Part shown: positions 1-64,000 of the stretch, one piece after another
Layout of the letters: the number at the start of each line of letters is the position of its first letter
How positions within the stretch are numbered: the first letter of the stretch is position 1
Assembly: GCF_026151205.1 (NCBI RefSeq)
Contig: NC_087080.1
Span: 4,874,797-4,938,796, forward strand
Direction of reading: 5' to 3'
DNA from: Bolinopsis microptera
Lineage: Eukaryota
DNA: 64,000 nt
Program-made: the position numbers and the translations under genes
Notes under the pieces: model-generated
What the model saw: only the letters and a program-made list of their open reading frames with translations
Databases searched by the model: none
What the model was told of the DNA's origin: nothing

Positions 1-450
1 ACTTATTCAACATATCAAATAGGAATGATAATCTGTTCATTACACCCTCTCCAACTAATCAATTTATTTATAAATCTGCATGGCTGTGGAATGAATTCCG
101 TAAAGTTGGCCCGTTAAATTTCACCTCCACATGCAGATCTATCAAGAATTTACTTAAACAGTCACTTCTAAGAGCTCAAAACCGGTATGGAACTGAGTGG
201 TGTGACAAAAATTTCATTGAATTCTGATTAAGAAGTGATATTTATTTGCCTGTTATTCCCACTGAAGCACTTACTGACTGACAAGCTTATCTATGATTAC
301 CATGCTTGAATTTAGGTAAACAACATACAACTCATTTCCAAGTTACGCTGAGCGCAACCGCCGAATGACACAGCAATATGGAAACGCGCGCGCATAGCAT
401 TGCGCGCCGATGCTGTGCGCGCGCGTTGTCGGCCGAAACTTGGGAAGTTC

Positions 451-640
451 CCGCTCTAATATTGGGGGGGGGGGGGGGTGTCACGTCCGTCTATGTCCGC
501 TTGTCTCATAGAATCCAAAAAGGACAGGACATAGGCGGACATAGGCGGACATAGGCGGACATAGACGGACATAGGCGGACATAGGCGGACATAGACGGAC
601 ATAGGCGGACATAGGCGGACATTAATGGACACCTAAATTG
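451..640. repeat. G16 run followed by a tandem array of about 13 copies of the 10-bp unit GACATAGGCG; left arm of a foldback-like structure
   Basis: Visible direct repeats ggacataggcggacataggc starting about 525. Preceded by aatattG(16)tgtcacgtccgtctatgtccgcttgtctcatagaatccaaaaaggacag, which recurs at 3186-3278 partly direct and partly inverted. Confidence 0.85.
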
Positions 641-750
641 CTAAATAAAATGTTCAATTTTTGCTGTTATAGGGGGATCATGTTTTTTGTCCGTTCGGTA
701 CCCTATATTTTCAAAACGGACAAAAAATAGAGCGGACAAAAACGGGAAAA

Positions 751-2995
751 ATGGAAATAACATTTAGATGCTTCCTCCTCCTACTCTTCCTCCTCCTCCC
801 TCTGGGTCTTCCTGATCTTCCTCAGTCCTCTTCCTCCTCCCCTCCTCAGTCCTCCTCCTACTCCTCCTCCTCGTCCTCAGTCCTCCTCATCAGTCCTCAA
901 CAGTCCTCCTCCTCCCCAGTCCTCCTCCTGGGTCCTCCTCCTCTTCATCCTCCTCCTCTTCCTCCTCAGTCTTCAGTCCTCCTCAGTCCTCCTCCTCATC
1001 CTCAGTCCTCCCCCAGTCCCCCTCCTCCTCCTCCTATTCAGTCCTCCTCCTCCTCCTTCTCAGTCCTCCTCAGTCCTCCTCCTCCTCCTCCTCCTCTTCC
1101 CTCTCAGTCATTCTCCTCAGCCATCCTCCTCAGTCCTCCTCAGTCCTCCTCAGTCCTCCTCCTCAGTCCTCCTCCTCCTGGGTCCTCCTCCTCCTCTTCA
1201 TCCTCCTCCTCTTCCTCCTCGGTCCTCAGTCCTCCTCCTCCTGGGTCCTCCTCCTCATCCTTCTCATCAGTCCTCCTCCTCCCCAGTCCTCTCCCAGTCC
1301 CCCTCCTTCTCCTCCTCCTATTCAGTCCTCCTCTTCCTCCTCAGTTCTCCTCAGTCCTCCTTCTCATTTCTCCTAAGTCCTCCTCCTGAGTCCTCCTCCT
1401 GAGTCCTCCTCCTCTTCCTTCTGAGTCCGCCTCCTGAGTCCTCCTCCTCCTCCCTCTCAGTCATCCTCCTCAGTCATCCTCCTCAGTCATCCTCCTCAGC
1501 AATCCTCCCCAGCCATCCTCCTCAGCCATCCTCCTCAGTCCTCCTCAGTCCTCCTCCTCCTCCTGGGTCCTCCTCCTCCTCCTGGGTCCTCCTGGGTCTT
1601 CCTGATCCTCCCCAGTCCTCTTCCTCCTCCCCTCCTCAGTCCTCCTCCTACTCTTCCTCCTCGTCCTCAGTCATCCTCATCAGTCCTCAACAGTTCTCCT
1701 CCTCCCCAGTCCTCCTCCTCCTCCTGGGGCCTTTTCCTGGGTCCTCCTCCTGGGTCCTCCTCCTGGGTCCTCCTCCTCCTGGGTCCTCCTTCTCCTCCCC
1801 TCCTCAGTCCTCCTCCTACTCTTCCTCCTCGTCCTCAGTCATCCTCATCAGTCCTCAACAGTTCTCCTCCTCCCCAGTCCTCCTCCTCCTGGGGCCTTTT
1901 CCTGGGTCCTCCTCCTGGGTCCTCCTCCTCCTGGGTCCTCCTCCTCCTGGGTCCTCCTCCTCCTGGGTCCTCCTTCTCCTCCTCAGTCCTTCTCCTCCTC
2001 CTCCTCCTCCTCAGTCCTCTTCCTCCTCTTCCTCCTCCTCCTCCCTCTCAGTCATCCTCCTCAGCCATCCTCCTCAGTCCTCCTCCTCCTCCTGGGTCCT
2101 CCTCCTCCTGGGTCCTCCTGGGTCTTCCTGATCCTCCCCAGTCCTCTTCCTCCTCCCCTCCTCAGTCCTCCTCCTACTCTCCCTCCTCGTCCTCAGTCAT
2201 CCTCATCAGTCCTCAACAGTTCTCCTCCTCCCCAGTCCTCCTCCTCCTCCTGGGGCCTTTTCCTGGGTCCTCCTCCTGGGTCCTCCTCCTCCTGGGTCCT
2301 CCTCCTCCTGGGTCCTCCTTCTCCTCAGTCCTTCTCCTCCTCCTCCTCAATCCTCTTCCTCCTCTTCCTCCTCCTCCTCCCTCTCAGTCATCCTCCTCAG
2401 CCATCCTCCTCAGTCCTCCTCCTCCTCCTGGGTCCTCCTCCTCCTCCTCCTGGGTCCTCCTGGGTCTTCCTGATCCTCCCCAGTCCTCTTCCTCCTCCCC
2501 TCCTCAGTCCTCCTCCTACTCTTCCTCCTCGTCCTCAGTCATCCTCATCAGTCCTCAACATTTCTCCTCCTCCCCAGTCCTCCTCCTCCTCCTGGGGCCT
2601 TTTCCTGGGTCCTCCTCCTGGGTCCTCCTCCTCCTGGGTCCTCCTCCTCCTGGGTCCTCCTTCTCCTCCTCAGGCCTTCTCCTCCCCTCCTCAGTCCTCC
2701 TCCTACTCTTCCTCCTCGTCCTCAGTCATCCTCATCAGTCCTCAACAGTTCTCCTCCTCCCCAGTCCTCCTCCTCCTGGGTCCTCCTTCTCCTCCTCAGT
2801 CCTTCTCCTCCTCCTCCTCAGTCCTATTCCTCCTCCTCCTCCCTCTCAGTCATCCTCCTCAGCCATCTTCCTCAGCCATCCTCCTCAGCCATCCTCCTCA
2901 GTCCTCCTCCTTCTCAGTCCTCCTCAGTCCTCCTCCTCAGTCCTCCTCCTCCTCAGCCATCCTTCGCAGCCATCCTCCTCAGTACTCTTCAGTAC
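751..2995. repeat. CT-rich (TCC)n-type low-complexity array with a higher-order period of about 180-350 bp
   Basis: Continuous tcctcc/cagtcctcc/ctgggtcctcc motifs. Recurring blocks such as ctgggtcttcctgatcctccccagtcctcttcctcc at 1590, 2110 and 2460. The 212-aa track ORF here is a poly-Pro/Ser/Leu artefact. Confidence 0.9.
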
Positions 2996-3280
2996 TCTTC
3001 AGTCCTCAAAATGTTTGTCCGCTAATGTCCACCAATGTCCGCTAATGTCCACCAATGTCCATCCAAGTCCGCCAATGTCCGTCCGGGTCCGCCAATGTCC
3101 GTCCGAGTCCGCCAATGTCCGTCCGAGTCCGCCAATGTCCGTCCGAGTCCGCCAATGTCCGTCCGTGTCCGCCAATGTCCCAAAAAACACGTCCGTTGTC
3201 TCATAGAATCCAAAAAGGACAGGACATAGGCGGACATAGACGGACATGACACCCCCCCCCCCCCCCCCCCCAATATTCAG
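2995..3280. repeat. Right arm: tandem (GTCCGCCAATGTCCGTCCGA)n, inverted relative to the left arm, then shared unique segment and C20 run
   Basis: gtccgccaatgtccgtccgagtccgccaatgtcc repeats are roughly the reverse complement of the gacataggcggac array. 3196-3240 directly repeats 497-545. gacacC(20)aatatt at 3245-3278 is the reverse complement of aatattG(16)tgtc at 455-486. Confidence 0.8.
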
Positions 3281-4275
3281 ACGACAGTGATGACTCATGA
3301 AGAGCACTAATTTCGACCACTTTCCCGGTCGAACCATACCAAATCAAACTAATTGACCCACGTGTATAGCCAATGTCCTGGCGGTGCTGAGCCGATGTAA
3401 AACTCTTCTGTAAACTCTTTTGTCTCTTGTAACTTGTTTATATTTTATATTTTAGTTATACTGTGTACTGTGTACAATAGTTATAGCGTATAGTGTGTAG
3501 TGTGTAGTGGTTATTTTGTTGTAACGTGTCACTTTATATTTTGCTACCAACGTCAGCCTTGACTTACCATTTATTGTAATTGGTACAGCATATATCAAAA
3601 TTAAAACACTGTTTTCGATCTGACGGGTGATGGGCTCTCTCTGATGGGACATAGTTCTAGGGGGTACCCGGGGTACGAGTTAACGAATAGTGTTCGTGTC
3701 CTTCCACAATCCCCTCTCATTGTGTTTTTGACGGAGGAGGAGCCTAGTTCATCCGTCTGCATCGCTTAATCGAGTTAAAAATTTAGCCAATAACAAACTA
3801 TATTACATGTTATACTGATATCAGATGTAGAGTTTATAACATACAAATTCTAAATTTTTGACGGCTGACGATGGTAAGTCGCTACGTTTAACTCGGGACT
3901 TTTATAGTTTTAAGTCTTGGAGCTCAAAATGTCTCGTGCTGTGGGCCGTATAAACGGCGCACAACACCGCCCTGCCTTACTGCTTATTACATTACTTCAT
4001 GGTTGCCGGGCGGAGCCGGTGCCGTTTGTCTCGGCCTCGAGTGGCGAGTGCTTGCCCATCGAATACACGATTGAAACACTAATTATTTACTGGCATTCTA
4101 CAGTTTCCAAAACGAAGTACGAAGGTATATTAACTTTGAGCTTTGTTTTGGCGACTGCTTCATCGATGGGCGAGTAGGTATTTGTTGTTTAGCAGTGTTG
4201 AATATTGGAGCAATTATATAATGTATATCTCCATCATAATATAGGCTAGTGTAAACATATATAATCAATAATACA

Positions 4276-6033
4276 AACAAATAGTATAGTTGTGGACACA
4301 ACAAGAAAATTGAGAATAATCTTGTGCGAGGGTAGGGACCCAGATGTCGTTTCTAACCCAAATAAACTTTAAGGAGGCTTCTCATCAGTAGCCGCACCTC
4401 CTTACTCGGTTTCTGAACTGGAATTCTATGGGCTTCCAGACGGCCAGACCGAGTATTACCATCCCATCCTTCTAGAGTTCATCACAAGTAGCACCCACCT
4501 TGAAGATCTTTGACACCCAGACACACCCCATTGGCGAACAAACTTTGGATATAATCTTACATGCTCCCGAAGGAATCCCTGGTTTATGGTCTTTCTCATC
4601 GTCACCAGCACTTTCACTAGGTCACCAGCTCTTTCACTGAAGTCATCAGCCCTTTCACTGAAGTCATCAGATGTGACTCTGATCAACGGTATAGTTGTGG
4701 ACACAACAAGAAAATTGAGAATAATCTTGTGCGAGGGTAGGGACCCAGATGTCGTTTCTAACCCAAATAAACTTTAAGGAGGCTTCTCATCAGTAGCCGC
4801 ACCTCCTTACTCGGTTTCTGAACTGGAATTCTATGGGCTTCCAGACGGCCAGACCGAGTATTACCATCCCATCCTTCTAGAGTTCATCACAAGTAGCACC
4901 CACCTTGAAGATCTTTGACACCCAGACACACCCCATTGGCGAACAAACTTTGGATATAATCTTACATGCTCCCGAAGGAATCCCTGGTTTATGGTCTTTC
5001 TCATCGTCACCAGCACTTTCACTAGGTCACCAGCTCTTTCACTGAAGTCATCAGCCCTTTCACTGAAGTCATCAGATGTGACTCTGATCAACGGTATAGT
5101 TGTGGACACAACAAGAAAATTGAGAATAATCTTGTGCGAGGGTAGGGACCCAGATGTCGTTTCTAACCCAAATAAACTTTAAGGAGGCTTCTCATCAGTA
5201 GCCGCACCTCCTTACTCGGTTTCTGAACTGGAATTCTATGGGCTTCCAGACGGCCAGACCGAGTATTACCATCCCATCCTTCTAGAGTTCATCACAAGTA
5301 GCACCCACCTTGAAGATCTTTGACACCCAGACACACCCCATTGGCGAACAAACTTTGGATATAATCTTACATGCTCCCGAAGGAATCCCTGGTTTATGGT
5401 CTTTCTCATCGTCACCAGCACTTTCACTAGGTCACCAGCTCTTTCACTGAAGTCATCAGCCCTTTCACTGAAGTCATCAGATGTGACTCTGATCAACGGT
5501 ATAGTTGTGGACACAACAAGAAAATTGAGAATAATCTTGTGCGAGGGTAGGGACCCAGATGTCGTTTCTAACCCAAATAAACTTTAAGGAGGCTTCTCAT
5601 CAGTAGCCGCACCTCCTTACTCGGTTTCTGAACTGGAATTCTATGGGCTTCCAGACGGCCAGACCGAGTATTACCATCCCATCCTTCTAGAGTTCATCAC
5701 AAGTAGCACCCACCTTGAAGATCTTTGACACCCAGACACACCCCATTGGCGAACAAACTTTGGATATAATCTTACATGCTCCCGAAGGAATCCCTGGTTT
5801 ATGGTCTTTCTCATCGTCACCAGCACTTTCACTAGGTCACCAGCTCTTTCACTGAAGTCATCAGCCCTTTCACTGAAGTCATCAGATGTGACTCTGATCA
5901 ACGGTATAGTTGTGGACACAACAAGATAATTGAGAATAATCTTGTGCGAGGGTAGGGACCCAGATGTCGTTTCTAACCCAAATAAACTTTAAGGAGGCTT
6001 CTCATCAGTAGCCGCACCTCCTTACTCGGTTTA
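4276..6033. repeat. 405-bp satellite, about 4.3 near-identical tandem copies
   Basis: Track ORFs recur with a 405-bp period (4456, 4861, 5266, 5671 and 4586, 4991, 5396). Copies are identical apart from single substitutions (gaaaattgag versus gataattgag at 5926). Confidence 0.95.
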
Positions 6034-7361
6034 TTATTATTGGTAACTCGCTAGATTATAAATGTTATTTAAACACATATGTTTACGTCAATTATTACTA
6101 AAATTAATATTCTTTTTGCTTTAATATAATTACATGTCACATAATTGATTAGTTGAATGAAACGTGTGCTACAAATGTCTACGCCTCACGCAGAACTGCG
6201 TACTGCTTAGTACTTCATGCTTGAGCGGTACTGCTGTTCACAGAGGCGCGCACTCAATTTAATCACAAATAACGAGCGCGCGGTTTTTGGAATTTCTCCA
6301 TTAATATTATTCGATCTATTAATTAGATCGTAGTGCTCACGGCCTGTACTGCGTGAACGACAGAAATATGTTTTCAATTATTTTGCTTCTGAAATTTTGG
6401 CTCTAGTAATTAAGAAATGCGACATGTAATTGTAAGATAACAATTAAATAGATCCTGTGCGCGGCGCCTACAGCTGACCTACGAATTTCTGAACAATTGA
6501 AAATTGTGGCTGTGTGCGCGGCGTACTGTATATGTGTTTGAAATTGAAATTTGAATTTATTTATGAATATAACATTATGTATTGATTGTTTTGTGGTAAA
6601 TTTTTTAAAAAAAATTTCTTTCCTAGTGTAACTGGTATATATTGGTGACGTGCACAAGGCTTAGTAAGGTATTTGCTCGTATTATCGGATGTAACGGCAA
6701 TGTGAACACGTTATTATATATTGTGTGTATTGTGTGTTTGTTGCAATTGGGGTACGTTAATTGGAAGCGTCGTCACGCTTTCTACTCACATACACCCGCC
6801 TCCGAGAGAATTATTCTCAGAACTAAGTGTAGTTTTCGATTTGTTGTAATTGGTGTGGTTTACTCTGCTGTTTCCACACAGCTTGAAGGTTTGAAATGTA
6901 GCGAGTAAAATCAACTCACATTAAACAATTTAGATGATTAACTTTTTCGATTATAACATGGAGACTGTATAGTCATGAAGTTTACAAAATAGACAAATAG
7001 ATTATTTTATAGACCAAATAGATTATTTTATCCTCAGAAGTATATCTACTATCTATACTATAAACTTGTGATTTATGTAGGATTGTTAATACGATATGTC
7101 TTTAGGATTGCTACTTACAGTTTTGGTCATTGTGTCATTTAATGTTCATCTTGGCGTTTAGTTATTTGGGTTTTAGTATGCACTATATTCATTATTCAAG
7201 ATTTGTTCATACTACACGCTATACATGGAAATTTTCTGCTTTCAGGATGTTTAAATGGTTTGTCAGAAGATATTATATCTCGTTGTGAGAGTTGGATCTA
7301 CATCATTCAGAAAATTAACTATTGTAACAGCTGACAGAAATGGTGCACACACATTTGGCAG

Positions 7362-7645
7362 TGGCGTAACAAATGGCCCCTCTGACCCCGCTGTGCGAGG
7401 GGGCGCCATTTTAGGTGGGCGCAAAATCGTCGTTTGAATGTGGGACAATTTTGAAAAACTTAACTGACGTACTAGCAAAACTGCGCGTTTTGTTCTAGAA
7501 ACACACTTTTTTAGAGATTTTACCAGCGTATCCTCTAAAATCACCTTATTAGTTTAATTTTAGGGAGGGGTGTCAAAAGGGGAGGGGTGCCAACAGGGGG
7601 CGCACTTTCGGCGGGGGCGCCAACAGGCAATGTTACACCACTGAC
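7362..7645. mobile_element. Tc1-like MITE, about 284 bp, with CAGTGG(C/T)GTAAC terminal inverted repeats and a G-rich interior
   Basis: cagtggcgtaac at 7362 and gttacaccactg at 7634 are inverted. The internal gcgccaacaggcaatgttacaccactg recurs as a solo terminus at 31185-31211 after a G26 run. Confidence 0.4.
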
Positions 7646-8697
7646 ATGTGGATGAATTTAAGTTGATGGCAAAAACGGAGATGAAGCTCCCAAGTACTCT
7701 TTTAAGGAGCTTCTATTAATATAACAACTGGACTTTAACTGTGTATTCTCAGGGACAGGACACTTATCTGAAGTTTTTGCACCAGCTGATGAAACCCAAA
7801 AAGAACATGAACTTAACGTTGGATACTTGAGGTATATAATTTGCAGTATACCGGCCACTTTGAACCAATGTATTGGTTCAACTTCCAGGTTGAAATATTT
7901 AGCAACTTTATCACCTGCTCATCCTATGGTTTTAACGCTTTAGTCCTATCAATGCCATTGACCACTGGAATACTTAGCTAGTTAGCTTTGGTAATGAAAT
8001 TTCTATAATCTAGGTGGTTTGTCATGTGTTAAAAAGGAAACAAGCAGAGGATTAAGATGCTCACCTGAGTGGAGTATTCTGTCTGAGTGGAGTACCAAGT
8101 GTACACATTGATGATTCCTCTCCATCTAAGGTATGTATGATACAGGTTAAAGTACCTTGACAGGCTCACATGTATTACTTGTATATCTTAGAAATGGTTC
8201 AGATATTAGGCACCTGGGTGGTGAGTAAATTTTCAATGTTCTAGAAATTAACTAAAATTATTTATTAATACATTTCATCGTGTTCGCATACCTTGTAAAC
8301 TTGATATACAACTCAAGTTCCCTCCGCACTTAAATAACACAACATCAAAGAAGCACGACCACTAAGACATTAGGGACAACTTTGGGTTTGAAGTCTGCCA
8401 TAACTTGGGGGATTCAATTATCTGTCAGTGTACACTTAAGGCACGTTTTAGGGACACTTAAGGCTTAAGGTTAAGGCACAGATAAGACAAAAGGGTTACT
8501 TAAAGCACATACACGAATTACCAAATTGCAACACTGTCAGCACACTGAGCACAGAGCAGATATGCCAGCCTCCTTGCCAGCCAACTGGTGGTATAATCTA
8601 TATGTTATTATCATGTTACCCTGCTCAACTGGACTAATTTTAGGCAGGTCATATGATTTGTAGGGCGCCAATTTTATAATATTAACACCTCTCTACT

Positions 8698-9822
8698 TTG
8701 AGACTTAACACCATGCAAGATGTTACAAGAGTAACACTACCACCAAACGACGTGAAGACCCTGAAGAAACACTACATTTCTAAAATAGAGTTCTACAGAA
8801 GCCAAAACAACAACAAGTGGAAACACTGGCCCAACAAGACCAAAGCTCTCCTCCAAACTTTACTGACACAGACTAAGAAAAGGAGGAATTTCAAAAAGCG
8901 ACAACACCGGAACGACAGGAAAGTTGAGCGTGACGCCAAAAGAGCACTGGATACAGGAAGTGTTGTAGTGTTGGTTAACGAAGACATACCTGCTGGGGCA
9001 CTGGCACTGTTAGGAAAAGGACTAGGCTATATCCCAACCCCAACTCGGGATAACATCGACTTGAGACTTGACATGAAGCTCGTCACCAACAAAATACTGA
9101 ACTATTCTAATAGAGTACTTTCCGGAGAGACAGGATTACCTAACATCAGTAACCTCCCCGCCAAACTCCGTAGAAAAAACTACTCTACAGCAAAACCAAG
9201 CAATGAACAAGCAGTCAATACAGCAGTGGACACAATGAGACGAGAACTCGACATCAAATTGAAGACTGCCGGAAGCCCACCTAAGCCCACCAACTTATCC
9301 TCTTCTGAGATAAAAGGACTCAAATGGTTGGAACAGCGCATTAAAGATGGGACAATAGCCATCACTAAGGCAGACAAGGGTGGTGCAACCCTTATTATCG
9401 ACCCTGACCTCATCAAGCAACGGACACTGGAGAAACTGGAAAATCAGCAACTATATGAAAAGTTGGACTGTGACCCTACTCAACAGCTGTATGAGAAACT
9501 CTTCAAGCACTGGGTACAGGGAAAAGAAGAAGGACTGATATTAGCAAGGGATGTGAAAGAAGTGATGGGTGTTTCTGACAACACCAGAGCAGACCAAACT
9601 GGACCCACAAACCGCCCCAGTACCCTCCCACACTATCGCCCTGGCCAGCCGTATTTCTACCCTGCTTTTAAAATTCATAAGCTGAAGAAAGAAGAACTCA
9701 TACCAGGGGCCAAACCACCAGCAAGACTCATTACCGCCCTCCACGAAGGAGCCAGCAGACGACCGGATGTCTTCCTAGCTGATAAATACCTACGCCAACT
9801 AGAAAGGGATTTTTGCTATTGA
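8698..9822 (+). CDS. PLE ORF, N-terminal part (pre-RT region with ITKADKGGATLIIDPD motif)
   Basis: 374-aa ORF ending in tga taa tag. The downstream 9932 ORF continues the RT in another frame. Confidence 0.65.
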   Translation: MRLNTMQDVTRVTLPPNDVKTLKKHYISKIEFYRSQNNNKWKHWPNKTKALLQTLLTQTKKRRNFKKRQHRNDRKVERDAKRALDTGSVVVLVNEDIPAGALALLGKGLGYIPTPTRDNIDLRLDMKLVTNKILNYSNRVLSGETGLPNISNLPAKLRRKNYSTAKPSNEQAVNTAVDTMRRELDIKLKTAGSPPKPTNLSSSEIKGLKWLEQRIKDGTIAITKADKGGATLIIDPDLIKQRTLEKLENQQLYEKLDCDPTQQLYEKLFKHWVQGKEEGLILARDVKEVMGVSDNTRADQTGPTNRPSTLPHYRPGQPYFYPAFKIHKLKKEELIPGAKPPARLITALHEGASRRPDVFLADKYLRQLERDFCY

Positions 9823-9931
9823 TAATAGAGACGCCTTAGTCTGGCTCGACAACATCAACAATACCCTGGACACAGAACTCAAAAGCAACATTAAAGCATT
9901 CACATTTGATTACAAAGCTTTATATGATTCA

Positions 9932-11431
9932 TTGAGTCCCCACCTTACACTCCAAGCTTTGAAGGTGGCCATGGAAGAAAAGAGACCAGAATGGTCCGCC
10001 AAATTCAAGGAGTGGTTGATAAGAAGTGTTGAACTCAGCTATGAGTCGTCTATAGGCAAATTTAACGGAGAGTGGTACAGACAGAAACGAGGAGTACCAA
10101 CAGGAGGCAGTATCTGTGTACAACTTGCAAACATAGCAGTATACCATGTCATGCGTGAGCAAGTCTATTCAGACACGGAACTAATGGAACCTGTAAAATC
10201 GGTCAAGAGATACATAGACGACGGCTGTGGAGTATTCCATGGTACGAAAAGACAGTTTTCAAAATTCATCGCGACTGTCAATTCAAGGCTAGCAGAACTT
10301 GGCCTCCACATTGATGAGAACATCATAGAAGATAACAATGTTTATGTGGCGTTCTTAGACATCAAATTTTGTTTCGACACCGCAGGTGATCTTCAGACAG
10401 ACCTTCATGTTAAAGAGACTGATGCTCGCTCCTACCTGTACTTCGGTTCCCACCACCCGAACCATACATTCAGCAGCATAGTCTATAGTGCATGCCTGAG
10501 ACTCCGGCGATTCATCAATGATAACGACAGACTCCGAAAACAAATTGATGAATTAAAAACCTTTTTCTTCCAATCCAACTACCCTAAAACTATGGTAGAT
10601 AACATCAGTGAAAAAGTCAAAGGCTTTGAAAGATGCCTCAAACCACTGGACAACTCAAACAGCAATGTCCTGGTCCCAAAGTCTCCAGAACCAGCAGTCC
10701 GCGTTATTTCAACATTTGGCAGCGATCAAGAGTTAGTAGAATCGGTAAAAAGATTGGAACCAGAACTCAGTAGAACCAGGAGCTTCTCAGGATTATCTGG
10801 TTCCCATACTAGTGGAAACACCCCAGGCTCCCCAATATCATCTAGAGCCGGTACATCACGCCCTATCTTCAAATTCGTCAGACGTACTGGAACATCATTT
10901 AGAAGGAAGTTAGTCAAAGCAAAACAATTTGCGGATGACTTAACCCAACCTCACACAAGACCATGTGGGGGCAGACACTGCGGTACCTGTAACATCATAT
11001 CTCCACATCCATCAATAACAGTCAATGGACAGCGAGCCAAAGCAGTGTCTGGTACATGTGTCAGCTACAATGTTGTATACATCTTCAGTTGCCAACTTTG
11101 TAATATGTGTTATGTAGGAAGAACGGTGCAGCCCCTAAGGGCACGAGTAAACGAACACCGCGCCCATTACTACAAACTCATTTCGGACAATACGTTTGTC
11201 CCTGAAGAAAACGACGACGGATTCAGCTTCGGTAAACACCTTGTAGAAGTTCATAACATGAAACAACGTGACAATTTCAACCAGGCTTATAAAGTGTCAA
11301 TTCTCAGTAATAGTAGCCCAAGAACTCTAGAAGTGGATGAACACCGTTATATTCAGAAACTAAGAACTATACGTCCATTGGGGCTCAATGCCATGGACCC
11401 GTTTGGGATTCCATTATTGGATTTATCTTAA
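9932..11431 (+). CDS. PLE reverse transcriptase plus GIY-YIG endonuclease
   Basis: RT motifs (AFLDIKFCFD, YIDDGCGVFHG), Cys-rich linker, then GIY-YIG-like VVYIFSCQLCNMCYVGRTVQPLRARVNEHR. Confidence 0.8.
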   Translation: MSPHLTLQALKVAMEEKRPEWSAKFKEWLIRSVELSYESSIGKFNGEWYRQKRGVPTGGSICVQLANIAVYHVMREQVYSDTELMEPVKSVKRYIDDGCGVFHGTKRQFSKFIATVNSRLAELGLHIDENIIEDNNVYVAFLDIKFCFDTAGDLQTDLHVKETDARSYLYFGSHHPNHTFSSIVYSACLRLRRFINDNDRLRKQIDELKTFFFQSNYPKTMVDNISEKVKGFERCLKPLDNSNSNVLVPKSPEPAVRVISTFGSDQELVESVKRLEPELSRTRSFSGLSGSHTSGNTPGSPISSRAGTSRPIFKFVRRTGTSFRRKLVKAKQFADDLTQPHTRPCGGRHCGTCNIISPHPSITVNGQRAKAVSGTCVSYNVVYIFSCQLCNMCYVGRTVQPLRARVNEHRAHYYKLISDNTFVPEENDDGFSFGKHLVEVHNMKQRDNFNQAYKVSILSNSSPRTLEVDEHRYIQKLRTIRPLGLNAMDPFGIPLLDLS

Positions 11432-13039
11432 AGGTTTTCCATTGCATTGGGGCACAAGAGTTATGTTTTTAAAAATATTCATATCGTTTTTAGTTGTGTC
11501 ATTTCATTTCCAATGTTACACTTTGTAGGAACTGATATTAACCGAGTTTCTGATTCAGGATGTTACTGAAGATAGTAATGAAAATGTTTTAACACCTCAG
11601 TACTGTGTTTTACTACAGCTCAACCTGCTCAGTCTGACTATTTGGGAATTTAAACTCTTGATAAGAGTACACGTTAATCTCAGCTACTACTAGTAAGGGT
11701 AGTAACTAAGGGCTATTCGGTAATCTGTCGGTGGACACTTAGCTGGCAAGGAGGCTGGCATATCTGCATAGAGCTCAGTGTACTTGATAAAATGGTCTGT
11801 TCCTTACAATTTGGTTTAGGAAGGCGAGAAGTGAAAAATATACTTTAATTTGGGTAGGGCACGTGATATAAAATTGCAGTTGCAATCTCAATATTCCTCA
11901 AATCTCCCTACAATATTCAGAATCCCCAAATAAAAACAATAAACTCAAAACTCCCTCTCTCTGGCCTAATCTTAAGTCTCCCCAGATAGTCAAAACAATC
12001 CCAAACTCACTGTTTGCGATCTCTAAACAATCTAAACAATCCAAACTAAACTCCCGATAACCAAAACAGAGGTGTTAAAATTAAACATCTATACTACCAT
12101 ACTGAACTAAATATCGTACGCTAAAATCTGCCCTAAAATACTGCGCTAAAATACTGAACAAATGCTGACATACATAAAAACGTAAAATATAGAAAACAAA
12201 ATTAATCAAGATCAGAATATAAACAGTTTCAAGTCTATTGCCATTTTATTATAAGAATATTATCAATCCTTTCCAAGATATCGGCTGGTTATAAATATCA
12301 TAGCATAACGTTCTTTCCACAGAACTGTCGATATAATTGATGCAAAAATGCATTTTGTGTAATTAGGACAAATGGAACGAATGATCTGCCTTTCTAAACT
12401 GGTGTCTCAGAGTATATTGGGTATAAACATCTCCGGAAATAGGCCGAAAGCTCTTAAACCAAATAATCAGAAGAGTAAATTGGTTACTTGCGTTTACCCA
12501 GTATTTCTTCTTCCTCTGTGCTCTTAGATGGATCACGAACGTGTACGTGACCCTGGTCATTAGAAACACCCTTTAAAGTGTACGTGCACACATTTAGACA
12601 CTGTCCAACAAGCCCGACACAGCTCCTTATAATTCCACCAAAACACATTTCGGCGGAAGTCTACCCTAACACTAACTTATATCGAAATGAGATTTTTTAG
12701 ATTGATCCTGAGACGCAGCTCATTTAATAATCTGATAAATTTGTTCATAGATTAATAATGTAAGTAAGTATGGCTTAATGTGCCGTTTATTTGCTTCATT
12801 ATAATTATTAAGAATGACGGTGTAGCAAGTTTTACTGTATTTGTTTTGCCACGTGCCGTTTGTTTTCCTTGTACTATATAGAAAGTGTTCATCGGCAACA
12901 ACTAATAAAAATTATGTACATATATGCAAGTAATTATAATAATTTATAGACAATCTGACATACCCACAAACATAGGGTTAATTTGTCTATGAACTTATAA
13001 AGTATGGCTTAAGCTAAGTGCAAACACAGTAATGATTCT

Positions 13040-13310
13040 GTACAGCTCGTCTTGAGAGGATTCTGTGACAGCGAACGATCCCATAAGCCATAACTGAGAC
13101 TTTGCACCACTGAGATTTTGCATGATTTTGCTCTTCATCATGGAGAGTCTCCATGCTGTATTGCAGTTATAACTAATTTAATTGAACATTTTATTTAGAC
13201 TTTTTTGTCCGTCAAGTGTCCATCAACTGTAACTTGAAGTTAAGTTTCCACTTTCCATTTTCCTCGTTAGTTAAGAGTCCCATAAGTGTCTCTTTTTAAA
13301 TGTCCGTCAG
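13040..13310 (+). mobile_element. 3' tail of a 5'-truncated copy of the LINE below
   Basis: 13045-13090 (gagaggattctgtgacagcgaacgatcccataa) and 13200-13300 match the 3' UTR of the full-length LINE at 18655-18870. Confidence 0.45.
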
Positions 13311-14139
13311 AAAAAAATGAATTACCTTTTGGCACTTAGCCATGCCAGCCAAATGGGGTGACTCTGAATATTGAAGTCTAAATAATGCAACAGAACTCAG
13401 TTATTGTGCACAGTTCGTCAGATGTGCTGTTTGTTTTGCTTCATTATATTTATAACTCGAAAGTCGAATCAGTAGCAAAAAATCTGTACAGCAAAGTGCA
13501 CACTCAACACCTCTCTGCTATTGAGGTACTAATGATCATGCCGGCAAATTTTAAATTTATTGAATAGTTGTTGAAATATTTGGTACGACGTTTTACACTA
13601 ACATAGTTAGTGTCGATAAAAACGAGTTTCTTGTAGTATCTGTAAATTTACCAGTCCAATTGAGCAGAGTAACATCATTATAGCATGTAGATTCCACCAC
13701 CGGTTGGCTGGCAAGGAGGCTGGCACATCTACCCTGAGCTCAGTATACTGACAGCCTTTCTGCCAGCCAACCGTTGCCTAGCTGCAAAGTAATGAGATAA
13801 TAGCGTGAGAGCTAACGCGTCTGCCAGCCAAACGGGGTATCTCTGAATATTCATGTATAAATAATGCAGCACAACTCAGTTATTATGCACAGTTCGTTGG
13901 TTGTGCTGTTTGTTTTGCTAAATTTATTTCGTTTTTAATTTCCAGTCACTTTCATTAATTAATTATTATTTTTGCAGTTTTGTTACGTGTTGAAAACAGA
14001 GCTCCCTTATCTCTGTTATATCGGCAATTTTTAACTGCCAGTTGCCCCTGCTACTGCACATTGTTGGTGCTGTGCCTTTAACGGTACTATACAAGTACTA
14101 TACAAGTACAATTTATACACACTGGAAAAGCCCGCTGAT

Positions 14140-15516
14140 ATGAAAGGTGGTGAAAATCATTTGTTGGGACCAACGTCAGACGTCCAATTAGAGACTGTAT
14201 CAGAAACTTCACAGACCTCTCAGGAAATTGTTACTACCCGACCTCAGGAAAGTGTTTCTTCAGATCTGTTGAACTATGCTATCATTTCTAATGGTCAGTG
14301 TTCATCGTGTTCGGATAGTAAAGCAGGAGATAAAGCGTTACCTTGCTGGGAATGCGATAGATTATATCATGCTGTTTGTGTGAAGGAAGATGGTACTGAA
14401 AAAGATGGTAAAGACATAATCTGCCCATCTTCATTCTTTAACAGCTTTATTAAGGCTTCCAACAAAGATGGTGTGTTTGCTAGAAGGCATGGTAACTTTA
14501 CATTTGTGTGTGATTTTTGTAAAGTTAACAAAGGAAAGAAAAAAGCTGCTAATAAATCAGATAAATTTACTCTTTTGGACCACAAAATTGATGCAGTCAA
14601 CAATTCTTTATTGTTGGAGTTAAAAGAGCTAAAAACCATGATATCCCAAAACAAGAGTGCAGCTACACATCAAACTTCATCAATCTCTGAGTCTAACAAC
14701 GAATATAATCCTTGGAATGATAAGCAGAGAACAGAAAACATGAAAAAAGTGGTTTCAGTACAAAAGGACAGTCAAGGTAAACTCATCAGTTCAAAAAAAC
14801 TAGAAAAGATTTGTATTGAGAACGGCCTCTCAGTAAGTAGTACCTTCCACTTGCAGAAATCTGATACTACTGGAATTGTTCTCAATTCTCAACACGATGT
14901 TGATGTTCTGACTAAACAACTCAAAGATGAGCAGCATTCTGTTGTAAAAGTATCAACAAGAGTACCAACTGTCCACATTGTAGGATTATCAAGAGAATAT
15001 ACCGTGGAGGAACTAAAATCTATGCTTGAAAAACAAAATCCTGGGATATCAAAGCTTCTCGATAGTTCTTCTACTTCTAATGATGATAAAATGATCGAAA
15101 TCTTGGCTGTTAAACCTCTCAAAAACAATAAAGACATCTTTAAGGCTATTGTAAAAGTCAGCAATGTTATTAGATCCATAATTGCTCAGCAAGGGAACAA
15201 GGTGTTTATTGGATACCAGTCTATGTGTAAAGTCTATGACAGTATCTTTGTTCTTAGATGTTTCAATTGCCAGGAGTATGGTCATTACAGCAAAGAATGT
15301 AAAAATAAAGCTGATCCAGTTTGTGGGTTTTGCTCTGAAAATCATGAATCACGAGATTGCTTAAAAAAGACTGATGATCATGTTTTCAAGTGTTGTCACT
15401 GTGTCAGAGCAAAAAACAATGATACTAATCATCACACTGGAGACCCCAGATGTTCTGTATTTGTGGAACATCAGAAAAGAATAAAGAAGACAATTCCTTT
15501 TTATCAAAGCAAATGA
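14140..15516 (+). CDS. LINE ORF1 protein (nucleic-acid-binding, three CCHC zinc knuckles)
   Basis: CFNCQEYGHYSKEC, CGFCSENHESRDC, CCHCVRAKNND near the C-terminus. 458-aa ORF. Confidence 0.8.
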   Translation: MKGGENHLLGPTSDVQLETVSETSQTSQEIVTTRPQESVSSDLLNYAIISNGQCSSCSDSKAGDKALPCWECDRLYHAVCVKEDGTEKDGKDIICPSSFFNSFIKASNKDGVFARRHGNFTFVCDFCKVNKGKKKAANKSDKFTLLDHKIDAVNNSLLLELKELKTMISQNKSAATHQTSSISESNNEYNPWNDKQRTENMKKVVSVQKDSQGKLISSKKLEKICIENGLSVSSTFHLQKSDTTGIVLNSQHDVDVLTKQLKDEQHSVVKVSTRVPTVHIVGLSREYTVEELKSMLEKQNPGISKLLDSSSTSNDDKMIEILAVKPLKNNKDIFKAIVKVSNVIRSIIAQQGNKVFIGYQSMCKVYDSIFVLRCFNCQEYGHYSKECKNKADPVCGFCSENHESRDCLKKTDDHVFKCCHCVRAKNNDTNHHTGDPRCSVFVEHQKRIKKTIPFYQSK

Positions 15517-18365
15517 TCAGATCCAATGAATCGTCAGATTTCAACCTCCTTCTCTTTAATCCTAGATCAATCAACAACAAAGCTGATCTTTTTGTGAGCC
15601 TTTTGGAGGACAAAAATATTGATATTGCTGCTGTTTGTGAGACGTGGCTGACTAGCAACTCATCAGTAACCACTGCTATTATTAAGGAACGAGGTTACTC
15701 ACTCCACCATAATTATAGGCTTAACGAGAGGGGTGGTGGCACTGCACTCATATTTCGGTCAAATTTAACGTGCTCTATGGAAAAGAGTAGGATAGTATTC
15801 AAACATTTCGAACTCACAATGGGAAAAGTTAAGACCAGCTCTAATAAGATTCTTTTTGTTGTAATGTACAGGACTGGCCCTTTAACCTCTGCTTTTACAC
15901 AGGAACTTGACCTTCTTCTCTCTGATATTTCTACTCGCTGTGATAATATTGTCCTGGCCGGAGATCTCAACATACACTTTGATGGTAACAACAGGGTTGC
16001 ATCTGATACTCTAAAGATACTCAGATCATATGGTCTTCATGCTCTGTATGATCGTTCAACACACATTGGTGGTGCATGTCTAGATCAGTTATTTACTTTC
16101 TCGCTGAACAACCATCTTCATTGCAATAATGTGTTTATTGACAATAGCGATACACTAGGCTCAGATCACTTTCCTATAATCTGTAACATAAGCAACACTT
16201 TAGGAAAGAAATATTTCAAATCAATTGAATTCAGAGATATTAAAGCTGTAGACAAGGATACCTTTTCACGTGACCTTAATGATGTTCTTGATCAGTTTGA
16301 TGTTTCAGAATCATTTGAGACTTCTGTAGTGAGTCTTGATGCCTCTATAGTGAACCTTCTTGATGTTTATGCTCCATTAATTAGCAAAAGAGTGTCAGTA
16401 GTGGATAAAGCTCCATGGTTTGATAAGGAATATAGAGATCTGAGAAAACTTCGTCGTCGAGCCGAGAAAAAGAAAAATAGATCTGAGGGACACTTTCTGC
16501 ACTACAAAGAACTCTGTCATGAGGCTACTACACTAGCTTTGACTAAAAAGAAAGATTTCTTGGAAACTGTTATCAATAAGTCAGAGAATAAAACTCGAAC
16601 TCTCTATCAAGTTGTCAATAAGGTAATGGATCGTAAACAAAGTAGAATTCTACCTGACTACACTGATAATATTGAACTACTTGCATCTGACTTCAACAAG
16701 TTCTTCTCTGAAAAGGTTGAAAAGATTCGTGATAACATACCTGTTACCTCTATACCAGATTGCACTGATACTACTGTAACACCCCTCTTCGAATTTGAAC
16801 CAACCTGTATCTCAGAACTTGAAGATATAATCAAGGAAAGTGGAATCAATTGTTCACCTAATGACTGTTTACCACAAGATCTTGTTAAGGATAATATCAC
16901 TTCCCTATTGCATGTTTGGGTTGATCTTGTTAACCAATCGCTGTCCACCGGCAGTATGGATGGTGTTAAACTGGCTGACGTTATTCCCCTAGTGAAAGAT
17001 GAGTCTCAGGATCCGAATATACTGAAAAACTACAGACCTGTCTCCAACCTTACATTCCTGGGAAAATTAATTGAGAGAGTAGTTTTGAGAAGACTTAACG
17101 AGCACCTTAGTCGGAATAATCTGAATTGTCAGGAACAATTTGCCTACAAGAAACACCACAGCACAGAAACTCTCTTGATAAAAATCGTTAATGATGTCCT
17201 TATTGCTGCAGATGAAAAAACAGCTACTGTTGTTATGCTGTTGGACCTCAGTGCAGCCTTTGATACTGTGGATCATAATTTACTTCTGAAGATCTTGAGG
17301 CAAGAAATAGGAATAAGGGGGTCAGCTCTGAGTTGGTTCACCAGCTTCCTAACAGGACGTTGTCAGCGTATCAGACTTGGTAAATCAGTCTCTGAAACCA
17401 TAATTTTACGTTTTGGAGTACCTCAGGGCTCTGTGCTAGGCCCTGTACTTTTCAACATCTATATTAGATCATTGTACAGCTGTGTAAAAGAATCTGGGTT
17501 TTCTATTATTGGTTATGCAGACGATCATCAAATTATGAAATCTTTCAAACCCTCAGATCAGGTGAAAACCTTAACAAACCAACTGAGAAATTGTTTCTTG
17601 AGGATAAAGAATTGGATGTCTCAATATTATCTGCAATTAAATGACTCTAAAACTCAGCTTATAGTCTTTGGACCTAGAAAGGTACTAAATGAGATTGAAC
17701 TTCATGGGGTTGAAATTGCTCCTAACACATTAGTTATGTTTGTCCCCACCATTAAGAATCTAGGGTTGGTTATGGACAATCAACTAGTTTTTGATAAACA
17801 AATTATAAATCTCAAGAAGAAATGCTTTCATACCTTGCGCAATATCAGGAAAATCCGCTTCCTTTTGAATCTCAAACAGATTAAAGTCATCGTCAACAGT
17901 CTAGTGGTATCATGTCTAGATTATTGTAACGGTTTATATTTTGGTATTGGCGAGAAGCTTTTACATCAGCTTCAGTTACTACAAAATGCTGCTGCAAAAG
18001 CCGTTACTGGTAAATATAAGCATGACCACCTGGAAGACGACCTGACTAATCTTCACTGGCTGGATGTAAAGAAAAGGATTGTGTTCAAAATATTACTGTT
18101 GTCTCACAAATCATTATTAGGGCTCGCTCCAACGTATATTCAAGACATGTTTCGGTACACTCATCATGGTCACACATTGAAACTTATGGTTCCATCGTTC
18201 AACTCTAAGTTTGGCGAGCGAAGCTTCTCAGTCGTGGCTCCAAAGATCTACAACCGTCTGCCTACTACCATCACATCAGCTGAATCCCTGGAATCTTTTA
18301 AAGCATTTCTAAAAACTTTCTTATTTAAACTGTCTCAGCATGAACTTGAAAAACTATATCAATGA
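15450..18365 (+). CDS. LINE ORF2 protein (APE endonuclease + reverse transcriptase)
   Basis: 971-aa ORF. N-terminal EEP endonuclease motifs, RT motifs FDTV / YADD. Overlaps the ORF1 3' end (15450-15516) in a different frame. Confidence 0.85.
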   Translation: MFCICGTSEKNKEDNSFLSKQMIRSNESSDFNLLLFNPRSINNKADLFVSLLEDKNIDIAAVCETWLTSNSSVTTAIIKERGYSLHHNYRLNERGGGTALIFRSNLTCSMEKSRIVFKHFELTMGKVKTSSNKILFVVMYRTGPLTSAFTQELDLLLSDISTRCDNIVLAGDLNIHFDGNNRVASDTLKILRSYGLHALYDRSTHIGGACLDQLFTFSLNNHLHCNNVFIDNSDTLGSDHFPIICNISNTLGKKYFKSIEFRDIKAVDKDTFSRDLNDVLDQFDVSESFETSVVSLDASIVNLLDVYAPLISKRVSVVDKAPWFDKEYRDLRKLRRRAEKKKNRSEGHFLHYKELCHEATTLALTKKKDFLETVINKSENKTRTLYQVVNKVMDRKQSRILPDYTDNIELLASDFNKFFSEKVEKIRDNIPVTSIPDCTDTTVTPLFEFEPTCISELEDIIKESGINCSPNDCLPQDLVKDNITSLLHVWVDLVNQSLSTGSMDGVKLADVIPLVKDESQDPNILKNYRPVSNLTFLGKLIERVVLRRLNEHLSRNNLNCQEQFAYKKHHSTETLLIKIVNDVLIAADEKTATVVMLLDLSAAFDTVDHNLLLKILRQEIGIRGSALSWFTSFLTGRCQRIRLGKSVSETIILRFGVPQGSVLGPVLFNIYIRSLYSCVKESGFSIIGYADDHQIMKSFKPSDQVKTLTNQLRNCFLRIKNWMSQYYLQLNDSKTQLIVFGPRKVLNEIELHGVEIAPNTLVMFVPTIKNLGLVMDNQLVFDKQIINLKKKCFHTLRNIRKIRFLLNLKQIKVIVNSLVVSCLDYCNGLYFGIGEKLLHQLQLLQNAAAKAVTGKYKHDHLEDDLTNLHWLDVKKRIVFKILLLSHKSLLGLAPTYIQDMFRYTHHGHTLKLMVPSFNSKFGERSFSVVAPKIYNRLPTTITSAESLESFKAFLKTFLFKLSQHELEKLYQ

Positions 18366-19129
18366 CTGATTTTGGCCTATATTTAGTGTTAGTTCTTTAG
18401 TTTTAAGTTTCACTCATATGAACGATATATTTTCAAGTATTTGATAGCAGTCCTAACTTTTATCATGATAGTTTCTGGGATGACTAGATTAAACACTGCT
18501 GAGTATAAGTTTATCTTAATAGTGGTTTTCTTAAACTTCAATTTATTATTATTAATGCAAGGCATTTTAATTTCATTCCCCACTCCCCAGTTTGCATCAA
18601 ATATTAGGTTTCAGACAGACTGCAGTGCGCACATTATTTACCGTGTAGCTCCTTTTGAGAGGATTTAGTGACAACGAACGATCCCATAATTGAATTGTTG
18701 CATTATTTTTCTCTCCGTACTATATTAAAGTTCCTGTTCCGATCATTTAGAGCGTTCAGACTTTATTCCCTCGAGTGTTCATTTTATTTTAAGTTTCCTT
18801 TTCCTTTAAGAGTCGTTGTGTTAAAAGCCCCCTCAGTATTCAGTGAGAGCCCTGAAGTGTCTGTTACCTAACATGTCTAGTTAAATTTCCATCAGCAGAA
18901 AATTGTCCCGAATATCATGACGGGATGACGCTATTTCATTAATTACTTTTAAACAGATTTAACCGAACGTAACACGTTTATAAAGATGATAAACATCCAA
19001 TTTGCTGTGTTTTTTCATTTCTAACACCACATTTGATGTTTCATTTCATTATCATTACCATAGTTTTGCAACACAATAACAATAGATACTGAACTATTTG
19101 CTCCTTTAGAATAAAGATTTTCTCCAGTG

Positions 19130-19400
19130 ATGTGGCTAGCAGCTCTTATCCTGATTACAGCACTAATAGCAGTGATACCAGTACTTCTAAAAAGGTTCAA
19201 ACAAGGCAAATCTCAGTCTCAACATCGAGATGAAGCCCAAATTCCGCTGAGTGTAAACTACCATCTCACCAGAAAATGCAACTACGAATGCAAGTTTTGC
19301 TTCCATCAAGCAAAAACGTCTTATCATCTGCCCATCGAAGAAGCTAAACGAGGTATCAGAATGCTGGTTGATGCTGGAATGAAAAAGATCAACTTCTCTG
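19130..19400 (+). CDS. RSAD2: Viperin (RSAD2) exon 1: N-terminal amphipathic helix plus radical-SAM CxxxCxxC
   Basis: MWLAALILITALIAVIPVLLKRF..SVNYHLTRKCNYECKFCFHQAKTSYHLPIEEAKRGIRMLVDAGMKKINFSG matches vertebrate viperin ([41 protein letters not shown]). Donor g|gtgagac. Confidence 0.85.
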
Positions 19401-19601
19401 GTGAGACAGCTTTACCATCAATCCGAAAATATATTTCTGAAAATATAAAAAAGTGTTGTTAATTTGCTACAAATTGTACAAATGAATACATTCAATAGAA
19501 TATAAGCTGGCTGCATCTATAGTGATTCAAGTAATCCACATTTAAAGACGTTTGCTATTAAACTGAGGGAAAACAGCATCTTTACAAATGTTACTTATCA
19601 G

Positions 19602-19809
19602 GAGGGGAACCGTTTATCGTTGACAGAGGAAGGTACGTAGGTGAACTGGTTAAATACTCAAAACAAGAGTTGGGTATGGAGAGTGTAACGCTAGTGTCAA
19701 ACGGGAGTCTGATTAAGGAGAAGTGGTTCCAGGAGTACGGTAGCTATCTGGATATCATGGCTATCTCCTGTGATAGTTCGGAGCCTGATACGCTGAAATC
19801 TATAGGAAG
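19602..19809 (+). CDS. RSAD2: Viperin exon 2
   Basis: [69 protein letters not shown], versus human [51 protein letters not shown]. Acceptor atcag|, donor ag|gtaaga. Confidence 0.85.
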
Positions 19810-20065
19810 GTAAGACTCGCTATTGAGACCAACATTTTCAACGAATATCGCTAATCGTTAATCCATTAACATTTTACAAGCGTAATATTTTTTGTGTATA
19901 ATATTATATAGTTGAGATTTGGGTAAAGTCTGAGAATGATTATAATAATTTTTGAACTTTATCTAAATATCAACTTAATAGCGAGCGGTTAGGATTATTA
20001 ATTTCGAAGTTTCTTAACTTTATAAATAGTGGGCGGACCGATTCCCTAACGGATCGAATCCCTGC

Positions 20066-20131
20066 AACTTACACTAACTTACACTAACTTACACTAACTT
20101 ACACTAACTTACACTAACTTACACTAACTTA
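20066..20131. repeat. (ACACTAACTT)n, about 6.5 copies, in viperin intron 2
   Basis: Direct visual tandem repeat. Confidence 0.9.
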
Positions 20132-20254
20132 GTTAGCTGGAAAGTGGAGACATTGATCTATATAAAATTCGGATCGAAAGAAATAACCCAATTACATATT
20201 TGTCACATAATTATAACTCATAATTACCTGATCTTGCCTCAATGCCGCCTCAAG

Positions 20255-20414
20255 GTACGCTAAACGTACGGAACACCTACAACAACTACAACTAATACAT
20301 GATATGTGTGAGAAGTATGAAATCCTGTTTAAAATCAACACGGTGGTGTGCTCGGCTAACTGGCACGAGGATCTTTCCGAGATGATCGGAACACTGGGTC
20401 CAGTGCGCTGGAAG
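20255..20414 (+). CDS. RSAD2: Viperin exon 3
   Basis: YAKRTEHLQQLQLIHDMCEKYEILFKINTVVCSANWHEDLSEMIGTLGPVRWK, versus human [35 protein letters not shown]. Phase consistent with exon 2. Donor aag|gtcagt. Confidence 0.8.
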
Positions 20415-20616
20415 GTCAGTTACGTGAATATTTAGAAACATTATTAAACCTACATTATATTGTAATTTTGGCCACAACTTCTGTTTACTTTATTCTAGTG
20501 AAAAGAGTCTAAAACAAGTTCTGCAAAATCTTTTTTGTCGTCGTACCAAAAGACTTTGTTAAAATATCATGAACCTTTACAAAGAAACCTGCTGAAACAT
20601 TCCTTAAACCATACAG

Positions 20617-20816
20617 GTATTCCAGTGTCTCCTTATCGAAGGAGAGAACTGCGGGGACATAGACCCGGTAAAGAAGATGCGGGACGCTACTGACCAGGTC
20701 GTGACAAGGGAACAGTTCCAACACTTCCTCAACACGCACAGAAATGTGAAGTGTCTTGTACCAGAGTCCAATGAAGCAATGCGAAACTCTTACCTCATAT
20801 TGGATGAGTACATGAG
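20617..20816 (+). CDS. RSAD2: Viperin exon 4
   Basis: [66 protein letters not shown], versus human [62 protein letters not shown]. Confidence 0.85.
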
Positions 20817-21021
20817 GTTTTTTATACACGTGTTATTTTCAAATTATTCTGTTTTTTAAACTTTCTTGTTAATGTATCCCTCATTTCCAAAATACTCGAG
20901 TAATATAATATATATATAATATAAACTGAAATAATACCTATTTAATTCATATTTAGCAAGTTCACAAATTTTCTTTTCTATTTTCGTTAACAGACTTTTA
21001 ATTTTTGTTAAACTATTTCAG

Positions 21022-21181
21022 ATTCTTAAACAACACAAAGGGTCGCAAAGATCCAACTAAATCTATCCTGGACATCGGAGTTGAGGGAGCTATGGAGGGA
21101 AGTGGGTACGATCACAAAGAATTCATTAAACGAGGTGGAAAGTACGAATGGTCCAAGAAAAGTTCAGAACTGGAGTGGTGA
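21022..21181 (+). CDS. RSAD2: Viperin exon 5 (C-terminus, stop TGA at 21179-21181)
   Basis: [53 protein letters not shown], versus human [53 protein letters not shown]. Total CDS 999 nt, all exon phases consistent. Confidence 0.85.
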
Positions 21182-21555
21182 TATTGAAATGTAGTGAACT
21201 GTGAAGTTGAACACTATCATATTACTATCAGCGGATGAGAGTTATACTTACAGATATTGTTTAATTTGTAGAGACTTTGTTTTATATTTTATTTTATATT
21301 ACCTGTTTAAGTGCAGCTATAACTGGACATTTTATATTTTTATTTTTATTGTTGATGAATATATAACTATTCAATTTGAAATATTGCCTAAACTGAGCTG
21401 CCTATGTGTTTTTAAAAACAATTACTATAAATCACTTCAAATAAATGTAGACTGTTTAAAGTAAAATGTAAACAAGAATTTCCAATCAACAAACAACACC
21501 GGATAAGAGTACAACCTTTATGGCATTATGCCAAACAACAAGTTTCAATATCAAG

Positions 21556-22210
21556 TGCCTTTTTGGGTCATTCGAGCGGATACCATGGCCTATTGGGCGC
21601 CTATCAGACGCCTATCGGGCGCCTTGCCATGGCCAATACTACGGCACATTTTGTTTGACCGTTTTACAACTTGAAGGTACGTGACACGATCAATTTTTGG
21701 ACTGATTTTACTTGTATATTATAAATAAGAATGCATCGATTGTCACACAACATAAATGTATCATAAATTGTAGTACTATGAAATCGATTGTCACACAACA
21801 TAAAATGTATTATAAATTGTACTATAAAATCATGTATTCTAATTAAATAATATCTCCAGAAAGGATGGCGTCCCTTTTCTTGCAAACTAATGCAGGCTTT
21901 TTCAGTTCCGCATCCATGGACGGTAGTGATCCAAAGGAGTCCGAAAGTGCAGATGAGTTCATCGTTAAGGGTAGAAGATGTAAACAAGGATGTGTAGATA
22001 GTAAATGCGATGTGAACAGGATTACTTTTTGCCTTATAAACTCAGCTAGTTACAGGTGATTGCATGATAATGCTCACTGATCTGGTGCTGCTTGCTACGG
22101 TGGCTCGCGTCACTGAGATCACATATACCCGGCTATATCGGTATCTTGATTGCATGAGAGTCCTCCCGATAGGCGCCCGATAGGCCATGGTATCCGCTCG
22201 AATGACCCCT
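21556..22210. mobile_element. Non-autonomous TIR element (MITE-like, about 655 bp) with 41-bp terminal inverted repeats
   Basis: gggtcattcgagcggataccatggcctattgggcgcctatc at 21556-21596 is the reverse complement of gataggcgcccgataggccatggtatccgctcgaatgaccc at 22170-22210. Internal 50-bp direct duplicate (cgattgtcacacaacataaa..tgtat.ataaattgta). Flanked by T-runs (cttttt / ctttttg, possible TSD). Confidence 0.5.
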
Positions 22211-22982
22211 TTTTGTTTAAAACTTCTTTCAAACTCTTAAGGGGCCATCTACTTAGGACGTCCGTCAAATAGGGAGGGAGGTGGTTTTGGAATTTCGGAC
22301 AAACCCGTACAGGGGGAGGGGGGTGGTCTGAAAATCTGCGATTTTGGTGGACGTCCTAAATGGTTTAGACTGCTGCGTTATTTCTGAATAAATCGGTGTT
22401 TTTATATAGTGGAGAAACTCAGGACAACAGAAATAACTCAGGACAACAGAAATAAGACTAGTCAATAAAATTTCATTCAGTTAAGTTTAGAGGCGCCTCA
22501 TCTGTCAACAAAACCTTCTCAGATCATTATTATTCTCGCCAAATATTCAAAATGGCGAAACAACTTATTCGTCATTTGCGTCATCTCAATCAAGGAGTCA
22601 TCAAATGATTTTACTATATCATTTAAAAAATGATCTTTTTATATTATATATATAACTAGTGTAACCCGGCCTACGGCCGGGATTTCACTGCCGCAGTTAA
22701 AAAGGGTAGGAGTAATTACCCGCTGAGTCAAAACCCGCATTAGGTGACCCAATAGTTTCTTAAACAATAATCTCATAATCAGTTATTTCTTGTGGATAAT
22801 TTAATCATTATTAGGCACCACATTCCATGATCATAAGGTCTGAACACCGAGTATTACACCTCATCACTCCCGTCCTGAACCGCTTTCTATTTTTATTTAA
22901 ATCGTTATAGAAATTAACCCTTGTTAACTCCGCACCACACCCGCATATTATATTTGAAAACACGCATAACATTGTCGTATGA

Positions 22983-23005
22983 ACTCTCTCTCTCTCTCTC
23001 TCTGC
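22983..23005. repeat. (CT)n microsatellite
   Basis: ctctctctctctctctctctctg. Confidence 0.9.
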
Positions 23006-23365
23006 AGTCCAAACAGACCCCAAACACTAACAGTACTCCCTCCCCTAATAAGCTTAAGGTATAACATTACAGCAAATCTTCTGGGCTAATCCAATTATGA
23101 CGCTACTTAAATGCAGCAGATAACTTATTACACAGTAATGAGAGAGAGCGAGAGAAAGAGAGAGCAGGCCCCGTAACTCTTGCCGTTCTGCTCAAGCAAC
23201 TTTATGTAACATTTGTGGTACAAAACCATCAATTAAACCACTTACCACCGGCCGATTTTTTAAAAAATTTCCTATGGGCTTCATCAGAGTTTTGTCGACA
23301 CTATACCGAAAAAATCAGTCCCGTAACTCTTACCGTTTTTTTTGTATAACCGACCGGAAATTACA

Positions 23366-23405
23366 CACGGACAGACAGACAGACAGACACACACACACAC
23401 ACACA
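23366..23405. repeat. (CAGA)n(CA)n compound microsatellite
   Basis: acagacagacagacagacacacacacacacaca. Confidence 0.9.
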
Positions 23406-23532
23406 TTCTGGTGTTATTAAGGTGATTATTATGTTATTATATTAGGATGACTTGACTTTGAAGAGCAGAAAATGGCCCATACCCCGTATTGCAATCAAAA
23501 GAAAGTTTGATTTAGTTTAAGAATCTCTGATA

Positions 23533-23658
23533 ATGCCCTTCAAAGACGTAGTTGTTCTCTTTGATTTTGACTGGACAATCAATTATAAAGAAAAGCTTCG
23601 TATCAAAAACCAAGTTCTGAACCATGGAGGATGTGTCTCATATTCTTTAACCAAGAAG
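23533..23658 (+). CDS. PARP4: PARP4 (vault PARP)-like gene, exon 1 (start codon; first half of the N-terminal BRCT domain). GC-AG intron follows
   Basis: MPFKDVVVLFDFDWTINYKEKLRIKNQVLNHGGCVSYSLTKK aligns with the human PARP4 N-terminus ..LKVKYLPQQQKKKLQTDIKENGGKFSFSLNPQ. Donor is aag|GCaagt, the canonical GC-donor consensus. Confidence 0.6.
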
Positions 23659-23826
23659 GCAAGTTTCACAGATATTTAGATCTATAATAAAACGATTATT
23701 TTAATTAAAAATTTATCGATGGTAAATAAATCAGTGGAGGCTTCTCACGATTATTGTTCACCAAATACATTACATTAAAGATTTAATTTATGTTTGTGAG
23801 TGCAGAACTTACACGAGCCTTCGTAG

Positions 23827-24016
23827 GTTAAATTCATCGTGTCCACCAACCCAACGCTCACCAAGGATACGTACCGTGGCAGGGCTGCCAAGAAACTTGG
23901 AATACCTATTGTAGATATTTATTACTTAAAAGAGTGCATCATTGCGAACTCTTTACTAGAATTGGATAAATCTTTGGTCTTGAGTGATACTGAAAAATTA
24001 CAGTCTGGAAGAATAG
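23827..24016 (+). CDS. PARP4: PARP4-like exon 2 (second half of BRCT domain)
   Basis: VKFIVSTNPTLTKDTYRGRAAKKLGIPIVDIYYLKECIIANSLLELDKS has the BRCT signature and aligns with human ..THIILDNADVL..VHIANPDFIWKSIREKRLLDVKNY. Acceptor tcgtag|, donor ag|gtaaag. Phases consistent with exon 1. Confidence 0.6.
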
Positions 24017-24165
24017 GTAAAGATTCATAATTTATTTTTCAGACAGTATTATTTTGGGCCGAAACGAATTTAGGGACAGTTTTTTGCTGATAAATGATAC
24101 GCATAACTCGGTAAGTTTAAATCTGTGGTTACAAATGAATCTTGTTAAAATATCTAAATGTTCAG

Positions 24166-24229
24166 ATTTACCAGATCAGGGTGATTCAGCTGAACTCGAG
24201 TCAGACTATAGAAAAATCCCAGATTTCCA
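24166..24229 (+). CDS. PARP4: PARP4-like exon 3
   Basis: DLPDQGDSAELESDYRKIPDFQ (compare human ..VEIPHLPQDFEV). Phase-consistent splice sites (ttcag| and cca|gtgagt). Confidence 0.45.
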
Positions 24230-24376
24230 GTGAGTAAATTTCACGGGACCAGTTGTCATGGGTTGATTTTCAGTTGTTAAGTTTTACCGAAGTATAGGAT
24301 GAGAAGTGAATGAGAATTATTGAATTACTTCATCTATATTTCTAGTCATCTTTGCTGATCTTAGTATCCATTTTAG

Positions 24377-24452
24377 GGATCTGGCAACAAAAGGGAAAGA
24401 AGACGTCAAAATTGACCGCAGCAAGTTCCGCTGTGTCAAATACTCCACTACT
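24377..24452 (+). CDS. PARP4: PARP4-like exon 4
   Basis: QDLATKGKEDVKIDRSKFRCVKYSTT, phase-consistent. The donor act|gtgagt is immediately followed by a 13-bp minisatellite. Confidence 0.4.
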
Positions 24453-24550
24453 GTGAGTTAGTAACTCTAGTTAGTAACTCTAGTTAGTAACTCTAGTTAG
24501 TAACTCTAGTTAGTAACTCTAGTAAGTAACTCTAGTTAGTAACTCTAGTG
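24453..24550. repeat. (TAGTTAGTAACTC)n 13-bp minisatellite, about 7 copies
   Basis: Begins at the splice donor of exon 4 (gtgagttagtaactctagttagtaactc...). Confidence 0.9.
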
Positions 24551-24701
24551 CAGTTACCACTCTTATCTCATTTCACAATCCTGTTAACTTAGACTATTGC
24601 TTTACTAAAGGATATTTGAGATGCTTTGAAGTGTTTCACTAATCATGATAATGATAATGTGAGAAAATAGGTCTGTAGATTACGTAAATCCAATGTTTCA
24701 G

Positions 24702-24779
24702 GGATGCACAGAACTTTGGATGAATGAAGGAACTCCTCCTGAGGAGTACATAGTATTGAAATGGGTTACTCTTCCTAAG
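24702..24779 (+). CDS. PARP4: PARP4-like exon 5
   Basis: GCTELWMNEGTPPEEYIVLKWVTLPK with acceptor tttcag| and donor aag|gtatta. Downstream exons at 24913-25038, 25690-25855 and 25936-26035 are plausible (helical-domain-like LKTGASEAEIKEL) but not assigned with confidence. Confidence 0.35.
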
Positions 24780-25321
24780 GTATTATATTTAGGTTAGCTG
24801 TTCATTTTGTTCATTTAGAGAAAACTACTATCGTTCTATTTTGGTTTTTTTTTTTTTTTAAATCACAGAGTTGAATGATAAAGAGATCAAAGTAAGTTAT
24901 TTCCAGATTGATAACAATTCAGGCAATGAATCACAACAAAGGATGGATATTCTCAAGTTTCCAAGATGCTTTGTTCATGTACTGCTTCATTACTCCACAT
25001 GCAGATGTCACGAATACACTCAGCCACCCAAATATGAAGGTTCGTATGACGAAATGGACAATGTGATAAAAATACACTATAACTACGATTTACCGTGGAG
25101 TTTGGGCGAAAGGAAATAGCCACGGGAAATTGAGATTCGCAGTAAATCTGAGTTTTACTGTACTATCTTATCTATAAACTTGTTCAACTTAGTTTGACAT
25201 TGTTTAAATTTTACTAAAAGTTACACAACTGTATGTAGGTTAACCAAGATACAAAGATGCCAGGAAATTCAGACAAAATCTTACATTATTACTGGAGAAA
25301 ACTATTGGAAGTTTTTAAACA

Positions 25322-25490
25322 GTTGGAGAATTGGAAAGTATCCGTCAGTAACATCCATAGGTAACTATTTACAAGTAATTATCAGGAAAGTATCCGTCAT
25401 TCATAGGTAATTATTTATAAGTAATTATCAGGAAAGTATCCGTCATTCATAGGTAACTATTTACAAGCAATTATCAGGAAAGAGTTCAAC
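25322..25490. repeat. About 50-bp tandem repeat, about 3.5 copies
   Basis: ggaaagtatccgtcattcataggtaattatttataagtaattatcag units. Confidence 0.85.
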
Positions 25491-25547
25491 TTTTTCCAAT
25501 TAGTTTATTGTACCCACGAAAACATTCTCTTTCACATAATATTACGT

Positions 25548-25680
25548 AATCACTGAGGGGGTTTTAAATGATTACGCTAGTGGTATTTTTAACACGATAG
25601 TTAAAACTGATTACGGAGGGGGTGGGTCCGGGGGTTAAAAATTGTCCAAAAAGTGATCAGGTAATATGTGAATGATCCCC
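25548..25680. mobile_element. Fragment of the ACGTAAT-TIR MITE family (truncated copy)
   Basis: cactgagggggttttaaatgattacgctagtg...gattacggaggggg...aatatgtgaatgatcccc is homologous to the complete copies at 36651-36832 and 39826-39980. Confidence 0.5.
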
Positions 25681-26130
25681 TAACTTCAGGGACCTATCAA
25701 TAATGCATGATATAGCCCACTTGCTCAAAACCGGAGCCAGTGAAGCCGAGATAAAGGAACTTGGGGACCATTTATCGGAGGGCTGGGAACACTGCACCCC
25801 TCCAAATCTACGTGCTGTCTACTCTTCTATTTTCATATCCCAGGTTTGCTGAATTTCATATTAAAAGTTCATGTCTAGGTGCTAACATTAAATAGGTTAC
25901 AGATTATTGTAACGCAATATTTTAGTTTATTTTCAGGTATGTAAACAGTTCGAGGTGTTGAAAGTTAGTTTAGAAATAAGACTACTTGTCATTGAATGGA
26001 AACTTTGTATTGATACTATTAAAATGATACAAGAAGTAGTAATGTCTAAGCAATCACCTATATCCAATAATTTGAACTTAATCTGTTGGGTTAGATTCCT
26101 CTAGCATGGATTTTCTGGTGTTTTAATAGA

Positions 26131-26867
26131 TTTAATTTCCGAACTGCTGGATACGATCAATCTGGAAATCTGAATAGTTTCTCTCCGGAGTGAATATCCA
26201 TATGTCGTTTGAGGTGTGCTTTCCGAACTGCTGCGTACGAACAATCTGGACATTTAAATTGTTTCTCTCCGGAGTGAGTATTCATTATATGTGCTTGGAG
26301 GTGTGATTTCAGAGCTCCTGCATACGAACAATCTGAACATCTAAATGGTTTCTCTCCGGAGTGAGTCTTCATATGTATTCTGAGGTATTATTTCTGAGCT
26401 GTTGCATACGAACAATCTGAACATTTAAAAGGTTTTTCTCCGGAGTGAGTCTTCATATGTATTCTGAGGTGTGATTTCAGAGCTGCTGCATACGAACAAT
26501 CTGAACATTTAAAAGGTTTCTCTCCGGAGTGAGTCGTCATATGTACTCTGAGGTGTGATTTCAGAGCTCCTGCATACGAACAATCTGAACATTTAAAAGG
26601 TTTCTCTTTGGAGTGAGTCTTCATATGTACTCTGAGGTGTGATTTCAGAGCTGCTGCATACGAACAATCTGAACATTTAAATGGTTTTTCTCCGGAGTGA
26701 GTCTTCATATGTACTGTGATGTGTGATTTCCGAACTGCTGCATACGAACATTCTGAACATTTAAAAGGTTTCTCTCCAGAGTGAGTCTTCATATGTACTC
26801 TGAGGTGTGATTTCAGAGCTGCTGCATACGAACAATCTGAACATTTAAATGGTTTCTCTCCGGAGTG
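26131..26867 (-). pseudogene. Partial tandem duplicate of the C2H2 zinc-finger array (about 9 fingers, internal frameshift, no N-terminal domain)
   Basis: 84-bp DNA periodicity. 26185-26340 is nearly identical to 28305-28460. The two track ORFs (26157-26372, 26388-27107) are in different frames. Array begins at the same finger position (atttccgaactg) as gene A's 3' end. Confidence 0.55.
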
Positions 26868-27228
26868 TGTCAACAGATGATTTGATTGATTTGAAACTTT
26901 TACAAAATAGCAAGTATACAAATGTACAGCAATTCGAACAAACATATAAAATGGGCCGAAATGTATAAATGCTAAAAAGCGTGGGTCAGTGAAACAAGTA
27001 CAGAGGACAACTTTCAGAACAGGAGTTTTTTGGCCGCCCAAAGTCTCAATAACATCACCTCCACCTAGTAATAAAATTATGAAACGTGAAAAGTGTGAAA
27101 CAATCAAATAATAATGTATTTATATAATATAATTGTCTCTCAAATACAGATAACGTCCGTAAACTCTTAAAATACTCCTACAAGTACATATTATACTGAT
27201 CGGTGTCCGAGAAACATGAATTACGCCA

Positions 27229-28149
27229 TCATGGTGCCTTCTTAACCCGGCTACAGACCTTCCCGTTACGGATGTAGTGGTCGAGATGAGTCTGTTCAGC
27301 CTTCTTCTTCTTCAGGTCAGTTACCACGTTCTTCCTTGCTGCACGCTCTTCACTGGATCTATCAGGACAGATCCATACATCTTTGTGTGCATCAGCCATC
27401 CTCAGTCTCCCTGTTTTCATCAGAATCTGATGAACTGCTGTTGAGCTAGGGACGGTGATCTTGACTGGTCGGATAGCCGTGATACCTGGCCTCTTCCAGC
27501 CGACTCTAGTCGCTTCAAAATGAGGTCTCTCCCCGATCTCCTCCAATACTGCGGTTACCAGAGCTGGAAGCTGTTCTCCATCCTCTTCTTTCAGTCCAAA
27601 CACTATCAGATTCTTGCTCCTGTCCTCCTCTGCAGCCACACTCTTTATTACATTCTTCAGAATTTTACTGTTGCAGACCGCGCCATTTGTGCTGTTCTTT
27701 TGTACAGCGGCACTGTAGCTCTTAATCCCTGTCTCCACCGTTGTTTGTACTGTCTCTTCAACTGACGTCTTAAACAACTGTAGTTGTTCGTCCTTCTGCA
27801 CTAGCAACTGGTCCTGCAACCTGACCATCTTTTCCTTGTCTGCTAGTGCTTCCGTCTTGAGGCACTCAACGATTTCCATCATAGCGCTCATCTGACTACT
27901 CTGCCGTCGTACGAGGTCTGCTGCTTGCATAACCCATTCTGCCATATACCTTTTATAGATAGACGGAGACATGAGTATTTCTTGGTCCATATCTCCACGA
28001 ATTTCGAAGTTTTCTACTTTCAGTTCTCTTGCCATCGAAGTGAACCATCTATCAGCACATCCCTCTACATCTTCCTTTTCTTCATAGTTGAAATCCTTGA
28101 GTTTCTTCTGAGATCGGGTCAAATGTAAATCATCCTCCGTGGTGTACAT
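27229..28149 (-). CDS. L1-type ORF1p-like protein (coiled coil + RRM-like + CTD; Transposase_22-like), no RT downstream
   Basis: MYTTEDDL... coiled-coil region, then NLIVFGLKEEDGE...RPVKITVPSSTAVHQILMKTGRLR...DVWICPDRSSEERAARKNVVTDLKKK resembles the L1 ORF1p RRM/CTD (NLRIIGVPE...RHIIVKFS..ERIL...IRLSADFSAETLQARRE). Real Met at 28149; the upstream part of the track ORF reads through ZF DNA. Confidence 0.55.
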   Translation of the reverse strand: MYTTEDDLHLTRSQKKLKDFNYEEKEDVEGCADRWFTSMARELKVENFEIRGDMDQEILMSPSIYKRYMAEWVMQAADLVRRQSSQMSAMMEIVECLKTEALADKEKMVRLQDQLLVQKDEQLQLFKTSVEETVQTTVETGIKSYSAAVQKNSTNGAVCNSKILKNVIKSVAAEEDRSKNLIVFGLKEEDGEQLPALVTAVLEEIGERPHFEATRVGWKRPGITAIRPVKITVPSSTAVHQILMKTGRLRMADAHKDVWICPDRSSEERAARKNVVTDLKKKKAEQTHLDHYIRNGKVCSRVKKAP

Positions 28150-28222
28150 TGTATAGTAATGTACAAGTATACACACGCAAAGGCTTACTACGCGGTAGCA
28201 GCAAACTGAATTTATCGCAAAG

Positions 28223-29479
28223 TTACAAAAGATGATCTCGAAGACTTGATTTCCGAACTGCTGCATACGAACAATCTGAACATTTAAAAGGTTTCTCTTC
28301 GGAGTGAATATCCATATGTCTTTTGAGGTGTGCTTTCCGAACTGCTGCATACGAACAATCTGGACATTTAAATGGTTTCTCTCCGGAGTGAGTATTCATT
28401 ATATGTGCTTGGAGGTGTGATTTCAGAGCTCCTGCATACGAACAATCTGAACATTTAAAAGGTTTTTCTCCGGAGTGAGTCTTCATATGTATTCTGAGGT
28501 GTGATTTCAGAGCTGCTGCATACGAACAATCTGAACATTTAAAAGGTTTCTCTTCGGAGTGAGTCGTCATATGTACTCTGAGGTGTGAGTTCAGAGCTCC
28601 TGCATACGAACAATCTGAACATTTAAAAGGTTTCTCTTTTGAGTGAGTCTTCATATGTACTGTGATGTGTGATTTCCGAACTGATGCATACGAACAATAT
28701 AGACATGTGAATGGTTTTTCTCCGGAGTGAGTCTTCATATGTACTGTGATGTGTGATTTCCGAACTGCTGCATACGAACATTCTGAACATTTAAAAGGTT
28801 TCTCTTTGGAGTGAGTCTTCATATGTACTGTGATGTGTGATTTCCGAACTGATGCATACGAACAATATAGACATGTGAATGATTTTACCCCAGTTTGAGT
28901 TGTTAAGGGATATTGAAGAGTTGTTTTTCGTGCACTTACATTTGAAGTTGAACAATCAGGAAATTTTAACAGTTTTTCACTAGCAAGAATATTTTCTTGA
29001 GGATTGGGATTCTCCTGAGACATGGTAGAATTGTCCGATATATTACTGATCACTGAAGACCCTGATCCTTTGCTACTATTATCATTCTGAAATTCATCAC
29101 ATCTTGATCTTTTTTGTTTGCCAGAATTATTAACATGATCATTGATATGCTCAATAAAACTGTCCTCCTCTAGAAACTTTTCCCCACAAACTGAGCAGAG
29201 GAAGCCTCCAGCTTCTCCAGTAAATTCGCCCGGCTCCGTTTTAACTTCTGATTTAAGAACATCACATTTGTTTTGAACACAACAACCATCTTGTTCTGTA
29301 ACAGAACCGCTTTCATGAACAGAACCTCTAGTAGATTCACGTAGTAAACTGTTCTTCTCATCTTGTACTTGCAGGTCAGGCTTATAATGACGTTCCCTGA
29401 TATGTTCAAGGAAATACTTTTTGCTTCTCAAATCCTCTTCTTCTGTCTTCACTACTCTTTTTATGTGAGAACATGACAT
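28223..29479 (-). CDS. C2H2 zinc-finger protein (about 170-aa non-finger N-terminus, then about 9 tandem C-x2-C-x12-H-x3-H fingers with SGEKPF linkers); nested antisense in a PARP4-like intron
   Basis: 418-aa ORF. Fingers FKCSDCSYAAALKSHLRVHMKTHSGEKP repeated with 28-aa (84-bp) period. N-terminal region contains one finger-like CSVCGEKF...H..H. Confidence 0.7.
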   Translation of the reverse strand: MSCSHIKRVVKTEEEDLRSKKYFLEHIRERHYKPDLQVQDEKNSLLRESTRGSVHESGSVTEQDGCCVQNKCDVLKSEVKTEPGEFTGEAGGFLCSVCGEKFLEEDSFIEHINDHVNNSGKQKRSRCDEFQNDNSSKGSGSSVISNISDNSTMSQENPNPQENILASEKLLKFPDCSTSNVSARKTTLQYPLTTQTGVKSFTCLYCSYASVRKSHITVHMKTHSKEKPFKCSECSYAAVRKSHITVHMKTHSGEKPFTCLYCSYASVRKSHITVHMKTHSKEKPFKCSDCSYAGALNSHLRVHMTTHSEEKPFKCSDCSYAAALKSHLRIHMKTHSGEKPFKCSDCSYAGALKSHLQAHIMNTHSGEKPFKCPDCSYAAVRKAHLKRHMDIHSEEKPFKCSDCSYAAVRKSSLRDHLL

Positions 29480-30289
29480 CTGAAGAGTATTCTGGATAAA
29501 TTAATAAATACATTCAGGGGGAATTGGAAATCAATAATATTGCACAAGATGAGGAGTGCTGAGTATCAATCATAATTTTAGTATTACTAGAGTAACAGTT
29601 AAAACGGTTAAACATGCATCAGATACATTTGTAAAATTTCAAGTGACAGTAGAACTTAATATATATTAGCTAAAACGGTAAACGCACTGCCAAAACCCCC
29701 ATCTGTCGCAATAGAGTTTGTGTCGCACTACAGTCCAGGTAGCGCACTGAAGTGCGACAGTGTCGATTTTGGAGGATTGTTGCACTATAGTACGTGCTAA
29801 AACAAAAATAAGAAACGTTATCAGTACGAGGGCGAGAATTGAGAACGCAAGCAAGCCTTATTAACGTATCGAAATGTAAGGTTGTGCTCTAATTCAACTT
29901 CCTATTAGGGTCTAAACAGACGTGAAACTCTCTCACGAAACGCGTACAGTAAAACCCCAATTTACCGCGAAGTTTGGGGAAACCAGTCCCCTAACTCTTA
30001 CCGTTTTCTTGATTATTATCAATTTTCTTAATTTGAAACCACTTAAAAGTGGGTTGGATATTACACGCGAACAAACATCGCTCTACAATTTGAATAATAT
30101 AAAGTAGATTTTTGATGTTTCCAGAAAGATCCGCATTTTGCATCACAGTATAATATTGTTACTAAACCCTTAACTTTGCAGCTCTGTCTGGACATTTTAG
30201 CTGTGGCGCCTCAACCAAGAAAACTAAACTCCATACAAGAAGTTTACGCGATATTGGACTTTTCATTCAGTGGTCCCGTCACAGAATCG

Positions 30290-30600
30290 TCGATACGTAA
30301 GTTACAGTGTTACAGTGTTGCAGTGTTACAGTGTTACAGTGTCACAGTGCTACAGTGTTGCAGTGTTACAGTTTTGCAGTGTTACAGTGTTGCAGTGTTA
30401 CAGTGTTACAGTGTTACAGTGTTACAGTGTTATAGTGTTATAGTGTTATAGTGTTATAGTGTTATAGTGTTACAGTGTTACAGTGTTACATTGTTAAATT
30501 GTTACAGTGTTACAGTGTTACAGTGTTACAGTGTTACAGTGTTACAGTGTTACAGTGTTACAGTGTTACAGTGTTACAGTGTTACAGTATCTTAACAACT
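30290..30600. repeat. 8-bp minisatellite (TGTTACAG)n with variants, about 38 copies
   Basis: gttacagtgttacagtgttgcagtgttatag..., produces artefactual ORFs 30176 and 30475. Confidence 0.95.
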
Positions 30601-31149
30601 AAGATCACCATATTCCACAGCTCTGACTCACAAGAAAGCCCTATCCTGCCCTCTGGAACACCCAATATCTGCCCAACTGTTTGCCAGTAACTCTAACGGA
30701 GGAAGTGGAAAGTGCAAGATGCTATATCATGTGACATCAGAAAGGAATGTGATCAGTATTCTATCAAGAGGCTTCTATTTACCCACCCTGGTTTGGAAAT
30801 AAGTTTTGTACATTTTTATCGAGAGTAAAAATGAATCACCTCCACACTATTAGCCAAGTCTATTATAAACCAATCGAACTTTACTTTGGATATAATATCA
30901 TGGGTAAATCAGTCGGGAAAATATCAGTTTTTAAGATTGGTAGAGTATAAGATTCTCTCATTCACATTGTGTAATGTGTATGTATGTAACATTCATGATA
31001 AGAGATAATCATCACCCGTTATGTAACACTTATGATAAGAGATAATGATGATCAGTATTACTTACCACAGATAGAGAGTGAGATGGGTGTAGAGAGAAGA
31101 GACTCTGGTAACCTTGGTAACGGGGTCTACTTCAGCTCTTCTTTGGAGT

Positions 31150-31211
31150 GAGTTTCAAAAGGGGGGGGGGGGGGGGGGGGGGGGCGCCAACAGGCAACGT
31201 TACGCCACTGT
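31150..31211. repeat. Poly-G (about 26 G) abutting a solo Tc1-like MITE terminus
   Basis: G26 then cgccaacaggcaacgttacgccactg, matching the 7617-7645 MITE end. Confidence 0.7.
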
Positions 31212-31405
31212 TTCATTCTCCTTTTTAAATACTTTCCATTAAGATAACTCTTGATTACTTTTTACTTATGATTATTGATAATTTGTGCTCATGATCATAA
31301 CTTGTTAACTTATATTAGTTTAGGAGACGCATCAATACAAATTTAGCAGCAGTTAAAAATTGATATTTCTTGTTCTTTTTAGTAATCAACTCTGTTATCA
31401 TTCAG

Positions 31406-31554
31406 AGACTGTGCTAAATACCTAAACAAAGAAAACAACGCTATCTTTAAATGTAAAGTGTGCGTTGGAGAAGTATTTGAGACGACAGTATCTATGCGTG
31501 ATGTAATACGGGCCCCGCCAAGATATGATTCCATTCTTGGAGTGCCGAAATCTG
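31406..31554 (+). CDS. PARP4: PARP4-like exon, PARP catalytic domain C-terminal part
   Basis: ..CAKYLNKENNAIFKCKVCVGEVFETTVSMRDVIRAPPRYDSILGVPKS aligns with human PARP4 ..SIKYSHPGETDGTRLLLICDVALGKCMDLHEKDFSLTEAPPGYDSVHGVSQT. Acceptor cattcag(ag)|, donor g|gtagtt. Confidence 0.5.
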
Positions 31555-31762
31555 GTAGTTATTATTTCAACAAAGTTTAATGTTTTCAAAGTTAGATATC
31601 TGAGATATCTGCTTTGAGTGTTGAATAAGTAATGAGCGTACTACTATATTGCGAATTTGATGTGGTTAAACAATTTCTGCTGCTGCACAACGTACAAAAC
31701 TCCAATTATTTTCAGGACAGCACAAAAATGTGTAGTATTCTAATTTAACTTTAATATCGCAG

Positions 31763-31923
31763 GAAATCGGCCAACCTCCGCTTTCGACACGGCCGAATAT
31801 TGCATTTTTGACATGACTGCTATTGAGATTGTAGAACTGATAGCTTGTGATATTCCTCTAAACGAATTAAACAAGAACAAAGACTTTGCTGATGAGAATA
31901 ATGTACAATCCTTCCATAACCGG
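31763..31923 (+). CDS. PARP4: PARP4-like exon, end of PARP catalytic domain (contains the catalytic-Glu region AEYCIF)
   Basis: GNRPTSAFDTAEYCIFDMTAIEIVELIACDIPLNELNKNKDFADENNVQSFHNR versus human ..SVTTDFEDDEFVVYKTNQVKMKYIIKF. Splice phases join the 31406 exon and the 32303 exon in frame. Confidence 0.5.
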
Positions 31924-32302
31924 GTCAGTTTGTTACGTTAAGTATTTATTAATTTATTGTGTTTATTTTAATAAATTTTATACGTTTTTTAAAAATGTAG
32001 ATTAAAATACTCAGTACTCACTCACAGAGTCTGATTTTTCGTTATTCAAGTATTAGTGATATATCTTTAACACCAATACCATGATGGAACTACACTGAGC
32101 ATGCTAATTGATTTAGAGCATGGTAATCGATTTATTTTATATTTCATAAATAAAATATAAAATACAATACAATAACATCATAACATCCGTTTACATTGTA
32201 CAACGATACAACCTCAGATACTACATCCGGTATACAATCTAAACAATGTTGAATGTAACTATGTAAATAAAATATTTGCCCCATTTTATTCTACAATTCC
32301 AG

Positions 32303-35300
32303 GACGCCTCTGACTTCAACATTCAAGAAATCTTTGACGGCTCCTGCGTGTCCCGTCCTAAAGTTGGTCTCCTAGTTGGTGGAAAAGAAGCCTCACTCTC
32401 CGGTTCAATCCATGTTTACAGCGAGCTGACTGATCTAGCAGCACGTGTCACAATTGTACAATCCTACGAGAGTAACGAGAAGTCGGTGAAAGAAGCAAAG
32501 TACCTGTTTCCCATCACAGATAGCTCGGCAGTGTGCGGGTTTGAAGCTTATATTGGTAATAAACATGTGGTGGGAAAGGTTAAGAGAAAGGAGGAAGCAA
32601 GGAGGGAATATAGGAACGCGGTAAAGGCAGGTCATGGAGCGTATCTGATGGAACAAGAGAAACCTGACCTGTTCTCCGTCGCGCTGGGCAATGTGCCAGC
32701 TGGTCCGGTCACTATTCACATCAAGATATTGTACGTGACTGAGCTTGTTATAGAGGATACGGAGATAGTGTTCAGTGTACCCGCTCTGACTCAAGGAGGG
32801 ACTGATAACAAGTTAACTCAGGTCACCACGGATACCACGCTGGTCACGTGTCAGGCCACACCCATCAACTTTCATGCTTCTCTTGCCATGCCTTTTGATA
32901 TTGTCAAGGTTTACTCTCCAGGACGAACTGTGCAGGTGAAGAAAACAGACACCACCTGTTCGGTAAAATGGGAAGGAGTTCTATCTGAGGAGCTTTCTCT
33001 AAGAGTCTCCCTGGCTGAGATCCATCGGCCGAGGATGTGGGTGGAACAAAACGGGAGCAGCGAGGCTGCCATGCTCACATTCTACCCGGATATTCAGTTC
33101 TCTGAGGGTGTTAAGATGATTAGTTTGGTTATTGATTGTTCTCGTAGTTTAGAGGGGTCCTGGGTTGATGTGATCAAGTTAGCGCTGTGTTTCTTGGAGC
33201 GGTTACCAGAGGGGTGTGTCTTCAACGTTTACAAGGTTGGGGCGCTTTTTGTGGAGTTATTTCCCTATCATGCTGTCTCTACCCAGCAAAATAGGGATAT
33301 TGCCAAGGAATTTATTTCTGATCTAAAACCTACCGAGTCATCTGCCAATGTGTACAAGATTCTTAGTGCATACCTTGCCATGAAACCAAAGATCCCGGGA
33401 CAGTTTATGAACAGTTTTATACTAATCAGCGATGGCTTGGTGACAAACCCAAAACTCACCCTGGAAACAGCACGGCAGTTCAACTATTCAGATAGGATAT
33501 TAGCAGCAGCTATCACCACTGGAGGAAATAAACATTTCATGCAAAACCTCGGTCAAGTCTCTGGTGGTTCATTTGAATTGTTTGATGGTAATGCCAAACG
33601 AAAGTGGCCAACCAGCATTGCTAAATTCCTGAAAATCTGTACTGAACCGGGTCTAACAAAAGTTGACTTGAGATGGAAAGTATTTGGTATGAACAGAGAT
33701 GAAATAGAGCAAGCACCAGTGTCAATATCCTCGCTTTTCAACAAAACCAGACAGACAATGTACGGCTTCGTCCCTAACTGCCGTGCTGCAACACTGCTAG
33801 CTTACATTGGGGAACAGGAGCTGGAGACTCTGGTCAGTTGTGCCGATCTAAATGTTACCAAAGGAGACACACTGCACAAACTCACTGCAAATGCCTTGAT
33901 AGAGGATTACTTCAAGGGGAATCTCAGGGAGGATCAGATGGAACACGAGGCTCACTTTAGGAAGAGAAAAGAAGCAATAACTGAACTTTCTATTTCACAT
34001 TCCATACTGTGTCCACTTACCAGCTTCATTGCTGTTGAAGAGAGAGAAGAGGGTGAGGTGAGAGAGGAAACGATTGATATTGAGGAGATACTGGCGACTT
34101 TGAGACAAGATAAACTGGCTTATATGGCTTGGGAAGACCATTCTGATGTTGGGTATCATGAGGATGATATAACGATGATTGAGACACGCGCACGTAATAA
34201 GAAAGTTATTCCGGCACTGAGTAACATCGATAAATACGGATGGGCAAGTTCGGATGTTAAATTACTTCCTTACTTGGCATTTATTGCAGCAGAGGATGGA
34301 AAACATGAGCCTATGTCTTTTCTCCTGTCCGAAACTTTATCGGATATTGCCAGATCTGTGGCTGATACAAGAGGCATCTCTCCCAGCCACATTGTTTTCC
34401 CTGTTAAGGACCAATACAAAACCCTAGCTGAGCTGAATTACCGATCACTTTCAAATATAACTTATCGTGTAAAAGATATCCCTCTCACTGTCACTATAAG
34501 ATCAGACGCTACAGAAACACCTATTATCATCGCATCAAGAGGTTCTGCTACGATCAGAGAAATAAAAGAAAAAATAAATGAGCAACGTCTAGATAACAAA
34601 ATCCCTGTAGAATATCAGCGCCTTCGCTTAACAGGGAAAGACTTGGAAGATGACAGCACTCTAGATGATTACAAAGTGACAGAAGGTTGCACCTTGTCCA
34701 TGGAGAGTAAACTAGGACCATATCGTGGGAATCCAAGTAACGCTAACTTACAAGTCAGTACATTAACTGGTACTGGAACCAAATTCCTCGTAATTGTAAA
34801 CACTGGGTTTTCAGCCTTGCATCTAAAATCAAAAATTGAGTCCATAACTGGAACCCTCGCTTCAGATCAAAGATTAATCTTTGATGGAAGGCAGCTGGAT
34901 GATAACGTACCGTTATTTCACTACGGTATCAAGGAGGGAAGTGTTATATTCCAGGTTCCAACGTTGAGGGGAGGTGGTGGCCCTGTACCATCTAAACAGC
35001 CTGTACAAGCAGGTGGTGGTGCACTTTATGTCAAAACGTTAACCGGCAAAACTGTTACATTGGACTCAGAGAGCAGTATGACGGTAGAGGAATTGAAACA
35101 ATCCATCCAGGACAAAGAAGGGATACCCCCAGATCAACAGAGACTCATCTTTGCAGGAAAACAACTTGAGGATGGGAGGACTCTATCTGATTACAACATA
35201 TCAAAGGAGAGTACCCTGCACCTGGTGTTGAGACTGAGAGGCGGGCCCGGTCCGGAACAGAGTGTACAACAAAAGAGTGTGGGATCTGCAAAATCTCTGC

Positions 35301-36401
35301 TGGTTACTGGTGATATCAGTTCTGTCGAATCAAGTGCAGAGGAAGGAGAGGAGGAGGAGGAGGAGGAGGAGGAGAAGGAGGAGGAGGAGGAAGAGGAGGA
35401 GGAGGAGGAGGAGGAGGAGAAGGAGAAGGAGAGGGAGTCTGGGACAGAGGACTATGAGTCATATCGTGAAATGCTTTGCTATGGTACAGCCTCTGGTACG
35501 TCATTTTCTGGAATCTGTGCTGGATCTGTTGATGCATATGATAACTCATCTGAAACTTATAGTGTAGAGATGAAATTTGCTCGAGAATTGTTTGATAAAA
35601 CTCCTTCCGAAGAAGAAACAGGGTATTCACTGTTTGATGATAATACCAGTTCTTCATCTAATACAGGAACTCTGCCGTTAAAAATGTATTCATGTAGTGA
35701 ATTATCTAGTGATTCATCTAATGAATCATCTAATGAATCATCTAGTGAATCATCTAGTGAATCATCTAGTGAATCATCTAGTGAATCATCTAGTGAATCA
35801 TCTAGTGAATTAGCTTCGTTGATAGAACCTGCTAAACCCTCCTACAAACCTACTTGTTTTGATGTTAAACCTGTCAGTCTTGGTGCAGCTCCAGTGTACA
35901 GGACTGGAGGAGGAGGGGGAAGAGTGAGAGGAGGAGGAGGAGGAGGAGGGAGAGGAGGAGGAATGGGAGGAGTATCGAGTATTAAACGGTTAAGTTGTGA
36001 GATGGATGAAATCAGATGTGATTTAGTTTCGAGACCCGAATTTATGATTTCTGATCGTTTCGATGATGATGATGATGATGATGATGATGTCATGTTTAAT
36101 GATTTTTCGGAAATAAAAGCAAAGAAAAAGATGAAGAAAAAATCTCCTGAGCAGTGCTTTGATTTACTCCTCCTTGATGTCTCCCCACTTTCATTATCAA
36201 TTGAAGACAGCAGTCACGTGAGCATTCCTATAGTGCCCCGAAACTCCAGTATCCCCAACCGGAAATCACTAGACTGTATTACAACCCATGATTATCAAAC
36301 CAGCGTAAAAGTCGCTCTCTACGAAGGGGAACGGAGGAGAGTTAAGGATAATATGTATCTTGGAGAGATTGTGATATCTGACATTCCACCAGATCTGCAA
36401 G
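32303..36401 (+). CDS. PARP4: PARP4-like giant exon: VIT + vWA + 2 ubiquitin-like domains + near-canonical ubiquitin (LRLRGG) + poly-E / (SSE)n / Gly-Arg / poly-D tracts + start of HSP70 substrate-binding domain
   Basis: Continuous 1385-aa ORF. VIT: [53 protein letters not shown] (human PARP4 EAKYIFPLDDKAAVCGFEAFINGKHIVGEIKEKEEAQQEY..GHGAYLM); PRMWVEQNG. vWA: [13 protein letters not shown]. Ub: [77 protein letters not shown]70 part: [33 protein letters not shown]...[33 protein letters not shown]. Acceptor ttccag| at 32302, donor g|gtaggt at 36402. Confidence 0.85.
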
Positions 36402-36650
36402 GTAGGTTTTACCCCTGTTTATCTTTTACCTGATGAGCCATAAATCAAGCTACAAGACAGGGAATACGTTTTCGTAGAGTATCAGAAACTGATTAAGTCT
36501 AGACAATCCTATGTAATGGGTTCTTTAATATGCTTTTATATGAGCTCGTAATTTTTCCATCAACGGCTGTGCTAAAATTATTAACTTAATTAACTGAAAA
36601 TTACTATTACACATTAAGCTTCTTCATCATGATTTTTATTATTAGGGGTC

Positions 36651-36832
36651 GTTCACATATTACGTAATTTACGTACTTTTTGTACAATTTTTAACCCCCC
36701 CCCTCCCTCCCCCCTCCGTAATCAGTTTACACATAGCTACTGTGTAAAAATTACAATAATGTAATCATTTAGAAACTCCTCCTCGGTTGATTACGTAAAA
36801 TGTGAACGACCCCTTACTGAAAATGATTAGGA
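36651..36832. mobile_element. MITE (about 180 bp) with TIR GGGGTCGTTCACATATTACGTAAT, in the intron between the two HSP70-like exons
   Basis: ggggtcgttcacatattacgtaat ... attacgtaaaatgtgaacgacccc are inverted termini. Internal poly-C/G tracts. Homologous copies at 39826-39980 and 25548-25680; solo TIRs at 41385-41410 and 41553-41578. Confidence 0.6.
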
Positions 36833-36915
36833 GCAAATTCTGCAATTGAGATGACATTTACGCTTTTCTAATATTTTATACGTTTCAATTAAATTGTAAC
36901 TAAAATCAACGTTAG

Positions 36916-37118
36916 GGTCGGTCAAGATAAAAGTCACTGTGGAGATAGATGCAACTTCAATGATTCATCTTAAAGTGAAAATTGGCGATGAGGAGGAAAT
37001 GAGGTCTATGTACAATTCTGGACGGCTGAGTTCAGAACAGATAGAGAAGTCTATAAAAGACGCGAAGGATGATTTTCGTGATGGCAAACTAAACATTCCA
37101 GCTGAGATTTCCTTACCC
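36916..37118 (+). CDS. PARP4: Next exon of the same gene: remainder of HSP70 SBD-beta and start of lid
   Basis: GSVKIKVTVEIDATSMIHLKVKIGDEEEMRSMYNSGRLSSEQIEKSIKDAKDDF aligns with HSP70 [57 protein letters not shown]. Phase 1 from the big exon is completed by the acceptor gttag|gg. Donor cc|gtaagt. Confidence 0.7.
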
Positions 37119-38454
37119 GTAAGTGGCAATTTGTATATTTCGTATTCAGTTATACACATATAGTACAATTTGAGTTTAAAGTTAATGCAAATATCGTCAT
37201 CTTTCAGTGCTTTCCAACACGAGGCAGAACAATGCTATATATAGCATTGTATCATCAGTAATACATTGCTAAACACCAAGCGGATGTGTTTTGGTTTATG
37301 GGACATTTGACTCAGTCGCTATTTAGATATTGTGTGTTTGTAACGCGCATAGATTGGAAGATATGTAGCATGGTACCTACAGCAGCGACAAATCATGCCA
37401 GCGATTATATTATAAATCAAAAGGCTTGCATATAATGAACATATTGACACGGGTGCAGAGTTGAGTCTGTACGGAACCTAGTAGTTTCAGATCCTTGTTT
37501 AACTTGCCGTACATCAAGGTCATCCACTACTTTAGCCCGGCGAGGCACATAACTCCCTCTACAACTCCATGACAAATGTTTCATATATACTAGCCGAGTT
37601 CACAAGATATATCCTTGTGTTTGAGAAGAGCTCGTTAGAACTGCTTCCTTTCCCTTTATATTATTTAAATTATATTGAAATATATTTAAATTATATTGAG
37701 AACGCGCGTGCCGACGTAATTAAATTTCTTGTGCGTGCATTCAGTACGTTTGTGTACATTATTCATATCAGTGTGTTTCGTCCAAAGTTAACTGGCCATA
37801 TTGCTAAGTTATAATCAGTCATACTTGGTTCAGGATTGTAACACAACTTTTAATTTCAGGCTCCGGATATCAATACTTTCCAGAACACTGCGTAAGTTAA
37901 AAGCTACTGCACAATGTACTTGTAGTAGAGTCTGTATTGATTATCTGATATGTTTTCTCCTGTGTTCTGTTATGTAAATGAGTAATAGGTTTTTTCTAGG
38001 TTTTCATTTGTTGTTACTCATTGAACCTATCTTTAATTCATAGCTTTAAAAATATCTAATTTCAGTGACAAAAAAAGGATCGCCCCTACTTTAGAGAATT
38101 TGATATCTTGTTATCGCAACGTAAGAATACAAAGGATGTTCCACAACTAAAACAACCTTGAGGAAAATGATAATATTATCAACTTGAACTTCACCTAGAT
38201 AGTTAAAATTATCAGTTTCTTTCCCATAGATAAGATGATTTAGAAAATTACTAAGATTGTGTAAAAGAGATACATTTTGTTTTAATTTGGTGGGGATTCT
38301 GGTGGGAATGTGTCAGGTGAAACATAGTAAGAGTGATTCTGGCGTTTGATTGGTCAATAGTGGAAGCAGATTAGTTTATTGCAGCCACTTTTTTAAATAT
38401 GCTTGACCTCCTAGGTCAACTAGAATGCACATAATGATGATAATTATGATATCA

Positions 38455-38775
38455 GATATACCTTATATATACTAGCAGGAACCCGTATAACCCTAAAATG
38501 GTGTCAAGACTCAAGAGGCTAAAATAATTATTACCTATTTAATTCGCGTTTTTGACACCACTTGGGGGTCCAAATTTTGGGCTCTAAAACTCCTATTCTT
38601 GGCAAATTTTTTTTTCATGCTGATTTGTAGGCCATTAAAGCATTTGACCCAGGCAAAAAAGTTTCAGTTTTATATCTTTTACGGTTTTTGCGGAAAGTCG
38701 CGTTAAAGGTGATGCCGTGGTGTCAGTAAAATGGCACGGAACCATATATATCGTCTCGCTTTATATATAGTAAGA
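38455..38775. repeat. About 320-bp interspersed repeat (SINE/MITE-like), copy 1
   Basis: atatactagcaggaacccgtataaccctaaaatggtgtcaagactcaagag...gatgccgtggtgtcagtaaaatggcac...tcgtctcgctttatatatagtaagat recurs at 59166-59450 plus 61976-62010. Confidence 0.7.
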
Positions 38776-39540
38776 TTTGATCACTGAAACTTGCACTTAC
38801 AGGGTTACGAAAGACTAGTTGCTGTTTCATCTTTCTCATGGTAAGCACTGTAAATTGTAAACGCCAATTTGCTGTTATTTTGGCCCACTAAGACAAAAGA
38901 TATTATTATCTTTTTCATATTGAGGTGAGCTCGTACCTGTTATGTGGGGTCCCAATTCCCTCATATACTGCGTTTTAAAAAAACCTTACTTACCACCAAC
39001 TATCAGTGACAGCTTTTGTGATTTAAATTTAACGTTTCAGTACTGAAGTTGATTTGAACGTTACGATGTACGAAAGCTGGGTCTCCTCTTTACGTCAGTT
39101 TCCTCAAACAATTGACCACATAATGGAATACAGATATAAGGTACCGTAAGTATTGAGAGCTTCCTCCCTATATTACATATGACATCAGGGATCATCTTTA
39201 AGGTCAACAAATACACCTCACATCCCAACCAGAATCTACGTCTATTAGCACAATAAACTCTTAGGTTTGCGTCGAAAATTCGAACGGTGAACCATCTATC
39301 CCCGATGTCATGAAGATAGTACAGAAGTTGCTGGTCACTGGTGGAATAAGAAGTCTTGGAACTGATCTGCAGACTAAAACCGCCTCCCATCTCATGGATT
39401 TGTTAACCTTGATAAGATCCATGGAAAGGACCAAGGTGAATTTTTGTTTTGTTTGGTTCTTAATTTATAGCTTTGACTTTAATTTGGGGATGATTGTTTT
39501 TCGAATGAGTATTCAGTATAAAATTAAAAATGTAAATACA

Positions 39541-39720
39541 GTATAACCCCGATTTACCGCGCCCCGATTTACCGCAAACCCCGATATTCCGCAGCCACCT
39601 CCCCCACCTAACTGTAACATGTATAATGTAAAGAAACAAAACCCCGATTTACCGCGAATGTTTCCTTTCCCCAACCTCCGCGGTAATTGAAATTCGGGGT
39701 TTTACTGCATAATACTGATT
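39541..39720. mobile_element. Palindromic MITE/SINE-like element with termini CAGTATAACCCCGATTTACCGCG
   Basis: cagtataaccccgatttaccgcg...cgcggtaattgaaattcggggttttactg. Related termini at 29940-29980, 53390-53425 and 25085-25120 (ccccgatttaccgtggagtttggg). Confidence 0.5.
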
Positions 39721-39825
39721 GTATTACAATTATTAATAAATAGTCCTGATTTTTCAGCGAAGGAATTGACATTGTAACAGTTAACATTGCACCCTCACAG
39801 AAATTTTATTCTCTCGAACGTCCCA

Positions 39826-39980
39826 AAAGTCGTTCACATATTACGTAATCAGCTGAGGGGGGGGGTTTCCGAATGATTACGCTAGTGCAATTTTGACACA
39901 ATAGCTATGTGTAAAACTGATTACGGACAGGGGGGGGGGAATGTTCTAAAAAAATGATTACGTAATATGTGAACGACCCC
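39826..39980. mobile_element. MITE, second complete copy of the ACGTAAT-TIR family
   Basis: gtcgttcacatattacgtaatcag...gattacgtaatatgtgaacgacccc. Confidence 0.6.
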
Positions 39981-41329
39981 AAAGTTCCCTATCCCCCCAC
40001 ATTTACAAAAATATTAATGGACAACATTTCAGCGTACTGAAAATCTAATGAAGTCACTATTCGAACCTAGTGATATTCTTAGAAGACTCGAGATTTCAAA
40101 TACTGTAGCGTCACTCTTTCTCACACTTTCTGCAGTGTTTGGAATTGCAACAAATGATAACACTATCAATCACGAGGTTTGTTCATTGATTACATTTTTA
40201 CTTAAGCATGTTATCAGTGTTGTTGATTGCCAAGTTTTGTGTTGAGGATTGATGAAAATACAAATTGATTAACAAACAAAACTTTATTTATTTGTTATTT
40301 ATTATTATTTATTTATTTATTAACGTGCAAAACTTGATGTAATTAGTTCATTTTTCAGATTCTGAGGAACCTCGGTGATCTCCACCTAGCGACCGAGTTA
40401 AAGATATTTTCGGAATCTCATCACGTCACCCCTCCACCTTCTGTCTGTGTTGTTTCCGATTTAGATTGATTTTTCTTGAGTATTCGGTTATTGGTATGTG
40501 TACTGAGAACATAATTTTTTAGCGGTTGCAAAATTATATTTTTTACAATTATTGTTTTTATTTACATAGCAATTGTGATTTGTATGTATATGTATTATGT
40601 TAAGTTTAATAGAGCGTGTTTGATTAATAGCGATGTTAGATTTAATTGATAAAACTCAGCCGAAGCAATGCTGCAGTTGCTTAAAATTAAATACTTTCGC
40701 TCGATATTGGTTAATTTTAAGCTAAAGATTAAAAGTCTAAATTATTATCTGAACAGTTACGTTCACACATTTGGACTTGTGTTACATACAATAAGTATAA
40801 CTTTTAGACTCTAGTGTCCAGACTAAATAAGATTTTTATCGACCTAAAATGGTTTGGGAATATTTTGAACATTTTATATATAACATGTTAATGTTATGTA
40901 TGATATTTTCTTGTCACTTAAGCTTTGACTTCGAAGTTCGACGCATCAAATACTTTATTATCTTAAATTGTATTTCAATTCTAAAACGACTCTTGATAGA
41001 TAAATTGCTCACCATACCGTACAATTGTACTACTTCAGATAAATCTTTGGAAACATGATAACATGACTGAGAAAAACATTTAAACCATGTACTATTATAA
41101 ACCTGAGTACTATTATATTCATTCGGTCCCTATTTCTCTAAAAAATGACCCAGCTGCACGGAGGGCGAAAGTTGTGGGTATCCGGCCTGGTTTATAAATG
41201 TGAACCTTGAGTACGAATATCTTGACTTCCTTTTTAAGTTAGAAACTCTACAGGAAATATGATCATAGTTTGTTACATTGTGATATTGTGGTAATTAATG
41301 AGGGCTCTGTGCTCTGACCATCAGAGATT

Positions 41330-41590
41330 CCACAGTGTTACAGTGGTTTTCACGTGGAGATATTTGCTGCGGTAATTCCACTCAGAGGACGTTCGCATAT
41401 TACGTAATCAGCTTTTTTCATTTATTTTCGTAGATCATACTTTAGAGCTCTGTGTTCTGACCACCAGGTGCTCTGACCACCGGAGATCACACTCTCTCTG
41501 ACGGAGAGAATTGTCAGAACGCTATTTTCGGCGGTAACTCCATCAGTTGTTGTTCACATATTACGTAATCAATTTTTTGCATTTTATATA
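41330..41590. repeat. Two tandem copies of an about 130-bp unit, each ending in a solo MITE TIR (gttcacatattacgtaatca)
   Basis: gagggctctgtgctctgaccatcag...cgcatattacgtaatcagc followed by gagctctgtgttctgaccacc...cacatattacgtaatcaat. Confidence 0.6.
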
Positions 41591-43796
41591 TATCTAAGGT
41601 CCTTACACAATCAAATGCATATCATTAACTTCAAGTGCCCTACCAACAAGTTGGTCAAGAAGCTTCAGCTTGAACTAATCCTCTGATCACCATCAGAACG
41701 GACCCGGTAATATTTAGGAACTTAGAGAATCTGATCAGTTCAGCTCGGGCCCCTGTTCCTCTAATGATTTGAAATTGAACAAATGTGGAGCCTCACCGAA
41801 CTTATTTAAGACGCTCATTTGGCCCTAACTTAATCTTGAAACTAATTTATTGCGGTAGTCCTCGAAATACGATTACGAAGCTTTCAACTTGTTTTGTAAT
41901 GTGGACAGAAGGTCCGTAAATCCGATTTCACGAATGGGAACTTTATTCTCGGAAGGACTAGATACTATTTGGTCAGAAGGGTACCCGGAACTTTTATCCA
42001 TTGCTATTTGTACTTTTTAATTTTGATTCGTGATATTGATCAGAACTCAGATGATGAAAGTATATTTTATTGGAGGACTTCGACGCGCCGCGCAAACTAG
42101 CATTCTTGCTTCTTGCAGAGCAACGATCTGGAAAGGTTGACATCGTTAATCAATATATTTTACTGCACTCTTTATTCGATAATCATCTGTTTGAGCTTCA
42201 TTAGTCCAACACTCCTGAAGCACTGGTCAAAAATATTTGTGTTTCATCGACTTCGTCTGAATTTAAATGAAGCAGACTGTGTAAAAACTAAAACTTGATC
42301 AAGTTCACAATCACAAGTTCTTGATATAATTACTTTTATATTACTCTATAGCATTTTGTTGAAAATGTTGTCATGACCAAACTTTTTCCTTTCGTTACAC
42401 ATTTCCACTCAATCTAATTTGGAGACATGAGAGATTTTTTTGTGATTCAGTCTAGAAATTTCCGTTTGAGAAATGGACAAGATCATTTTAAAATAAACTA
42501 AACATAATTCGGTTGGGTTTCTACTTTTAGTGGTTTCGGGGAGAGTCTGAGCAGCAAACTCGGTCAGAAAATAATTCACAGAGTCAGCCAGTTTTTAATT
42601 AAACTTTTAGAGTAAAATAATAGCTAACGCGTGGTTAAATCTTGGCCAGAGAAAAGTATGAATGGGTAGGCCACAGCATTAAGGGCTTTAAGGCATTTAC
42701 ACCAGTGAAATTGGAGGACGGACCGAAACAGTGGGGCAGCACGGGAATAGGGTGGCGTTTAAATTAATGACGGGAGGTCAGGTAATATCATTAGTAAGTT
42801 AAGAATAGAATTTTAGTTCAGATTCATAATCATAAATCATTACCATTTGTTATCCATAACCCCATTAATGATATGTCCATTAAGTCGACAATTCATGCAG
42901 AAACCACTAATAATAATATCTAGAATTTCTAGAACCATTGGAAACCGCAGTGAATTCAAAATGTGCCTTTTACCATTTTTGTCCATGTCATCAATAAGTT
43001 CATTTTATTTTTAATAGACCCATTGGCGGTACCACATTGAAGCCACCTGGACCAGTGTTACAGCCTCTGAAAGCAGATCGAATCATTGCCGCTAACATTT
43101 GTCAAAGCTCCCGGCCTTTGAAATGACGTTCTTGATTATGGTAATAGAACTTCTGCGTTAATCGAGTTGGGATTGTGATCGAAAATATTTCAATAAAAAC
43201 TCATTAAATCGAGGCAGTTCCCGTCCTCTTGACAAAAAAAGCACTTGGTGAACTGTTTGCATAGAATCCGAGTAGGGTATTGCTAAAGATTGGAAACGTA
43301 TACTGTAAAGTTGCAGACACAGTTAGACTTGGTACACTTGAAACTGGCATCTCTGATGTGTAATGACCTCCTATAATATGATAATCTGAAATAGTTAATG
43401 ATGATCCGGTAATAATTGAAATGGTTAGCGGAGCTATCAGCTAATGCATTAGCTGATTCTATTGACTGGAACCAATCGTGTTGTACACTGATTTTAAATA
43501 ATTTTGTCTTCTGAGGTGATTTACTAATTTTGTCTGCAATTATGTGTATTATCAGTAAACACTAATTAAAGCTCCTTCAAGCTATAATTATCAGTAACAT
43601 TTATTTTTATTGCACCGTTCCACACTCCCGGATAGTCACAATTTCCGTTTTACATTATTTTCCTCCACCGTACCCGACCGTTCTGATTAACTTTCTTTTC
43701 TTTTTGTCTTCCAATAGTTCGTTTCCACTAGTTTCGCAATTTTGGTATTAGTTACTATTCTTAATAAATTACGGTTGTCTAAGGTAAGTTATAGAA

Positions 43797-44460
43797 CTCC
43801 TGACCAAACGAGTGCCGAAGGCACGAGTTTTTTCGGAAGTTCTATAAATTGCTTATGGTACGGCACAAGACGACATGCAGTCTTGGGAACATTTTCCGTC
43901 CAAAATTTTGAAATTTAGTGCATTTTAACCGTGTCAAATTGGCAAAAAACTGTACCTACTTCCGACACAAAGTGTTCATTGTCCAATGAGCATCCTGCCA
44001 TGCTCAATGCTGCTACCATTGTGCTACTCTCGTGGTTGCGGCCACATGACAGCATACCAAACTCCTATTGGACAGCGCATTTCTGTCACGTGACGATTTG
44101 GTTGTTGATACTTATAGCTTTATAGAGTACTGTATTTCAGAAATAGCATTTTTGGAATACTGTATGTTATAAAATGTTAAATTTATGTTAAATTCCTTTA
44201 TGAAATTGTAATCCCTTTGCGATCTACTCTTCTAATTTCCAACGATAACATTGATATTTCAAGCTTGACTCAACCCTTGCTGTTCTCTCAAACTATAAGG
44301 ATGTGAATTGTGAATCTAATCTTGCTTGAGCATGAAACCCAGCCCTTCTCGCTGGTTAATGTAGGTCACGTTATCTATCAAGTGACTGTACCTCGTGACT
44401 GCGTCACTCGGTTACCACGTGCCCGACAAACTGGTGCCGTACCATAAGTTCCGGAGTTTT
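43797..44460. mobile_element. Candidate non-autonomous TIR element (about 660 bp)
   Basis: ggaagttctataaattgcttatggtacggcac at about 43840 versus gtgccgtaccataagttccggagtttt at about 44431 (inverted). Contains only a 64-aa ORF. Confidence 0.3.
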
Positions 44461-44719
44461 GCGTTTGATTAAGAACAGACAAGCCAGTCTTGACCTTTAG
44501 CGAGCCTATTTTTACCATTTGTGTCATCAAAATGTGTTATTCTCCATCGGTGAAGGGGTTTACTCGATTGATACCTTTTAACCTATCTTGATCTAGTTTT
44601 ACAAAATTTGAATCCTCTTCAGCGAAAAATGAAGTCGTCTTGTACCCTTTGTCCTTAGATTTGACACTGGACATTGAACCAAAACGAATGCTCAATTTAA
44701 CTTCAGTTTGACAGGGCAG

Positions 44720-44886
44720 ATGGGTTTTCTGAAAAAGCTGAAGGAGTCCACAGCAAACAAGAGAGCTTTACTTGTCATTACCGTACTTATATTGGTGCTG
44801 GTGATAGTAGTTATTTCAGTTGTGGTTACCACTGTTGGTAAAACTAAAAGTGAACCATCCTATGGAACACCTTGGGAAAATCCCAG
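44720..44886 (+). CDS. Aminopeptidase N-like (M1 family) exon 1: cytoplasmic tail + signal-anchor TM
   Basis: MGFLKKLKESTANKRALLVITVLILVLVIVVISVVVTTVGKTKSEPSYGTPWENPR. Type II membrane topology as in APN. Donor cccag|gttatt. Confidence 0.7.
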
Positions 44887-45212
44887 GTTATTGTGACCAC
44901 ATGTTATTTAATTTTATTATTGTTGATTTATCAATTTACAAATATAGTGGCCACTCGAGCACAGATCAACTCCAATCATATTCCGAAAGGTCCCTTACCT
45001 TCATTTGGCACAATTTTGAACGAAATTTATTTCGGAGGTCCGGACTTTTTTATATTGATTTAGGTTGTAGAACATTGAATATGAAAGCCAATAAAATATT
45101 GAAAATCAGATATATACAACTGAGGACAAACCATTAACTGCAAACTAAATTGAGTATTGTTTTAAACTTCTTTCTCCAAGTCTACTAAGTAATATCACTG
45201 CAAACCTCACAG

Positions 45213-45303
45213 GTTACGGACGGACGTGAAACCTAAGCATTACAACATTACGCTCCAAATAGACGTGACACATGAGACTTTCTCGGGGAAAGAAACTATC
45301 GAG
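45213..45303 (+). CDS. Aminopeptidase N-like exon 2
   Basis: (R)LRTDVKPKHYNITLQIDVTHETFSGKETIE versus human APN [37 protein letters not shown]. Phases consistent. Confidence 0.7.
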
Positions 45304-45463
45304 GTAGAAATTGTTTTAGATTAAAAGAGCTTATCCATTCACTTTGATGCAGAATTCAAATGAATGAATGAAATTGATCCTTTCTCCCAAAGAAAGAAAG
45401 AATGTCCAGATATTTGGATTGAAGAGGAGTATTAGAGCTGACAGCTTGTAACCGCTACCTCAG

Positions 45464-45651
45464 ATAGACATCACAGCAGCCAACATCTCTACGATAGTAC
45501 TGCACGCCAATAAGATATTGATTCCTCTAGACTCCTCCTACCTGAGATTGTACTACAAGACTGTAGGTTCAGAAGATGAAAAGGAACATGATATAAAGAT
45601 TAAGCGTCATCATCCTTTTACAGAGAACAGCTATTACATCATTTATCTGGA
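45464..45651 (+). CDS. Aminopeptidase N-like exon 3
   Basis: IDITAANISTIVLHANKILIPLDSSYLRLYYKTVGSEDEKEHDIKIKRHHPFTENSYYIIYL(E). Donor ga|gtaaga chosen to keep phase with exon 4. Confidence 0.6.
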
Positions 45652-45777
45652 GTAAGAAAATTTAGAACAAGAGATCATTTTATTTTGATATTTGAAATAT
45701 CAAGCTGCGAACCTAAAAGTTTATCAACATGATTACAAGTACAATGCTACATATATAACGAGGTGTTATTACTTCAG

Positions 45778-45922
45778 GGAGTATCTAAAGCCGGAGGAAG
45801 GAAACAGTTATTTCCTAGACATAGATTGGAGTGGAGAGTTGAAGTACAAATTATCAGGACTTTATCTTAGCAACTATATTGAGAAGGATGTTGTTAGAAA
45901 AACTGTGTCCTCGCAGTTCCAG
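45778..45922 (+). CDS. Aminopeptidase N-like exon 4
   Basis: EYLKPEEGNSYFLDIDWSGELKYKLSGLYLSNYIEKDVVRKTVSSQFQ versus human ..GFYRSEYMEGNVRKVVATTQMQ. Donor cag|gtaaat is the seed of the downstream minisatellite. Confidence 0.7.
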
Positions 45923-47015
45923 GTAAATATTGGTTTACTAGGTTCCAGGTAAATATTGGTGTACTAGGTTCCAGGTAAATATTGGTGTACTAGGTTCCAG
46001 GTAAATGTTGGTGTACTAGGTTCCAGGTAAATATTGGTGTACTAGGTTCCAGGTAAATGTTGGTGTACTAGGTTCCAGGTAAATATTGGTGTACTAGGTT
46101 CCAGGTAAATATTGGTGTACTAGGTTCCAGGTAAATATTGGTGTACTAGGTTCCAGGTAAATGTTGGCGTACTAGGTTCCAGGTAAATGTTGGTGTACTA
46201 GGTTCCAGGTAAATATTGGTGTACTAGGTTCCAGGTAAATATTGGTGTACTAGGTTCCAGGTAAATGTTGGTGTACTAGGTTCCAGGTAAATGTTGGTGT
46301 ACTAGGTTCCAGGTAAATGTTGGTGTACTAGGTTCCAGGTAAATATTGGTGTACTAGGTTCCAGGTAAATATTGGTGTACTAGGTTCCAGGTAAATATTG
46401 GTGTACTAGGTTCCAGGTAAATGTTGGTGTACTAGGTTCCAGGTAAATGTTGGTGTACTAGGTTCCAGGTAAATATTGGTGTACTAAGTTCCAGGTAAAT
46501 ATTGGTGTACTAGGTTCCAGGTAAATGTTGGTGTACTAGGTTCCAGGTAAATATTGGTGTACTAGGTTCCAGGTAAATGTTGGTGTACTAAGTTCCAGGT
46601 AAATATTGGTGTACTAGGTTCCAGGTAAATGTTGGTGTACTAGGTTCCAGGTAAATATTGGTGTACTAGGTTCCAGGTAAATGTTGGTGTACTAGGTTCC
46701 AGGTAAATATTGGTGTACTAGGTTCCAGGTAAATGTTGGTGTACTAGGTTCCAGGTAAATATTGGTGTACTAGGTTCCAGGTAAATGTTGGTGTACTAGG
46801 TTCCAGGTAAATGTTGGTGTACTAGGTTCCAGGTAAATATTGGTGTACTAGGTTCAAGGTAAATGTTGGTGTACTAGGTTCCAGGTAAATGTTGGTGTAC
46901 TAGGTTCCAGGTAAATGTTGGTGTACTAGGTTCCAGGTAAATGTTGGTGTACTAGGTTCCAGGTAAATGTTGGTGTACTAGGTTCCAGGTAAATGTTGGT
47001 GTACTAGCTTACTAG
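45917..47015. repeat. 26-bp minisatellite (GTAAATATTGGTGTACTAGGTTCCAG)n, about 42 copies, in APN intron 4
   Basis: Each unit contains ttccag|gtaaat, a copy of the exon 4 / intron 4 boundary. a/g variants at position 6 (gtaaatattgg versus gtaaatgttgg). Confidence 0.95.
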
Positions 47016-47138
47016 GTTCGTCCGTTTTGGTAAAAGAGACAACATTTAATAATATGCCATCGTTTAATAAAATATGTGGTCAAAAATTGTAAAGTATTGA
47101 GGAAGATATCATCTTTTTATATTGGAAAACTATTTCAG

Positions 47139-49466
47139 CCCGTATCAGCACGAGAGGCATTTCCTTGTTTTGACGAACCCGAATTCAAAGCAACCTTCGA
47201 CATGACTATAATTGCTGAGAAAAACTACTCCTTCGTTACCTGGAACACAGAACAGATCGGAGATACGATTACAAAAACAAAAGGCGGAAGAGACTGGCAA
47301 ACACTGAAGTTTGCGAGATCCCCCATCATGTCCACTTATGTGATGGCATTCGTCGTTGCTAATTATAACTGTGAAGAAAAGACTACTCAAAGTAACCTTG
47401 GTGACAAAAAGAATATTTTGCTGAGGGTATGTGGACGACCCTCCCTGATAAACAATGGTTATGCCACATATGCTTTGGAAACAGGGGAAACGATTTTGAA
47501 ATATTTTGAAACTTATTTCAATCAGCCTTATCCGCTGAGCAAATGTGATCATGTGGGGATATCGGACTTTGAGGCTGGAGCCATGGAGAACTGGGGACTC
47601 ATTATCTATCGAGAAGAATACCTTTTGTTCAACCCGGAAAACGATCCAACTAAGTCGAAGGGGCAGGTGAATTTAGTGGTGAGCCATGAGTTAGCACATA
47701 TGTGGTTCGGGAACTTGGTCACGATGGAGTGGTGGAACGACATTTGGCTGAATGAGGGGTTTGCAACCTACGTTCAGAGTCTAGGTACGGAGGACAGTAC
47801 GGATTATGTTAACGACCCGTTCTTGATGAATGAGTGGCGCGTCACCTCGATGTCTCAGGATAGCTACCTTTCCTCTCGTCCTGCCTCGGTCATTGTCACG
47901 GATCCGGGAAATGTGCACCATCTCTTTGATGCCATAGCGTACAACAAGGGGGCTTCTCTTCTCCGTCAAATGAACATGGTGATGGATGATACGGCAGGTG
48001 ACAACGAGAAAGATACAAGCTTCCAGGACGGAGTGAAGGAATATCTTGTTGAGAACAAATATTCCAACGCGGATCAATCCCAGCTGTACGGGACGCTCGA
48101 CAAGTTCTTTACATCCAAATCTGTTCCAAAAGTAACCGTGGAACAGATCATGAAAACCTGGACTCTTCAGATGAACTTCCCAGTGGTGACTGTCGAACAG
48201 TATGACAATGACAACCTGATTCTGTCTCAAAGAAGGTTTCTGATAGCAGATGAAGGCCAGAGCGAGGGATCCCAAACATCACCCTACGCTTACCAATGGT
48301 ATGTTCCGATCAAGTATAAGACTCACATAGAAAATGCTGTAGAGCCAGAACTTTCTAGTTTGAAGTGGATCCGTCCGAATGGACACCTTGTCACGCCAAT
48401 TGCTGCAGAAGAGAGCATTTTTGTAAATTGGGACGGGAATGGATTTTACGTGACATCGTACAGCTTGAAATTGTGGAAGAAGCTATTGACAGATCGCACT
48501 TCACTGAAGCTAAGTTCTCGAGAGATGCAAGTGCTGTTGTACGACACGTACCTGCTAGTAAATGCAGGTTACTACCCCTTATCCCGGCAACTAGAACTGC
48601 TCGGAATATTCGCAGCAAACGAGGATTACAATGTGTTGAGGGAGGCGTTCCGGCAGATTGGCATGATTTCAAGTCTTATAAAGATGGAGGAAGGTTTACT
48701 CGAGACTTGGAAAGGGAAATGGAAAGATGCATCGGCAGTACAGTACAATAAGGCTAACGCTTTAAAGAATGATGTTGAATCTGATGGTGAAAGTGAAGTA
48801 GATTATGTTAAACAATTAAGGAAGAGTTTGACTATGGATCTATGTTTGACGTATAATGATAACACAGATGTTGACGTTCTGTGTGTGAAGGCAGCTAAAA
48901 AGATTTGGGAAGAACGACACGGAGAAACTACGAAAATAGGACCCGATGATAAGGCGCCTGTTTACAGCTACGCTGCGAGGGCTTCCAGTGAGGATTGGGA
49001 TGCACTTTGGAAAATGTATGTTGATCCTTTATCAACAGCGGCGGAGAAGAAGCTGCTCGCCACAGCTATGGCTCAAACAGAGGATATAGAAACCGTTAAA
49101 AAGTACATTAGTTACTGCATGAACGATACCATAGTAAGGAAATCCAACGGGCTCTCCATCATGGGCCGGTACATTGCCACAGCTAACAGAGTCAGTGCCA
49201 CAGTCTCCCTGGACTACATGCTTAAAAACTGGCCGGCTGTCTACGAGCACTTCCAGACGTTAGGATTGGAATGTCCCAAATACATCAAGACAGTGATATC
49301 TCAGATAACGTCTGCGGAGGATCTGCAGAAGGTGAAGGATAAGTTTGAGGACCCAGAGACGGGCTACATGAATGATGTGATAAAGGCTGATTATGAGTCT
49401 GCGATGGACACTGCTAGGAACAACATTCAGTGGTTGGAGAAGAACAAAGATTCTCTAAATAAATAG
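47139..49466 (+). CDS. Aminopeptidase N-like exon 5 (about 775 aa): M1 peptidase catalytic domain and ERAP1-like C-terminal domain; stop TAG
   Basis: GAMENWGL exopeptidase motif. Zinc-binding HELAHMWFGNLVTMEWWNDIWLNEGFA (HExxH-18-E). Acceptor tatttcag|ccc joins QFQ|PVSAREAFPCFDEPEFKA (human ..[22 protein letters not shown]). Confidence 0.85.
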   Translation, partial: PVSAREAFPCFDEPEFKATFDMTIIAEKNYSFVTWNTEQIGDTITKTKGGRDWQTLKFARSPIMSTYVMAFVVANYNCEEKTTQSNLGDKKNILLRVCGRPSLINNGYATYALETGETILKYFETYFNQPYPLSKCDHVGISDFEAGAMENWGLIIYREEYLLFNPENDPTKSKGQVNLVVSHELAHMWFGNLVTMEWWNDIWLNEGFATYVQSLGTEDSTDYVNDPFLMNEWRVTSMSQDSYLSSRPASVIVTDPGNVHHLFDAIAYNKGASLLRQMNMVMDDTAGDNEKDTSFQDGVKEYLVENKYSNADQSQLYGTLDKFFTSKSVPKVTVEQIMKTWTLQMNFPVVTVEQYDNDNLILSQRRFLIADEGQSEGSQTSPYAYQWYVPIKYKTHIENAVEPELSSLKWIRPNGHLVTPIAAEESIFVNWDGNGFYVTSYSLKLWKKLLTDRTSLKLSSREMQVLLYDTYLLVNAGYYPLSRQLELLGIFAANEDYNVLREAFRQIGMISSLIKMEEGLLETWKGKWKDASAVQYNKANALKNDVESDGESEVDYVKQLRKSLTMDLCLTYNDNTDVDVLCVKAAKKIWEERHGETTKIGPDDKAPVYSYAARASSEDWDALWKMYVDPLSTAAEKKLLATAMAQTEDIETVKKYISYCMNDTIVRKSNGLSIMGRYIATANRVSATVSLDYMLKNWPAVYEHFQTLGLECPKYIKTVISQITSAEDLQKVKDKFEDPETGYMNDVIKADYESAMDTARNNIQWLEKNKDSLNK

Positions 49467-49952
49467 TGTATAGCCATAGGTATTGGGTATTAGGTAAGGT
49501 CTTTTTCCAAGTAAGGATCGATGACAGTACTGAAACCAACCATATTTCTATTTTACGTAGAAAGTGAACTCTGTAAATACGATGTAAAGAACCATGTTCT
49601 GTCATGCAGCTATCCGACTGTGTAAATGTAAAGTTGGCAATCGCACGAACATTAATGATTTAAGTACAGATAGTATAATTGATTTAACAGTTATCAGCTT
49701 TGACTTTCATGTCTGTAATTGTAATTCGTAATCAACTTTTTTACAATATTTATGTCAGTAACGTACAAAATATTTGCAGGCACTGTTGAGTGTTGGTATA
49801 ATAATAATTGATCACGGCATAGAAAATAGCAAATTTTTCTACTAAGTTTTATTAAATGATCAAACCATCGTTTATGGCTTTTCCGAACTTCTGTTCATGA
49901 GAAAAATTCTGAAGAAGAAAAAACTAACAGATAAATCAATTTCGAGAAAAAT

Positions 49953-51005
49953 TTAAGCACTCAGAGTCTGCGACTGAACAAACAATCTCCCAGCTAGAGA
50001 ACAACTGTCAGTTGAACGTCCCTTACTGAAATTGTTCTGGAGTTCTTTGAATAATATTTTCTTGAAATCTGAGCTTCTTGCAACTTTGATGATTGGGTTG
50101 AGGACAGAAGTAACAAGAGAACACACAAGACCATTGCCATAGAAAAAATAATTGGCGTGGTATGGAAATCCATGTCTGACAAAGATAGAGTAGACGAACT
50201 GTACGATCACCAGAACAACTGCTACCTGGATACCAGCTGCCAGCATGATGATCGTGATACAACTGTGCACCCTTTCTAAACAGTTCGTAGACTTCTTTTT
50301 GTAACCAATCAGTTTCATCTGGTTGATTGATTTGTAAACCTCCTTCCCTGTTATAACCGCGCAAACACACCCAGCAACAGCAATGGACATCAGAATCCCT
50401 CCAAACGCAAGCTCAGGCCAATTATTGATTTTACCAGTTTCAGTGTCGAACAAGACAAGTTTGAGGCGGTTTGTACTGTAGAGGAATCTATCCCACGTCG
50501 TATTGTAGTAGAAGTTGATACCAACAATAACCAGAGCCAGGGAAATGAATCCGAGCATGGGGAACAGAACTGAGTACCTCTTGTGCATCACTTTCAGAGG
50601 ATATTTAATAGCATAGACCCTGGCTGCAGTCATGAGAGTGGTGATACTAACACTAAGAAAGAGGATAAAGGCAAACACAGCTGAGTAAAATCTCTGACCT
50701 AGAGAGGCAGGTACTTGATGTGGCATTAGTGTTGGAGTCAGGAGTCCATAAGCCAGGTAGGGTATCAAGCAGGTTGTTGTTAAGAAGTCTATAGCATTGA
50801 GCATCTTGAAGATGAGAGCAGGAACTGTTGCTGGACGTGTACAGTGGAACCAGAATAATGCAGGGTTCAGCACCCCTGAGACTATGAAAGCGAGTATTAT
50901 TATTACCGCGAAGAAGTAGTTGATCGGACCGTCATATCTGATGTCGCCCAGTATCTGGAGGGTTTCGTTGTTGTCTCCAATCACTTTATCATCACCAAAT
51001 ATCAT
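49953..51005 (-). CDS. Seven-transmembrane GPCR-like protein, single exon, divergent (no DRY; NPIIK in TM7)
   Basis: 350-aa ORF with seven hydrophobic helices (FFAVIIILAFIVSGVL; ALIFKMLNAIDFLTTTCLIPYLAYG; FYSAVFAFILFLSVSITTLMTAARVYAI; VLFPMLGFISLALVIVGINFYY; LAFGGILMSIAVAGCVCAVITG; CITIIMLAAGIQVAVVLVIVQFVYS; FFYGNGLVCSLVTSVLNPIIKV). Confidence 0.65.
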   Translation of the reverse strand: MIFGDDKVIGDNNETLQILGDIRYDGPINYFFAVIIILAFIVSGVLNPALFWFHCTRPATVPALIFKMLNAIDFLTTTCLIPYLAYGLLTPTLMPHQVPASLGQRFYSAVFAFILFLSVSITTLMTAARVYAIKYPLKVMHKRYSVLFPMLGFISLALVIVGINFYYNTTWDRFLYSTNRLKLVLFDTETGKINNWPELAFGGILMSIAVAGCVCAVITGKEVYKSINQMKLIGYKKKSTNCLERVHSCITIIMLAAGIQVAVVLVIVQFVYSIFVRHGFPYHANYFFYGNGLVCSLVTSVLNPIIKVARSSDFKKILFKELQNNFSKGRSTDSCSLAGRLFVQSQTLSA

Positions 51006-52343
51006 CTTGTTACAGCACGGACATCAAACTAATCTGAATCATGTTCGGGTGAAAGGTTTTAGATTTACAACATAACCACAAAATAACTGATCAAATTACT
51101 GCGGAATTAAATCAAAGGATCCAACATAACCTGACTGATTTGTTTTTGACGGTCAAAGTCAACGATTTTTATTGACGGGCGCGGGCTGGCTACGCTTTAA
51201 TGTGGCTAAAACATCTCGCAAATAAGAAAAATTAAAATTGCAAACTGTTCTGGTTTCATTTGCCGTCAATTTTACGAAGTGCTTATTTTCTAGGAAAGAA
51301 AGTGATTACTATAAGCCCATACTATGTCACTTTGGCAGGTCATAACTAGACAGCTAATTGGAAGAGTGAAGACATGCAGGACAACATGAAAAGTAAGCAT
51401 TTTATAGCCTTCATTGCATTGTAACCTGTACATATATATGGCTATTGCAAACCCTTGTGCTGCACGAATGGGAAGTCTCTAGGTCCAAACTTTATATACA
51501 GCATACTATTAACTATACCCTTTTTCCTCATTTATGGAATCGAAGTACAGTTTTTCGTTAATAAATATGTGCTCATTCCAGTCATTTTTCACATATTATA
51601 GAGAAGTCTACAGAGTGTTCTATTTTTATTGTGGCCATTTTACCCCCTCAAAATTTTCTACACATCTTCCTATCAATACAATTGCTCTTGAAAGATAAGC
51701 GCATTACAAATCAGCTCTCAGGCATAACTATTCTTACCCAAACTAAATATATATTAATAAAAGAATCATTAAGTTTGTGACACAGTATACCGCCGTTGAT
51801 AATTAGCATTGAAGCACGAGAACCTGGTTAAATCCAACCAGTGACCAGTCCGGACAATACTGATTTCAATTACGCAACAGAAATGTCTTTGGCAACGTTA
51901 ACAATCACCAATTAAATCCACTTACATTAATATGCATTATCAACAGAGACACGGCTGTACGTTAAACTTAAATAATGGCAACTCGCGGGCGGATGGAAAA
52001 CAAATTATTTTACAAAGACTTCATGGATGCCCTTAATTTGCAGGAGACGTGAATAATATCGGTGAATTATCACTTAGTAGGTACGCTAAGTTGTTGGAAC
52101 TATTTGTTGCTTTAACATCGGGCCAACTTGAAATTCGGACATGAGAATTTACGACGACACATCTTTGTGAATATTATGAGTTACGGATTAATTTACCGTG
52201 CAGTTCCGGGTGAGTAGCAAACAGCAACACAGCTTGGACCATCGGTCAAAAAAAGGGTGGTAAATAATTATTGTAATCTTACTGCACAACAACGGTTAAC
52301 TTAATGTTGATTGGAAAGTAAACCGCGCAGATGAATTAATATA

Positions 52344-52425
52344 ATGGAGACGAACAGTTCGTCTCCATTGTTGTGGTGAGAGGTTTTATAGTTCGTCACG
52401 AACTATAAAACCTCTCACCACAACA
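52344..52425. repeat. Two adjacent perfect palindromes (hairpin-forming), 28 bp and about 60 bp
   Basis: aatggagacgaacagttcgtctccatt, then ttgtggtgagaggttttatagttcgtcacgaactataaaacctctcaccacaa. Confidence 0.85.
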
Positions 52426-52859
52426 ATTATACAATCATAATATTACACCCCCGCTACTACTATATATTCACATAAACATAAGCTCTATGCGGAGTAACTT
52501 CTGTCGATGTAAATAGGGTTAGGGACCATTCAAAAACTACGTCAATAACATTCTGCCTTTGTCAGTAAGTTAACACACAGCTATTGTGTGAAATAAGATT
52601 GGCGTCAGCACCACGAAGCTCCCCCCTCCCTTCCTTCTATGATGTCGACGTTATGACGTGAGGGGGTGTTCGCAACACCCTCCCTTAGGCTTAAGAGGAT
52701 TTAATAAAGTTGTACAAATTAAATTGGTGTTTAATGACACAATATCGGCACGGTGTAGTACTGTACAGTGTACATAACAAACGAATATTTAATGCTTAAG
52801 GTTAGTCAATAAAGATTTAATTATTATAATTACAGTTGATAAAGGAATATTTAATGAAT

Positions 52860-53390
52860 AATGTTAGTTAATATGCCGAATAGAGACACCTTGTATAACA
52901 AAATAAAAAGAATTCCTCTCACTACACTGTGATCAACTGAGAGCAACAACAATTCGTTAGGCCAACACCTGTCCTCCTGTTGTGTTCGATTTTTCCTTAT
53001 AAATTGTAATTGTAAATGTAGGTAACAATAGAAACTGTTCAGTTTCACGGTTTAAGCCTCACATTATAAGGCATAATTACTTTACTCGGTTACAAGTGTT
53101 ATTACTGGTCACAGTTCAATTAAATTAAAGAATAACCAGATAATCACTGATGACACAACTACGCACAGATTACATATTACCCAGTGTTTTTTGTAGACCT
53201 AAAAACATATGAGCATCAAAACTGAAACATGATTTTACCATTTTTGAAGATGATAGATTTATGTGTTTTTTTACATGACACCTGTGAAAACAAACTACTT
53301 AACTACTGGTTGGAAATTAATGATAGAAATTAGAAGTAGAAAATAATAAAAAAGATTGTAAGTAGGTATTTGGTTATAAGCTACAGTAAA
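52860..53390. repeat. About 530-bp dispersed duplicate, copy A; copy B at 55430-55980, partial copy C at 56050-56210
   Basis: aataaaaagaattcctctcactacac...gtttcacggtttaagcctcacattataaggc...aaccagataatcactgatgac...acgcacagattacatattacccagtgttttttgtagac...aaacatgattttaccatttttgaag aligns at about 85% with 55430-55980. Confidence 0.8.
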
Positions 53391-53458
53391 CCCCTGATTT
53401 ACCGTGGAGTTTGGGAGAAAAGAATTGAGCACAAGCATGCTATATCAGCACTCGCTAG

Positions 53459-53750
53459 TCCCGGAGATATGTCCCGGAGGTATGTCCAGGAGATATGTCC
53501 CGGAGATATATCCCGGAGATATTACCCGGAGATATGTCCCAGAGATATGTTCCGGAGATATGTCCCAGAGACATGTTCCGGAGACATGTTCCGGAGATAT
53601 GTCCCAGAGATATGTCCCGGAGATATGTCCCGGTGATATGTCCCGGAGATATGTCCCGGAGATAAGTCCCGGAGATATGTCCCGGAGATATGTCCCGGAG
53701 ATATGTCCCGGAGATATGCCCGGAGATATGTCCCGGAGATCCACACCTTA
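53459..53750. repeat. 13-bp minisatellite (CCCGGAGATATGT)n, about 22 copies, with GGAGACATGTT variants
   Basis: Direct visual. Generates overlapping artefact ORFs 53370-53757 on both strands. Confidence 0.95.
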
Positions 53751-53930
53751 CTCTTAGGAGCTGAAGGGATGATATCTTATCAACAGCAAAACTGGTGGCG
53801 GTGCAATAACAATATGACTGTAACTTTGCTTTGCACTGAGCCTTTATCTTATTTCTATATGTTATCGTATTTAACTAAATATTACTCGAAAACGAAAGTT
53901 AACAGTCTACGGCAATTTAACATACGGCAG

Positions 53931-54062
53931 AATCATGATCTGGTTTCAGTATGCGACCATTTAGCTCCGTGAATCATGATCTGCTCCCAGAATACGACCA
54001 TTTAGCTCCGCGAATCATGATCTGCTCTCAGAATACGACCATTTAGCTCCGCGAATCATGAA
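53931..54062. repeat. 44-bp tandem repeat x3
   Basis: gaatcatgatctgctcccagaatacgaccatttagctccgc x3. Confidence 0.9.
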
Positions 54063-54160
54063 ATCGCTCGGATGACACCTGTAACATGGTTAATTTACAG
54101 GGAGAGCTATTCTTAGTTCTACCTAGCAGTAAACAAAGGGAGCCCAACTCTGGGTTATAA

Positions 54161-55037
54161 GTAAGAACTAACTACTCACAGTTAGAAGTTACATACTATA
54201 GTAAGAACTAACTACTCACAGTTAGAAGTTACATACTATAGTAAGAACTAACTACTCACAGTTAGAAGTTACATACTATAGTAAGAACTAACTACTCACA
54301 GTTAGAAGTTACATACTATAGTAAGAACTAACTACTCACAGTTAGAAGTTACATACTATAGTAAGAACTAACTACTCACAGTTAGAAGTTACATACTATA
54401 GTAAGAACTAACTACTCACAGTTAGAAGTTACCTACTATGGTAAGAACTAACTACTCACAGTTAGAAGTTACATACTATAGTAAGAACTAACTACTCACA
54501 GTTAGAAGTTACATACTATAGTAAGAACTAACTACTCACAGTTAGAAGTTACATACTATAGTAAGAACTAACTACTCACAGTTAGAAGTTACATACTATA
54601 GTAAGAACTAACTACTCACAGTTAGAAGTTACATACTATAGTAAGAACTAACTACTCACAGTTAGAAGTTACATACTATAGTAAGAACTAACTACTCACA
54701 GTTAGAAGTTACATACTATAGTAAGAACTAACTACTCACAGTTAGAAGTTACATACTATAGTAAGAACTAACTACTCACAGTTAGAAGTTACATACTATA
54801 GTAAGAACTAACTACTCACAGTTAGAAGTTACATACTATAGTAAGAACTAACTACTCACAGTTAGAAGTTACATACTATAGTAAGAACTAACTACTCACA
54901 GTTAGAAGTTACATACTATAGTAAGAACTAACTACTCACAGTTAGAAGTTACATACTATAGTAAGAACTAACTACTCACAGTTAGAAGTTACATACTATA
55001 GTAAGAACTAACTACTCACAGTTAGAAGTTACATACT
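54161..55037. repeat. 40-bp tandem array (GTAAGAACTAACTACTCACAGTTAGAAGTTACATACTATA)n, about 22 essentially identical copies
   Basis: Only one variant copy (acctactatg at 54431). Unit is internally quasi-palindromic (aactaac...gttagaagtt). Confidence 0.95.
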
Positions 55038-55429
55038 CTGAACCATGTTAATAGCAGCTTTGTGTGTAATGAAAGGCTAGTTGAAGTCTAGATAAAGCAG
55101 ATTCTCTTGATACACGTTGTATACCTCTTGAGGCCGCCGAAGAGATGTATACAATATGTATCAAGAGAATCTACACCCAGTGCGTTGCTGGAATAGAGAC
55201 ACAGCCCTACGACTAGAAATTACATTATGAACACTTTCAAATCATCTTGCTCCATGAAAATTGATCATTCGTAGTTAAGGTTTTTAAGATTGAAGTGTTC
55301 AGTAGGGAGCATCACTGCTCTCGACAGTTAAAATGAAACAAAGCAAATTGCGAGCTAACAAATGATCAGCAAGCAAGGCAAATTGACCAGTCATTTGTTG
55401 TCTTTCACGTTTATGCCAAAGCATAAACA

Positions 55430-55980
55430 TTTTTCCCCCAATAGGCCGAAGAGAGACACTTTGTGTAACAAAATAAAAATGAAATCCTCTCCACACTCTC
55501 AACTAGAGCAACAACAAGTCGTTAGGGCAGCACCTGTCGTCCGTTTGTCTTCGATTTTTCCTTATATATATTGCAGGAACTGAGGAACTGTTTAGTTTCA
55601 CGGTTTGAGCCTCGCATTATAAGGCCTGACATCAGGTGTTAAGCCGAAGTACATATATTACTTTACTTGTTATTGCAGGTCACAGTTCAGAATAACCAGA
55701 TAATCACTCATGACTCATCCACAACTACGCACAGATTACAAATTACCCAGTGTTTTTTGTAGACGTAAACACATTTAAGCATCAAAACTAAAACATGTGA
55801 TTTTACCATTTTTAGATGATAAATTTATTTTTTGTTTTATCAGTGCTAAGTGTTTATTTTATCGTCTCACAGACTCACAGGACACCTTTGACATGGAAAG
55901 TTACCGACTGGAAGTGGTTAAAAATAAGTAGAAGTAGAAAAGAATAAAAAACACTGTAAGTTGGTACTTGGTTATAATCA
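55430..55980. repeat. Copy B of the about 530-bp dispersed duplicate
   Basis: See 52860-53390. Confidence 0.8.
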
Positions 55981-58235
55981 TTAGTGAAATTAGGGATTAT
56001 TGAAACAAGGTTATATTTTTACTGAAAAGTGACTTTTGTTGATTGTTTAATGCTTAGCATTAAAACTAAAACATGTGATTTTACCATTTTTGAAAATAAT
56101 CTCAGATCACATGACATGAAAAATTACCTACTGGTTGAAAATAAGTTGAAGTAGATAAGAATAAAAAAGATTGTACCTACTATTGATATAGTTGGTACTT
56201 GGTTAATGGTTATAAAAACCTCCGGGATACTGCCACTGATAAGTAACAGGATAGACCTTGCTATCGCAGTCGGGCATGTTACTTAAAAGTGCTAGAGATT
56301 AGAGATGCTTTAGAATTGATTCATTGAATATTTAACTAATTTATGGGATTTATTGTGGATCATTGATCAAAAGCGTTCATCTTATCGAATATTTTAGATT
56401 TTCACTCTTTTCGCCATTCAAATGGTTGCCTGTAAGGAACTTCATATAAAGCATTCGAAGGTCAATACCAAAGTGTATTAGCTGACGCGTTAAGCTTTAG
56501 GTACAAAAAGCTTCAATTCGAATATGGACAATGCTGAATAAATAAAAACACGTACAGCTAGAGTATATCTATAAAATAAATAGACAGTCCTACTTCTACT
56601 TGAAACGTGTGATGTTACGACAAAAACATGCACTGGATTGGAATTTTAAACTGTTTTATAATAGCCTGCAGTGAATTATTTTAAATATAATGTATATTCA
56701 ACAGAAATGAGAAATAGGAAGAGGACAGAGTTGTCTCCCAGAATAGCACCTTTGAGGCAAAACGTAGTGAATTTCTCGCAGTATAATGATTAACATTTAA
56801 CATGTGCATAATTTAAATTAGTGTGGTTACATACCCTTTACTTATCAAATGGTAAGAATTTTTAATAAGATTCATGACATAGTCATAGGCCAAATGCAAG
56901 CAAGGAATCCTCAGCAAAGTCAAGTAAACGAAGTGTGTGTAAACTGTAAAGAGAGTATATGGCGATGATGACAGTTTAGTTGTTGGTATGTAACGATACA
57001 TCATACCTATTCCAGACGCAGCTACTGAAGGTGTAAATTATTGATCTTCTGATATAAGATCTAGAAAAGATAGAATCAGACAACAAAGCATTACATTTCT
57101 TAACCTGGTAGTTTTTCTTGGCAGTAAATTGTTTACCTTATCGACCCTTATTTTTAAGCCACATTATGAAGAAGAAGCTTGTTTGGCCCTATTTATAGCG
57201 ACAAAATTGTGGATGTTGCAGGTAACGAGATTTTTTATTAGAATTAATTTGTGGACTCTATAAATACAAGTATAAACTGTTTAATAACAAATTGTACCAT
57301 TGAAACCATGATCAAGTTCAAACGTAAACAATGAAAACTTAGACTGTTACCTACTCTAAAATGTTCAAGAACACAACGTCACGACTAAATACGTAATGTT
57401 TATAAGATCAAAGAATGGTACCGGAGTAAGGACCACAATCTCGTGTGGTCTGTGGTCACGTGAACGAAGAAGTTTCCGAGAAAGCTATTTCAATGTTGTA
57501 CAATGTACGTTGCATCATACCATTACCAAGAACACAACTTCTTGGTATTATATTTATACACACGCCAAAGTTCGTAACTTAAGGAAGTCAAATGATCATA
57601 ACTGTGTTTCATGGATACAGATATTCAATATAAATGCAATATCTTCGTATGTTAGTTCGTAAGTTGGACAAAGATCGTTTCGCGGAAGACCCCAAGGATT
57701 ACACACTTTGATTTATAAAATGAACTAATACGAAGGGCCGCCAAAAAACAGACAAGTGCAGAAACCTGTGCCTGTAAACTACAGCCCCAAAAACCCTGAA
57801 ACCCTCCCCAGAACCCATACCAACCTCGAAATAAAAGACGATACATTTTGAGAGGAAGACATTAATGCTTTTCATACAAAGTTGCAACAAAGTCTTCATG
57901 TTATGTATCCTGGGTTTGGACAGGAATATTACCCGCTTAAAATATTTCCATCACGTTACATTATACCTACTCAATAAATGAAATAGATTTGTAGTGCTGT
58001 AATTAGTTACAAATGAAATGAGACTAAATAATTCAGTGACCAGTGTCGAGTGTCGACTGATATGGCCCCGATCCTGCAATTATTACTATAAGGAGACAAA
58101 TTCCTTTCAAGTCACTGCTCACTGCTAGGGAAAATGATATCAAATGAGGGACATCGCAATTATCTGATCAAGATCTAGCGATCTTTTTAATAGGTTGCTA
58201 TTTGTGTCCTTCATTAAGCAATGAAACATATTATA

Positions 58236-59122
58236 TATACCTTATCGGACTTTATTTGGACGGACATTAATTGAACGTTGGAGGCCCTAACGTTCATCTT
58301 AATGTCCGTTCAAATAAAGTCCGTTCATTTAAGGTCCGTCCAAGTTAAAGTCCGTTGAATTTTTTCAAAAATTTTCCACTTCGAACTTTTGGTCCATGAC
58401 AACTATGAGAACTTTATTGTGCCGTAAGTTAACGACGGAAAGGTTCTCCTTGGTCTGCCGGAGGCACAGAAAACTCTATTATATTATAGTATATGATGTT
58501 TTTAAGGGTCACTTGGCGGAAAAAGTCAACGAGATTATGGCACTCAACAATCTAGTTCATGAGCTAGTCCCGCCAACATGACAAACTTGTTCCAGCCTCT
58601 AGATATTACGGTAAATCATGTTGCCAAGGACATTTTCCGACGTTGCTATAGTTGAAGTTCATATTACTCAGGGGAGGTAATAAAACAGTGCTAGGAAAGC
58701 TCCACGTGATGTTATTGTTAAGGTTAACCTAAAAAAATAAAACCACTTCACGCCGAATGGTTTGTAAAAGTTAACACTGAAATGCAGGACTGGGGTAGTT
58801 TGATAAAAAAGGTTTCCATAGAAATCACTGATGCTTTAAGCATGGACTATTTCATGCACCCATTTCAAACCCATTTAATGAAGATGATATGTGATATTAG
58901 ACACTGATCATGTACACATATTTTAACATTTTTACTGCTTAACAACTGCTTTTCTTACTTACTGTATAAAAATGGATTTAAAAATCATTTGCTGGAATAA
59001 AAAAACGTCAAAAAAATTCTGATTTTGGATGGTTTTGAATGCCTTCTAGCGTTCGTATTAATGTCCGTTCATAATTATGTCCGTTCATTTAATGTCCGTC
59101 CAAATAAGGTCCGATAAGGTAG
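58236..59122. mobile_element. Candidate non-autonomous TIR element (about 890 bp) with about 35-bp TIRs ACCTTATCGGAC.TTATTTGGACGGACATTAA and internal GTCCGT-rich subrepeats
   Basis: 58236-58270 is the reverse complement of 59088-59122. Internal repeated aatgtccgttcaaataaagtccgttcatttaaggtccgtcc at 58290-58345 and 59055-59110. Confidence 0.4.
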
Positions 59123-59165
59123 CTTTTGTTTATATGTAGCGTGAGTTTGAACTGGTTATAGCCAA

Positions 59166-59450
59166 GTTAAATATACTAGCAGGAACCCGTCTAACCCTAA
59201 AATGGTGTCAAGACTCAAGAGACTAAAACAATTATTACCTATTTAATTCGCGTTTTTCACACCACTTGGGGTACCAAATTTTGGGCTCTAAAACTCCTAT
59301 TTCTTGGCCAATTTTTTATTTTTTCATGCTGATTTGGAGGCCATTAAAGCATTTGACCCAGTCAAAAAAGTTTCAGTTTTATATCTTTGACGGTTTTTGC
59401 AGAAATTCGCGTTAAAGTTGATGCCGTGGTGTCAGTAAAATGGCACAGAT
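59166..59450. repeat. Copy 2 of the about 320-bp SINE/MITE-like repeat, interrupted by the Tc1/mariner insertion (remainder at 61976-62010)
   Basis: Collinear with 38462-38745. The last 30 bp of the family consensus (tcgtctcgctttatatatagtaagat) resume at 61976. Confidence 0.7.
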
Positions 59451-60187
59451 AAATATATATATGGTGGCCCATGAAAGTGTACCCATCCTTATCTCTTAAA
59501 ATTGTTACAGGTCGCTGAGATCTTGCTAATTATTTTAAAAACAAAAAGTGGCATAACTTATGTTCTGATAAATATTTTTTATTCTAAATTTCACAGAATG
59601 TTAATAACAAGTAGATGAACCTTTGTGGCAAGTTTTGTGTGATTGAGAGCTTCACTGAGCTTATTTGACCAATTAAGCCCCTGAGCGAGCTAGCTTGAAT
59701 TTCTCACCCAGAACTGTTTACATTGGTTAAAAGAAACCACCAAAAAAAATCCTGGGTAAAAAAATTAAAAAACCACCGATTTATTTATGTTTTACCAATT
59801 CTATTCACCATGATGCATCGCACATTCCATTCGCTACACTGCTGTACAGTGTACATCCTATATTTTAACTGCAGATAAGGACTATCACAGATGATCCTTC
59901 CTGCTTGTTTATATCGTTCTGCTCACTTGCCTTAACAAATTTAAAATTATAGCTGGATGATTAGCCTACAATTTTATCGATTTTACAAACGGTGGTTTGA
60001 AATAGGTTTACAGCAGGTCAGCCGATTCCCATGAGATGAGTAAATAAACTTGAAAAGAAAACAAACGATAACGTAGATTTCCGGTCGATAATCCATAATC
60101 TTATGAATTCTCATGGGAATTTTACGATATCAGGGATAGATTTCCCCCTTAAAAGTCGCAACAATTTATTAACCATTAACGTTCATC

Positions 60188-61159
60188 ATGCCTCTACTAA
60201 CTCTCCAGCAACGGATATTTATTGTTTCTGAATCCAAGGATACCCCCTTCGCAGCTCTTATCCAACTGTTCATAGCGAAATTCCCTGGAATCACCCCCCC
60301 TACTAGGAAAGCAGTCTACAACCTTAAGAAGAAATTTACAGAACATGGTGTTGTCACCAACCGACAAAAGGATGCATCTGGTCCACCATCTACGGGAGTG
60401 ACCTTTGAGAACACTGTGGCTATAGTAGGATCTGTGGCAGACCACCCCAGGCAATCGACCAGAAGACGTTCGGCCAATCTTGGCATACCTAGGACGACTT
60501 TGCAACGCATTCTGAGGACTGAACTGAAACTGTACCCTTATGGCTGGACAGTTCACCACACTCTGCAGCTTCAGGATCCACCAGTTAGAGTACGCTTTGC
60601 TGACTGGTTGCTTCTGAAAGATTCCACAAACGAGGACTTTATCGGAAACATCTGGTGGACCGACGAAGCCAAGTTCTGCCTCCACGGTTCCGTCAACAGC
60701 CACAACGCAATACACTGGGGCAGCCAGAGACCTGACAGCGTGCAGCAGAGACCTACTCAGAACTCTCCAAAGCTGAACGTCTGGTGTGCGATCTCTTCTC
60801 ACGGAATCATCGGACCATACTTCTTCAAGGATGCAGCTGGTGCCACTGTAACTGTGAACGGAGATCGCTACCTACAGATGTTGCAGAGCTTCTTCATACC
60901 AGAACTCTTCAACTTCTGTGCACACCACGACCTGGATCCGTCTCTCATGAGCTTTATGCAGGACGGGGCGAGAGTGCACATCCCCAACCGCATTATTGAT
61001 TACATTGGTGACCAGTTTGGGAGCATGACGATCGGAGAGAAACTTGCTCAACACTGGCCAGCCCGCTCTCCTGACCTCACTCCTTGCGACTTCTTCCTGT
61101 GGGGATGGTTGAAGGATAAAGTCTACGAGAGTCTACCCATCTTCACCTTGCTGCTTTAG
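60188..61159 (+). CDS. Tc1/mariner transposase, mariner-like DDD triad with 41-residue D-D spacing (DD41D)
   Basis: 323 aa. N-terminal HTH region. WWTDEAKF (D1), MQDGARVH (D2), WPARSPDLTPCDFFLWG (D3). 41 residues between D2 and D3 by my count. Confidence 0.8.
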   Translation: MPLLTLQQRIFIVSESKDTPFAALIQLFIAKFPGITPPTRKAVYNLKKKFTEHGVVTNRQKDASGPPSTGVTFENTVAIVGSVADHPRQSTRRRSANLGIPRTTLQRILRTELKLYPYGWTVHHTLQLQDPPVRVRFADWLLLKDSTNEDFIGNIWWTDEAKFCLHGSVNSHNAIHWGSQRPDSVQQRPTQNSPKLNVWCAISSHGIIGPYFFKDAAGATVTVNGDRYLQMLQSFFIPELFNFCAHHDLDPSLMSFMQDGARVHIPNRIIDYIGDQFGSMTIGEKLAQHWPARSPDLTPCDFFLWGWLKDKVYESLPIFTLLL

Positions 61160-61286
61160 AAGTTGTCATTCGTCACAACTTGCGGAACATCCCCATAACT
61201 CACTGCCAGAACTCCTGTTTATCAGTAGCCAAGAGGATGGACGTCCTGAAGAGCCGAGGAGGTGGTCACATTGAGCACCTTCTCTA

Positions 61287-61388
61287 AACGGTGATTTTAA
61301 TCGCCAACACAAACGGTGATTTTAATCGCCAACACAAACGGTGATTTTAATCGCCAACACAAACGGTGATTTTAATCGCCAACACGGC
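61287..61388. repeat. 25-bp tandem repeat x4 (AAACGGTGATTTTAATCGCCAACAC) inside the transposon, 3' of the transposase
   Basis: Each unit is an imperfect palindrome (ggtgatt / aatcgcc). Confidence 0.9.
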
Positions 61389-62274
61389 GGGCAATGGATG
61401 AACCTTCTCGTGGTGCCTGTCGAGAAACGCAATTCAATTGATTTCAGTATCGATAAAATTGTAGGCTAATCATCCAGCTATAATTTTAAATTTGTCAAGG
61501 CAAGTGAGCAGAACGATATAAACAAGCAGGAAGGATCATCTGTGATAGTCCTTATCAGTTAAAATATAGGATGTACACTGTACAGCAGTCTGCAAAATGT
61601 ACACAGTCCAGAGAATGGAATGTGCGATGCATCATGGTGAATAGAATTGGTAAAACATAAATAAATCGGTGGTTTTTTAATTTTTTTTCCCAGGATTTTT
61701 TTTGGTGGTTTCTATTAACCAATGTAAACAGTTCTGGGTGAGAAATTAAAGCTAGCACACTCAGGAGCTAATTTTGTCAGACAAGCTCAGACTCACACAA
61801 AACTTAGCACGAAGTTGTGTCTAATTATGATTGACATTCTCTAAAAATTTGAAGCAAAAATATTAATCAGAACGTAAGTTATGGCGCTTTTCCATTCTGA
61901 AATAAAATAATTAGCAAGATCTCAGCGACCTGTAACAATTTTAAGAGATAAGGATGGGTAGACTTTCATGGGCCACCCTGTATATCGTCTCGCTTTATAT
62001 ATAGTAAGATACCATCCAATTGAATATTATTATTCACTCATCAAATGTTACAAATGTGCGAGTAGAGTGTGTGCTGTGTGATCAAATTCAAACAGTTTAA
62101 AAGGTAGTTGTAGAGTAGTGACGCAGCTAAATAATAAACAAGTACACTCACAGATGCAAACATGTGTATAAATTGACAAACTGATAAAAAAGGTGGTTTC
62201 ATGAGAGCATGAATTTATGATGACACACGTCACACGTGTGCGGTGTGTTATTTCGTACGATACAATCCCATTTC

Positions 62275-62436
62275 TGAGGGAACCATGCTCTGCATATTAT
62301 ATGGGAGGATATCGTATAATGATATGAGGGAACCATGCTCTGCATATTATATGGGAGGATATCGTATAATGATATGAGGGAACCATGCTATGCATATTAT
62401 ATGGGAGGATATCGTATAATGATATGACGACGAATC
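62275..62436. repeat. 54-bp tandem repeat x3
   Basis: gagggaaccatgctctgcatattatatgggaggatatcgtataatgatat x3. Confidence 0.9.
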
Positions 62437-62899
62437 AGTACAAGTTTACTCAGATTATGTCACAGGAAATTGTTATTTTGCAAGAACAAACAACTAACAA
62501 GGCTCGCATCAGATAACCATATTATGCTCTTAACAGTACCACATTGAAAGGTCTGATCGGAACAAACATCTGTTGGTCTGACTTGTTGGTTCTTTAAACG
62601 AGTAGTATATAGTATAACTGCTTCATCAGGTAGTGTATAATCAGACCCGCTCATGGTAGTCGGCGGTACTTTACGATTCCATAATTCCATTGCATCTGAA
62701 TATGACTTTGTGCATAATATATATTATCTTAACTTTGAGCTATTCAAAGCCGACGACCAGCTTATGACCTGATTAGCGTCCCAAATTGAACGAAAACTGC
62801 AACTATAGGGCTCATGCACGGTGCATACTGAATATTGTGTGCATATTATCATGATCGTGTAATTTCACAAGAAGCTGTGTGATTTATACGTTGGGTTAC

Positions 62900-63250
62900 A
62901 CAATTGCGTGTATCGGATTAAACTACGCATATCATTGTATCTCGTCGACTTGATAATACATCTATTGTAAGATATAATGCTTTTGTAAGAAAAATCTATT
63001 GTAAGATTGTGTCGTGATTAAAAAGCTATTATCAATATTACTAAAAATTAACGATTGGTATTGCAGATAAGACTATAAACTACAAAATAGAGTTACGCAT
63101 ACCATAGTAACTTAGTATCTCATCGACTTGAACATAGTAATACATATCATATTGTATAGCTTTTTGGTGATTGAAAAGCTATTATCAATATTATAATTAC
63201 TAAAGATAAATGATTGCTATCAGCTGATCATCACAAATAAGACTACAAAG
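62900..63250. repeat. Two diverged tandem copies of an about 170-bp unit
   Basis: ...acgcatatcattgtatctcgtcgacttgataatacat...aaaagctattatcaatattactaaaaattaacgattggtattgcagataagactataaac versus ...acgcataccatagtaacttagtatctcatcgacttgaacatagtaatacat...aaaagctattatcaatattataattactaaagataaatgattgctatcag...ataagactacaaag. Confidence 0.6.
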
Positions 63251-63799
63251 AATCGAAATATTATGTCATGCAGGTACCTATCAGCTCTATTTTAGCGTCC
63301 TAATGAAAAAGTCTGCTGGCCATAATAAATAATAATATGTTTATATTTATAATGAGCGTTGTCGCAGACAAATCCAACAGATGGCTCATAGTTAATACGT
63401 TTGTGAATTGTGCTGGGAACCTTCAGACTCAGTCATAGACTAAGGATAATGTCGATGATGATTAATCATTAATCAAGCTACACGTGACTATCAGTATCAC
63501 GTGACTAACTTTAATACGGTTTCTATGTGGCTCTGACGGACAAATTAAACTCTCCTCTGACCCCAACCCTATAAGTATAATACATATATATTATATATAT
63601 ATATGTATGTGTATTATGTATTATATAGAAGAATCCACAGAGTGGGACGACAGAACTATACTAAGTCGCCAAAATAGGCCGTTTCCAACTTCAACCAACA
63701 AAACGACGCCCATAACAGCAGCTTTTGGGAGTCTTAAATAACAGCCTGTCCAAACCCAGGCTACATAACATGAATACCTTGTATGAAATGCATTAATAT

Positions 63800-63900
63800 A
63801 TGATATAGGGTTGCCAACCGATATTATCGGCGATAATTTCCCAAAAATCGTTATCGATTATCGCGATAATTTTCGAGAATTATCGCGATAATCGACACAT
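63800..63900. repeat. Cluster of overlapping ATCGCGAT-type palindromes
   Basis: ccgatattatcggcgataatttcccaaaaatcgttatcgattatcgcgataattttcgagaattatcgcgataatcgac. Confidence 0.7.
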
Positions 63901-64000
63901 TTTTAGTAGGGTAAATTGGCCAACATTTAACATACTTTTCGAATTTGTTTCCCAGTACTAGCATAATTTGCAGTGTGATGGTTTTTTTTCGCATCTAGTA

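Follow-up and report, generated by a model that had tools for sequence, protein, structure and literature searches.

A viperin gene and a PARP4-like gene in conserved tandem linkage in the ctenophore Bolinopsis microptera

Viperin genes are found beside a partner gene both in vertebrates, where RSAD2 (viperin) adjoins CMPK2, and in prokaryotes, where the partner encodes a nucleotide kinase, and in each case the pairing is kept within the clade. The same holds for the locus described here, which lies in a 64-kb stretch of DNA from the ctenophore Bolinopsis microptera (hereafter the window, meaning the whole stretch that was analysed). Unlike in the vertebrate and prokaryotic pairs, the partner of the ctenophore gene is a PARP4-type ADP-ribosyltransferase, and we know of no metabolic link between viperin and a partner of this type. 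No kinase-like ORF was seen among the ORFs of at least 90 aa in the window, although this was an inspection and not a rigorous test. A recent paper on the immune repertoire of Mnemiopsis makes no mention of antiviral effectors, PARPs or IRFs, and no description of a ctenophore viperin was found in the literature searched.

The viperin (RSAD2) gene occupies positions 19130..21181 of the + strand, from an ATG at 19130 to a stop codon that ends at 21181, and its five exons (19130-19400, 19602-19809, 20255-20414, 20617-20816 and 21022-21181), separated by GT-AG introns throughout, encode a product of 332 aa. These exons are exactly the five blocks in which L013, a contig of spliced mRNA from a close relative, aligns (92% nucleotide identity); dN/dS against L013 is 0.035. 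The product is recognized by the Pfam families Radical_SAM (59.7 bits) and Fer4_12 (31 bits). In a PDB search, residues 38-332 matched Nematostella viperin (7n7h, E=2e-117) and residues 33-332 matched mouse viperin (5vsl, E=3e-117), with MoaA and other radical-SAM enzymes at 1e-6 or weaker. The likeness to the solved animal viperins (7n7h from Nematostella, 5vsl and 6q2p from mouse) spans nearly the full-length chain (query residues 33-332, E about 1e-117) and includes the CxxxCxxC [4Fe-4S] motif (CNYECKFC, aa 50-57), the GGEPF SAM motif, a C-terminal extension ending in Trp (...SSELEW) and a hydrophobic N-terminal helix; what differs is the host, a ctenophore. The gene is a viperin orthologue and encodes a radical-SAM enzyme that would make 3'-deoxy-3',4'-didehydro-nucleotide chain terminators, and it points to the retention in ctenophores of an animal-type viperin under constraint. 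At the scallop and oyster viperin loci, HSP boundaries coincide with two of the intron positions of the ctenophore gene. A scan of IMG/VR returned no relatives of an intronless viperin, P0006.

The PARP4-like gene follows head-to-tail on the same strand; its ATG, at 23533, lies 2,351 bp beyond the viperin stop codon and is preceded, four codons upstream, by an in-frame stop. The identities of the two genes, their shared orientation and their spacing are as the preliminary description of this DNA had them. Exons 1 and 2 (23533-23658 and 23827-24016) encode a BRCT domain and are collinear with a contig from a second ctenophore lineage (L001) at 55-69% amino acid identity; their junctions were resolved jointly with L001, and the first intron has a GC donor. 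Exons 3-8 (24346-24452, 24702-24779, 24923-25039, 25239-25360, 25690-25843 and 30149-30296) are coding blocks conserved in L001 and in another relative, L002, and form a middle region that has no Pfam match and in which the acceptors of exons 3 and 8 are uncertain. The PARP catalytic domain is encoded by exons 9-12 (30621-30790, 31071-31147, 31406-31554 and 31763-31923). Exon 13 (32303-36401) is 4.1 kb long and extends from the VIT domain to the substrate-binding beta domain of HSP70, the rest of which, with the start of the lid, is found in exon 14 (36916-37118), an exon conserved in L001, L002 and a contig of Mnemiopsis leidyi (L007). Together, exons 1-14 give an open frame of 1,967 codons.

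The gene had been taken to end at 37118. This position is the last base of exon 14, where the frame is open without a stop codon, and it is followed by a GTAAGT splice donor; conserved coding blocks on the same strand continue to about 40.47 kb. They comprise 38085-38120, 39045-39128, 39319-39402 and 40039-40176, and a probable last exon at 40359-40469, all collinear with L001, with L002 and with the 3' part of an annotated M. leidyi gene of 2074 aa (L007:1-3871). No frame-compatible GT/GC-AG junction was found between exons 14 and 15, so an exon is probably absent from the gene model. In these conserved 3' exons, for which the exon chain is incomplete and divergence is large, neither Pfam nor the PDB gave a significant match. 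Their assignment (38-40.5 kb) to a MINT (MVP-interacting) domain was considered and then dropped, since phmmer against full-length human PARP4 and Pfam both came back empty.

The domain content of the predicted protein makes it a likely derivative of PARP4, the vault PARP. The BRCT domain (residues 3-80) scores 25.7 bits against a Pfam cut-off of 21.3 and the PARP catalytic domain 37.9 bits against a cut-off of 26.7. PDB matches of the catalytic domain are to human PARP4 only (8swy, 2.7e-17), and the aligned His, Tyr and Glu indicate that the H-Y-E triad is kept. Exon 13 then contributes a VIT domain (32402-32746; 102.5 bits) and a VWA domain (33119-33598; VWA_3, 34.5 bits), a part of the protein for which nearly all homologues with a protein name are called PARP4. 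These are followed by two ubiquitin-like domains (Ubl1, 34478-34714; Ubl2, 34745-34981) and a near-canonical ubiquitin that ends in LRLRGG-Pro (35021-35245), the three stretches together giving 190.7 bits for Pfam ubiquitin, and by an acidic, Ser- and Gly-rich linker of low complexity (35336-36097). The exon closes with the interdomain linker and substrate-binding beta domain of HSP70 (36155-36401; 53.9 bits), and when exons 13 and 14 are taken together the HSP70 score rises to 88.8 bits over profile positions 379-516 of 599. The C-terminal region has no detectable family, and the protein would be enzymatically active. The order of domains recurs in three other ctenophore sequences, including the annotated M. 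leidyi gene; the order within exon 13 is that of P0121 and P0122. Between L001 and L002, dN/dS is 0.067 for VIT-VWA, 0.018 for ubiquitin, 0.062 for the HSP70 domain and 0.37 for the linker. Judged from their sequences, both viperin and the PARP4-like gene look functional.

With human PARP4 (8swy, 9bw6) the ctenophore protein shares BRCT, PARP with H-Y-E, VIT and VWA in the same order. It differs in what follows the VWA region, where three domains of ubiquitin type, a long linker of low complexity and the substrate-binding domain of an HSP70 are inserted, in a catalytic His context of HVT instead of the usual HGS, and in the lack of a MINT domain detectable by sequence. A PARP4-like protein of Batillaria attramentaria (P0197), about 34% identical over the VIT-VWA part, likewise has BRCT, PARP, VIT and VWA followed by a C-terminal ubiquitin-like domain, but this domain is single and there is neither an HSP70 domain nor a GG-Pro motif. 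Of the features of HSP70 chaperones (PF00012), the ctenophore protein has the DLLLLDV linker between domains, the beta-sandwich domain that binds substrate and the first part of the lid; it lacks their ATPase domain and has a shortened lid, which suggests a stand-alone peptide-binding module inside another protein. The ubiquitin/HSP70 fusion that the preliminary description cited together with the gene pair lies within exons 13-14 of the PARP4-like gene and so is not an extra stress gene in a cluster. The appeal of that description to the interferon-responsiveness of PARPs also loses force, as the gene is of the vault type and PARP4 is not known to be among the classical interferon-induced PARPs (PARP9-14). 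A PARP4 with ubiquitin and an HSP70 substrate-binding domain, under strong purifying selection, may serve as a natural experiment on the role of the vault PARP.

The junction between the two genes can be read in one relative only, the ENA contig L001, where viperin is intact, has its introns at the same positions and stops 749 bp 5' of the PARP4-like ATG. The loss of adjacency in related genomes had been named beforehand as evidence against a linked unit; in L001 the adjacency is kept. The other contigs stop short of the junction: L002 starts inside the PARP4-like gene, L007 of M. leidyi holds the last 3.9 kb of the gene, and L003, of low coverage and with a THAP9 insertion, shows upstream no more than two PARP exons. 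Conservation extends downstream to an M1 aminopeptidase (+ strand, from about 44711, with a large exon at 47034-49463), which is 64% identical to M. leidyi P0242, and to a GPCR-like ORF (49956-51023, - strand), both of which served as downstream synteny anchors. The neighbouring genes in the window are 64-69% identical to those of M. leidyi, in which L007 keeps the order PARP4-like gene, aminopeptidase, GPCR on the - strand, and in L001 the first aminopeptidase exons also come after the PARP4-like gene. As the aminopeptidase and the GPCR are equally collinear, the whole block may simply be conserved, and adjacency would then not be a specific signal. Outside the ctenophores, the pair was not found within 10-kb flanks in the scallop Ylistrum (L004), the oyster C. 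virginica (L005), the mussel Mytilus (L006) or Trichoplax (L015), and at the Acropora locus (L014), covered on the downstream side of PARP4 only, with a 10-kb flank, there is no adjacency. The best-matching PARP4 of Ylistrum (P0155) is on a contig that differs in length from L004, and the best-matching genes of Pinctada are likewise on contigs of differing length.

The DNA between the two genes had been described as containing only a 655-bp MITE and microsatellites. Both are present, but the MITE-like element measures 642 bp (21566-22207), or 658 bp with its duplication (21558..22215), and about 1.5 kb of the remaining intergenic DNA is unclassified. The element has 41-nt terminal inverted repeats that are 98% complementary and an 8-bp target-site duplication, CCTTTTTG, and it is missing from the 749-bp gap of L001. 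The microsatellites, (CT)10 at 22984-23003, (GA)12 at 23140-23164 and (GACA)9/(CA)n at 23363-23405, lie where the promoter of the PARP4-like gene is presumed to be. Between 18 and 41 kb, scans detected no Rfam families and no tRNAs. An AATAAA follows the viperin stop codon in both species, at 21440 in the window and at L001:3356, and the alignment of the L013 transcript ends at 21309, 128 nt past the stop codon.

Shared IRF, STAT or NF-kB-like promoter motifs had been proposed as a sign of joint control, and consensus scans with dinucleotide shuffles found none common to the two upstream regions. Motif counts are within the shuffle expectation, with the exception of a single, perfect candidate ISRE-like site, GAAAAGGAAACT, on the - strand at 18792..18803, about 330 bp 5' of the viperin ATG. 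Together with its flanks it fits (A/G)NGAAANNGAAACT, and it is the sole match in the 64-kb window, for which 0.28 are expected; in the 764-bp region upstream of viperin, 3 of 200 shuffles reach one match. The site has no conserved counterpart in L001, nor does one occur 5' of the PARP4-like gene. The two upstream regions of the window show no similarity to each other, and footprinting of upstream and intergenic DNA against L001 found no conserved non-coding block, only the coding end of viperin being aligned. The candidate ISRE makes immune-type regulation possible for viperin at least.

The viperin/PARP4-like pairing is a real, lineage-conserved gene pair. We put at roughly 60% the probability that it consists of two separate, intact and constrained tandem genes whose linkage is part of a collinear block rather than a selected, co-regulated antiviral unit; adjacency alone is, as far as can be read from the DNA, ordinary linkage. 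The pairing is probably older than the split between this lineage and that of L001, and the block of viperin, PARP4-like gene, aminopeptidase and GPCR would be generally collinear, with the extra 1.6 kb between the genes here a later insertion of the MITE plus repeats. Most likely the two genes have separate promoters and poly(A) sites and are transcribed independently, and retention of the linkage may be neutral. This reading has points against it: a tandem gap of 749 bp is kept while the intergenic DNA no longer aligns, as a functional pair would show, and a perfect ISRE is present 5' of viperin. Both would be accommodated by a co-regulated antiviral or stress pair, induced jointly by enhancers that serve both genes or by a common chromatin domain, with its adjacency selected as in vertebrate RSAD2/CMPK2, an explanation that we consider unlikely. 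The strong purifying selection on both genes is consistent with it, as are the shared strand, the retention of the pair in two ctenophore lineages and the rapid evolution of PARP4 in mammals. The vault has, moreover, been proposed to act as an immune organelle in innate immunity (bioRxiv 10.64898/2026.05.01.722283), which makes a functional link between viperin and the PARP4-like gene not absurd. Against joint induction, however, the upstream regions have no motif in common and no non-coding block was found to be conserved, the aminopeptidase and the GPCR are equally collinear without an evident functional link to either gene, a MITE and repeats are tolerated between the genes, and none of the bivalve, cnidarian and placozoan loci examined showed the pair.

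An operon-like unit, in which one precursor for both genes is resolved by spliced-leader trans-splicing, is very improbable. The tandem arrangement, the narrow spacing in L001 and an AG 11 nt 5' of the PARP4-like ATG would suit such a unit, and the relative's viperin transcript leaves the genome exactly after the AG at 19108-19109, as a spliced 5' end would; yet in both species an AATAAA signal comes after the viperin stop codon, the L013 alignment ends shortly beyond it, and the gap here is 2.35 kb with a transposon inside. Spliced-leader trans-splicing occurs in ctenophores, which favours such a unit, but operons have not been reported in them, which speaks against it (PMC7986045). Least credible is that the genes are chance neighbours and that the PARP4-like gene is decaying, either as a pseudogene or as an assembly or annotation chimera. 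What might suggest this is the unusual mix of domains, a 4.3-kb intron with zinc-finger and unclassified ORFs on the opposite strand, and the incomplete 3' exon chain of the model. With exons 1-14 open over their whole length, the domain order repeated in the three other ctenophore sequences, dN/dS of 0.02-0.07 in every recognisable domain and the catalytic triad retained, this explanation is already largely refuted.

Should the two genes prove to be co-regulated, ctenophores would have in them a concrete antiviral module that is open to testing. A more elaborate scenario, which we regard as a long shot, is that PARP4 gained an in-line ubiquitin that cannot be cleaved off (GG-Pro) together with the peptide-binding clamp of an HSP70, such that the pair might link the production of nucleotide analogues to ADP-ribosylation and to a ubiquitin-type mark on the polypeptides, possibly viral, that are captured. 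The pair could then represent an interferon-independent precursor of the clustered antiviral effectors of vertebrates.

The long intron of the PARP4-like gene, intron 7, contains a nested insertion on the - strand (26157..29479) with C2H2 zinc-finger ORFs at 26157-27107 and 28223-29479, interrupted by an ORF of 373 aa (27229-28350) without a family match. In L001 the corresponding intron measures about 150 bp, which argues that the insertion is lineage-specific and stands outside the gene pair.

The viperin gene and the PARP4-like gene are both real and constrained, and at least one further ctenophore lineage shares the pairing. The preliminary description, which saw in 19130-37118 a possible co-regulated stress or antiviral locus, was right as an observation except for the 3´ end of the PARP4-like gene; for its interpretation, the evidence speaks more for ordinary linkage, retained as part of a collinear block, than for a co-regulated antiviral locus kept by selection. 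The PARP4 derivative is a more unusual object than the gene pairing.

Viperin is encoded on the plus strand by five exons (19130-19400, 19602-19809, 20255-20414, 20617-20816 and 21022-21181) separated by GT-AG introns, giving a product of 332 aa in which the CNYECKFC cluster motif, FSGGEPF and the C-terminal Trp are all present. Solved Nematostella and mouse viperins match this protein at about 1e-117, and radical-SAM enzymes other than viperins at 1e-6 or weaker. The spliced viperin mRNA contig of a close relative (L013; 92% nucleotide identity) aligns in blocks that are exactly the five exons, with UTRs that start 20 nt ahead of the ATG at the 5´ end and reach 21309 at the 3´ end. Gene model, transcript alignment and solved-structure matches together bear out the identity, strand and end (21181) originally given. 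The dN/dS against this transcript is 0.035. Two intron positions, at about aa 213/214 and 279/280, coincide with HSP boundaries at the viperin loci of scallop and oyster, which fits vertical descent. At the 5´ end, the match of L013:1-6 to 19108-19110 breaks off exactly after an AG that lies 20 nt ahead of the start codon; a 5´-UTR intron or spliced-leader addition would fit, but the part upstream of the break is just 5 nt long. Trans-splicing occurs in ctenophores, in which operons are not reported (PMC7986045). We found no description of viperin in ctenophores in the literature searched, and no Mnemiopsis leidyi viperin among the homologue matches. An intronless viperin (P0006; contigs L008-L012, Logan ERR12652125-135) is 67% identical to the window protein, against at most 63% for named animal viperins. 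Its contigs are gene-dense and the viperin adjoins a chlorophyll a/b-binding-type gene and a D12 adenine methyltransferase, suggesting that the source may be a compact microbial eukaryote or giant virus. Rough neighbour-joining places the P0006 group with the ctenophore viperins, and no relative of it turned up in IMG/VR.

Exons of the PARP4-like gene were placed by tblastx against two related ctenophore contigs from ENA, L001 and L002, and splice sites were fixed jointly in the window and L001. Exons 1-14 (23533-37118) hold 1,967 open codons; the start at 23533, on the same strand as viperin, stands as first given. The first intron has a GC donor (AAG/GCAAGT, 23659-23664) and a GT donor in L001. 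The gene does not end at 37118, the end coordinate first given, since GTAAGT comes next and the frame is still open. Farther on, at 38.1, 39.0, 39.3 and 40.0-40.2 kb, lie conserved blocks collinear with L001 and L002 and with the 3´ part of the annotated M. leidyi gene for a 2074-aa protein (L007:1-3871), and a probable last exon ends at 40469. The exons at 38-40.5 kb, whose chain back to exon 14 is incomplete, match no known family, the human PARP4 MINT domain included.

The protein, encoded throughout on the plus strand, begins with a BRCT domain (Pfam, 25.7 bits) and a PARP catalytic domain (37.9 bits; H, Y and E aligned) for which human PARP4 is the sole PDB match (2.7e-17). There follow VIT (102.5 bits), VWA (VWA_3, 34.5 bits), two ubiquitin-like domains and a third unit that is near-canonical ubiquitin (together 190.7 bits to Pfam ubiquitin, in three stretches), a linker that on direct reading is acidic and Ser/Gly-rich, and an HSP70 interdomain linker with the substrate-binding beta domain (36155-37118; Pfam positions 379-516, 88.8 bits), present here without the ATPase domain. 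The HSP70 piece is kept in L001, L002 and M. leidyi. The ubiquitin/HSP70 fusion is not decay: the domain order is identical in two ctenophore relatives (P0121 and P0122) and the M. leidyi gene. Between L001 and L002 (dS about 0.3-0.5), dN/dS is 0.018 in ubiquitin, 0.062 in the HSP70 domain and 0.067 in VIT-VWA, and reaches 0.37 in the linker. The annotated 2074-aa protein was absent among the VIT-VWA homologue matches; an aminopeptidase from the same M. leidyi assembly (P0242) is present in the database searched. The third ubiquitin unit (35021-35251; also in P0121, P0122 and a further relative, P0124) is almost canonical, ending in LRLRGG, and Pro follows the GG directly in the window, L001, L002 and a third contig, L003. 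Ubiquitin-Pro junctions are poor deubiquitinase substrates and resist cleavage. The conserved Pro suggests that this unit may be a permanent, in-line internal domain.

The junction between the two genes can be read in one relative, L001, the L002, L003 and M. leidyi sequences ending before it. There, an intact viperin (L001:1154-2877; 85-87% amino acid identity, all four introns at homologous positions) is followed on the same strand by PARP4-like BRCT exon 1 at 3627. The pair is thus kept, but collinearity extends beyond it: the first aminopeptidase exons lie downstream of the PARP4-like gene in L001 too, and M. leidyi has the window's order of PARP4-like gene, aminopeptidase and minus-strand GPCR, so the conserved order is not special to the pair. 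Outside ctenophores, viperin/PARP4 adjacency was not seen within the 10-kb flanks searched. Within these flanks the sole neighbour of Ylistrum viperin is a downstream sodium-symporter gene, and oyster viperin has RING-NHL and homeobox neighbours; Mytilus PARP4 has no called gene upstream, Trichoplax PARP4 is followed by a single unannotated gene, and Acropora PARP4 shows no viperin in the downstream flank, the side that was covered. For Ylistrum and for Pinctada, the top viperin and PARP4 matches lie on contigs that differ in length.

A search for shared IRF/STAT/NF-kB-like promoter motifs had been suggested as a check. A consensus scan for ISRE/IRF, STAT and NF-kB sites, with a dinucleotide-shuffle control, covered the sequence upstream of viperin and the intergenic gap, in the window and in L001, and found none common to both upstream regions. 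One perfect ISRE consensus match, GAAAAGGAAACT, lies on the minus strand at 18792-18803, 330 bp ahead of the viperin start codon (1 observed in 64 kb, 0.28 expected); it is not conserved in L001, and the scan gave nothing comparable upstream of the PARP4-like gene. The two upstream regions show no similarity, no non-coding blocks are conserved between the window and L001, and AATAAA occurs downstream of the viperin stop in both species. A Mnemiopsis immune-repertoire paper leaves PARP, antiviral genes and IRFs unmentioned. An immune role for PARP4 is conceivable but unproven, given a 2026 preprint proposing that the vault, home of PARP4, may act in innate immunity (bioRxiv 10.64898/2026.05.01.722283).

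The gap of about 2.3 kb first described measures 2,351 bp and does hold a MITE (642 bp, 21566-22207; 41-nt inverted ends, 8-bp duplication) and three microsatellites, besides unclassified sequence; Rfam and tRNA scans found no family and no tRNA in it. The L001 gap is only 749 bp, so the extra DNA is a later insertion. Intron 7 of the PARP4-like gene (25844-30148) carries opposite-strand zinc-finger ORFs broken up by another ORF; its L001 counterpart is about 150 bp. Other opposite-strand ORFs nested in introns of this gene are a 401-aa ORF (L001:7663-8868), a 7tm_1 GPCR (L002:5736-6839) and a THAP9-type transposase (L003:5050-6657). With a different ORF in each species, these introns seem to gather nested insertions.

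The source, correctly called an invertebrate, is more exactly a ctenophore, though a different one from M. leidyi. The large aminopeptidase exon (47.1-49.5 kb) has 64% identity to M. leidyi, its sole named close relative, and at most 32% in every match to other named organisms; the adjoining GPCR-like ORF has 69% identity to its M. leidyi neighbour. The window is transposon-rich eukaryotic sequence, with GC of ~36-40% across most of it; it holds reverse-transcriptase ORFs of LINE and other types as well as ORFs for C2H2 zinc fingers. A 328-aa ORF (60173-61156, plus strand) resembles a mariner/Tc1-type transposase by eye, but no Pfam family matches it at E<=0.001. About 2.7 kb of low-complexity sequence (673-3343) has 53% GC and strong C and T skew, all three plus-strand frames being open and reading as Ser/Pro/Leu runs. 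At 4459-5988 (minus strand), four ORFs of 105 aa each, three identical and the fourth with one residue changed, are spaced at 405 bp, which points to tandemly repeated or satellite DNA with a unit of about 405 bp.

Follow-up and report, generated by a model that had tools for sequence, protein, structure and literature searches.

Does one gene of the ctenophore Bolinopsis microptera really join a PARP4-type core to ubiquitin and to part of an Hsp70 chaperone, and what might such a protein do? The question is raised by a continuous open reading frame (ORF) of 1385 amino acids (32276..36433, forward strand), found by listing the ORFs of the window, i.e., the whole stretch of 64,000 nucleotides analyzed here. 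A sequence-only reading had described this ORF as part of a single very large chimeric gene encoding VIT, vWA, ubiquitin, and HSP70 domains. The ORF exists, and Pfam finds all four domains. The combination of domains in one frame also holds, but it is not a one-off chimera: the architecture is a feature of the ctenophore lineage, real and under selection.

Gene structure and the PARP4-type core

The gene spans ~17 kb (23533-40469), and the 1385-aa ORF corresponds to its exon 13. Splice-site analysis gave a phase-consistent chain of 14 exons from 23533 through 37118, which aligned end-to-end with the annotated Mnemiopsis protein P0134, and tblastx showed colinear conservation of the exons between the window and the ENA assembly L001. 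The proposal of one very large gene was thus borne out, with a stop codon (TGA, 40467-40469) further on than had been read. The exons and core domains are as follows.

23533-23658 and 23827-24016, forward strand: exons 1-2, start codon and BRCT domain (Pfam BRCT, E 1.6e-5, spliced model)
24346-24452, 24702-24779, 24923-25039, 25239-25360, 25690-25843, and 30149 or 30182-30296, forward strand: exons 3-8, between BRCT and catalytic domain (blocks colinear with L001; phase chain)
30621-30790, 31071-31147, 31406-31554, and 31763-31923, forward strand: exons 9-12, PARP catalytic (ART) domain (Pfam PARP; tblastn)
32303..36401, forward strand: exon 13, a giant exon of 4099 nt with VIT, vWA, two ubiquitin-like domains (Ubl1 and Ubl2), ubiquitin (Ub), a low-complexity linker, and the first half of the Hsp70 fragment (ORF and splice sites)
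32405..32734, forward strand: VIT domain (Pfam PF08487, aa 44-153, E 2e-29)
33119..33574, forward strand: vWA domain (Pfam VWA_3, aa 282-433, E 2.6e-8)
36916..37118, forward strand: exon 14, remaining beta-sandwich and helix A of the Hsp70 fragment (GSVKIKVTVEIDATS...GRLSSEQIEKSIKDAKDDF...AEISLP; splice sites, Pfam HSP70)
38044 or 38066-38120, 39041-39140, 39265-39435, 40033-40176, and 40359-40469, forward strand: probable 3' exons (tblastx blocks with L001 and L003; tblastn of the P0134 tail; splice candidates)

Exons 1 and 2, the first of which ends in a GC-type donor (AAG|GCAAGT), are conserved with L001 by tblastx and align to the N-terminus of P0134. Exons 3-8 occupy the region where PARP4 carries its WGR and helical domains, and the intron at 25844-30148 contains a lineage-specific insertion. 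The alignment with P0134 points to 30182 as a possible start of exon 8, in place of 30149. Exon 13 is bounded by an acceptor at 32303 (ttccag|GAC) and a phase 1 donor at 36401/36402 (CAAG|GTAGGT), and exon 14 by an acceptor at 36915/36916 (ttag|GG) and a donor after 37118 (CCC|GTAAGT); the spliced junction between them reads ...PPDLQ-G-SVKIKVTVEIDATS.... Two phase joins among the 3' exons are probably micro-exons.

The BRCT exons (23533-24016) were confirmed as previously read, while the catalytic domain starts at ~30621 and not at 31406. It scored 37.6 bits against Pfam PARP in the spliced model (cut-off 26.7), with the match confined to positions 36-149 of the 199-position profile, and PARP4-like proteins of molluscs matched exons 9-12 colinearly by tblastn. 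Judging from alignment only, the H-Y-E triad is apparently kept: its putative residues lie in MLYHVTS, GNGVYFSS, and TAEYCIF, all three of which are conserved in P0134. We infer PARP activity from retention of these motifs only. Homology of the VIT-vWA region to human PARP4 was likewise upheld, but the two are not close (~35% identity to vertebrate PARP4). The gene is a member of the PARP4 (vault PARP) family and one real, conserved ctenophore gene.

Ubiquitin-family domains, the linker, and the Hsp70 fragment

The following features lie downstream of vWA in exon 13.

34490-34720 (aa 739-815), forward strand: Ubl1, divergent (phmmer with ubiquitin, domain E 1e-8)
34745-34975 (aa 824-900), forward strand: Ubl2, divergent, ending LRGGGG-P (phmmer with ubiquitin, domain E 3.5e-9)
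35018..35248 (aa 915-990), forward strand: near-canonical ubiquitin (phmmer)
35249..36157, forward strand: low-complexity linker with poly-Glu, Ser/Glu repeats, a Gly/Arg run, and poly-Asp (translation)
35606-35641, forward strand: conserved linker motif, an acidic run and GYSLFDD (comparison of relatives, partly by inspection)
36122-36142, forward strand: conserved linker motif, the basic patch KKKMKKK (comparison of relatives, partly by inspection)
36158..36401, forward strand: Hsp70 interdomain linker (FDLLLLDV) and first part of the substrate-binding domain (SBD) beta-sandwich, up to PPDLQ-G (Pfam HSP70)

Pfam detected three ubiquitin-family stretches in the ORF (E 3e-57), and phmmer recovered the two divergent ubiquitin-like folds that had been proposed. 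The number of such domains varies by species, some relatives having none or one extra Ubl. The third stretch is indeed a ubiquitin, with 61 rather than the reported 60 of 76 residues identical to canonical ubiquitin, whose sequence served both as phmmer query and for this count. Lysines K6, K11, K27, K33, K48, and K63 are kept and K29 is replaced by Ser. This domain is internal, ~1500 aa from the protein's N-terminus, and ends in LRLRGG followed immediately by Pro. The LRLRGG-P junction is invariant in 6/6 distinct sequences (the window, P0001, P0002, P0004, P0112, and P0134, with isoforms), and the residue pair after the invariant GG-Pro is x-P. Because Pro follows GG in all six, the sequences suggest that Ub stays attached to the downstream protein and is probably uncleavable.

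In the unspliced ORF, aa 1293-1376 match positions 380-463 of the 599-position Pfam HSP70 profile (E 1e-14). Splicing from 36401 to 36916 raised the score from 53.9 to 87.8 bits and extended the match to positions 383-516, so the continuation of the Hsp70 linker and SBD into exon 14 was verified. The spliced fragment contains the linker, a complete beta-sandwich, and helix A. Its identity to human HSPA8 is 43.5% over residues 386-470 (first half, tblastn) and 38% over the spliced fragment, and DLLLLDV is invariant in an alignment of five ctenophore sequences with HSPA8. Among PDB sequences the best solved relatives, from linker to helix A, are cytosolic Ssa1, HSPA2, and Hsc70 (E ~1e-24). AlphaFold2 predicted eight strands and helix A for the Mnemiopsis sequence (pLDDT 74-87), and the top Foldseek matches of this prediction are Hsp70 SBD structures.

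The absence of an Hsp70 ATPase domain was corroborated over both strands of the whole window by tblastn at E<=10 with a human HSPA8 query, of which only residues 386-470 matched (36149-36403). The fragment also lacks the EEVD motif and the lid past helix A, where its match to the Pfam profile stops (~516-518 of 599). An alignment read by eye showed changes from canonical Hsp70s in the cleft, F426 to Cys and arch residues M404/A429 to Ser/Thr or Ala (DnaK numbering), which may have altered or abolished peptide binding or its specificity. Lacking the nucleotide-binding domain (NBD), the further lid, and EEVD, and with a changed cleft, the fragment cannot run an ATP-driven chaperone cycle alone. 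Binding would be fast-exchanging without helix B and the remaining lid. Alternatively, the SBD could be an interface through which one fixed partner protein is bound.

Conservation in ctenophores

The annotated Mnemiopsis leidyi protein KAL5250110.1 / UPI0004EAB135 (2061 aa) has the same architecture and giant exon. The window and Mnemiopsis also share the genes on either side: upstream lies a viperin-like radical-SAM gene, and downstream that of an M1 peptidase. We found no paper describing this architecture in the literature that could be searched, in keeping with the earlier statement that no described protein of this kind was known, but databases already hold it, only as a "hypothetical protein" of M. 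leidyi. A homologous single giant exon is present in the ENA assemblies L001 and L003 and in the Mnemiopsis chromosome assembly (L004, 20231-23977). A gene model of Pleurobrachia bachei also has the Hsp70 fragment, and its VIT region shows 61% identity. In a more distant relative (L002/P0004), PARP-VIT-vWA-Ubl-Ub-Pro is present and no SBD was detectable within 10 kb downstream, so the functions of Ub and SBD are separable.

An assembly or annotation chimera, or a non-functional in-frame remnant of an Hsp70 (retro)copy, might be suspected since the fragment lies between low-complexity tracts, which are prone to misassembly, and lacks half of the Hsp70 from which it derives. This suspicion is largely refuted, and we give it hardly any credence. 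The exon is continuous in four independent sources besides the window (L001, L003, L004, and the P. bachei model), and the intron within the SBD is conserved in position and phase in L001, in L003, and in the Mnemiopsis annotation. The spliced fragment is moreover a complete beta-sandwich. Pairwise comparison of the close relatives L001 and L003 (dS 0.3-0.45) gave dN/dS values of 0.018 in Ub, 0.02 in VIT, 0.10 in the Hsp70 fragment, and 0.12 in vWA, while the adjacent low-complexity linker reached 0.39. With its value of 0.10, the fragment is neither a chimera of assembly nor a decaying relic.

Possible functions and comparison with known systems

Downstream of vWA, the gene has acquired a variable number of Ubls and one near-canonical Ub, the Hsp70 fragment, and a lineage-specific helical C-terminal domain. 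The reading that we prefer, inferred in its mechanism and given about an even chance, takes the protein for a mono-ADP-ribosyltransferase of the PARP4 family that would bind peptides through an ATP-independent module and carry ubiquitin as a built-in signal. Among P1' residues, only Pro is known to block most deubiquitinases, and Ub-Pro was reportedly found by Bachmair, Johnson, and Varshavsky to be poorly cleaved by these enzymes. Because such junctions are poor substrates, we propose that Ub is not released and remains a built-in signal, by which ubiquitin receptors, p97, or the proteasome could take hold of the protein, or which could accept K48/K63 chains. The uncleaved Ub-Pro-beta-gal is the classic substrate of ubiquitin-fusion degradation (PMC3791797). 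The Hsp70 fragment would be a holdase-type module for extended hydrophobic peptide segments, and could hold clients or partners beside the ADP-ribosyltransferase and ubiquitin. DLLLLD after the conserved KKMKKK patch resembles an Hsp70 ligand; it might fill the cleft, either in cis or in trans, giving autoinhibition or head-to-tail self-association until clients displace it. In oligomers of BiP and of human Hsp70, the linker has been shown to engage the SBD in trans (PMC4608358, PMC3696110). The role of chaperone/ubiquitin-linked adaptor suggested earlier is conjectural.

Deubiquitinases cut after LRLRGG in UBA52, RPS27A, and polyubiquitin precursors, and we think it unlikely, though worth weighing, that Ub is such a processing site here. 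Cleavage would give PARP4-VIT-vWA-Ubl-Ub with a free GG and a separate linker-SBD-C-terminal protein, the fusion being a co-expression device. LRLRGG is intact in a strongly constrained Ub, the relative with Ub and no detectable SBD indicates that the halves are separable, and all natural ubiquitin genes that we know of are processed fusions, which counts for processing. The invariant Pro and the x-P pair count against it, as does the window's Ubl2, which likewise ends in GG-Pro, and an internal Ub so far from the N-terminus is unprecedented among processed precursors.

The protein could also be a ctenophore vault PARP whose C-terminal domain is a diverged MVP-interaction (MINT) domain that docks it inside vaults. 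Ub and SBD, inserted in the long linker from vWA to MINT, would then capture cargo in the lumen or have a regulatory part. The preferred explanation of the SBD is compatible with this reading, which would place the SBD in the vault, and we hold the reading to be distinctly unlikely. Human PARP4 has a parallel order of BRCT-ART-VIT-vWA-(long linker)-helical C-terminal domain, its MINT being made of multiple helices at the C-terminus (residues 1562-1724; PMC12280208), and the ctenophore protein shares an acidic GFGLFD-like linker motif with PARP4-like proteins of fish and molluscs (gastropods). The 3' exons encode a probable conserved, ctenophore-specific C-terminal domain, which AlphaFold2 predicted to be all-helical (nine helices), but at a pLDDT of 45-55, too low for fold comparison. 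Its profile found no homologue, and so no PARP4 MINT chain, among PDB sequences, Pfam gave no match, and homologues among 1.84 billion representatives were only ctenophore fragments.

PARP4 of vertebrates and PARP4-like proteins of molluscs, echinoderms, and cnidarians have the same order of BRCT, ART (with the H-Y-E positions), VIT, and vWA. Identity in VIT-vWA is 34-39%, with E 1e-117 to ~1e-93 among matches covering most of the query. The long disordered linker after vWA and the helical domain at the extreme C-terminus are also like PARP4, whereas the insertion of Ub/Ubl and an Hsp70 SBD fragment after vWA, and a C-terminal domain without detectable MINT similarity, are not. Ubiquitin-family domains after vWA are not confined to ctenophores, because BaRGS_008286 (P0063) of the gastropod Batillaria attramentaria has BRCT-PARP-VIT-vWA followed by one, and an acidic MGFCLFD motif; its Ubl ends ...LRAEEE with no GG, and its gene model is without the Hsp70 fragment.

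The fragment resembles cytosolic Hsc70/Ssa-type Hsp70s in its DLLLLDV linker, eight-stranded SBD-beta, helix A, and ~38-44% identity to HSPA8, and differs in lacking the NBD, the lid beyond helix A, and EEVD, and in several cleft residues. Ubiquitin-fusion degradation substrates (Ub-Pro-beta-gal and UBB+1) likewise have Ub peptide-bonded to a downstream sequence through a deubiquitinase-resistant junction with Pro after GG (PMC3791797). They are engineered or mutant with an N-terminal Ub, whereas in ctenophores the junction occurs naturally, lies inside the protein, and is conserved from species to species. Ubiquilin and BAG6, which are client shuttles with a UBL, and BAG1 and CHIP, which couple Hsp70 to the ubiquitin-proteasome system, combine a ubiquitin-fold signal with a client-holding or Hsp70-docking module. 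The preferred reading follows a similar logic within one polypeptide. This is a functional analogy only: those proteins are unrelated in sequence and work by recruiting Hsp70 or through Sti1-like or BAG domains. In the ctenophore protein, the client-binding domain is the Hsp70 SBD itself, with an ADP-ribosyltransferase in the same chain.

Gene extent and the PARP4-family part

Translation of the window gave a continuous open reading frame (ORF) of 1385 aa at 32276-36433 (+), as the sequence-only reading had described, and all of the domains that it expected there (VIT, vWA, the ubiquitin family, and the C-terminal half of HSP70) were matched by Pfam. The ORF ends just beyond a splice donor, CAAG/GTAGGT, at 36401/36402, and the corresponding acceptor is at 36915/36916. 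The exon at 36916-37118 prolongs the Hsp70 sequence in the right phase, and splicing 36401 to 36916 increased the HSP70 score from 53.9 to 87.8 bits (profile positions 383-516). A splice-phase dynamic programme, which was run over colinear tblastx blocks between the window and L001 (the locus of protein P0001 in another assembly), gave 14 exons from the ATG at 23533 to 37118, all of them phase-consistent and together encoding 1967 aa. The N-terminal 580 aa of this model align end to end with P0134 of Mnemiopsis leidyi at 52% identity. Further coding blocks are conserved on the 3' side:

38044/38066-38120, plus strand, conserved coding block
39041-39140, plus strand, conserved coding block
39265-39435, plus strand, conserved coding block
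40033-40176, plus strand, conserved coding block
40359-40469, plus strand, final conserved coding block, closing with a stop at 40467-40469

Two of the 3' joins (37118 to 38044/38066 and 38120 to 39041) are out of phase; the Mnemiopsis gene has micro-exons where these joins fail, and a search of the window for their counterparts placed none. Because of the phase-consistent chain of 14 exons and the conserved blocks downstream of 37118, the earlier suggestion of a single very large gene is supported, with an extent of ~17 kb (23533-40469).

The product is classified by sequence as a PARP4-family member on the basis of its BRCT, ART, VIT, and vWA domains. In the spliced model, Pfam detected BRCT at aa 3-90 (E 1.6e-5; BRCT_2, E 4e-5), which is also found in Mnemiopsis P0134, and the PARP catalytic domain at 37.6 bits against a cut-off of 26.7. 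VIT (E 2e-29) and VWA_3 (E 2.6e-8) were located at ORF aa 44-153 and 282-433, respectively, and the best named relatives of the ORF in the protein search were all PARP4 or PARP4-like. The putative H-Y-E residues, assigned by alignment only, are the His of LYHVTS, the Tyr of GVYFSS, and the Glu of AEYCIF, three segments that align with mollusc PARP4-like and Mnemiopsis sequences; the catalytic triad is thus intact-looking, and catalysis is predicted. TAEYCIF lies in exon 31763-31923, the true last one of the catalytic region. A stretch of PARP4 similarity at 32189-32239, in the frame of the ORF, was rejected as a spurious HSP extension because it is AT-rich, has no acceptor AG upstream, and is followed by a TAA stop.

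A tandem repeat of ~24 nt at 30297-30600, which reads QCYSVTVL in one frame, begins directly after the exon 8 donor; it is intronic, is not conserved in L001, and inflates an apparent ORF at 30176-30451. Other elements of the window are as follows:

773-2954, TCC/TCCTCAG-rich imperfect microsatellite-like array of 2.2 kb
4284-6000+, 405-bp tandem repeat, at least four copies at 99% identity, after the TCC array
26388-29479, minus strand, multi-C2H2 zinc-finger protein ORFs with at least eight fingers, inside the intron 25844-30148

The TCC/TCCTCAG array accounts for the GC content of 0.53 and the GC skew of -0.45 at the window start. Since the homologous intron in L001 is just ~150 bp, the zinc-finger stretch is a lineage-specific insertion, either a nested gene or a mobile element; an overlapping 373-aa ORF in the same intron had no Pfam match.

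In-line ubiquitin, Hsp70-derived domain, and linker motifs

The ubiquitin family was matched by Pfam in three stretches of the ORF (E 3e-57). Using phmmer with a canonical ubiquitin query, these were placed as two divergent ubiquitin-like domains (Ubls) at ORF aa 739-815 and 824-900 and a near-canonical ubiquitin at aa 915-990. The last is identical to canonical ubiquitin at 61 of 76 positions, is near-identical to it over residues 30-76, and retains K6, K11, K27, K33, K48, K63, and the LRLRGG tail, with K29 replaced by Ser. It lies ~1435-1510 residues into the model, and is thus internal. Pro-x-Pro comes directly after its GG in each of the six distinct sequences compared. The window has two extra Ubls; Mnemiopsis has one, as does P0004 (a protein from L002, a related locus of another assembly); P0001 and its fellow relative P0002 have none, save a weak beta-grasp-like segment.

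The HSP70 match on the ORF (aa 1293-1376, E 1e-14) covers profile positions 380-463 of 599 only, and the profile match begins at 380-383 in the window and at 363 in Mnemiopsis. A tblastn search of both strands of the whole window with human HSPA8 matched residues 386-470 alone, so that no ATPase domain (NBD) is present in the window; together with the Pfam profile range, this agrees with the first description of an Hsp70 part devoid of its nucleotide-binding domain. The DLLLLDV linker, RNxxIP, and YEGxR are invariant in alignment A2, which comprises five ctenophore sequences and human HSPA8. The closest solved relatives are cytosolic Hsp70s, i.e., yeast Ssa1 (E 9e-25), HSPA2, Hsc70, and HSP70-1A, while mitochondrial, ER, and bacterial Hsp70s scored lower (phmmer against PDB sequences); the PDB matches extend from the linker to the lid start. 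AlphaFold2 predicted an eight-strand sandwich plus helix A for the Mnemiopsis sequence (17-row alignment, pLDDT 74-87), and a Foldseek search of the PDB with this model placed Hsp70 substrate-binding domain (SBD) structures alone at the top, with a TM score of ~0.7 normalised to SBD-beta constructs. Judging by eye from A2 and in DnaK numbering, the cleft residue that we take to be F426 is replaced by Cys, and the presumed arch residues by Ser and Thr/Ala. Helix A is all that is present of the lid, the Pfam HSP70 match stopping at profile ~516-518 of 599, and EEVD is absent, the C-termini being ...SDLD in the window and ...PEDI in Mnemiopsis. With no ATPase domain, an incomplete lid, and no EEVD, the gene product is, to judge from its domain content, not an Hsp70 chaperone but a protein with one domain derived from Hsp70. 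When the spliced SBD (161 aa) was the sole query, the protein search, which seems to reach only targets of up to ~1.75 times the query length, returned 13 short bacterial DnaK fragments, the longest of 281 aa. To our knowledge, Hsp70 SBDs are almost always found, and studied, together with their ATPase.

Two short motifs recur in the linker. One, consisting of an acidic run and then G[FY]xLF[DS], located after vWA/Ub at 35606-35641 (model aa 1640), is present in all of the ctenophore sequences, in P0063, a PARP4-like protein of the gastropod Batillaria attramentaria (EEESDEEMGFCLFD, aa 1160), and in two teleost PARP4-like proteins (EEEDCGFGLFD in P0011, aa 1137; DDEMDDLGFGLFD in P0033, aa 1130). 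The motif looks like the C-terminal tail of the ribosomal stalk proteins P0/P1/P2. The literature search found no paper connecting GFGLFD with PARP4, and this is perhaps an ancestral linear motif of PARP4 that has gone unrecognised. The other is a basic patch at 36122-36142, which reads KKMKKK in the window, P0001, P0002, and P0112 (a Pleurobrachia bachei gene model) and KKKKK in P0134. It lies 5-35 residues upstream of DLLLLDV in low-complexity surroundings that are not conserved, and may act in nuclear localisation or else provide the basic side of a motif bound by Hsp70.

Relatives and locus among ctenophores

A search with ORF aa 1-720 recovered the ENA proteins P0001 (77% identity) and P0002 (76%), each with VIT, vWA, Ub, and HSP70, and P0004 (54%), in which VIT, vWA, and Ub were found. 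Identity to this query was 34-39% for ordinary PARP4-like proteins from molluscs, echinoderms, cnidarians, and vertebrates. The targets of the 720-aa query were at most 1257 aa long, and the 1967-aa model was needed as query to recover P0134 (hypothetical protein ACHWQZ_G015989, KAL5250110.1, 2061 aa), which is 60% identical to the model and carries BRCT, PARP, VIT, vWA, ubiquitin, and HSP70. An older UniParc entry, UPI0004EAB135 (2039 aa), clusters with it. The Mnemiopsis chromosome assembly, which was reached through the P0134 isoform P0136, has the locus annotated as one gene of 17.8 kb, and the homologous giant exon encodes aa 517-1765. P0112 (EukProt) has VIT, Ub, and HSP70; this gene model seems to lack vWA and to retain an intron inside the SBD, and was therefore used solely for the co-occurrence of VIT, Ub, and SBD. 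No similarity was detected between its tail beyond the SBD and the downstream exons of the window. Over a block of ~140 aa in the VIT region, the window is ~88% identical to Mnemiopsis and the species of L001 and L003 (a further related locus), 61% to Pleurobrachia, and 50% to the L002 species.

The architecture is thus already public in the Mnemiopsis hypothetical proteins and the Pleurobrachia gene model. The claim that no such fusion had been described holds for the literature searched, in which we found no paper on a PARP4/ubiquitin/Hsp70-SBD fusion or on naturally NBD-less Hsp70 SBD proteins, and none on PARP4 in ctenophores beyond a passing listing; it does not hold for the databases.

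L002 (ENA ERZ25073769 ctg126191, 8406-12793) contains PARP exons, VIT, vWA, one Ubl, and Ub-Pro. Neither an Hsp70 fragment nor the ctenophore C-terminal domain was detected in up to 10 kb downstream, and a minus-strand ABC2-type gene begins ~6 kb away. This relative may represent a lineage that branched off earlier; alternatively, it may be a paralogue that arose before the SBD was gained or that has since lost it.

Two neighbours flank the gene in the window:

19115-21184, plus strand, viperin/RSAD2-like radical-SAM gene of five exons (NYHLTRKCNYECKFCFH), 85-87% identical to L001, immediately upstream of the PARP4-like gene
44678-45949+, plus strand, M1 aminopeptidase-N-like gene (RLRTDVKPKHYNITL; Pfam Peptidase_M1_N), the next one downstream, whose product is predicted to have a hydrophobic, membrane-anchor-like segment at the N-terminus; conserved in both L001 and Mnemiopsis

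The order viperin-like radical-SAM, PARP4-Ub-SBD, M1 peptidase is shared by the window, L001, and Mnemiopsis. From these relatives and neighbours, the window is of ctenophore origin.

Proposed function, alternatives, and likeness to known systems

It is established that this gene of the PARP4 family encodes both an in-line ubiquitin and an Hsp70 SBD devoid of its NBD, and that it is maintained by purifying selection. For its product, we give roughly even chances to a reading in which the SBD captures clients without ATP, next to the transferase and an uncleaved ubiquitin handle. The SBD would bind extended hydrophobic segments as isolated SBDs do in solved structures, and this binding could bring clients or partners close to the transferase, while the ubiquitin might be grasped by ubiquitin receptors, p97, or the proteasome, or be a site on which chains are built. 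Together with its basic patch, the invariant linker resembles an Hsp70-binding motif, which has a Leu-rich core and basic flanks. There is published evidence from BiP and human Hsp70 that the linker binds into the cleft in trans (PMC4608358; PMC3696110). From these two points, we suppose that the linker might occupy the SBD cleft, resulting in autoinhibition or head-to-tail self-association that clients would relieve.

The most serious alternative, which we nevertheless consider improbable, is cleavage at the ubiquitin GG into two proteins. The LRLRGG tail is retained, with Pro at the junction. A Pro directly after ubiquitin is the textbook example of a junction that deubiquitinases cut poorly, and such poor cleavage was reportedly observed by the Varshavsky laboratory. 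It was with Ub-Pro-beta-gal as substrate that the ubiquitin-fusion degradation pathway was founded (PMC3791797). Because Pro follows GG in every sequence checked and Ub-Pro is poorly cleaved, we think that the ubiquitin is kept in the chain and acts there as a signal rather than as a processing site. Slightly less probable still is that the protein is a PARP4 resident in vaults, with a diverged MINT as its C-terminal domain, which would be compatible with client capture by the SBD beside an uncleaved ubiquitin. A helical domain of ~175 aa does follow the Hsp70 fragment and is conserved among ctenophores (alignment A1). It matched no Pfam family, and its profile found no relative among PDB sequences, PARP4 MINT included, so that neither search supports the MINT reading, though neither decides against it. 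An exhaustive phmmer search of 1.84 billion representative proteins returned just two short fragments, which resemble ORFs of the L001 and L003 loci, and the AlphaFold2 pLDDT of 45-55 is too low for fold comparison, e.g., with MINT. Our literature search gave nothing relevant on MVP in ctenophores.

That the gene is an artefact or a relic is very improbable. Values of dN/dS between L001 and L003 were calculated by the Nei-Gojobori method, with dS of 0.3-0.45 and hence unsaturated:

VIT, dN/dS 0.02
vWA, dN/dS 0.12
ubiquitin, dN/dS 0.018
Hsp70 fragment, dN/dS 0.10
low-complexity linker, dN/dS 0.39

In addition, the intron within the Hsp70 fragment is shared, in position as well as in phase, by the window, L001, L003, and Mnemiopsis, and the fragment is found from Pleurobrachia to Mnemiopsis. 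Taken together, these sequence comparisons exclude both an assembly chimera, the objection raised at the outset, and a decaying pseudogene piece.

A bolder version of the client-capture reading, which we regard as rather unlikely, is a one-chain "recognise, mark, deliver" device, in which the SBD would capture unfolded, viral, or foreign polypeptides without ATP, the ART would mono-ADP-ribosylate them, and the non-removable ubiquitin would direct the complex to p97 or the proteasome or nucleate chains. The viperin-like neighbour, seen in all three loci with the upstream side visible (window, L001, and Mnemiopsis), fits such a role. If true, the protein would be a new ADP-ribosylation-coupled quality-control or innate-immune effector, and an Hsp70 SBD would be selectable for function without its ATPase.

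We regard the gene as a genuine, rather unexpected domain accretion that one phylum has conserved, with a mechanism that we infer, and as a clean example of such accretion in an early-branching animal phylum. An SBD without an ATPase in cis is under purifying selection in ctenophores as far apart as Mnemiopsis and Pleurobrachia, set within an ADP-ribosyltransferase beside a ubiquitin seemingly built to resist removal. It offers a test case for what an isolated SBD with its linker can do in vivo (holdase activity, self-association, or partner docking), a possible direct tie between ADP-ribosylation, ubiquitin signalling, and chaperone-type client recognition, and a way into the biology of PARP4 and of its long C-terminal linker, which is poorly understood.

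In polyubiquitin, UBA52, and RPS27A precursors, ubiquitin is at the N-terminus and a residue other than Pro follows GG, whereas the ctenophore ubiquitin is internal and followed by Pro; on these two grounds, the gene product is not a conventional processed ubiquitin precursor. Batillaria P0063 has a Ubl after vWA, as in the window, but lacks both the GG and the Hsp70 piece. The nearest functional likeness, by analogy only, is to the adaptors that combine a UBL with client binding, such as ubiquilin, BAG6, and BAG1/CHIP with Hsp70.

Follow-up and report, generated by a model that had tools for sequence, protein, structure and literature searches.

The 64,000-nucleotide window of Bolinopsis microptera DNA analysed here (contig NC_087080.1) contains, on its forward strand, a gene whose domain content identifies it as PARP4-like (vault PARP, clade 5): BRCT, a predicted PARP catalytic domain, VIT and vWA, followed by a series of three degenerate ubiquitin-like units (UBLs), ubiquitin, an acidic/Ser/Gly-rich linker and an Hsp70 substrate-binding domain (SBD; Table 1). 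As in PARP4, the predicted product has an N-terminal BRCT, its two exons matching PARP4 N-termini (tblastn E about 1e-7 to 1e-9) and being conserved with locus L001, and it places VIT and vWA C-terminal to the catalytic domain; the top named homologues are all PARP4. The four predicted PARP exons are collinear, with His, Tyr and Glu in place, and are strongly conserved with L001 and L003; taken singly, they match mollusc PARP4s weakly (E 0.001-1). A single giant exon runs from VIT and vWA through the tail of the ITIH-like region, the UBLs and the ubiquitin to the linker and the opening portion of the SBD. No Hsp70 nucleotide-binding domain was found in this gene, and the Pfam HSP70 match covers only profile positions 380-463 of 599; judged by these matches, the Hsp70 part is an orphan SBD and not an Hsp70 chaperone. 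Four short downstream exons probably form the 3' part of the gene. PARP4 C-termini searched against positions 36403-45200 revealed no vertebrate-type MVP-interacting domain, the sole matches coming from an oyster Hsp70-like segment.

Table 1. Features of the PARP4-like gene, in window coordinates.
Feature	Position	Strand	Details
BRCT, two exons	23527-24018 (23533-23667, 23836-24015)	+	tblastn with PARP4 N-termini
Predicted PARP catalytic domain, four exons	30641-31872	+	alignment to PARP4 catalytic domains
PARP exon 1	30641-30793	+	LYHVTS, His
PARP exon 2	31068-31142	+	GVYFSSS, Tyr
PARP exon 3	31407-31556	+	
PARP exon 4	31771-31872	+	AEYCIFD, Glu
Giant coding exon, 4.1 kb	32303-36401	+	predicted acceptor cag/G 32302/32303, predicted donor G/gtaggt 36401/36402
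VIT	32405-32734	+	E = 1.9e-29
vWA	33119-33574	+	VWA_3 E = 2.6e-8
ITIH-like region, end	to about 34140	+	within giant exon
UBL0, putative, strongly degenerate	34265-34474	+	aligns with first UBL of P0004
UBL1, diverged	34484-34717	+	26/74 identical to ubiquitin
UBL2, diverged	34748-34975	+	27/76 identical to ubiquitin; ends TLRGG, then GGP
Near-canonical ubiquitin domain	35018-35245	+	76 aa, C-terminal LRLRGG
Pro-Gly-Pro immediately after Gly76	35246-35254	+	codons CCC GGT CCG; then EQ
Low-complexity linker after ubiquitin	35255-36160	+	
Linker, poly-Glu	35339-35431	+	
Linker, P-stalk-tail-like motif	35606-35641	+	12 residues
Linker, Ser-Ser-Glu repeats	35705-35809	+	
Linker, Gly/Arg-rich	35906-35971	+	
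Linker, poly-Asp	36062-36088	+	
Hsp70 SBD, first part	36161-36401	+	opens with interdomain-linker motif DLLLLDV
Hsp70 SBD continued, next exon	36916-37118	+	GSVKIKVTVEIDATS...GRLSSEQIEK...
Short exons, probable 3' part of gene	38061-40137 (38061-38123, 39036-39116, 39307-39414, 40027-40137)	+	conserved with L001/L003

The original prediction had described a ubiquitin unit embedded mid-protein, nearly canonical in its second part and diverged at its N terminus, and this description stands: the domain lies in frame (codon starts at 35000+3k) inside an intact 1385-codon open reading frame, residues 30-76 differ from canonical ubiquitin at a single position (Q62S; 98% identity) and 12 of the 27 residues from 3 to 29 are changed (Fisher p = 8e-6 for the asymmetry). 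Its end at 35245, the PGPEQ that follows the diglycine and the TLRGGGGP ending of the preceding UBL (PTLRGG, then GGP) were all read correctly, whereas its start at 35010 fell 8 nt upstream of the true one and out of frame. Overall, 61 of 76 residues (80%) are identical to ubiquitin, including L8/I44/H68/V70, R42, R72 and R74 and six of the lysines (K6, K11, K27, K33, K48 and K63), while K29 is replaced by Ser. A phmmer search against PDB ubiquitin aligned residues 3-76 (E = 2e-36), and the Pfam PF00240 score, spread over three stretches, was 190.7 bits (cut-off 25.4), with the top stretch at aa 917-988. By score the domain belongs to the Ubiquitin family; given the Ser at position 29 and the N-terminal changes, we class it from its residues as a ubiquitin-derived domain and not as ubiquitin proper. 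A single-sequence AlphaFold2 model of the region from UBL0 to the ubiquitin was poor (pLDDT 50). Within the tandem series the last unit alone stays canonical, UBL1 and UBL2 having about 35% identity to ubiquitin; UBL1 is specific to the window's lineage, UBL2 is absent from P0001, P0002 and P0004, and UBL0 is assigned as a ubiquitin-like segment by alignment.

The same ubiquitin domain occupies the same position in three other, independently assembled ctenophore-type loci, which together with the intact reading frame excludes an assembly artefact. A P-x-P after Gly76 is kept in the ctenophore-type homologues as PGP, PDP or PTP. Since the named ubiquitin-bearing matches are gastropods, a gastropod PARP4 paralogue was considered and was ruled out by the neighbouring M1 peptidase (aminopeptidase), whose identity is 64% to Mnemiopsis and no more than 36% to any other named sequence and which marks the window as ctenophore DNA; on the contigs with P0002 and P0354 the peptidase is 80% identical to Mnemiopsis. 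Gene order is common to the window and L001, and a viperin-like antiviral gene is a conserved upstream neighbour. When the window is compared with the other ctenophore-type loci, saturation of synonymous sites extends over the ubiquitin and its flanks alike (pS 0.75-0.88), and dN is 0.07-0.09 for ubiquitin residues 30-76 as against 0.11-0.37 for VIT-vWA. In deep comparisons no other 47-residue window of the exon is as well conserved as residues 30-76 (top 0.3%), with 41 of 47 positions invariant among four sequences. At the level of codon comparison, these patterns demonstrate purifying selection that keeps residues 30-76 like free ubiquitin.

Beyond the ctenophores, a ubiquitin after the VIT-vWA block of PARP4-family proteins was found in molluscs and euglenozoans, with the order BRCT-PARP-VIT-vWA-ubiquitin in Euglena, Diplonema, the unionid mussel Sinanodonta, Biomphalaria and other gastropods. 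Pro directly follows LRLRGG in 11 of 20 family sequences from three distant groups. All ctenophore-type homologues keep this junction, as do Littorina, Nucella, Sinanodonta, Euglena, Diplonema japonicum and three further eukaryotic sequences; heterobranch gastropod PARP4s have Gly after the Gly-Gly instead, and the Bulinus and Plakobranchus gene models stop 3-4 residues past it. Residues 30-76 differ from ubiquitin at 1-4 of 47 positions in ctenophores and at 9-28 in other lineages, whereas the N-terminal part is diverged alike in all of them (12-20 of 27). A third homologue search, with the Littorina VIT-vWA as query, yielded for the most part short or partial models, P0279 being its sole addition. 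We considered K29 loss as a deliberate, universal escape from UFD-type K29 chains, but Diplonema ambulator and one further sequence retain K29 (Euglena has Arg there), so that it does not hold as a general rule. The signature T[VI]x[DE]LK, present in all PARP4 ubiquitin domains, was likewise downgraded as proof of a single origin because it is also a generic UBL consensus (ISG15, Rad23), and a common origin is suggested mainly by architectural position and the shared LRLRGG-Pro junction. The best explanation of the comparisons is that the ubiquitin is an old, integral part of PARP4 family architecture and that the C-terminal module is variable. The recent capture that had originally been implied is not supported, given the saturated synonymous sites, the same placement in ctenophores, molluscs and euglenozoans and an ordinary GC3: at 0.51 for codons 30-76 against an exon mean of 0.40 +/- 0.13 (83rd percentile), GC3 is no outlier and is uninformative as a mark of foreign origin. 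The accompanying suggestion of a permanent internal domain gains comparative support from the conserved LRLRGG-Pro of ctenophore-type, mollusc and euglenozoan sequences.

We therefore lean towards the interpretation that the ubiquitin domain is a genetically encoded, non-removable tag that would be read by ordinary ubiquitin machinery. Purifying selection keeps the half read by receptors, E2/E3 enzymes and deubiquitinases (the L8/I44/H68/V70 patch, R42, K48, K63 and LRLRGG) identical to free ubiquitin, and Gly76 is tied up in its peptide bond to the conserved proline, so that ubiquitin receptors (proteasome or p97 adaptors, autophagy receptors, UIM/UBA proteins) could dock on PARP4. K48, K63 or K11 of the built-in ubiquitin might serve as anchor points for chains, which host deubiquitinases would be expected to trim while being unable to remove the proximal unit. 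More speculatively, the Hsp70 SBD and the ADP-ribosyltransferase might couple client binding and ADP-ribosylation to ubiquitin reading. Bachmair and Varshavsky, and Johnson et al., are said to have found that Ub-Pro junctions are poorly cut by deubiquitinases. Ub-Pro-beta-gal and UbG76V fusions retain their ubiquitin and are classic UFD substrates (PMC3791797, PMC6423620). The Pro after Gly76 could in part be a product of a Pro-rich linker, because Pro also stands at +3, and it counts against a permanent tag that model substrates with a non-removable ubiquitin carry it as a degron, an awkward property for a stable enzyme.

Processing would be the converse reading, in which the protein is cut after Gly76 by a deubiquitinase that may be dedicated to it. 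One product could be BRCT-PARP-VIT-vWA-UBL-ubiquitin with a free LRLRGG, even conjugable as a giant ubiquitin-like modifier, and the other would be a Pro-initiated fragment with the acidic tail and the Hsp70 SBD. Integral UBL domains normally lose their Gly-Gly tail, so its strict retention here could point to processing and count against a permanent tag; LRLRGG is kept in nearly the whole family, even at about 35% domain identity, and the heterobranch GG-G junction and abrupt model ends resemble a processed ubiquitin-like precursor. However, the short heterobranch models may be truncated, one being marked partial, and we consider processing unlikely because the P1' Pro, present in every ctenophore-type sequence and in just over half of the family, argues against cleavage after Gly76, Ub-Pro being by repute the classic poorly cleaved junction of UFD reporters. 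A further possibility is that a native ubiquitin gene converted the 3' part of the domain, once in the ctenophore stem or repeatedly, and that residues 30-76 owe their likeness to ubiquitin to such gene conversion and not to functional constraint. The sharp boundary at residue 29/30 and the closeness to ubiquitin of the ctenophore domains, set against an N-terminal part equally diverged everywhere, speak for conversion, and Ser57 in the window, where P0001, P0002 and P0004 have Ala57, is a possible converted site. We nonetheless hold conversion to be quite unlikely: the synonymous sites of residues 30-76 are saturated like the flanks and dN is low among ctenophore-type loci, which implies purifying selection since any conversion event; lineage-specific replacements persist (Q62S; K33R/G53F/T55M; Q49C); GC3 is unexceptional; and no native ubiquitin gene was found nearby, in the window or in loci L001-L004.

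Two other readings seem highly improbable. In the one, the ubiquitin-LRLRGG junction would be a decoy or tripwire mimicking the substrate of a pathogen deubiquitinase-like protease, and PARP4 would change its activity or localisation once such a protease cut it or stably bound it. In primates, the part of PARP4 under positive selection falls within the linker past the ITIH-like region, a suggested site of viral cleavage or modification (PMC10450202), and the equivalence of position, like the conserved viperin-like neighbour, is circumstantial support; but the junction is strongly conserved over the long term, which is unusual for arms-race interfaces, and viral LXGG proteases, too, would probably be impeded by a Pro at P1'. 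In the other, the domain would be an inert beta-grasp spacer making no contact with the ubiquitin system, as might be expected if beta-grasp units are tolerated as simple modules, which the tandem degenerate UBLs before it suggest. A spacer, though, has no need for receptor-facing residues, six lysines and an LRLRGG tail to stay ubiquitin-identical, and the neighbouring UBLs of the same protein have drifted.

PARP4 and vaults have puzzled the field for a long time, and how ADP-ribosylation and ubiquitination interact is under active study. The natural joining of near-canonical ubiquitin, by an apparently uncleavable junction, to PARP4 of ctenophores, molluscs and euglenozoans serves as a Rosetta-stone clue: ubiquitin, Hsp70 SBD and P-stalk-like motif together point to a role connected with chaperones, with the machinery that reads ubiquitin and perhaps with translation factors. 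In ribosomes the P-stalk tail binds eEF2 and other translational GTPases. The fusion is also a natural setting in which to study the effect of a permanent in-line ubiquitin on a protein, and shows that vertebrate-centred annotation misses part of PARP4 family architecture. A broader and doubtful proposal is that vault PARP began, in ancestral eukaryotes, as an ADP-ribosyltransferase ubiquitinated in cis, with a non-removable LRLRGG-Pro ubiquitin after the ITIH-like region and a ribosomal-P-stalk-like acidic tail, to which some lineages join an Hsp70 SBD, and that vertebrates lost this module. If true, PARP4 would carry a composite ADP-ribose-plus-ubiquitin signal, or would be a giant ubiquitin-like modifier that is itself processed and conjugated; vaults and PARP4 would be linked to proteostasis or translation control; and the vertebrate loss would help to explain the obscure function of PARP4.

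Human PARP4 has its BRCT, PARP catalytic, VIT and vWA (ITIH-like) parts in the order predicted for the ctenophore gene (PMC2964712, PMC10450202) and likewise has a long disordered linker past the ITIH-like block and then a C-terminal module, but that module is an MVP-interacting helical domain where the ctenophore gene has three UBLs, ubiquitin, an acidic tail and an Hsp70 SBD. A ubiquitin domain is absent from the accounts of the PARP4 family by Citarelli et al. 2010 (PMC2964712) and Suskiewicz et al. 2023 (PMC10450202), and we found no description of ubiquitin inside PARP4 in the searchable literature. Natural fusions in algae, with ubiquitin units inside or at the end of larger reading frames and easily missed by annotation, have NiSOD, actin, IMPs and ribosomal proteins as partners (Sibbald et al. 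2019, PMC6332867); a term-based search of the paper turned up neither a PARP4 fusion nor a conserved Gly-Gly-Pro junction. Ub-Pro-beta-galactosidase and UbG76V-GFP are likewise linear Gly76 fusions that deubiquitinases leave uncleaved and whose ubiquitin stays and is read, but these reporters are artificial, carry an N-terminal ubiquitin and are rapidly degraded via K29/K48 chains, whereas the ctenophore ubiquitin is natural and internal, has Ser at position 29 and sits in a fusion maintained by selection. Being internal and without K29, although with K48, it falls outside the definition of a UFD substrate and may provide a UFD-like signal.

In BAG1, BAG6, ubiquilins and Rad23, an integral UBL in cis is a docking handle that bridges chaperones or clients to the proteasome; these UBLs have no LRLRGG and an identity to ubiquitin of roughly 20-35%. 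The ctenophore protein would similarly combine a non-conjugated ubiquitin fold with a chaperone-related or client-binding module, but its domain is far closer to ubiquitin and has an intact tail, and its partner module is the Hsp70 SBD itself and not an Hsp70-binding BAG domain. Cytopathic pestiviruses (BVDV) carry a recently captured host ubiquitin in their polyprotein, at which cleavage by host deubiquitinase frees NS3. The ctenophore unit is also caught midway in a long polypeptide, but it is ancient, and its junction residue argues against cleavage.

The ubiquitin lies within a single open frame of 1385 codons (32276-36433, plus strand; codon starts at 35000+3k), whose giant exon is closed by the donor G|gtaggt at 36401/36402. 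The closest named relatives of VIT-vWA are without exception PARP4 (33-40% identity), which identifies the gene, on its sequence, as PARP4 (vault PARP, clade 5)-type, and the predicted PARP catalytic exons contain all three residues of the H-Y-E triad (His, Tyr, Glu). The product is ordered as BRCT, PARP catalytic domain, VIT and vWA, three diverged ubiquitin-like domains (the degenerate UBL0, then UBL1 and UBL2), ubiquitin, Pro-x-Pro, a linker (poly-Glu, Ser-rich, Gly/Arg-rich and poly-Asp), an Hsp70 substrate-binding domain and further short exons. The linker holds coding microsatellites that align poorly with the homologous proteins P0001 and P0002: a (GAG/GAA)n tract giving poly-Glu (35339-35431) and a 12-bp (TCATCTAGTGAA)n repeat encoding Ser-Ser-Ser-Glu units (35705-35809). 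The Hsp70 segment is an orphan, with the interdomain linker DLLLLDV and no ATPase domain; similar segments occur in oyster PARP4 (P0047) and in the PARP4-like proteins P0455 and P0460, and P0455 also carries a ubiquitin domain.

Features of the PARP4-like gene and its downstream neighbour (window positions unless ORF residues are stated)
Feature	Position	Strand	Basis or remark
BRCT exons	23533-23667, 23836-24015		collinear, upstream
PARP catalytic domain exons	30641-30793, 31068-31142, 31407-31556, 31771-31872		upstream
VIT	ORF residues 44-153		Pfam
vWA	ORF residues 282-433		Pfam
Ubiquitin family, three stretches	best, ORF residues 917-988		Pfam
UBL2	34748-34975		just before ubiquitin
Ubiquitin-aligned 76 residues	35018-35245	+	in-frame translation
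Pro-Gly-Pro (CCC GGT CCG)	35246-35254	+	in-frame translation; directly after ubiquitin
Hsp70, profile positions 380-463 only (substrate-binding domain)	ORF residues 1293-1376		Pfam
Orphan Hsp70 substrate-binding domain	36161-36401, 36916-37118		
Next exon	36916-37118		Hsp70 substrate-binding domain continues
M1 aminopeptidase gene	45211-49466	+	downstream; large 3' exon 47076-49466

Residues 3-76 match PDB ubiquitin with E = 2e-36, and divergence is uneven: Q62S is the sole difference from canonical ubiquitin across residues 30-76, whereas 12 of the 27 positions in residues 3-29 differ (Fisher p = 8e-6). L8, I44, H68, V70, R42, R72 and R74 are retained, as are six of seven lysines, K29 being replaced by Ser. 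The translated comparison thus bears out the original prediction of a near-canonical ubiquitin with a diverged N-terminal part, an LRLRGG tail running into Pro-Gly-Pro, and a preceding UBL2 that ends in TLRGG followed by GGP; only its start needed correction, lying 8 nt too early and out of frame.

The same prediction implied a recent capture, and this was not supported. Ubiquitin occupies the identical place in three independent assemblies, followed by PDP in L001/P0001 and L003/P0002 and by PTP in L002/P0004 (homologous loci and their PARP4-like proteins). Downstream, the M1 aminopeptidase's large exon matches a Mnemiopsis leidyi protein at 64% identity and nothing else named above 36%; for M1 peptidases on the contigs of P0002 and the further close homologue P0354, identity to that protein is 80%. 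These identities assign the window and the homologous loci to ctenophores by sequence, with the window's lineage well separated from the Mnemiopsis group; a molluscan origin, which the gastropods among named ubiquitin-bearing homologues had suggested, is rejected. Between the window and the three loci, synonymous divergence (pS) is saturated at 0.75-0.88 in ubiquitin and flanks alike, and nonsynonymous divergence (dN) is 0.07-0.09 for residues 30-76, 0.11-0.28 for residues 1-29 and 0.11-0.37 for VIT-vWA. In the deepest comparisons, residues 30-76 form the most conserved 47-residue stretch of the entire exon (top 0.3%), and GC3 of these codons falls within the exon's ordinary range. The last unit has stayed canonical, whereas UBL1 and UBL2, specific to the window's lineage, have diverged to about 35% identity with ubiquitin. 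Taken together, these patterns argue for long purifying selection on the protein rather than recent insertion.

VIT-vWA served as query in an exhaustive profile-free search; all retrieved proteins were scanned for a ubiquitin domain, and carriers were checked by name look-up and Pfam. The architecture BRCT-PARP-VIT-vWA-ubiquitin was recovered in Euglena gracilis, in Diplonema japonicum and D. ambulator, in the unionid mussel Sinanodonta woodiana, among gastropods in Biomphalaria, Littorina, Nucella, Aplysia, Elysia, Bulinus and Plakobranchus, and in several further eukaryotic contigs. In the remaining PARP4-like proteins retrieved, among them models from vertebrates, echinoderms, amphioxus and cnidarians and most of those from bivalves, the scan detected no such domain. 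All carriers place the domain after the end of the ITIH-like region. LRLRGG is followed by Pro in 11 of 20 sequences (three ctenophore-type, Littorina, Nucella, Sinanodonta, Euglena, D. japonicum and three further); GG precedes Gly in four heterobranch gastropod sequences, Leu in one (Biomphalaria) and Arg in one further sequence, and is lost in three (D. ambulator and two further). The most economical reading would be that the domain arose once, long ago, in the PARP4 family and was lost many times, with Pro ancestral at P1', the residue directly after Gly76; repeated captures at the identical spot are possible but less parsimonious. Sharing of T[VI]x[DE]LK near the N-terminus is no proof of common descent, since this pattern equally represents a generic ubiquitin-like consensus. 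After its ubiquitin domain, the Littorina saxatilis protein P0006 has a tail (residues ~1330-1350, RGRTNQTARMSTGGKAPARMQ) that bears a striking resemblance to the N-terminal tail of histone H3 (ARTKQTARKSTGGKAPRKQ), though Lys4 and Lys9 are substituted; mimicry of the H3 tail or an artefact of the gene model may explain it.

The receptor-facing half and tail are kept identical to free ubiquitin under conservation, the neighbouring UBLs being less constrained, and Gly76 is joined to a conserved Pro. Deubiquitinases are known to cut linear ubiquitin fusions whatever residue stands at P1', save that they act very slowly when it is Pro. The domain may therefore be a permanent, genetically encoded tag, on which ubiquitin receptors would dock and chains could be built at K48, K63 or K11, with the proximal unit beyond removal by deubiquitinases; Ub-Pro-beta-gal and UbG76V fusions likewise retain their ubiquitin, which the ubiquitin system then recognises and extends (PMC3791797; PMC6423620). 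Permanence, as originally suggested, is plausible and gains comparative support from the conserved Pro, its function being read from sequence, and we regard such a tag as on balance probable. More speculatively, the PARP domain upstream and the orphan Hsp70 domain downstream suggest an adaptor through which client binding and ADP-ribosylation would be linked to machinery that reads ubiquitin, a logic comparable to that of UBL-bearing shuttle and co-chaperone proteins.

Strict retention of LRLRGG would suit a cleavable precursor, as would the GG|G forms of heterobranchs, in which the gene models end 3-4 residues on, but the conserved Pro speaks against such a precursor, and it seems unlikely. 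Less likely again is that codons 30-76 owe their near-identity to gene conversion by a native ubiquitin gene: these residues show 1-4 differences per 47 in ctenophores versus 9-28 elsewhere, with the N-terminal part equally diverged in all. Any such conversion would need to be older than the split of the ctenophore-type lineages, and selection has clearly acted since. A decoy for pathogen proteases, for which the only hints are a viperin-like neighbour and where positive selection falls in primate PARP4 (PMC10450202), seems very improbable, and an inert spacer, contradicted by the surface conservation, hardly more credible.

Clade 5 was described in a 2010 survey of PARP evolution as BRCT-PARP-VIT-vWA, without a ubiquitin domain (PMC2964712), and a 2023 re-annotation of human PARPs gives PARP4 as BRCT-WGR-HD-ART, ITIH-like region, disordered linker and MVP-interacting domain (PMC10450202). 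Internal and C-terminal ubiquitin fusions are known in algae, with different partners (PMC6332867). Full-text literature searches pairing PARP4 with a ubiquitin domain, ctenophores, molluscs or Euglena gave no description of the fusion, which thus draws together ubiquitin-domain proteins, ubiquitin fusions and PARP4, all of them known, and is not a new category; automated database annotation already flags PF00240 on some of these proteins. An old, conserved and apparently undescribed fusion offers testable hypotheses on PARP4.

The window and L001 agree in gene order: a viperin-like gene, then the PARP4-like gene, then the M1 peptidase. The viperin/RSAD2-like radical-SAM gene (NYHLTRKCNYECKFCFH; five exons, 19229-21181, plus strand) lies directly upstream, and its L001 counterpart is 85-87% identical in protein. 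Three antisense ORFs (26388-29479, minus strand), two of them C2H2 zinc-finger arrays, occupy the PARP4-like gene's intron between the exons at 25846 and 30170, and the intron that follows the giant exon holds a 171-bp MITE-like element (36644-36814) whose terminal inverted repeats of 25 nt are 96% complementary. Further upstream are a LINE-like retroelement (14140-18365, plus strand), with a PHD-like finger and CCHC knuckle in ORF1 and endonuclease and reverse transcriptase in ORF2, a separate reverse-transcriptase fragment (9932-11431, plus strand), and a repeat region (773-2954, 3016-3180, 4284-6000+) in which a degenerate, strongly strand-skewed (TCC)n-rich array of ~2.2 kb is followed by a 20-bp repeat and a 405-bp satellite, the latter in at least four copies, 99% identical.

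In the acidic tail after ubiquitin, a 12-residue motif (35606-35641) resembles the ribosomal P-stalk C-terminal tail (..DDDMGFGLFD). PARP4s of fish, oyster and gastropods have clearer copies (MGFGLFD, IGFGLFD, MGMGLFD) in the tail that follows VIT-vWA; Euglena PARP4, which Pfam Ribosomal_60s matches, has similar ones (MGLFD, IGMGLFS). A literature search found no paper combining PARP4 with GFGLFD; the motif is present in 12 of 361 PARP4-like proteins, against none of 120 controls and no shuffled sequence.

What the first reader, a model, noticed from the sequence alone, without database searches (positions are those of the whole stretch)
45917..47015. A minisatellite made of about 42 copies of the exon-4 splice donor inside the aminopeptidase-N-like gene
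The 26-bp unit GTAAATATTGGTGTACTAGGTTCCAG begins exactly at the exon 4 / intron 4 boundary (..CAGTTCCAG|GTAAATATTGG). Every unit therefore carries a consensus-quality 5' splice site (CAG|GTAAAT), giving about 42 tandem cryptic donors over 1.1 kb directly upstream of the 2.3-kb catalytic exon. Use of a downstream copy would insert multiples of 26 nt, which shifts frame except at 3 copies (78 nt), so this could drive alternative splicing or nonsense-mediated decay, or simply be a replication-slippage curiosity seeded by the donor.
Basis: seen in the sequence. Interest (0 to 1): 0.6.

Follow-up and report, generated by a model that had tools for sequence, protein, structure and literature searches.

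The report
Splice-donor minisatellite in ctenophore aminopeptidase intron
A 26-base stretch spanning an exon end and its splice donor has been copied 42 times in a row inside a comb-jelly aminopeptidase gene; this kind of repeat is already known from several human genes and is probably harmless, though Mnemiopsis independently grew a different repeat at the same splice site.

Summary
Window 45916-47007 holds 42.0 head-to-tail copies of a 26-bp unit (96% match, no indels). The unit is the last 7 nt of coding exon 4 plus the first 19 nt of intron 4 of a five-exon, 972-aa M1 aminopeptidase gene. There are 42 donor motifs (41 CAG|GTAAAT, one AAG|GTAAAT). Only the first gives an open frame.

The window is from a ctenophore. 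Four contigs of the sister taxon, two of them long-read, have one copy of the donor region and a 139-145 nt intron. The array is therefore a 1.07-kb lineage-specific expansion, seeded between GTTC microhomologies.

This type of repeat is known in human F7, IFI6, CBS, LMNB2 and PDGFA, where the most upstream donor dominates.

The unexpected part is that the Mnemiopsis leidyi ortholog carries an independent 41-bp x 24 array across the same junction, while its two nearest relatives have none. Rough chance estimates are 1-6%.

No RNA data could be reached, so donor usage is inferred. Verdict: a new member of a known kind, of moderate interest.

The parts
44720..44886 (+). Coding exon 1 of the M1 aminopeptidase gene (start ATG, signal-anchor TM segment, ...PWENPR); donor CAG|GTTATT
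   Evidence: Manual model giving an uninterrupted 972-codon ORF; tblastn of this protein finds the same exon in L001, L003, L004, L086 and L087
45213..45303 (+). Coding exon 2; donor GAG|GTAGAA
45464..45651 (+). Coding exon 3; acceptor ...taaccgctacctcag|, donor GGA|GTAAGA
45778..45922 (+). Coding exon 4, ending ...VSSQFQ (CAGTTCCAG); phase-0 boundary
   Evidence: 88% aa identity to exon 4 in L002; dN/dS 0.12 against L002
45920..45928 (+). Authentic (most upstream) 5' splice site CAG|GTAAAT, cleavage 45922|45923. It is the only donor that keeps the reading frame open into exon 5
   Evidence: k=0 gives 972 aa; every k>=1 gives a stop at aa 207 or 228; the junction peptide is conserved in Mnemiopsis models P0002 and P0152
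45916..47007 (+). Junction-spanning minisatellite: 42.0 copies of GTTCCAG|GTAAAT(A/G)TTGGTGTACTAG (7 nt exon + 19 nt intron). It holds 41 downstream pseudo-donors at 45948+26k, the last at 46988|46989
47008..47015 (+). 8-nt imperfect partial copy (CTTACTAG) at the 3' edge of the array
   Evidence: it aligns as an insertion relative to L002 and L005
47016..47138 (+). Ancestral, single-copy tail of intron 4. It begins with GTTC (47016-47019, the microhomology partner of exon GTTC 45916-45919) and ends with the acceptor ...ctatttcag|
   Evidence: Aligns along its length to intron 4 of L002 and L005, 73% identity to L002
45923..47138 (+). Intron 4 as a whole, 1216 nt, against 139-145 nt in the sister taxon
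47139..49466 (+). Coding exon 5 (2328 nt including the stop): rest of the N domain, the catalytic domain (GAMEN, HELAH-X18-E) and the ERAP1_C domain
   Evidence: dN/dS 0.18 against L002

Best explanation
This is a young, lineage-specific minisatellite whose first unit spans the exon 4 / intron 4 boundary of a functional ctenophore M1 aminopeptidase gene.

Origin. A 26-bp segment (the last 7 nt of the exon plus the first 19 nt of a ~140-nt ancestral intron) lay between two GTTC microhomologies. It was duplicated by slippage and then amplified to 42 copies by further slippage or unequal exchange. This lengthened the intron to 1216 nt and reiterated the gene's best donor (CAG|GTAAAT) 41 more times.

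Splicing (inferred). The most upstream donor (45922|45923) is the one used, and the whole array is removed as part of intron 4. The downstream copies are silent or rarely used pseudo-donors. Any mRNA made from them carries a premature stop and would be unproductive.

The array is best seen as a tolerated by-product of a minisatellite-rich genome, not a device.

Shown here: the array, its register, the gene model, the single-copy ancestral state, purifying selection on both flanking exons, and the coding consequences of each donor. Inferred: the slippage origin, first-donor usage and NMD.
For: 1. Array and register.
2. Gene model and M1 identity.
3. Only the first donor keeps the ORF open.
4. 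Four contigs of the sister taxon (91% nt identity in exon 5) have one copy of cagttccag|gtaaatgttggtgta..ttcgtcc and an intron of 139-145 nt. Two of them are long-read contigs, so this is not a collapsed repeat. The rest of the intron aligns to the window's tail.
5. GTTC...GTTC lie 23 nt apart in the single-copy relatives and flank the unit in the window.
6. dN/dS is 0.18 for exon 5 and 0.12 for exon 4 against L002, with dS about 0.29-0.33. The units differ by one dimorphic site and six singleton variants, so the array is young or homogenised and the gene has been under constraint.
7. The unit occurs nowhere else in the window and is made of local sequence, so it is not a dispersed element.
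8. The window is 14% tandem arrays (19 arrays). The same gene carries other small intronic arrays in relatives, one of them with 9 versus 13 copies in two 98%-identical contigs, so array birth and length change are routine here.
9. Donor positions are not better conserved between units than other positions (Fisher p=0.36 in the window, 1.0 in Mnemiopsis).
10. The array RNA has no excess secondary structure (z = -0.57 and +1.31).
11. Precedent: in human F7, LMNB2 and PDGFA only the most upstream donor of such arrays is used; in IFI6 and CBS the authentic donor plus two more are used (PMC1557585).
12. Both available Mnemiopsis gene models join the first donor of the analogous array to exon 5.
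Against: No transcript evidence was reachable for either species, so donor usage is an analogy from mammals, which use exon definition.

From my own knowledge of in-vitro work on duplicated strong 5' splice sites (Reed & Maniatis 1986; Eperon et al. 1993), the donor nearest the acceptor can win. Here the last pseudo-donor sits 150 nt from the acceptor and so recreates the ancestral intron geometry.

A second, independent array across the orthologous donor in Mnemiopsis is somewhat unlikely under random placement (rough estimates 1-6%). That hints at a site-specific cause or at selection.

The dN/dS values average over the whole time since the split and say little about the period since the array arose.
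Confidence: 0.72

Rival explanations
1. Tunable unproductive splicing. A meaningful fraction of transcripts use one of the 41 downstream donors. All such mRNAs carry a premature stop (a 206- or 227-residue product) and are degraded by NMD, so array length sets the aminopeptidase dose.
For: All 42 donors are identical from -7 to +6, and the motif is the best match to MAG|GTRAGT among the gene's four donors. Every downstream donor gives a premature stop. In human IFI6 and CBS two pseudo-donors are used besides the authentic one (PMC1557585).
Against: There are no RNA data. Donor motifs are not preferentially conserved between units. Four sister-taxon contigs do without the array. In F7, LMNB2 and PDGFA the pseudo-sites are silent.
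Confidence: 0.12
2. The exon-4 donor of this gene is a predisposed or selected site. Arrays of U1-binding donors arose convergently in two ctenophore lineages because they do something useful, or because the conserved sequence around ...TCTCAGTTCCAG|GTAAA is a slippage hotspot. Possible functions are a U1 recruitment platform, stepwise (recursive-type) removal of the intron through the AG|GT at every unit boundary, or intron lengthening.
For: Mnemiopsis has 24 copies of a 41-bp unit (17 nt exon + 24 nt intron) across the orthologous junction, with different unit length and boundaries. Its closest relatives L003 and L004 have none. Rough chance estimates are 0.4-0.6% per lineage under uniform placement, and P about 0.06 for two or more donor-spanning arrays among the four seen in this gene, before requiring the same intron. 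Each Mnemiopsis unit reads TTTTGTTTGATTTGTTTCTGTCTTCTCAGTTCCAG|GTAAAG. From my own knowledge that resembles a recursive splice site (pyrimidine tract, then AG|GTAAG). Removing any whole number of units between an in-register GT and AG regenerates the canonical junction, which follows directly from the sequence.
Against: There are only two cases, found post hoc. Introns here are short and arrays frequent, so an intronic array touches a splice site often (about 8-18% per array). The microhomologies used differ (GTTC versus TGTCTYC). The window unit has a poor pyrimidine tract. Five related contigs lack any array at this junction. There is no donor-specific conservation.
Confidence: 0.09
3. The array disables the gene. 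Splicing uses the acceptor-proximal donor (46988|46989) or fails, so the locus is a recently inactivated gene whose ORF has not yet decayed.
For: The last pseudo-donor plus the tail reproduces the ancestral 140-150 nt intron. The proximity preference for strong duplicated donors is from my own knowledge. The array looks young.
Against: The 972-codon ORF is intact, with all catalytic motifs. dN/dS is 0.12-0.18. Mnemiopsis keeps an intact, annotated gene with a similar array. In human precedents the genes function normally.
Confidence: 0.04
4. Assembly artefact. The array, or its copy number, was produced by mis-assembly of a shorter repeat.
For: Long perfect arrays are hard to size, and only one assembly is available.
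Against: The aperiodic A/G pattern, the six singleton variants and the distinct first and last units are not what a polishing or looping artefact gives. A comparable array is present in an independent chromosome-level Mnemiopsis assembly.
Confidence: 0.03

Closest known systems
Human F7 intron 7 37-bp VNTR (Borensztajn et al. 2006, PLoS Genet, PMC1557585)
   Same: It is a minisatellite whose first monomer spans the exon-intron boundary (4 nt exon + 33 nt intron). The authentic donor is followed by identical pseudo-donors, and the array lies in a protease-family gene's intron.
   Different: F7 has 5-9 copies against 42 here. The F7 donor is weak (UGG|gugggu), while here it is close to consensus. 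For F7, exclusive use of the first donor and a 5'-to-3' scanning rule were shown experimentally and copy-number polymorphism is documented. Neither could be tested here.
Human IFI6 (6-16) intron 2 minisatellite (Turri et al. 1995, as cited in PMC1557585)
   Same: A many-copy array gives 26 donors in a row, the closest in scale to 42.
   Different: In IFI6 the authentic donor and the next two are used constitutively and give protein isoforms. Here every downstream donor gives a premature stop. I could not read the primary paper.
Human CBS intron 13 31-bp VNTR; LMNB2 100-bp and PDGFA 81-bp junction-reiterating repeats (as cited in PMC1557585)
   Same: The exon/intron junction is reiterated 10-20 times. 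Either only the authentic donor is used (LMNB2, PDGFA) or the authentic donor plus two more (CBS).
   Different: These are vertebrate genes, mostly with longer units. No independent expansion at an orthologous junction in another lineage is mentioned in that paper for them.
Mnemiopsis leidyi ortholog, intron 4 array (L001 7644-8630; GCA_048537945.1 CM108487.1)
   Same: Same gene and same junction (...VSSQFQ|), with the same AGG|TAA stop logic. It is a tandem array with 95% match.
   Different: The unit is 41 bp (17 nt exon + 24 nt intron) in 24 copies, bounded by TGTCTYC microhomology, and contains a strong pyrimidine tract. It arose separately, because L003 and L004 (80% aa identity to Mnemiopsis) have no array.
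Recursive splice sites / ratchet points (Drosophila and vertebrate long introns; from my own knowledge)
   Same: Every unit boundary reads AG|GTAAA, juxtaposing a possible 3' splice site and a regenerated 5' splice site.
   Different: Recursive sites lie in very long introns and have a strong pyrimidine tract. The window unit has none (GGTGTACTAGGTTCCAG) and the units are only 26 nt apart. I do not claim membership.

Membership tests
Junction-spanning minisatellite reiterating a 5' splice site (F7 IVS7 / IFI6 / CBS / LMNB2 / PDGFA type) | Head-to-tail tandem array with a minisatellite-size unit (about 10-100 bp) | tested here: met
   Period 26, 42.0 copies, 96% match, no indels
Junction-spanning minisatellite reiterating a 5' splice site (F7 IVS7 / IFI6 / CBS / LMNB2 / PDGFA type) | The first monomer contains the end of the exon and the start of the intron | tested here: met
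   The repetition starts at 45916, 7 nt inside exon 4. The exon end is fixed by the conserved junction SSQFQ|PVSAREAF
Junction-spanning minisatellite reiterating a 5' splice site (F7 IVS7 / IFI6 / CBS / LMNB2 / PDGFA type) | The authentic donor is followed by pseudo-donors of identical sequence | tested here: met
   41 CAGGTAAAT and 1 AAGGTAAAT
Junction-spanning minisatellite reiterating a 5' splice site (F7 IVS7 / IFI6 / CBS / LMNB2 / PDGFA type) | The most upstream donor(s) are the ones used in vivo | not testable with these tools
   No transcript data were found. Protein searches returned no transcript-derived fragments. The only support is indirect: the frame is open only from the first donor, and both Mnemiopsis gene models use the first donor
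Junction-spanning minisatellite reiterating a 5' splice site (F7 IVS7 / IFI6 / CBS / LMNB2 / PDGFA type) | Copy number varies between individuals (VNTR) | not testable with these tools
   Only one assembly of this species is available. A different 10-bp array in the sister taxon's intron 2 has 9 versus 13 copies in two 98%-identical contigs
M1 zinc aminopeptidase (aminopeptidase N / ERAP-like) | Peptidase_M1_N, Peptidase_M1 and ERAP1_C domains above the Pfam cut-offs | tested here: met
   136, 215 and 142 bits against cut-offs of 25.8, 27.7 and 38.2
M1 zinc aminopeptidase (aminopeptidase N / ERAP-like) | GAMEN exopeptidase motif and HEXXH-X18-E zinc-binding motif | tested here: met
   FEAGAMENWG and [24 protein letters not shown] in exon 5
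Recursive splice site (ratchet point) | A strong pyrimidine tract immediately upstream of AG|GTAAGT, within a very long intron | tested here: not met
   The window unit upstream of AG|GT is GGTGTACTAGGTTCCAG and the intron is 1.2 kb. The Mnemiopsis unit does have the pyrimidine tract

The most novel reading that the evidence does not exclude
The exon-4 donor of this ctenophore aminopeptidase gene is a convergently expanded site. Arrays of 24-42 identical U1-binding donors arose independently in two lineages because they are useful, for example as a length-tunable unproductive-splicing rheostat. Alternatively, they are a self-similar array trimmed stepwise through the AG|GT at every unit boundary. 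In either case 5' splice-site choice among them follows a rule specific to short-intron, non-bilaterian animals.
Probability: 0.1. Interest if true: 0.65.

Novelty: new member of a known kind. Interest (0 to 1): 0.36.

Why it matters
On its own the array is an ordinary product of a minisatellite-rich genome and belongs to a class described in human genes since the 1980s-90s.

Its value is as a natural experiment. It presents 42 identical, near-consensus donors in front of one acceptor, in an early-branching animal with short introns. An independent 24-donor counterpart sits at the same junction in Mnemiopsis, for which I recall (not checked here) that public RNA-seq exists. Counting which donor is used would show whether the 'most upstream donor wins' scanning rule inferred from human F7 also holds outside vertebrates, or whether proximity to the acceptor decides.

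For genome annotation it is a warning case. A gene finder or aligner can place the junction at any of 42 equivalent positions, and only one keeps the frame.

Tried and rejected
1. Transcript evidence. A profile search with the N-terminal 222 aa (window + Mnemiopsis) and a single-sequence search with the Mnemiopsis junction region returned no transcript-derived fragments. They did not even return the known Mnemiopsis protein, so their recall was poor and the absence means nothing.
2. The JGI metagenome scan found one relative (L006, 89%), but it lacks intron 4.
3. RNA structure masking the downstream donors: rejected, because the folding energies are no better than shuffles.
4. Dispersed repeat or transposon origin: rejected. 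The unit is found only in the array and is local sequence.
5. Known RNA family in or near the intron: only a sub-threshold SNORD24 match (24 bits against a gathering score of 41, E=0.61), taken as chance.
6. Coding potential of the array on either strand: no ORF of 40 aa or more overlaps 45953-47075.
7. Selection on donor motifs within units: not detectable.
8. An old array shared with Mnemiopsis: rejected as the simplest reading, because unit length, register and flanking microhomology all differ and both nearest-relative groups are single-copy. Loss by contraction to one unit cannot be formally excluded.
9. Other arrays in the window sitting on splice sites: I inspected their flanks, but without gene models this was inconclusive.
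10. The primary IFI6 paper could not be read.
11. A ctenophore + minisatellite literature search found nothing relevant.

Full report
**1. The observation**

Window 45916-47007 is a clean tandem array: period 26, 42.0 copies, 96% matches, no indels. Read from the intron start there are 41 complete units from 45923 and a 19-nt partial unit at 46989, followed by an 8-nt partial copy, CTTACTAG.

Two unit variants dominate. They differ at one site: GTAAAT[A/G]TTGGTGTACTAGGTTCCAG, with A in 17 units and G in 19. Their order is aperiodic, and there are six singleton variants.

The unit, allowing up to three mismatches, occurs 41 times. All copies are in the array, none elsewhere in the 64 kb on either strand, and none are expected from shuffles. 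No ORF of 40 aa or more overlaps the array in any frame.

**2. The gene**

Five + strand exons give an uninterrupted 972-codon ORF: 44720-44886, 45213-45303, 45464-45651, 45778-45922 and 47139-49466.

- The protein has Peptidase_M1_N, Peptidase_M1 and ERAP1_C domains.
- It has a GAMEN motif and HELAH-X18-E.
- It has an N-terminal membrane anchor.
- The best named relative is a Mnemiopsis leidyi protein (64% identity over the full length). Other animals are near 30%.

Gene order is also shared with ctenophore contigs: a VIT-VWA-ubiquitin-HSP70 gene, then the aminopeptidase, then a 350-aa ORF on the opposite strand. The window therefore comes from a ctenophore. I did not identify the species.

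The exon 4 / exon 5 junction reads SSQFQ|PVSAREAFPCFDEP. That peptide is contiguous in two Mnemiopsis gene models and lies inside one unbroken Pfam match.

The repetition itself begins 7 nt inside the exon, at GTTCCAG.

**3. Coding consequences**

There are 42 donor motifs: 41 CAG|GTAAAT and one AAG|GTAAAT. CAG|GTAAAT is also the best match to MAG|GTRAGT among the gene's four donors.

- Only the first donor keeps the frame.
- One retained unit shifts the frame and gives a stop at residue 228.
- Two or more retained units carry an in-frame TAA, formed across the unit boundary (AGG TAA), at residue 207.

**4. Origin**

Four contigs represent the sister taxon (L002, L005, L086, L087). They are 98% identical to each other and 91% identical to the window in exon 5. 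All carry one copy of the region, cagttccag|gtaaatgttggtgta(t/a)(g/t)ttcgtccgttttg, and an intron 4 of 139-145 nt. Two of them are long-read contigs, so this is not a collapsed repeat.

The window's intron tail (47016-47138) aligns to their intron along its length, at 73% identity to L002. The array is therefore a 1.07-kb insertion specific to the window's lineage.

In the single-copy relatives GTTC occurs twice, 23 nt apart: in the exon end (GTTCCAG) and in the intron (GTTCGTCC). In the window the 26-bp unit lies exactly between these two GTTC. This is the signature of a microhomology-mediated first duplication followed by expansion (inference).

Both flanking exons have been under purifying selection since the split. 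dN/dS is 0.18 for exon 5 and 0.12 for exon 4, with dS about 0.29-0.33. The units are nearly identical, so the array is young or continually homogenised.

**5. Genomic background**

The window is 14% tandem arrays: 19 arrays, some coding, such as the 84-bp zinc-finger periodicity.

The same gene carries other intronic arrays in relatives:

- a 25-bp x 4 array inside Mnemiopsis intron 3;
- a 10-bp array (GTAACCACTW) at the 3' end of intron 2 in L086 and L087. It ends 6 nt before the acceptor AG and has 9 versus 13 copies.

Array birth and length change are routine in these genomes. Because the introns are short, an intronic array often touches a splice site.

**6. The unexpected finding**

The Mnemiopsis ortholog (L001, chromosome-level assembly) has its own array across the same junction. 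It spans 7644-8630, with period 41, 24.1 copies and 95% match. The unit is TGTCTTCTCAGTTCCAG|GTAAAGTTTTGTTTGATTTGTTTC, that is 17 nt of exon plus 24 nt of intron, bounded by TGTCTTC / TGTCTCC.

Its nearest relatives, L003 and L004, are 80% identical to Mnemiopsis and 86% to each other. They have an intron 4 of about 250 nt with no array.

The relationships are thus (window, sister taxon) and (Mnemiopsis, (L003, L004)), with arrays only in the window and in Mnemiopsis. The unit length, register and microhomology all differ, which points to two independent expansions.

Rough chance estimates:

- 0.4-0.6% per lineage if arrays fall uniformly;
- P about 0.06 for two or more donor-spanning arrays among the four arrays seen in this gene, before also requiring the same intron.

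This is suggestive, but it was found post hoc and is not decisive.

**7. Tests for function**

None of these tests gave support for a function.

- Donor positions are no better conserved among units than other positions (Fisher p=0.36 and 1.0).
- The array RNA has no excess structure.
- No Rfam family reaches its threshold.

Because each unit ends with the exon's last bases (...CAG), removing any whole number of units between an in-register GT and AG regenerates the canonical junction. Stepwise trimming is therefore possible on paper. The Mnemiopsis unit even has a good pyrimidine tract before AG|GTAAAG, but the window unit does not. This remains an idea only.

**8. What is known**

Borensztajn et al. 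2006 (PMC1557585) describe exactly this class: minisatellites whose first monomer spans an exon-intron boundary. Their examples:

| Gene and intron | Unit | Copies | Donor use |
|---|---|---|---|
| F7 intron 7 | 37 bp | 5-9 | only the most upstream donor; 5'-to-3' scanning shown with 50 constructs |
| IFI6 intron 2 | not given in the cited paper | authentic donor plus 25 pseudo-sites | authentic donor plus two pseudo-sites |
| CBS intron 13 | 31 bp | 15-20 | authentic donor plus two pseudo-sites |
| LMNB2 | 100 bp | 10-15 | authentic donor only |
| PDGFA intron 4 | 81 bp | 16-18 | authentic donor only |

The window array meets the three structural criteria of this class. Donor usage and copy-number polymorphism could not be tested. 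I found no report on ctenophores.

**9. Verdict**

This is a real, correctly described junction-spanning minisatellite. It is most likely a tolerated slippage product in which the first donor is used and the 41 others are pseudo-sites whose use would be unproductive (confidence about 0.7).

It is a new member of a known kind. The independent array at the orthologous donor in Mnemiopsis, and the sheer number of identical donors, make it a convenient natural test of 5' splice-site choice outside vertebrates. That is where its moderate interest lies.

Noticed in passing
L001 7644-8630 (Mnemiopsis leidyi CM108487.1): An independent 41-bp x 24 tandem array spans the orthologous exon 4 donor of the same aminopeptidase gene. 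Each unit has a long pyrimidine tract followed by CAG|GTAAAG.
   Followed up: yes
L086 4275-4364; L087 4289-4418 (window equivalent, single copy, about 45446-45463): A 10-bp minisatellite (GTAACCACTW) lies at the 3' end of intron 2 of the sister taxon's gene and ends 6 nt before the acceptor AG of exon 3. It has 9 copies in one contig and 13 in the other; the two contigs are 98% identical.
   Followed up: partly
window 54160-55037: A 40-bp unit is repeated 22 times at 99% identity. The reverse strand of the unit contains GTGAGT. Its relation to any gene is unknown.
   Followed up: no
window 4284-6032: A 405-bp unit is repeated 4.3 times at 99% identity, with an internal 21-bp sub-repeat.
   Followed up: no
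window 773-2983: A 2.2-kb TCC/TCCTCAG-rich low-complexity tract has a 342-bp higher-order period. A 212-aa ORF (751-1389, + strand) runs into it.
   Followed up: no
window 32276-36433 (+): A single 1385-aa ORF combines VIT, VWA, three ubiquitin repeats and an HSP70 fragment. A gene with the same domain set lies upstream of the aminopeptidase in L003, so the architecture and the synteny are conserved among ctenophores.
   Followed up: partly
window 14140-18365 (+) and 9932-11431 (+): A LINE-like retrotransposon has a gag-like ORF (PHD and CCHC zinc knuckle) followed by a 971-aa endonuclease-reverse transcriptase ORF. A second, weaker reverse-transcriptase fragment lies upstream.
   Followed up: partly
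window 26135-29479 (-): The two 84-bp tandem arrays are the 28-residue periodicity of C2H2 zinc-finger coding sequence. The Pfam zf-C2H2 families are strongly matched for 28226-29479.
   Followed up: partly
window 49953-51005 (-): A 350-aa single-exon ORF with several hydrophobic segments has no Pfam match. It is conserved in position and strand downstream of the aminopeptidase in L002, L086, L087, L003, L004 and L001.
   Followed up: partly
window 30301-30588; 53458-53740; 20066-20131: Further short-unit arrays: GTTACAGT x36, GTCCCGGAGATAT x22, and AACTTACACT x6.6 (the reverse strand of this last unit reads GTAAGT). I did not establish whether any of them sits at a splice site.
   Followed up: no
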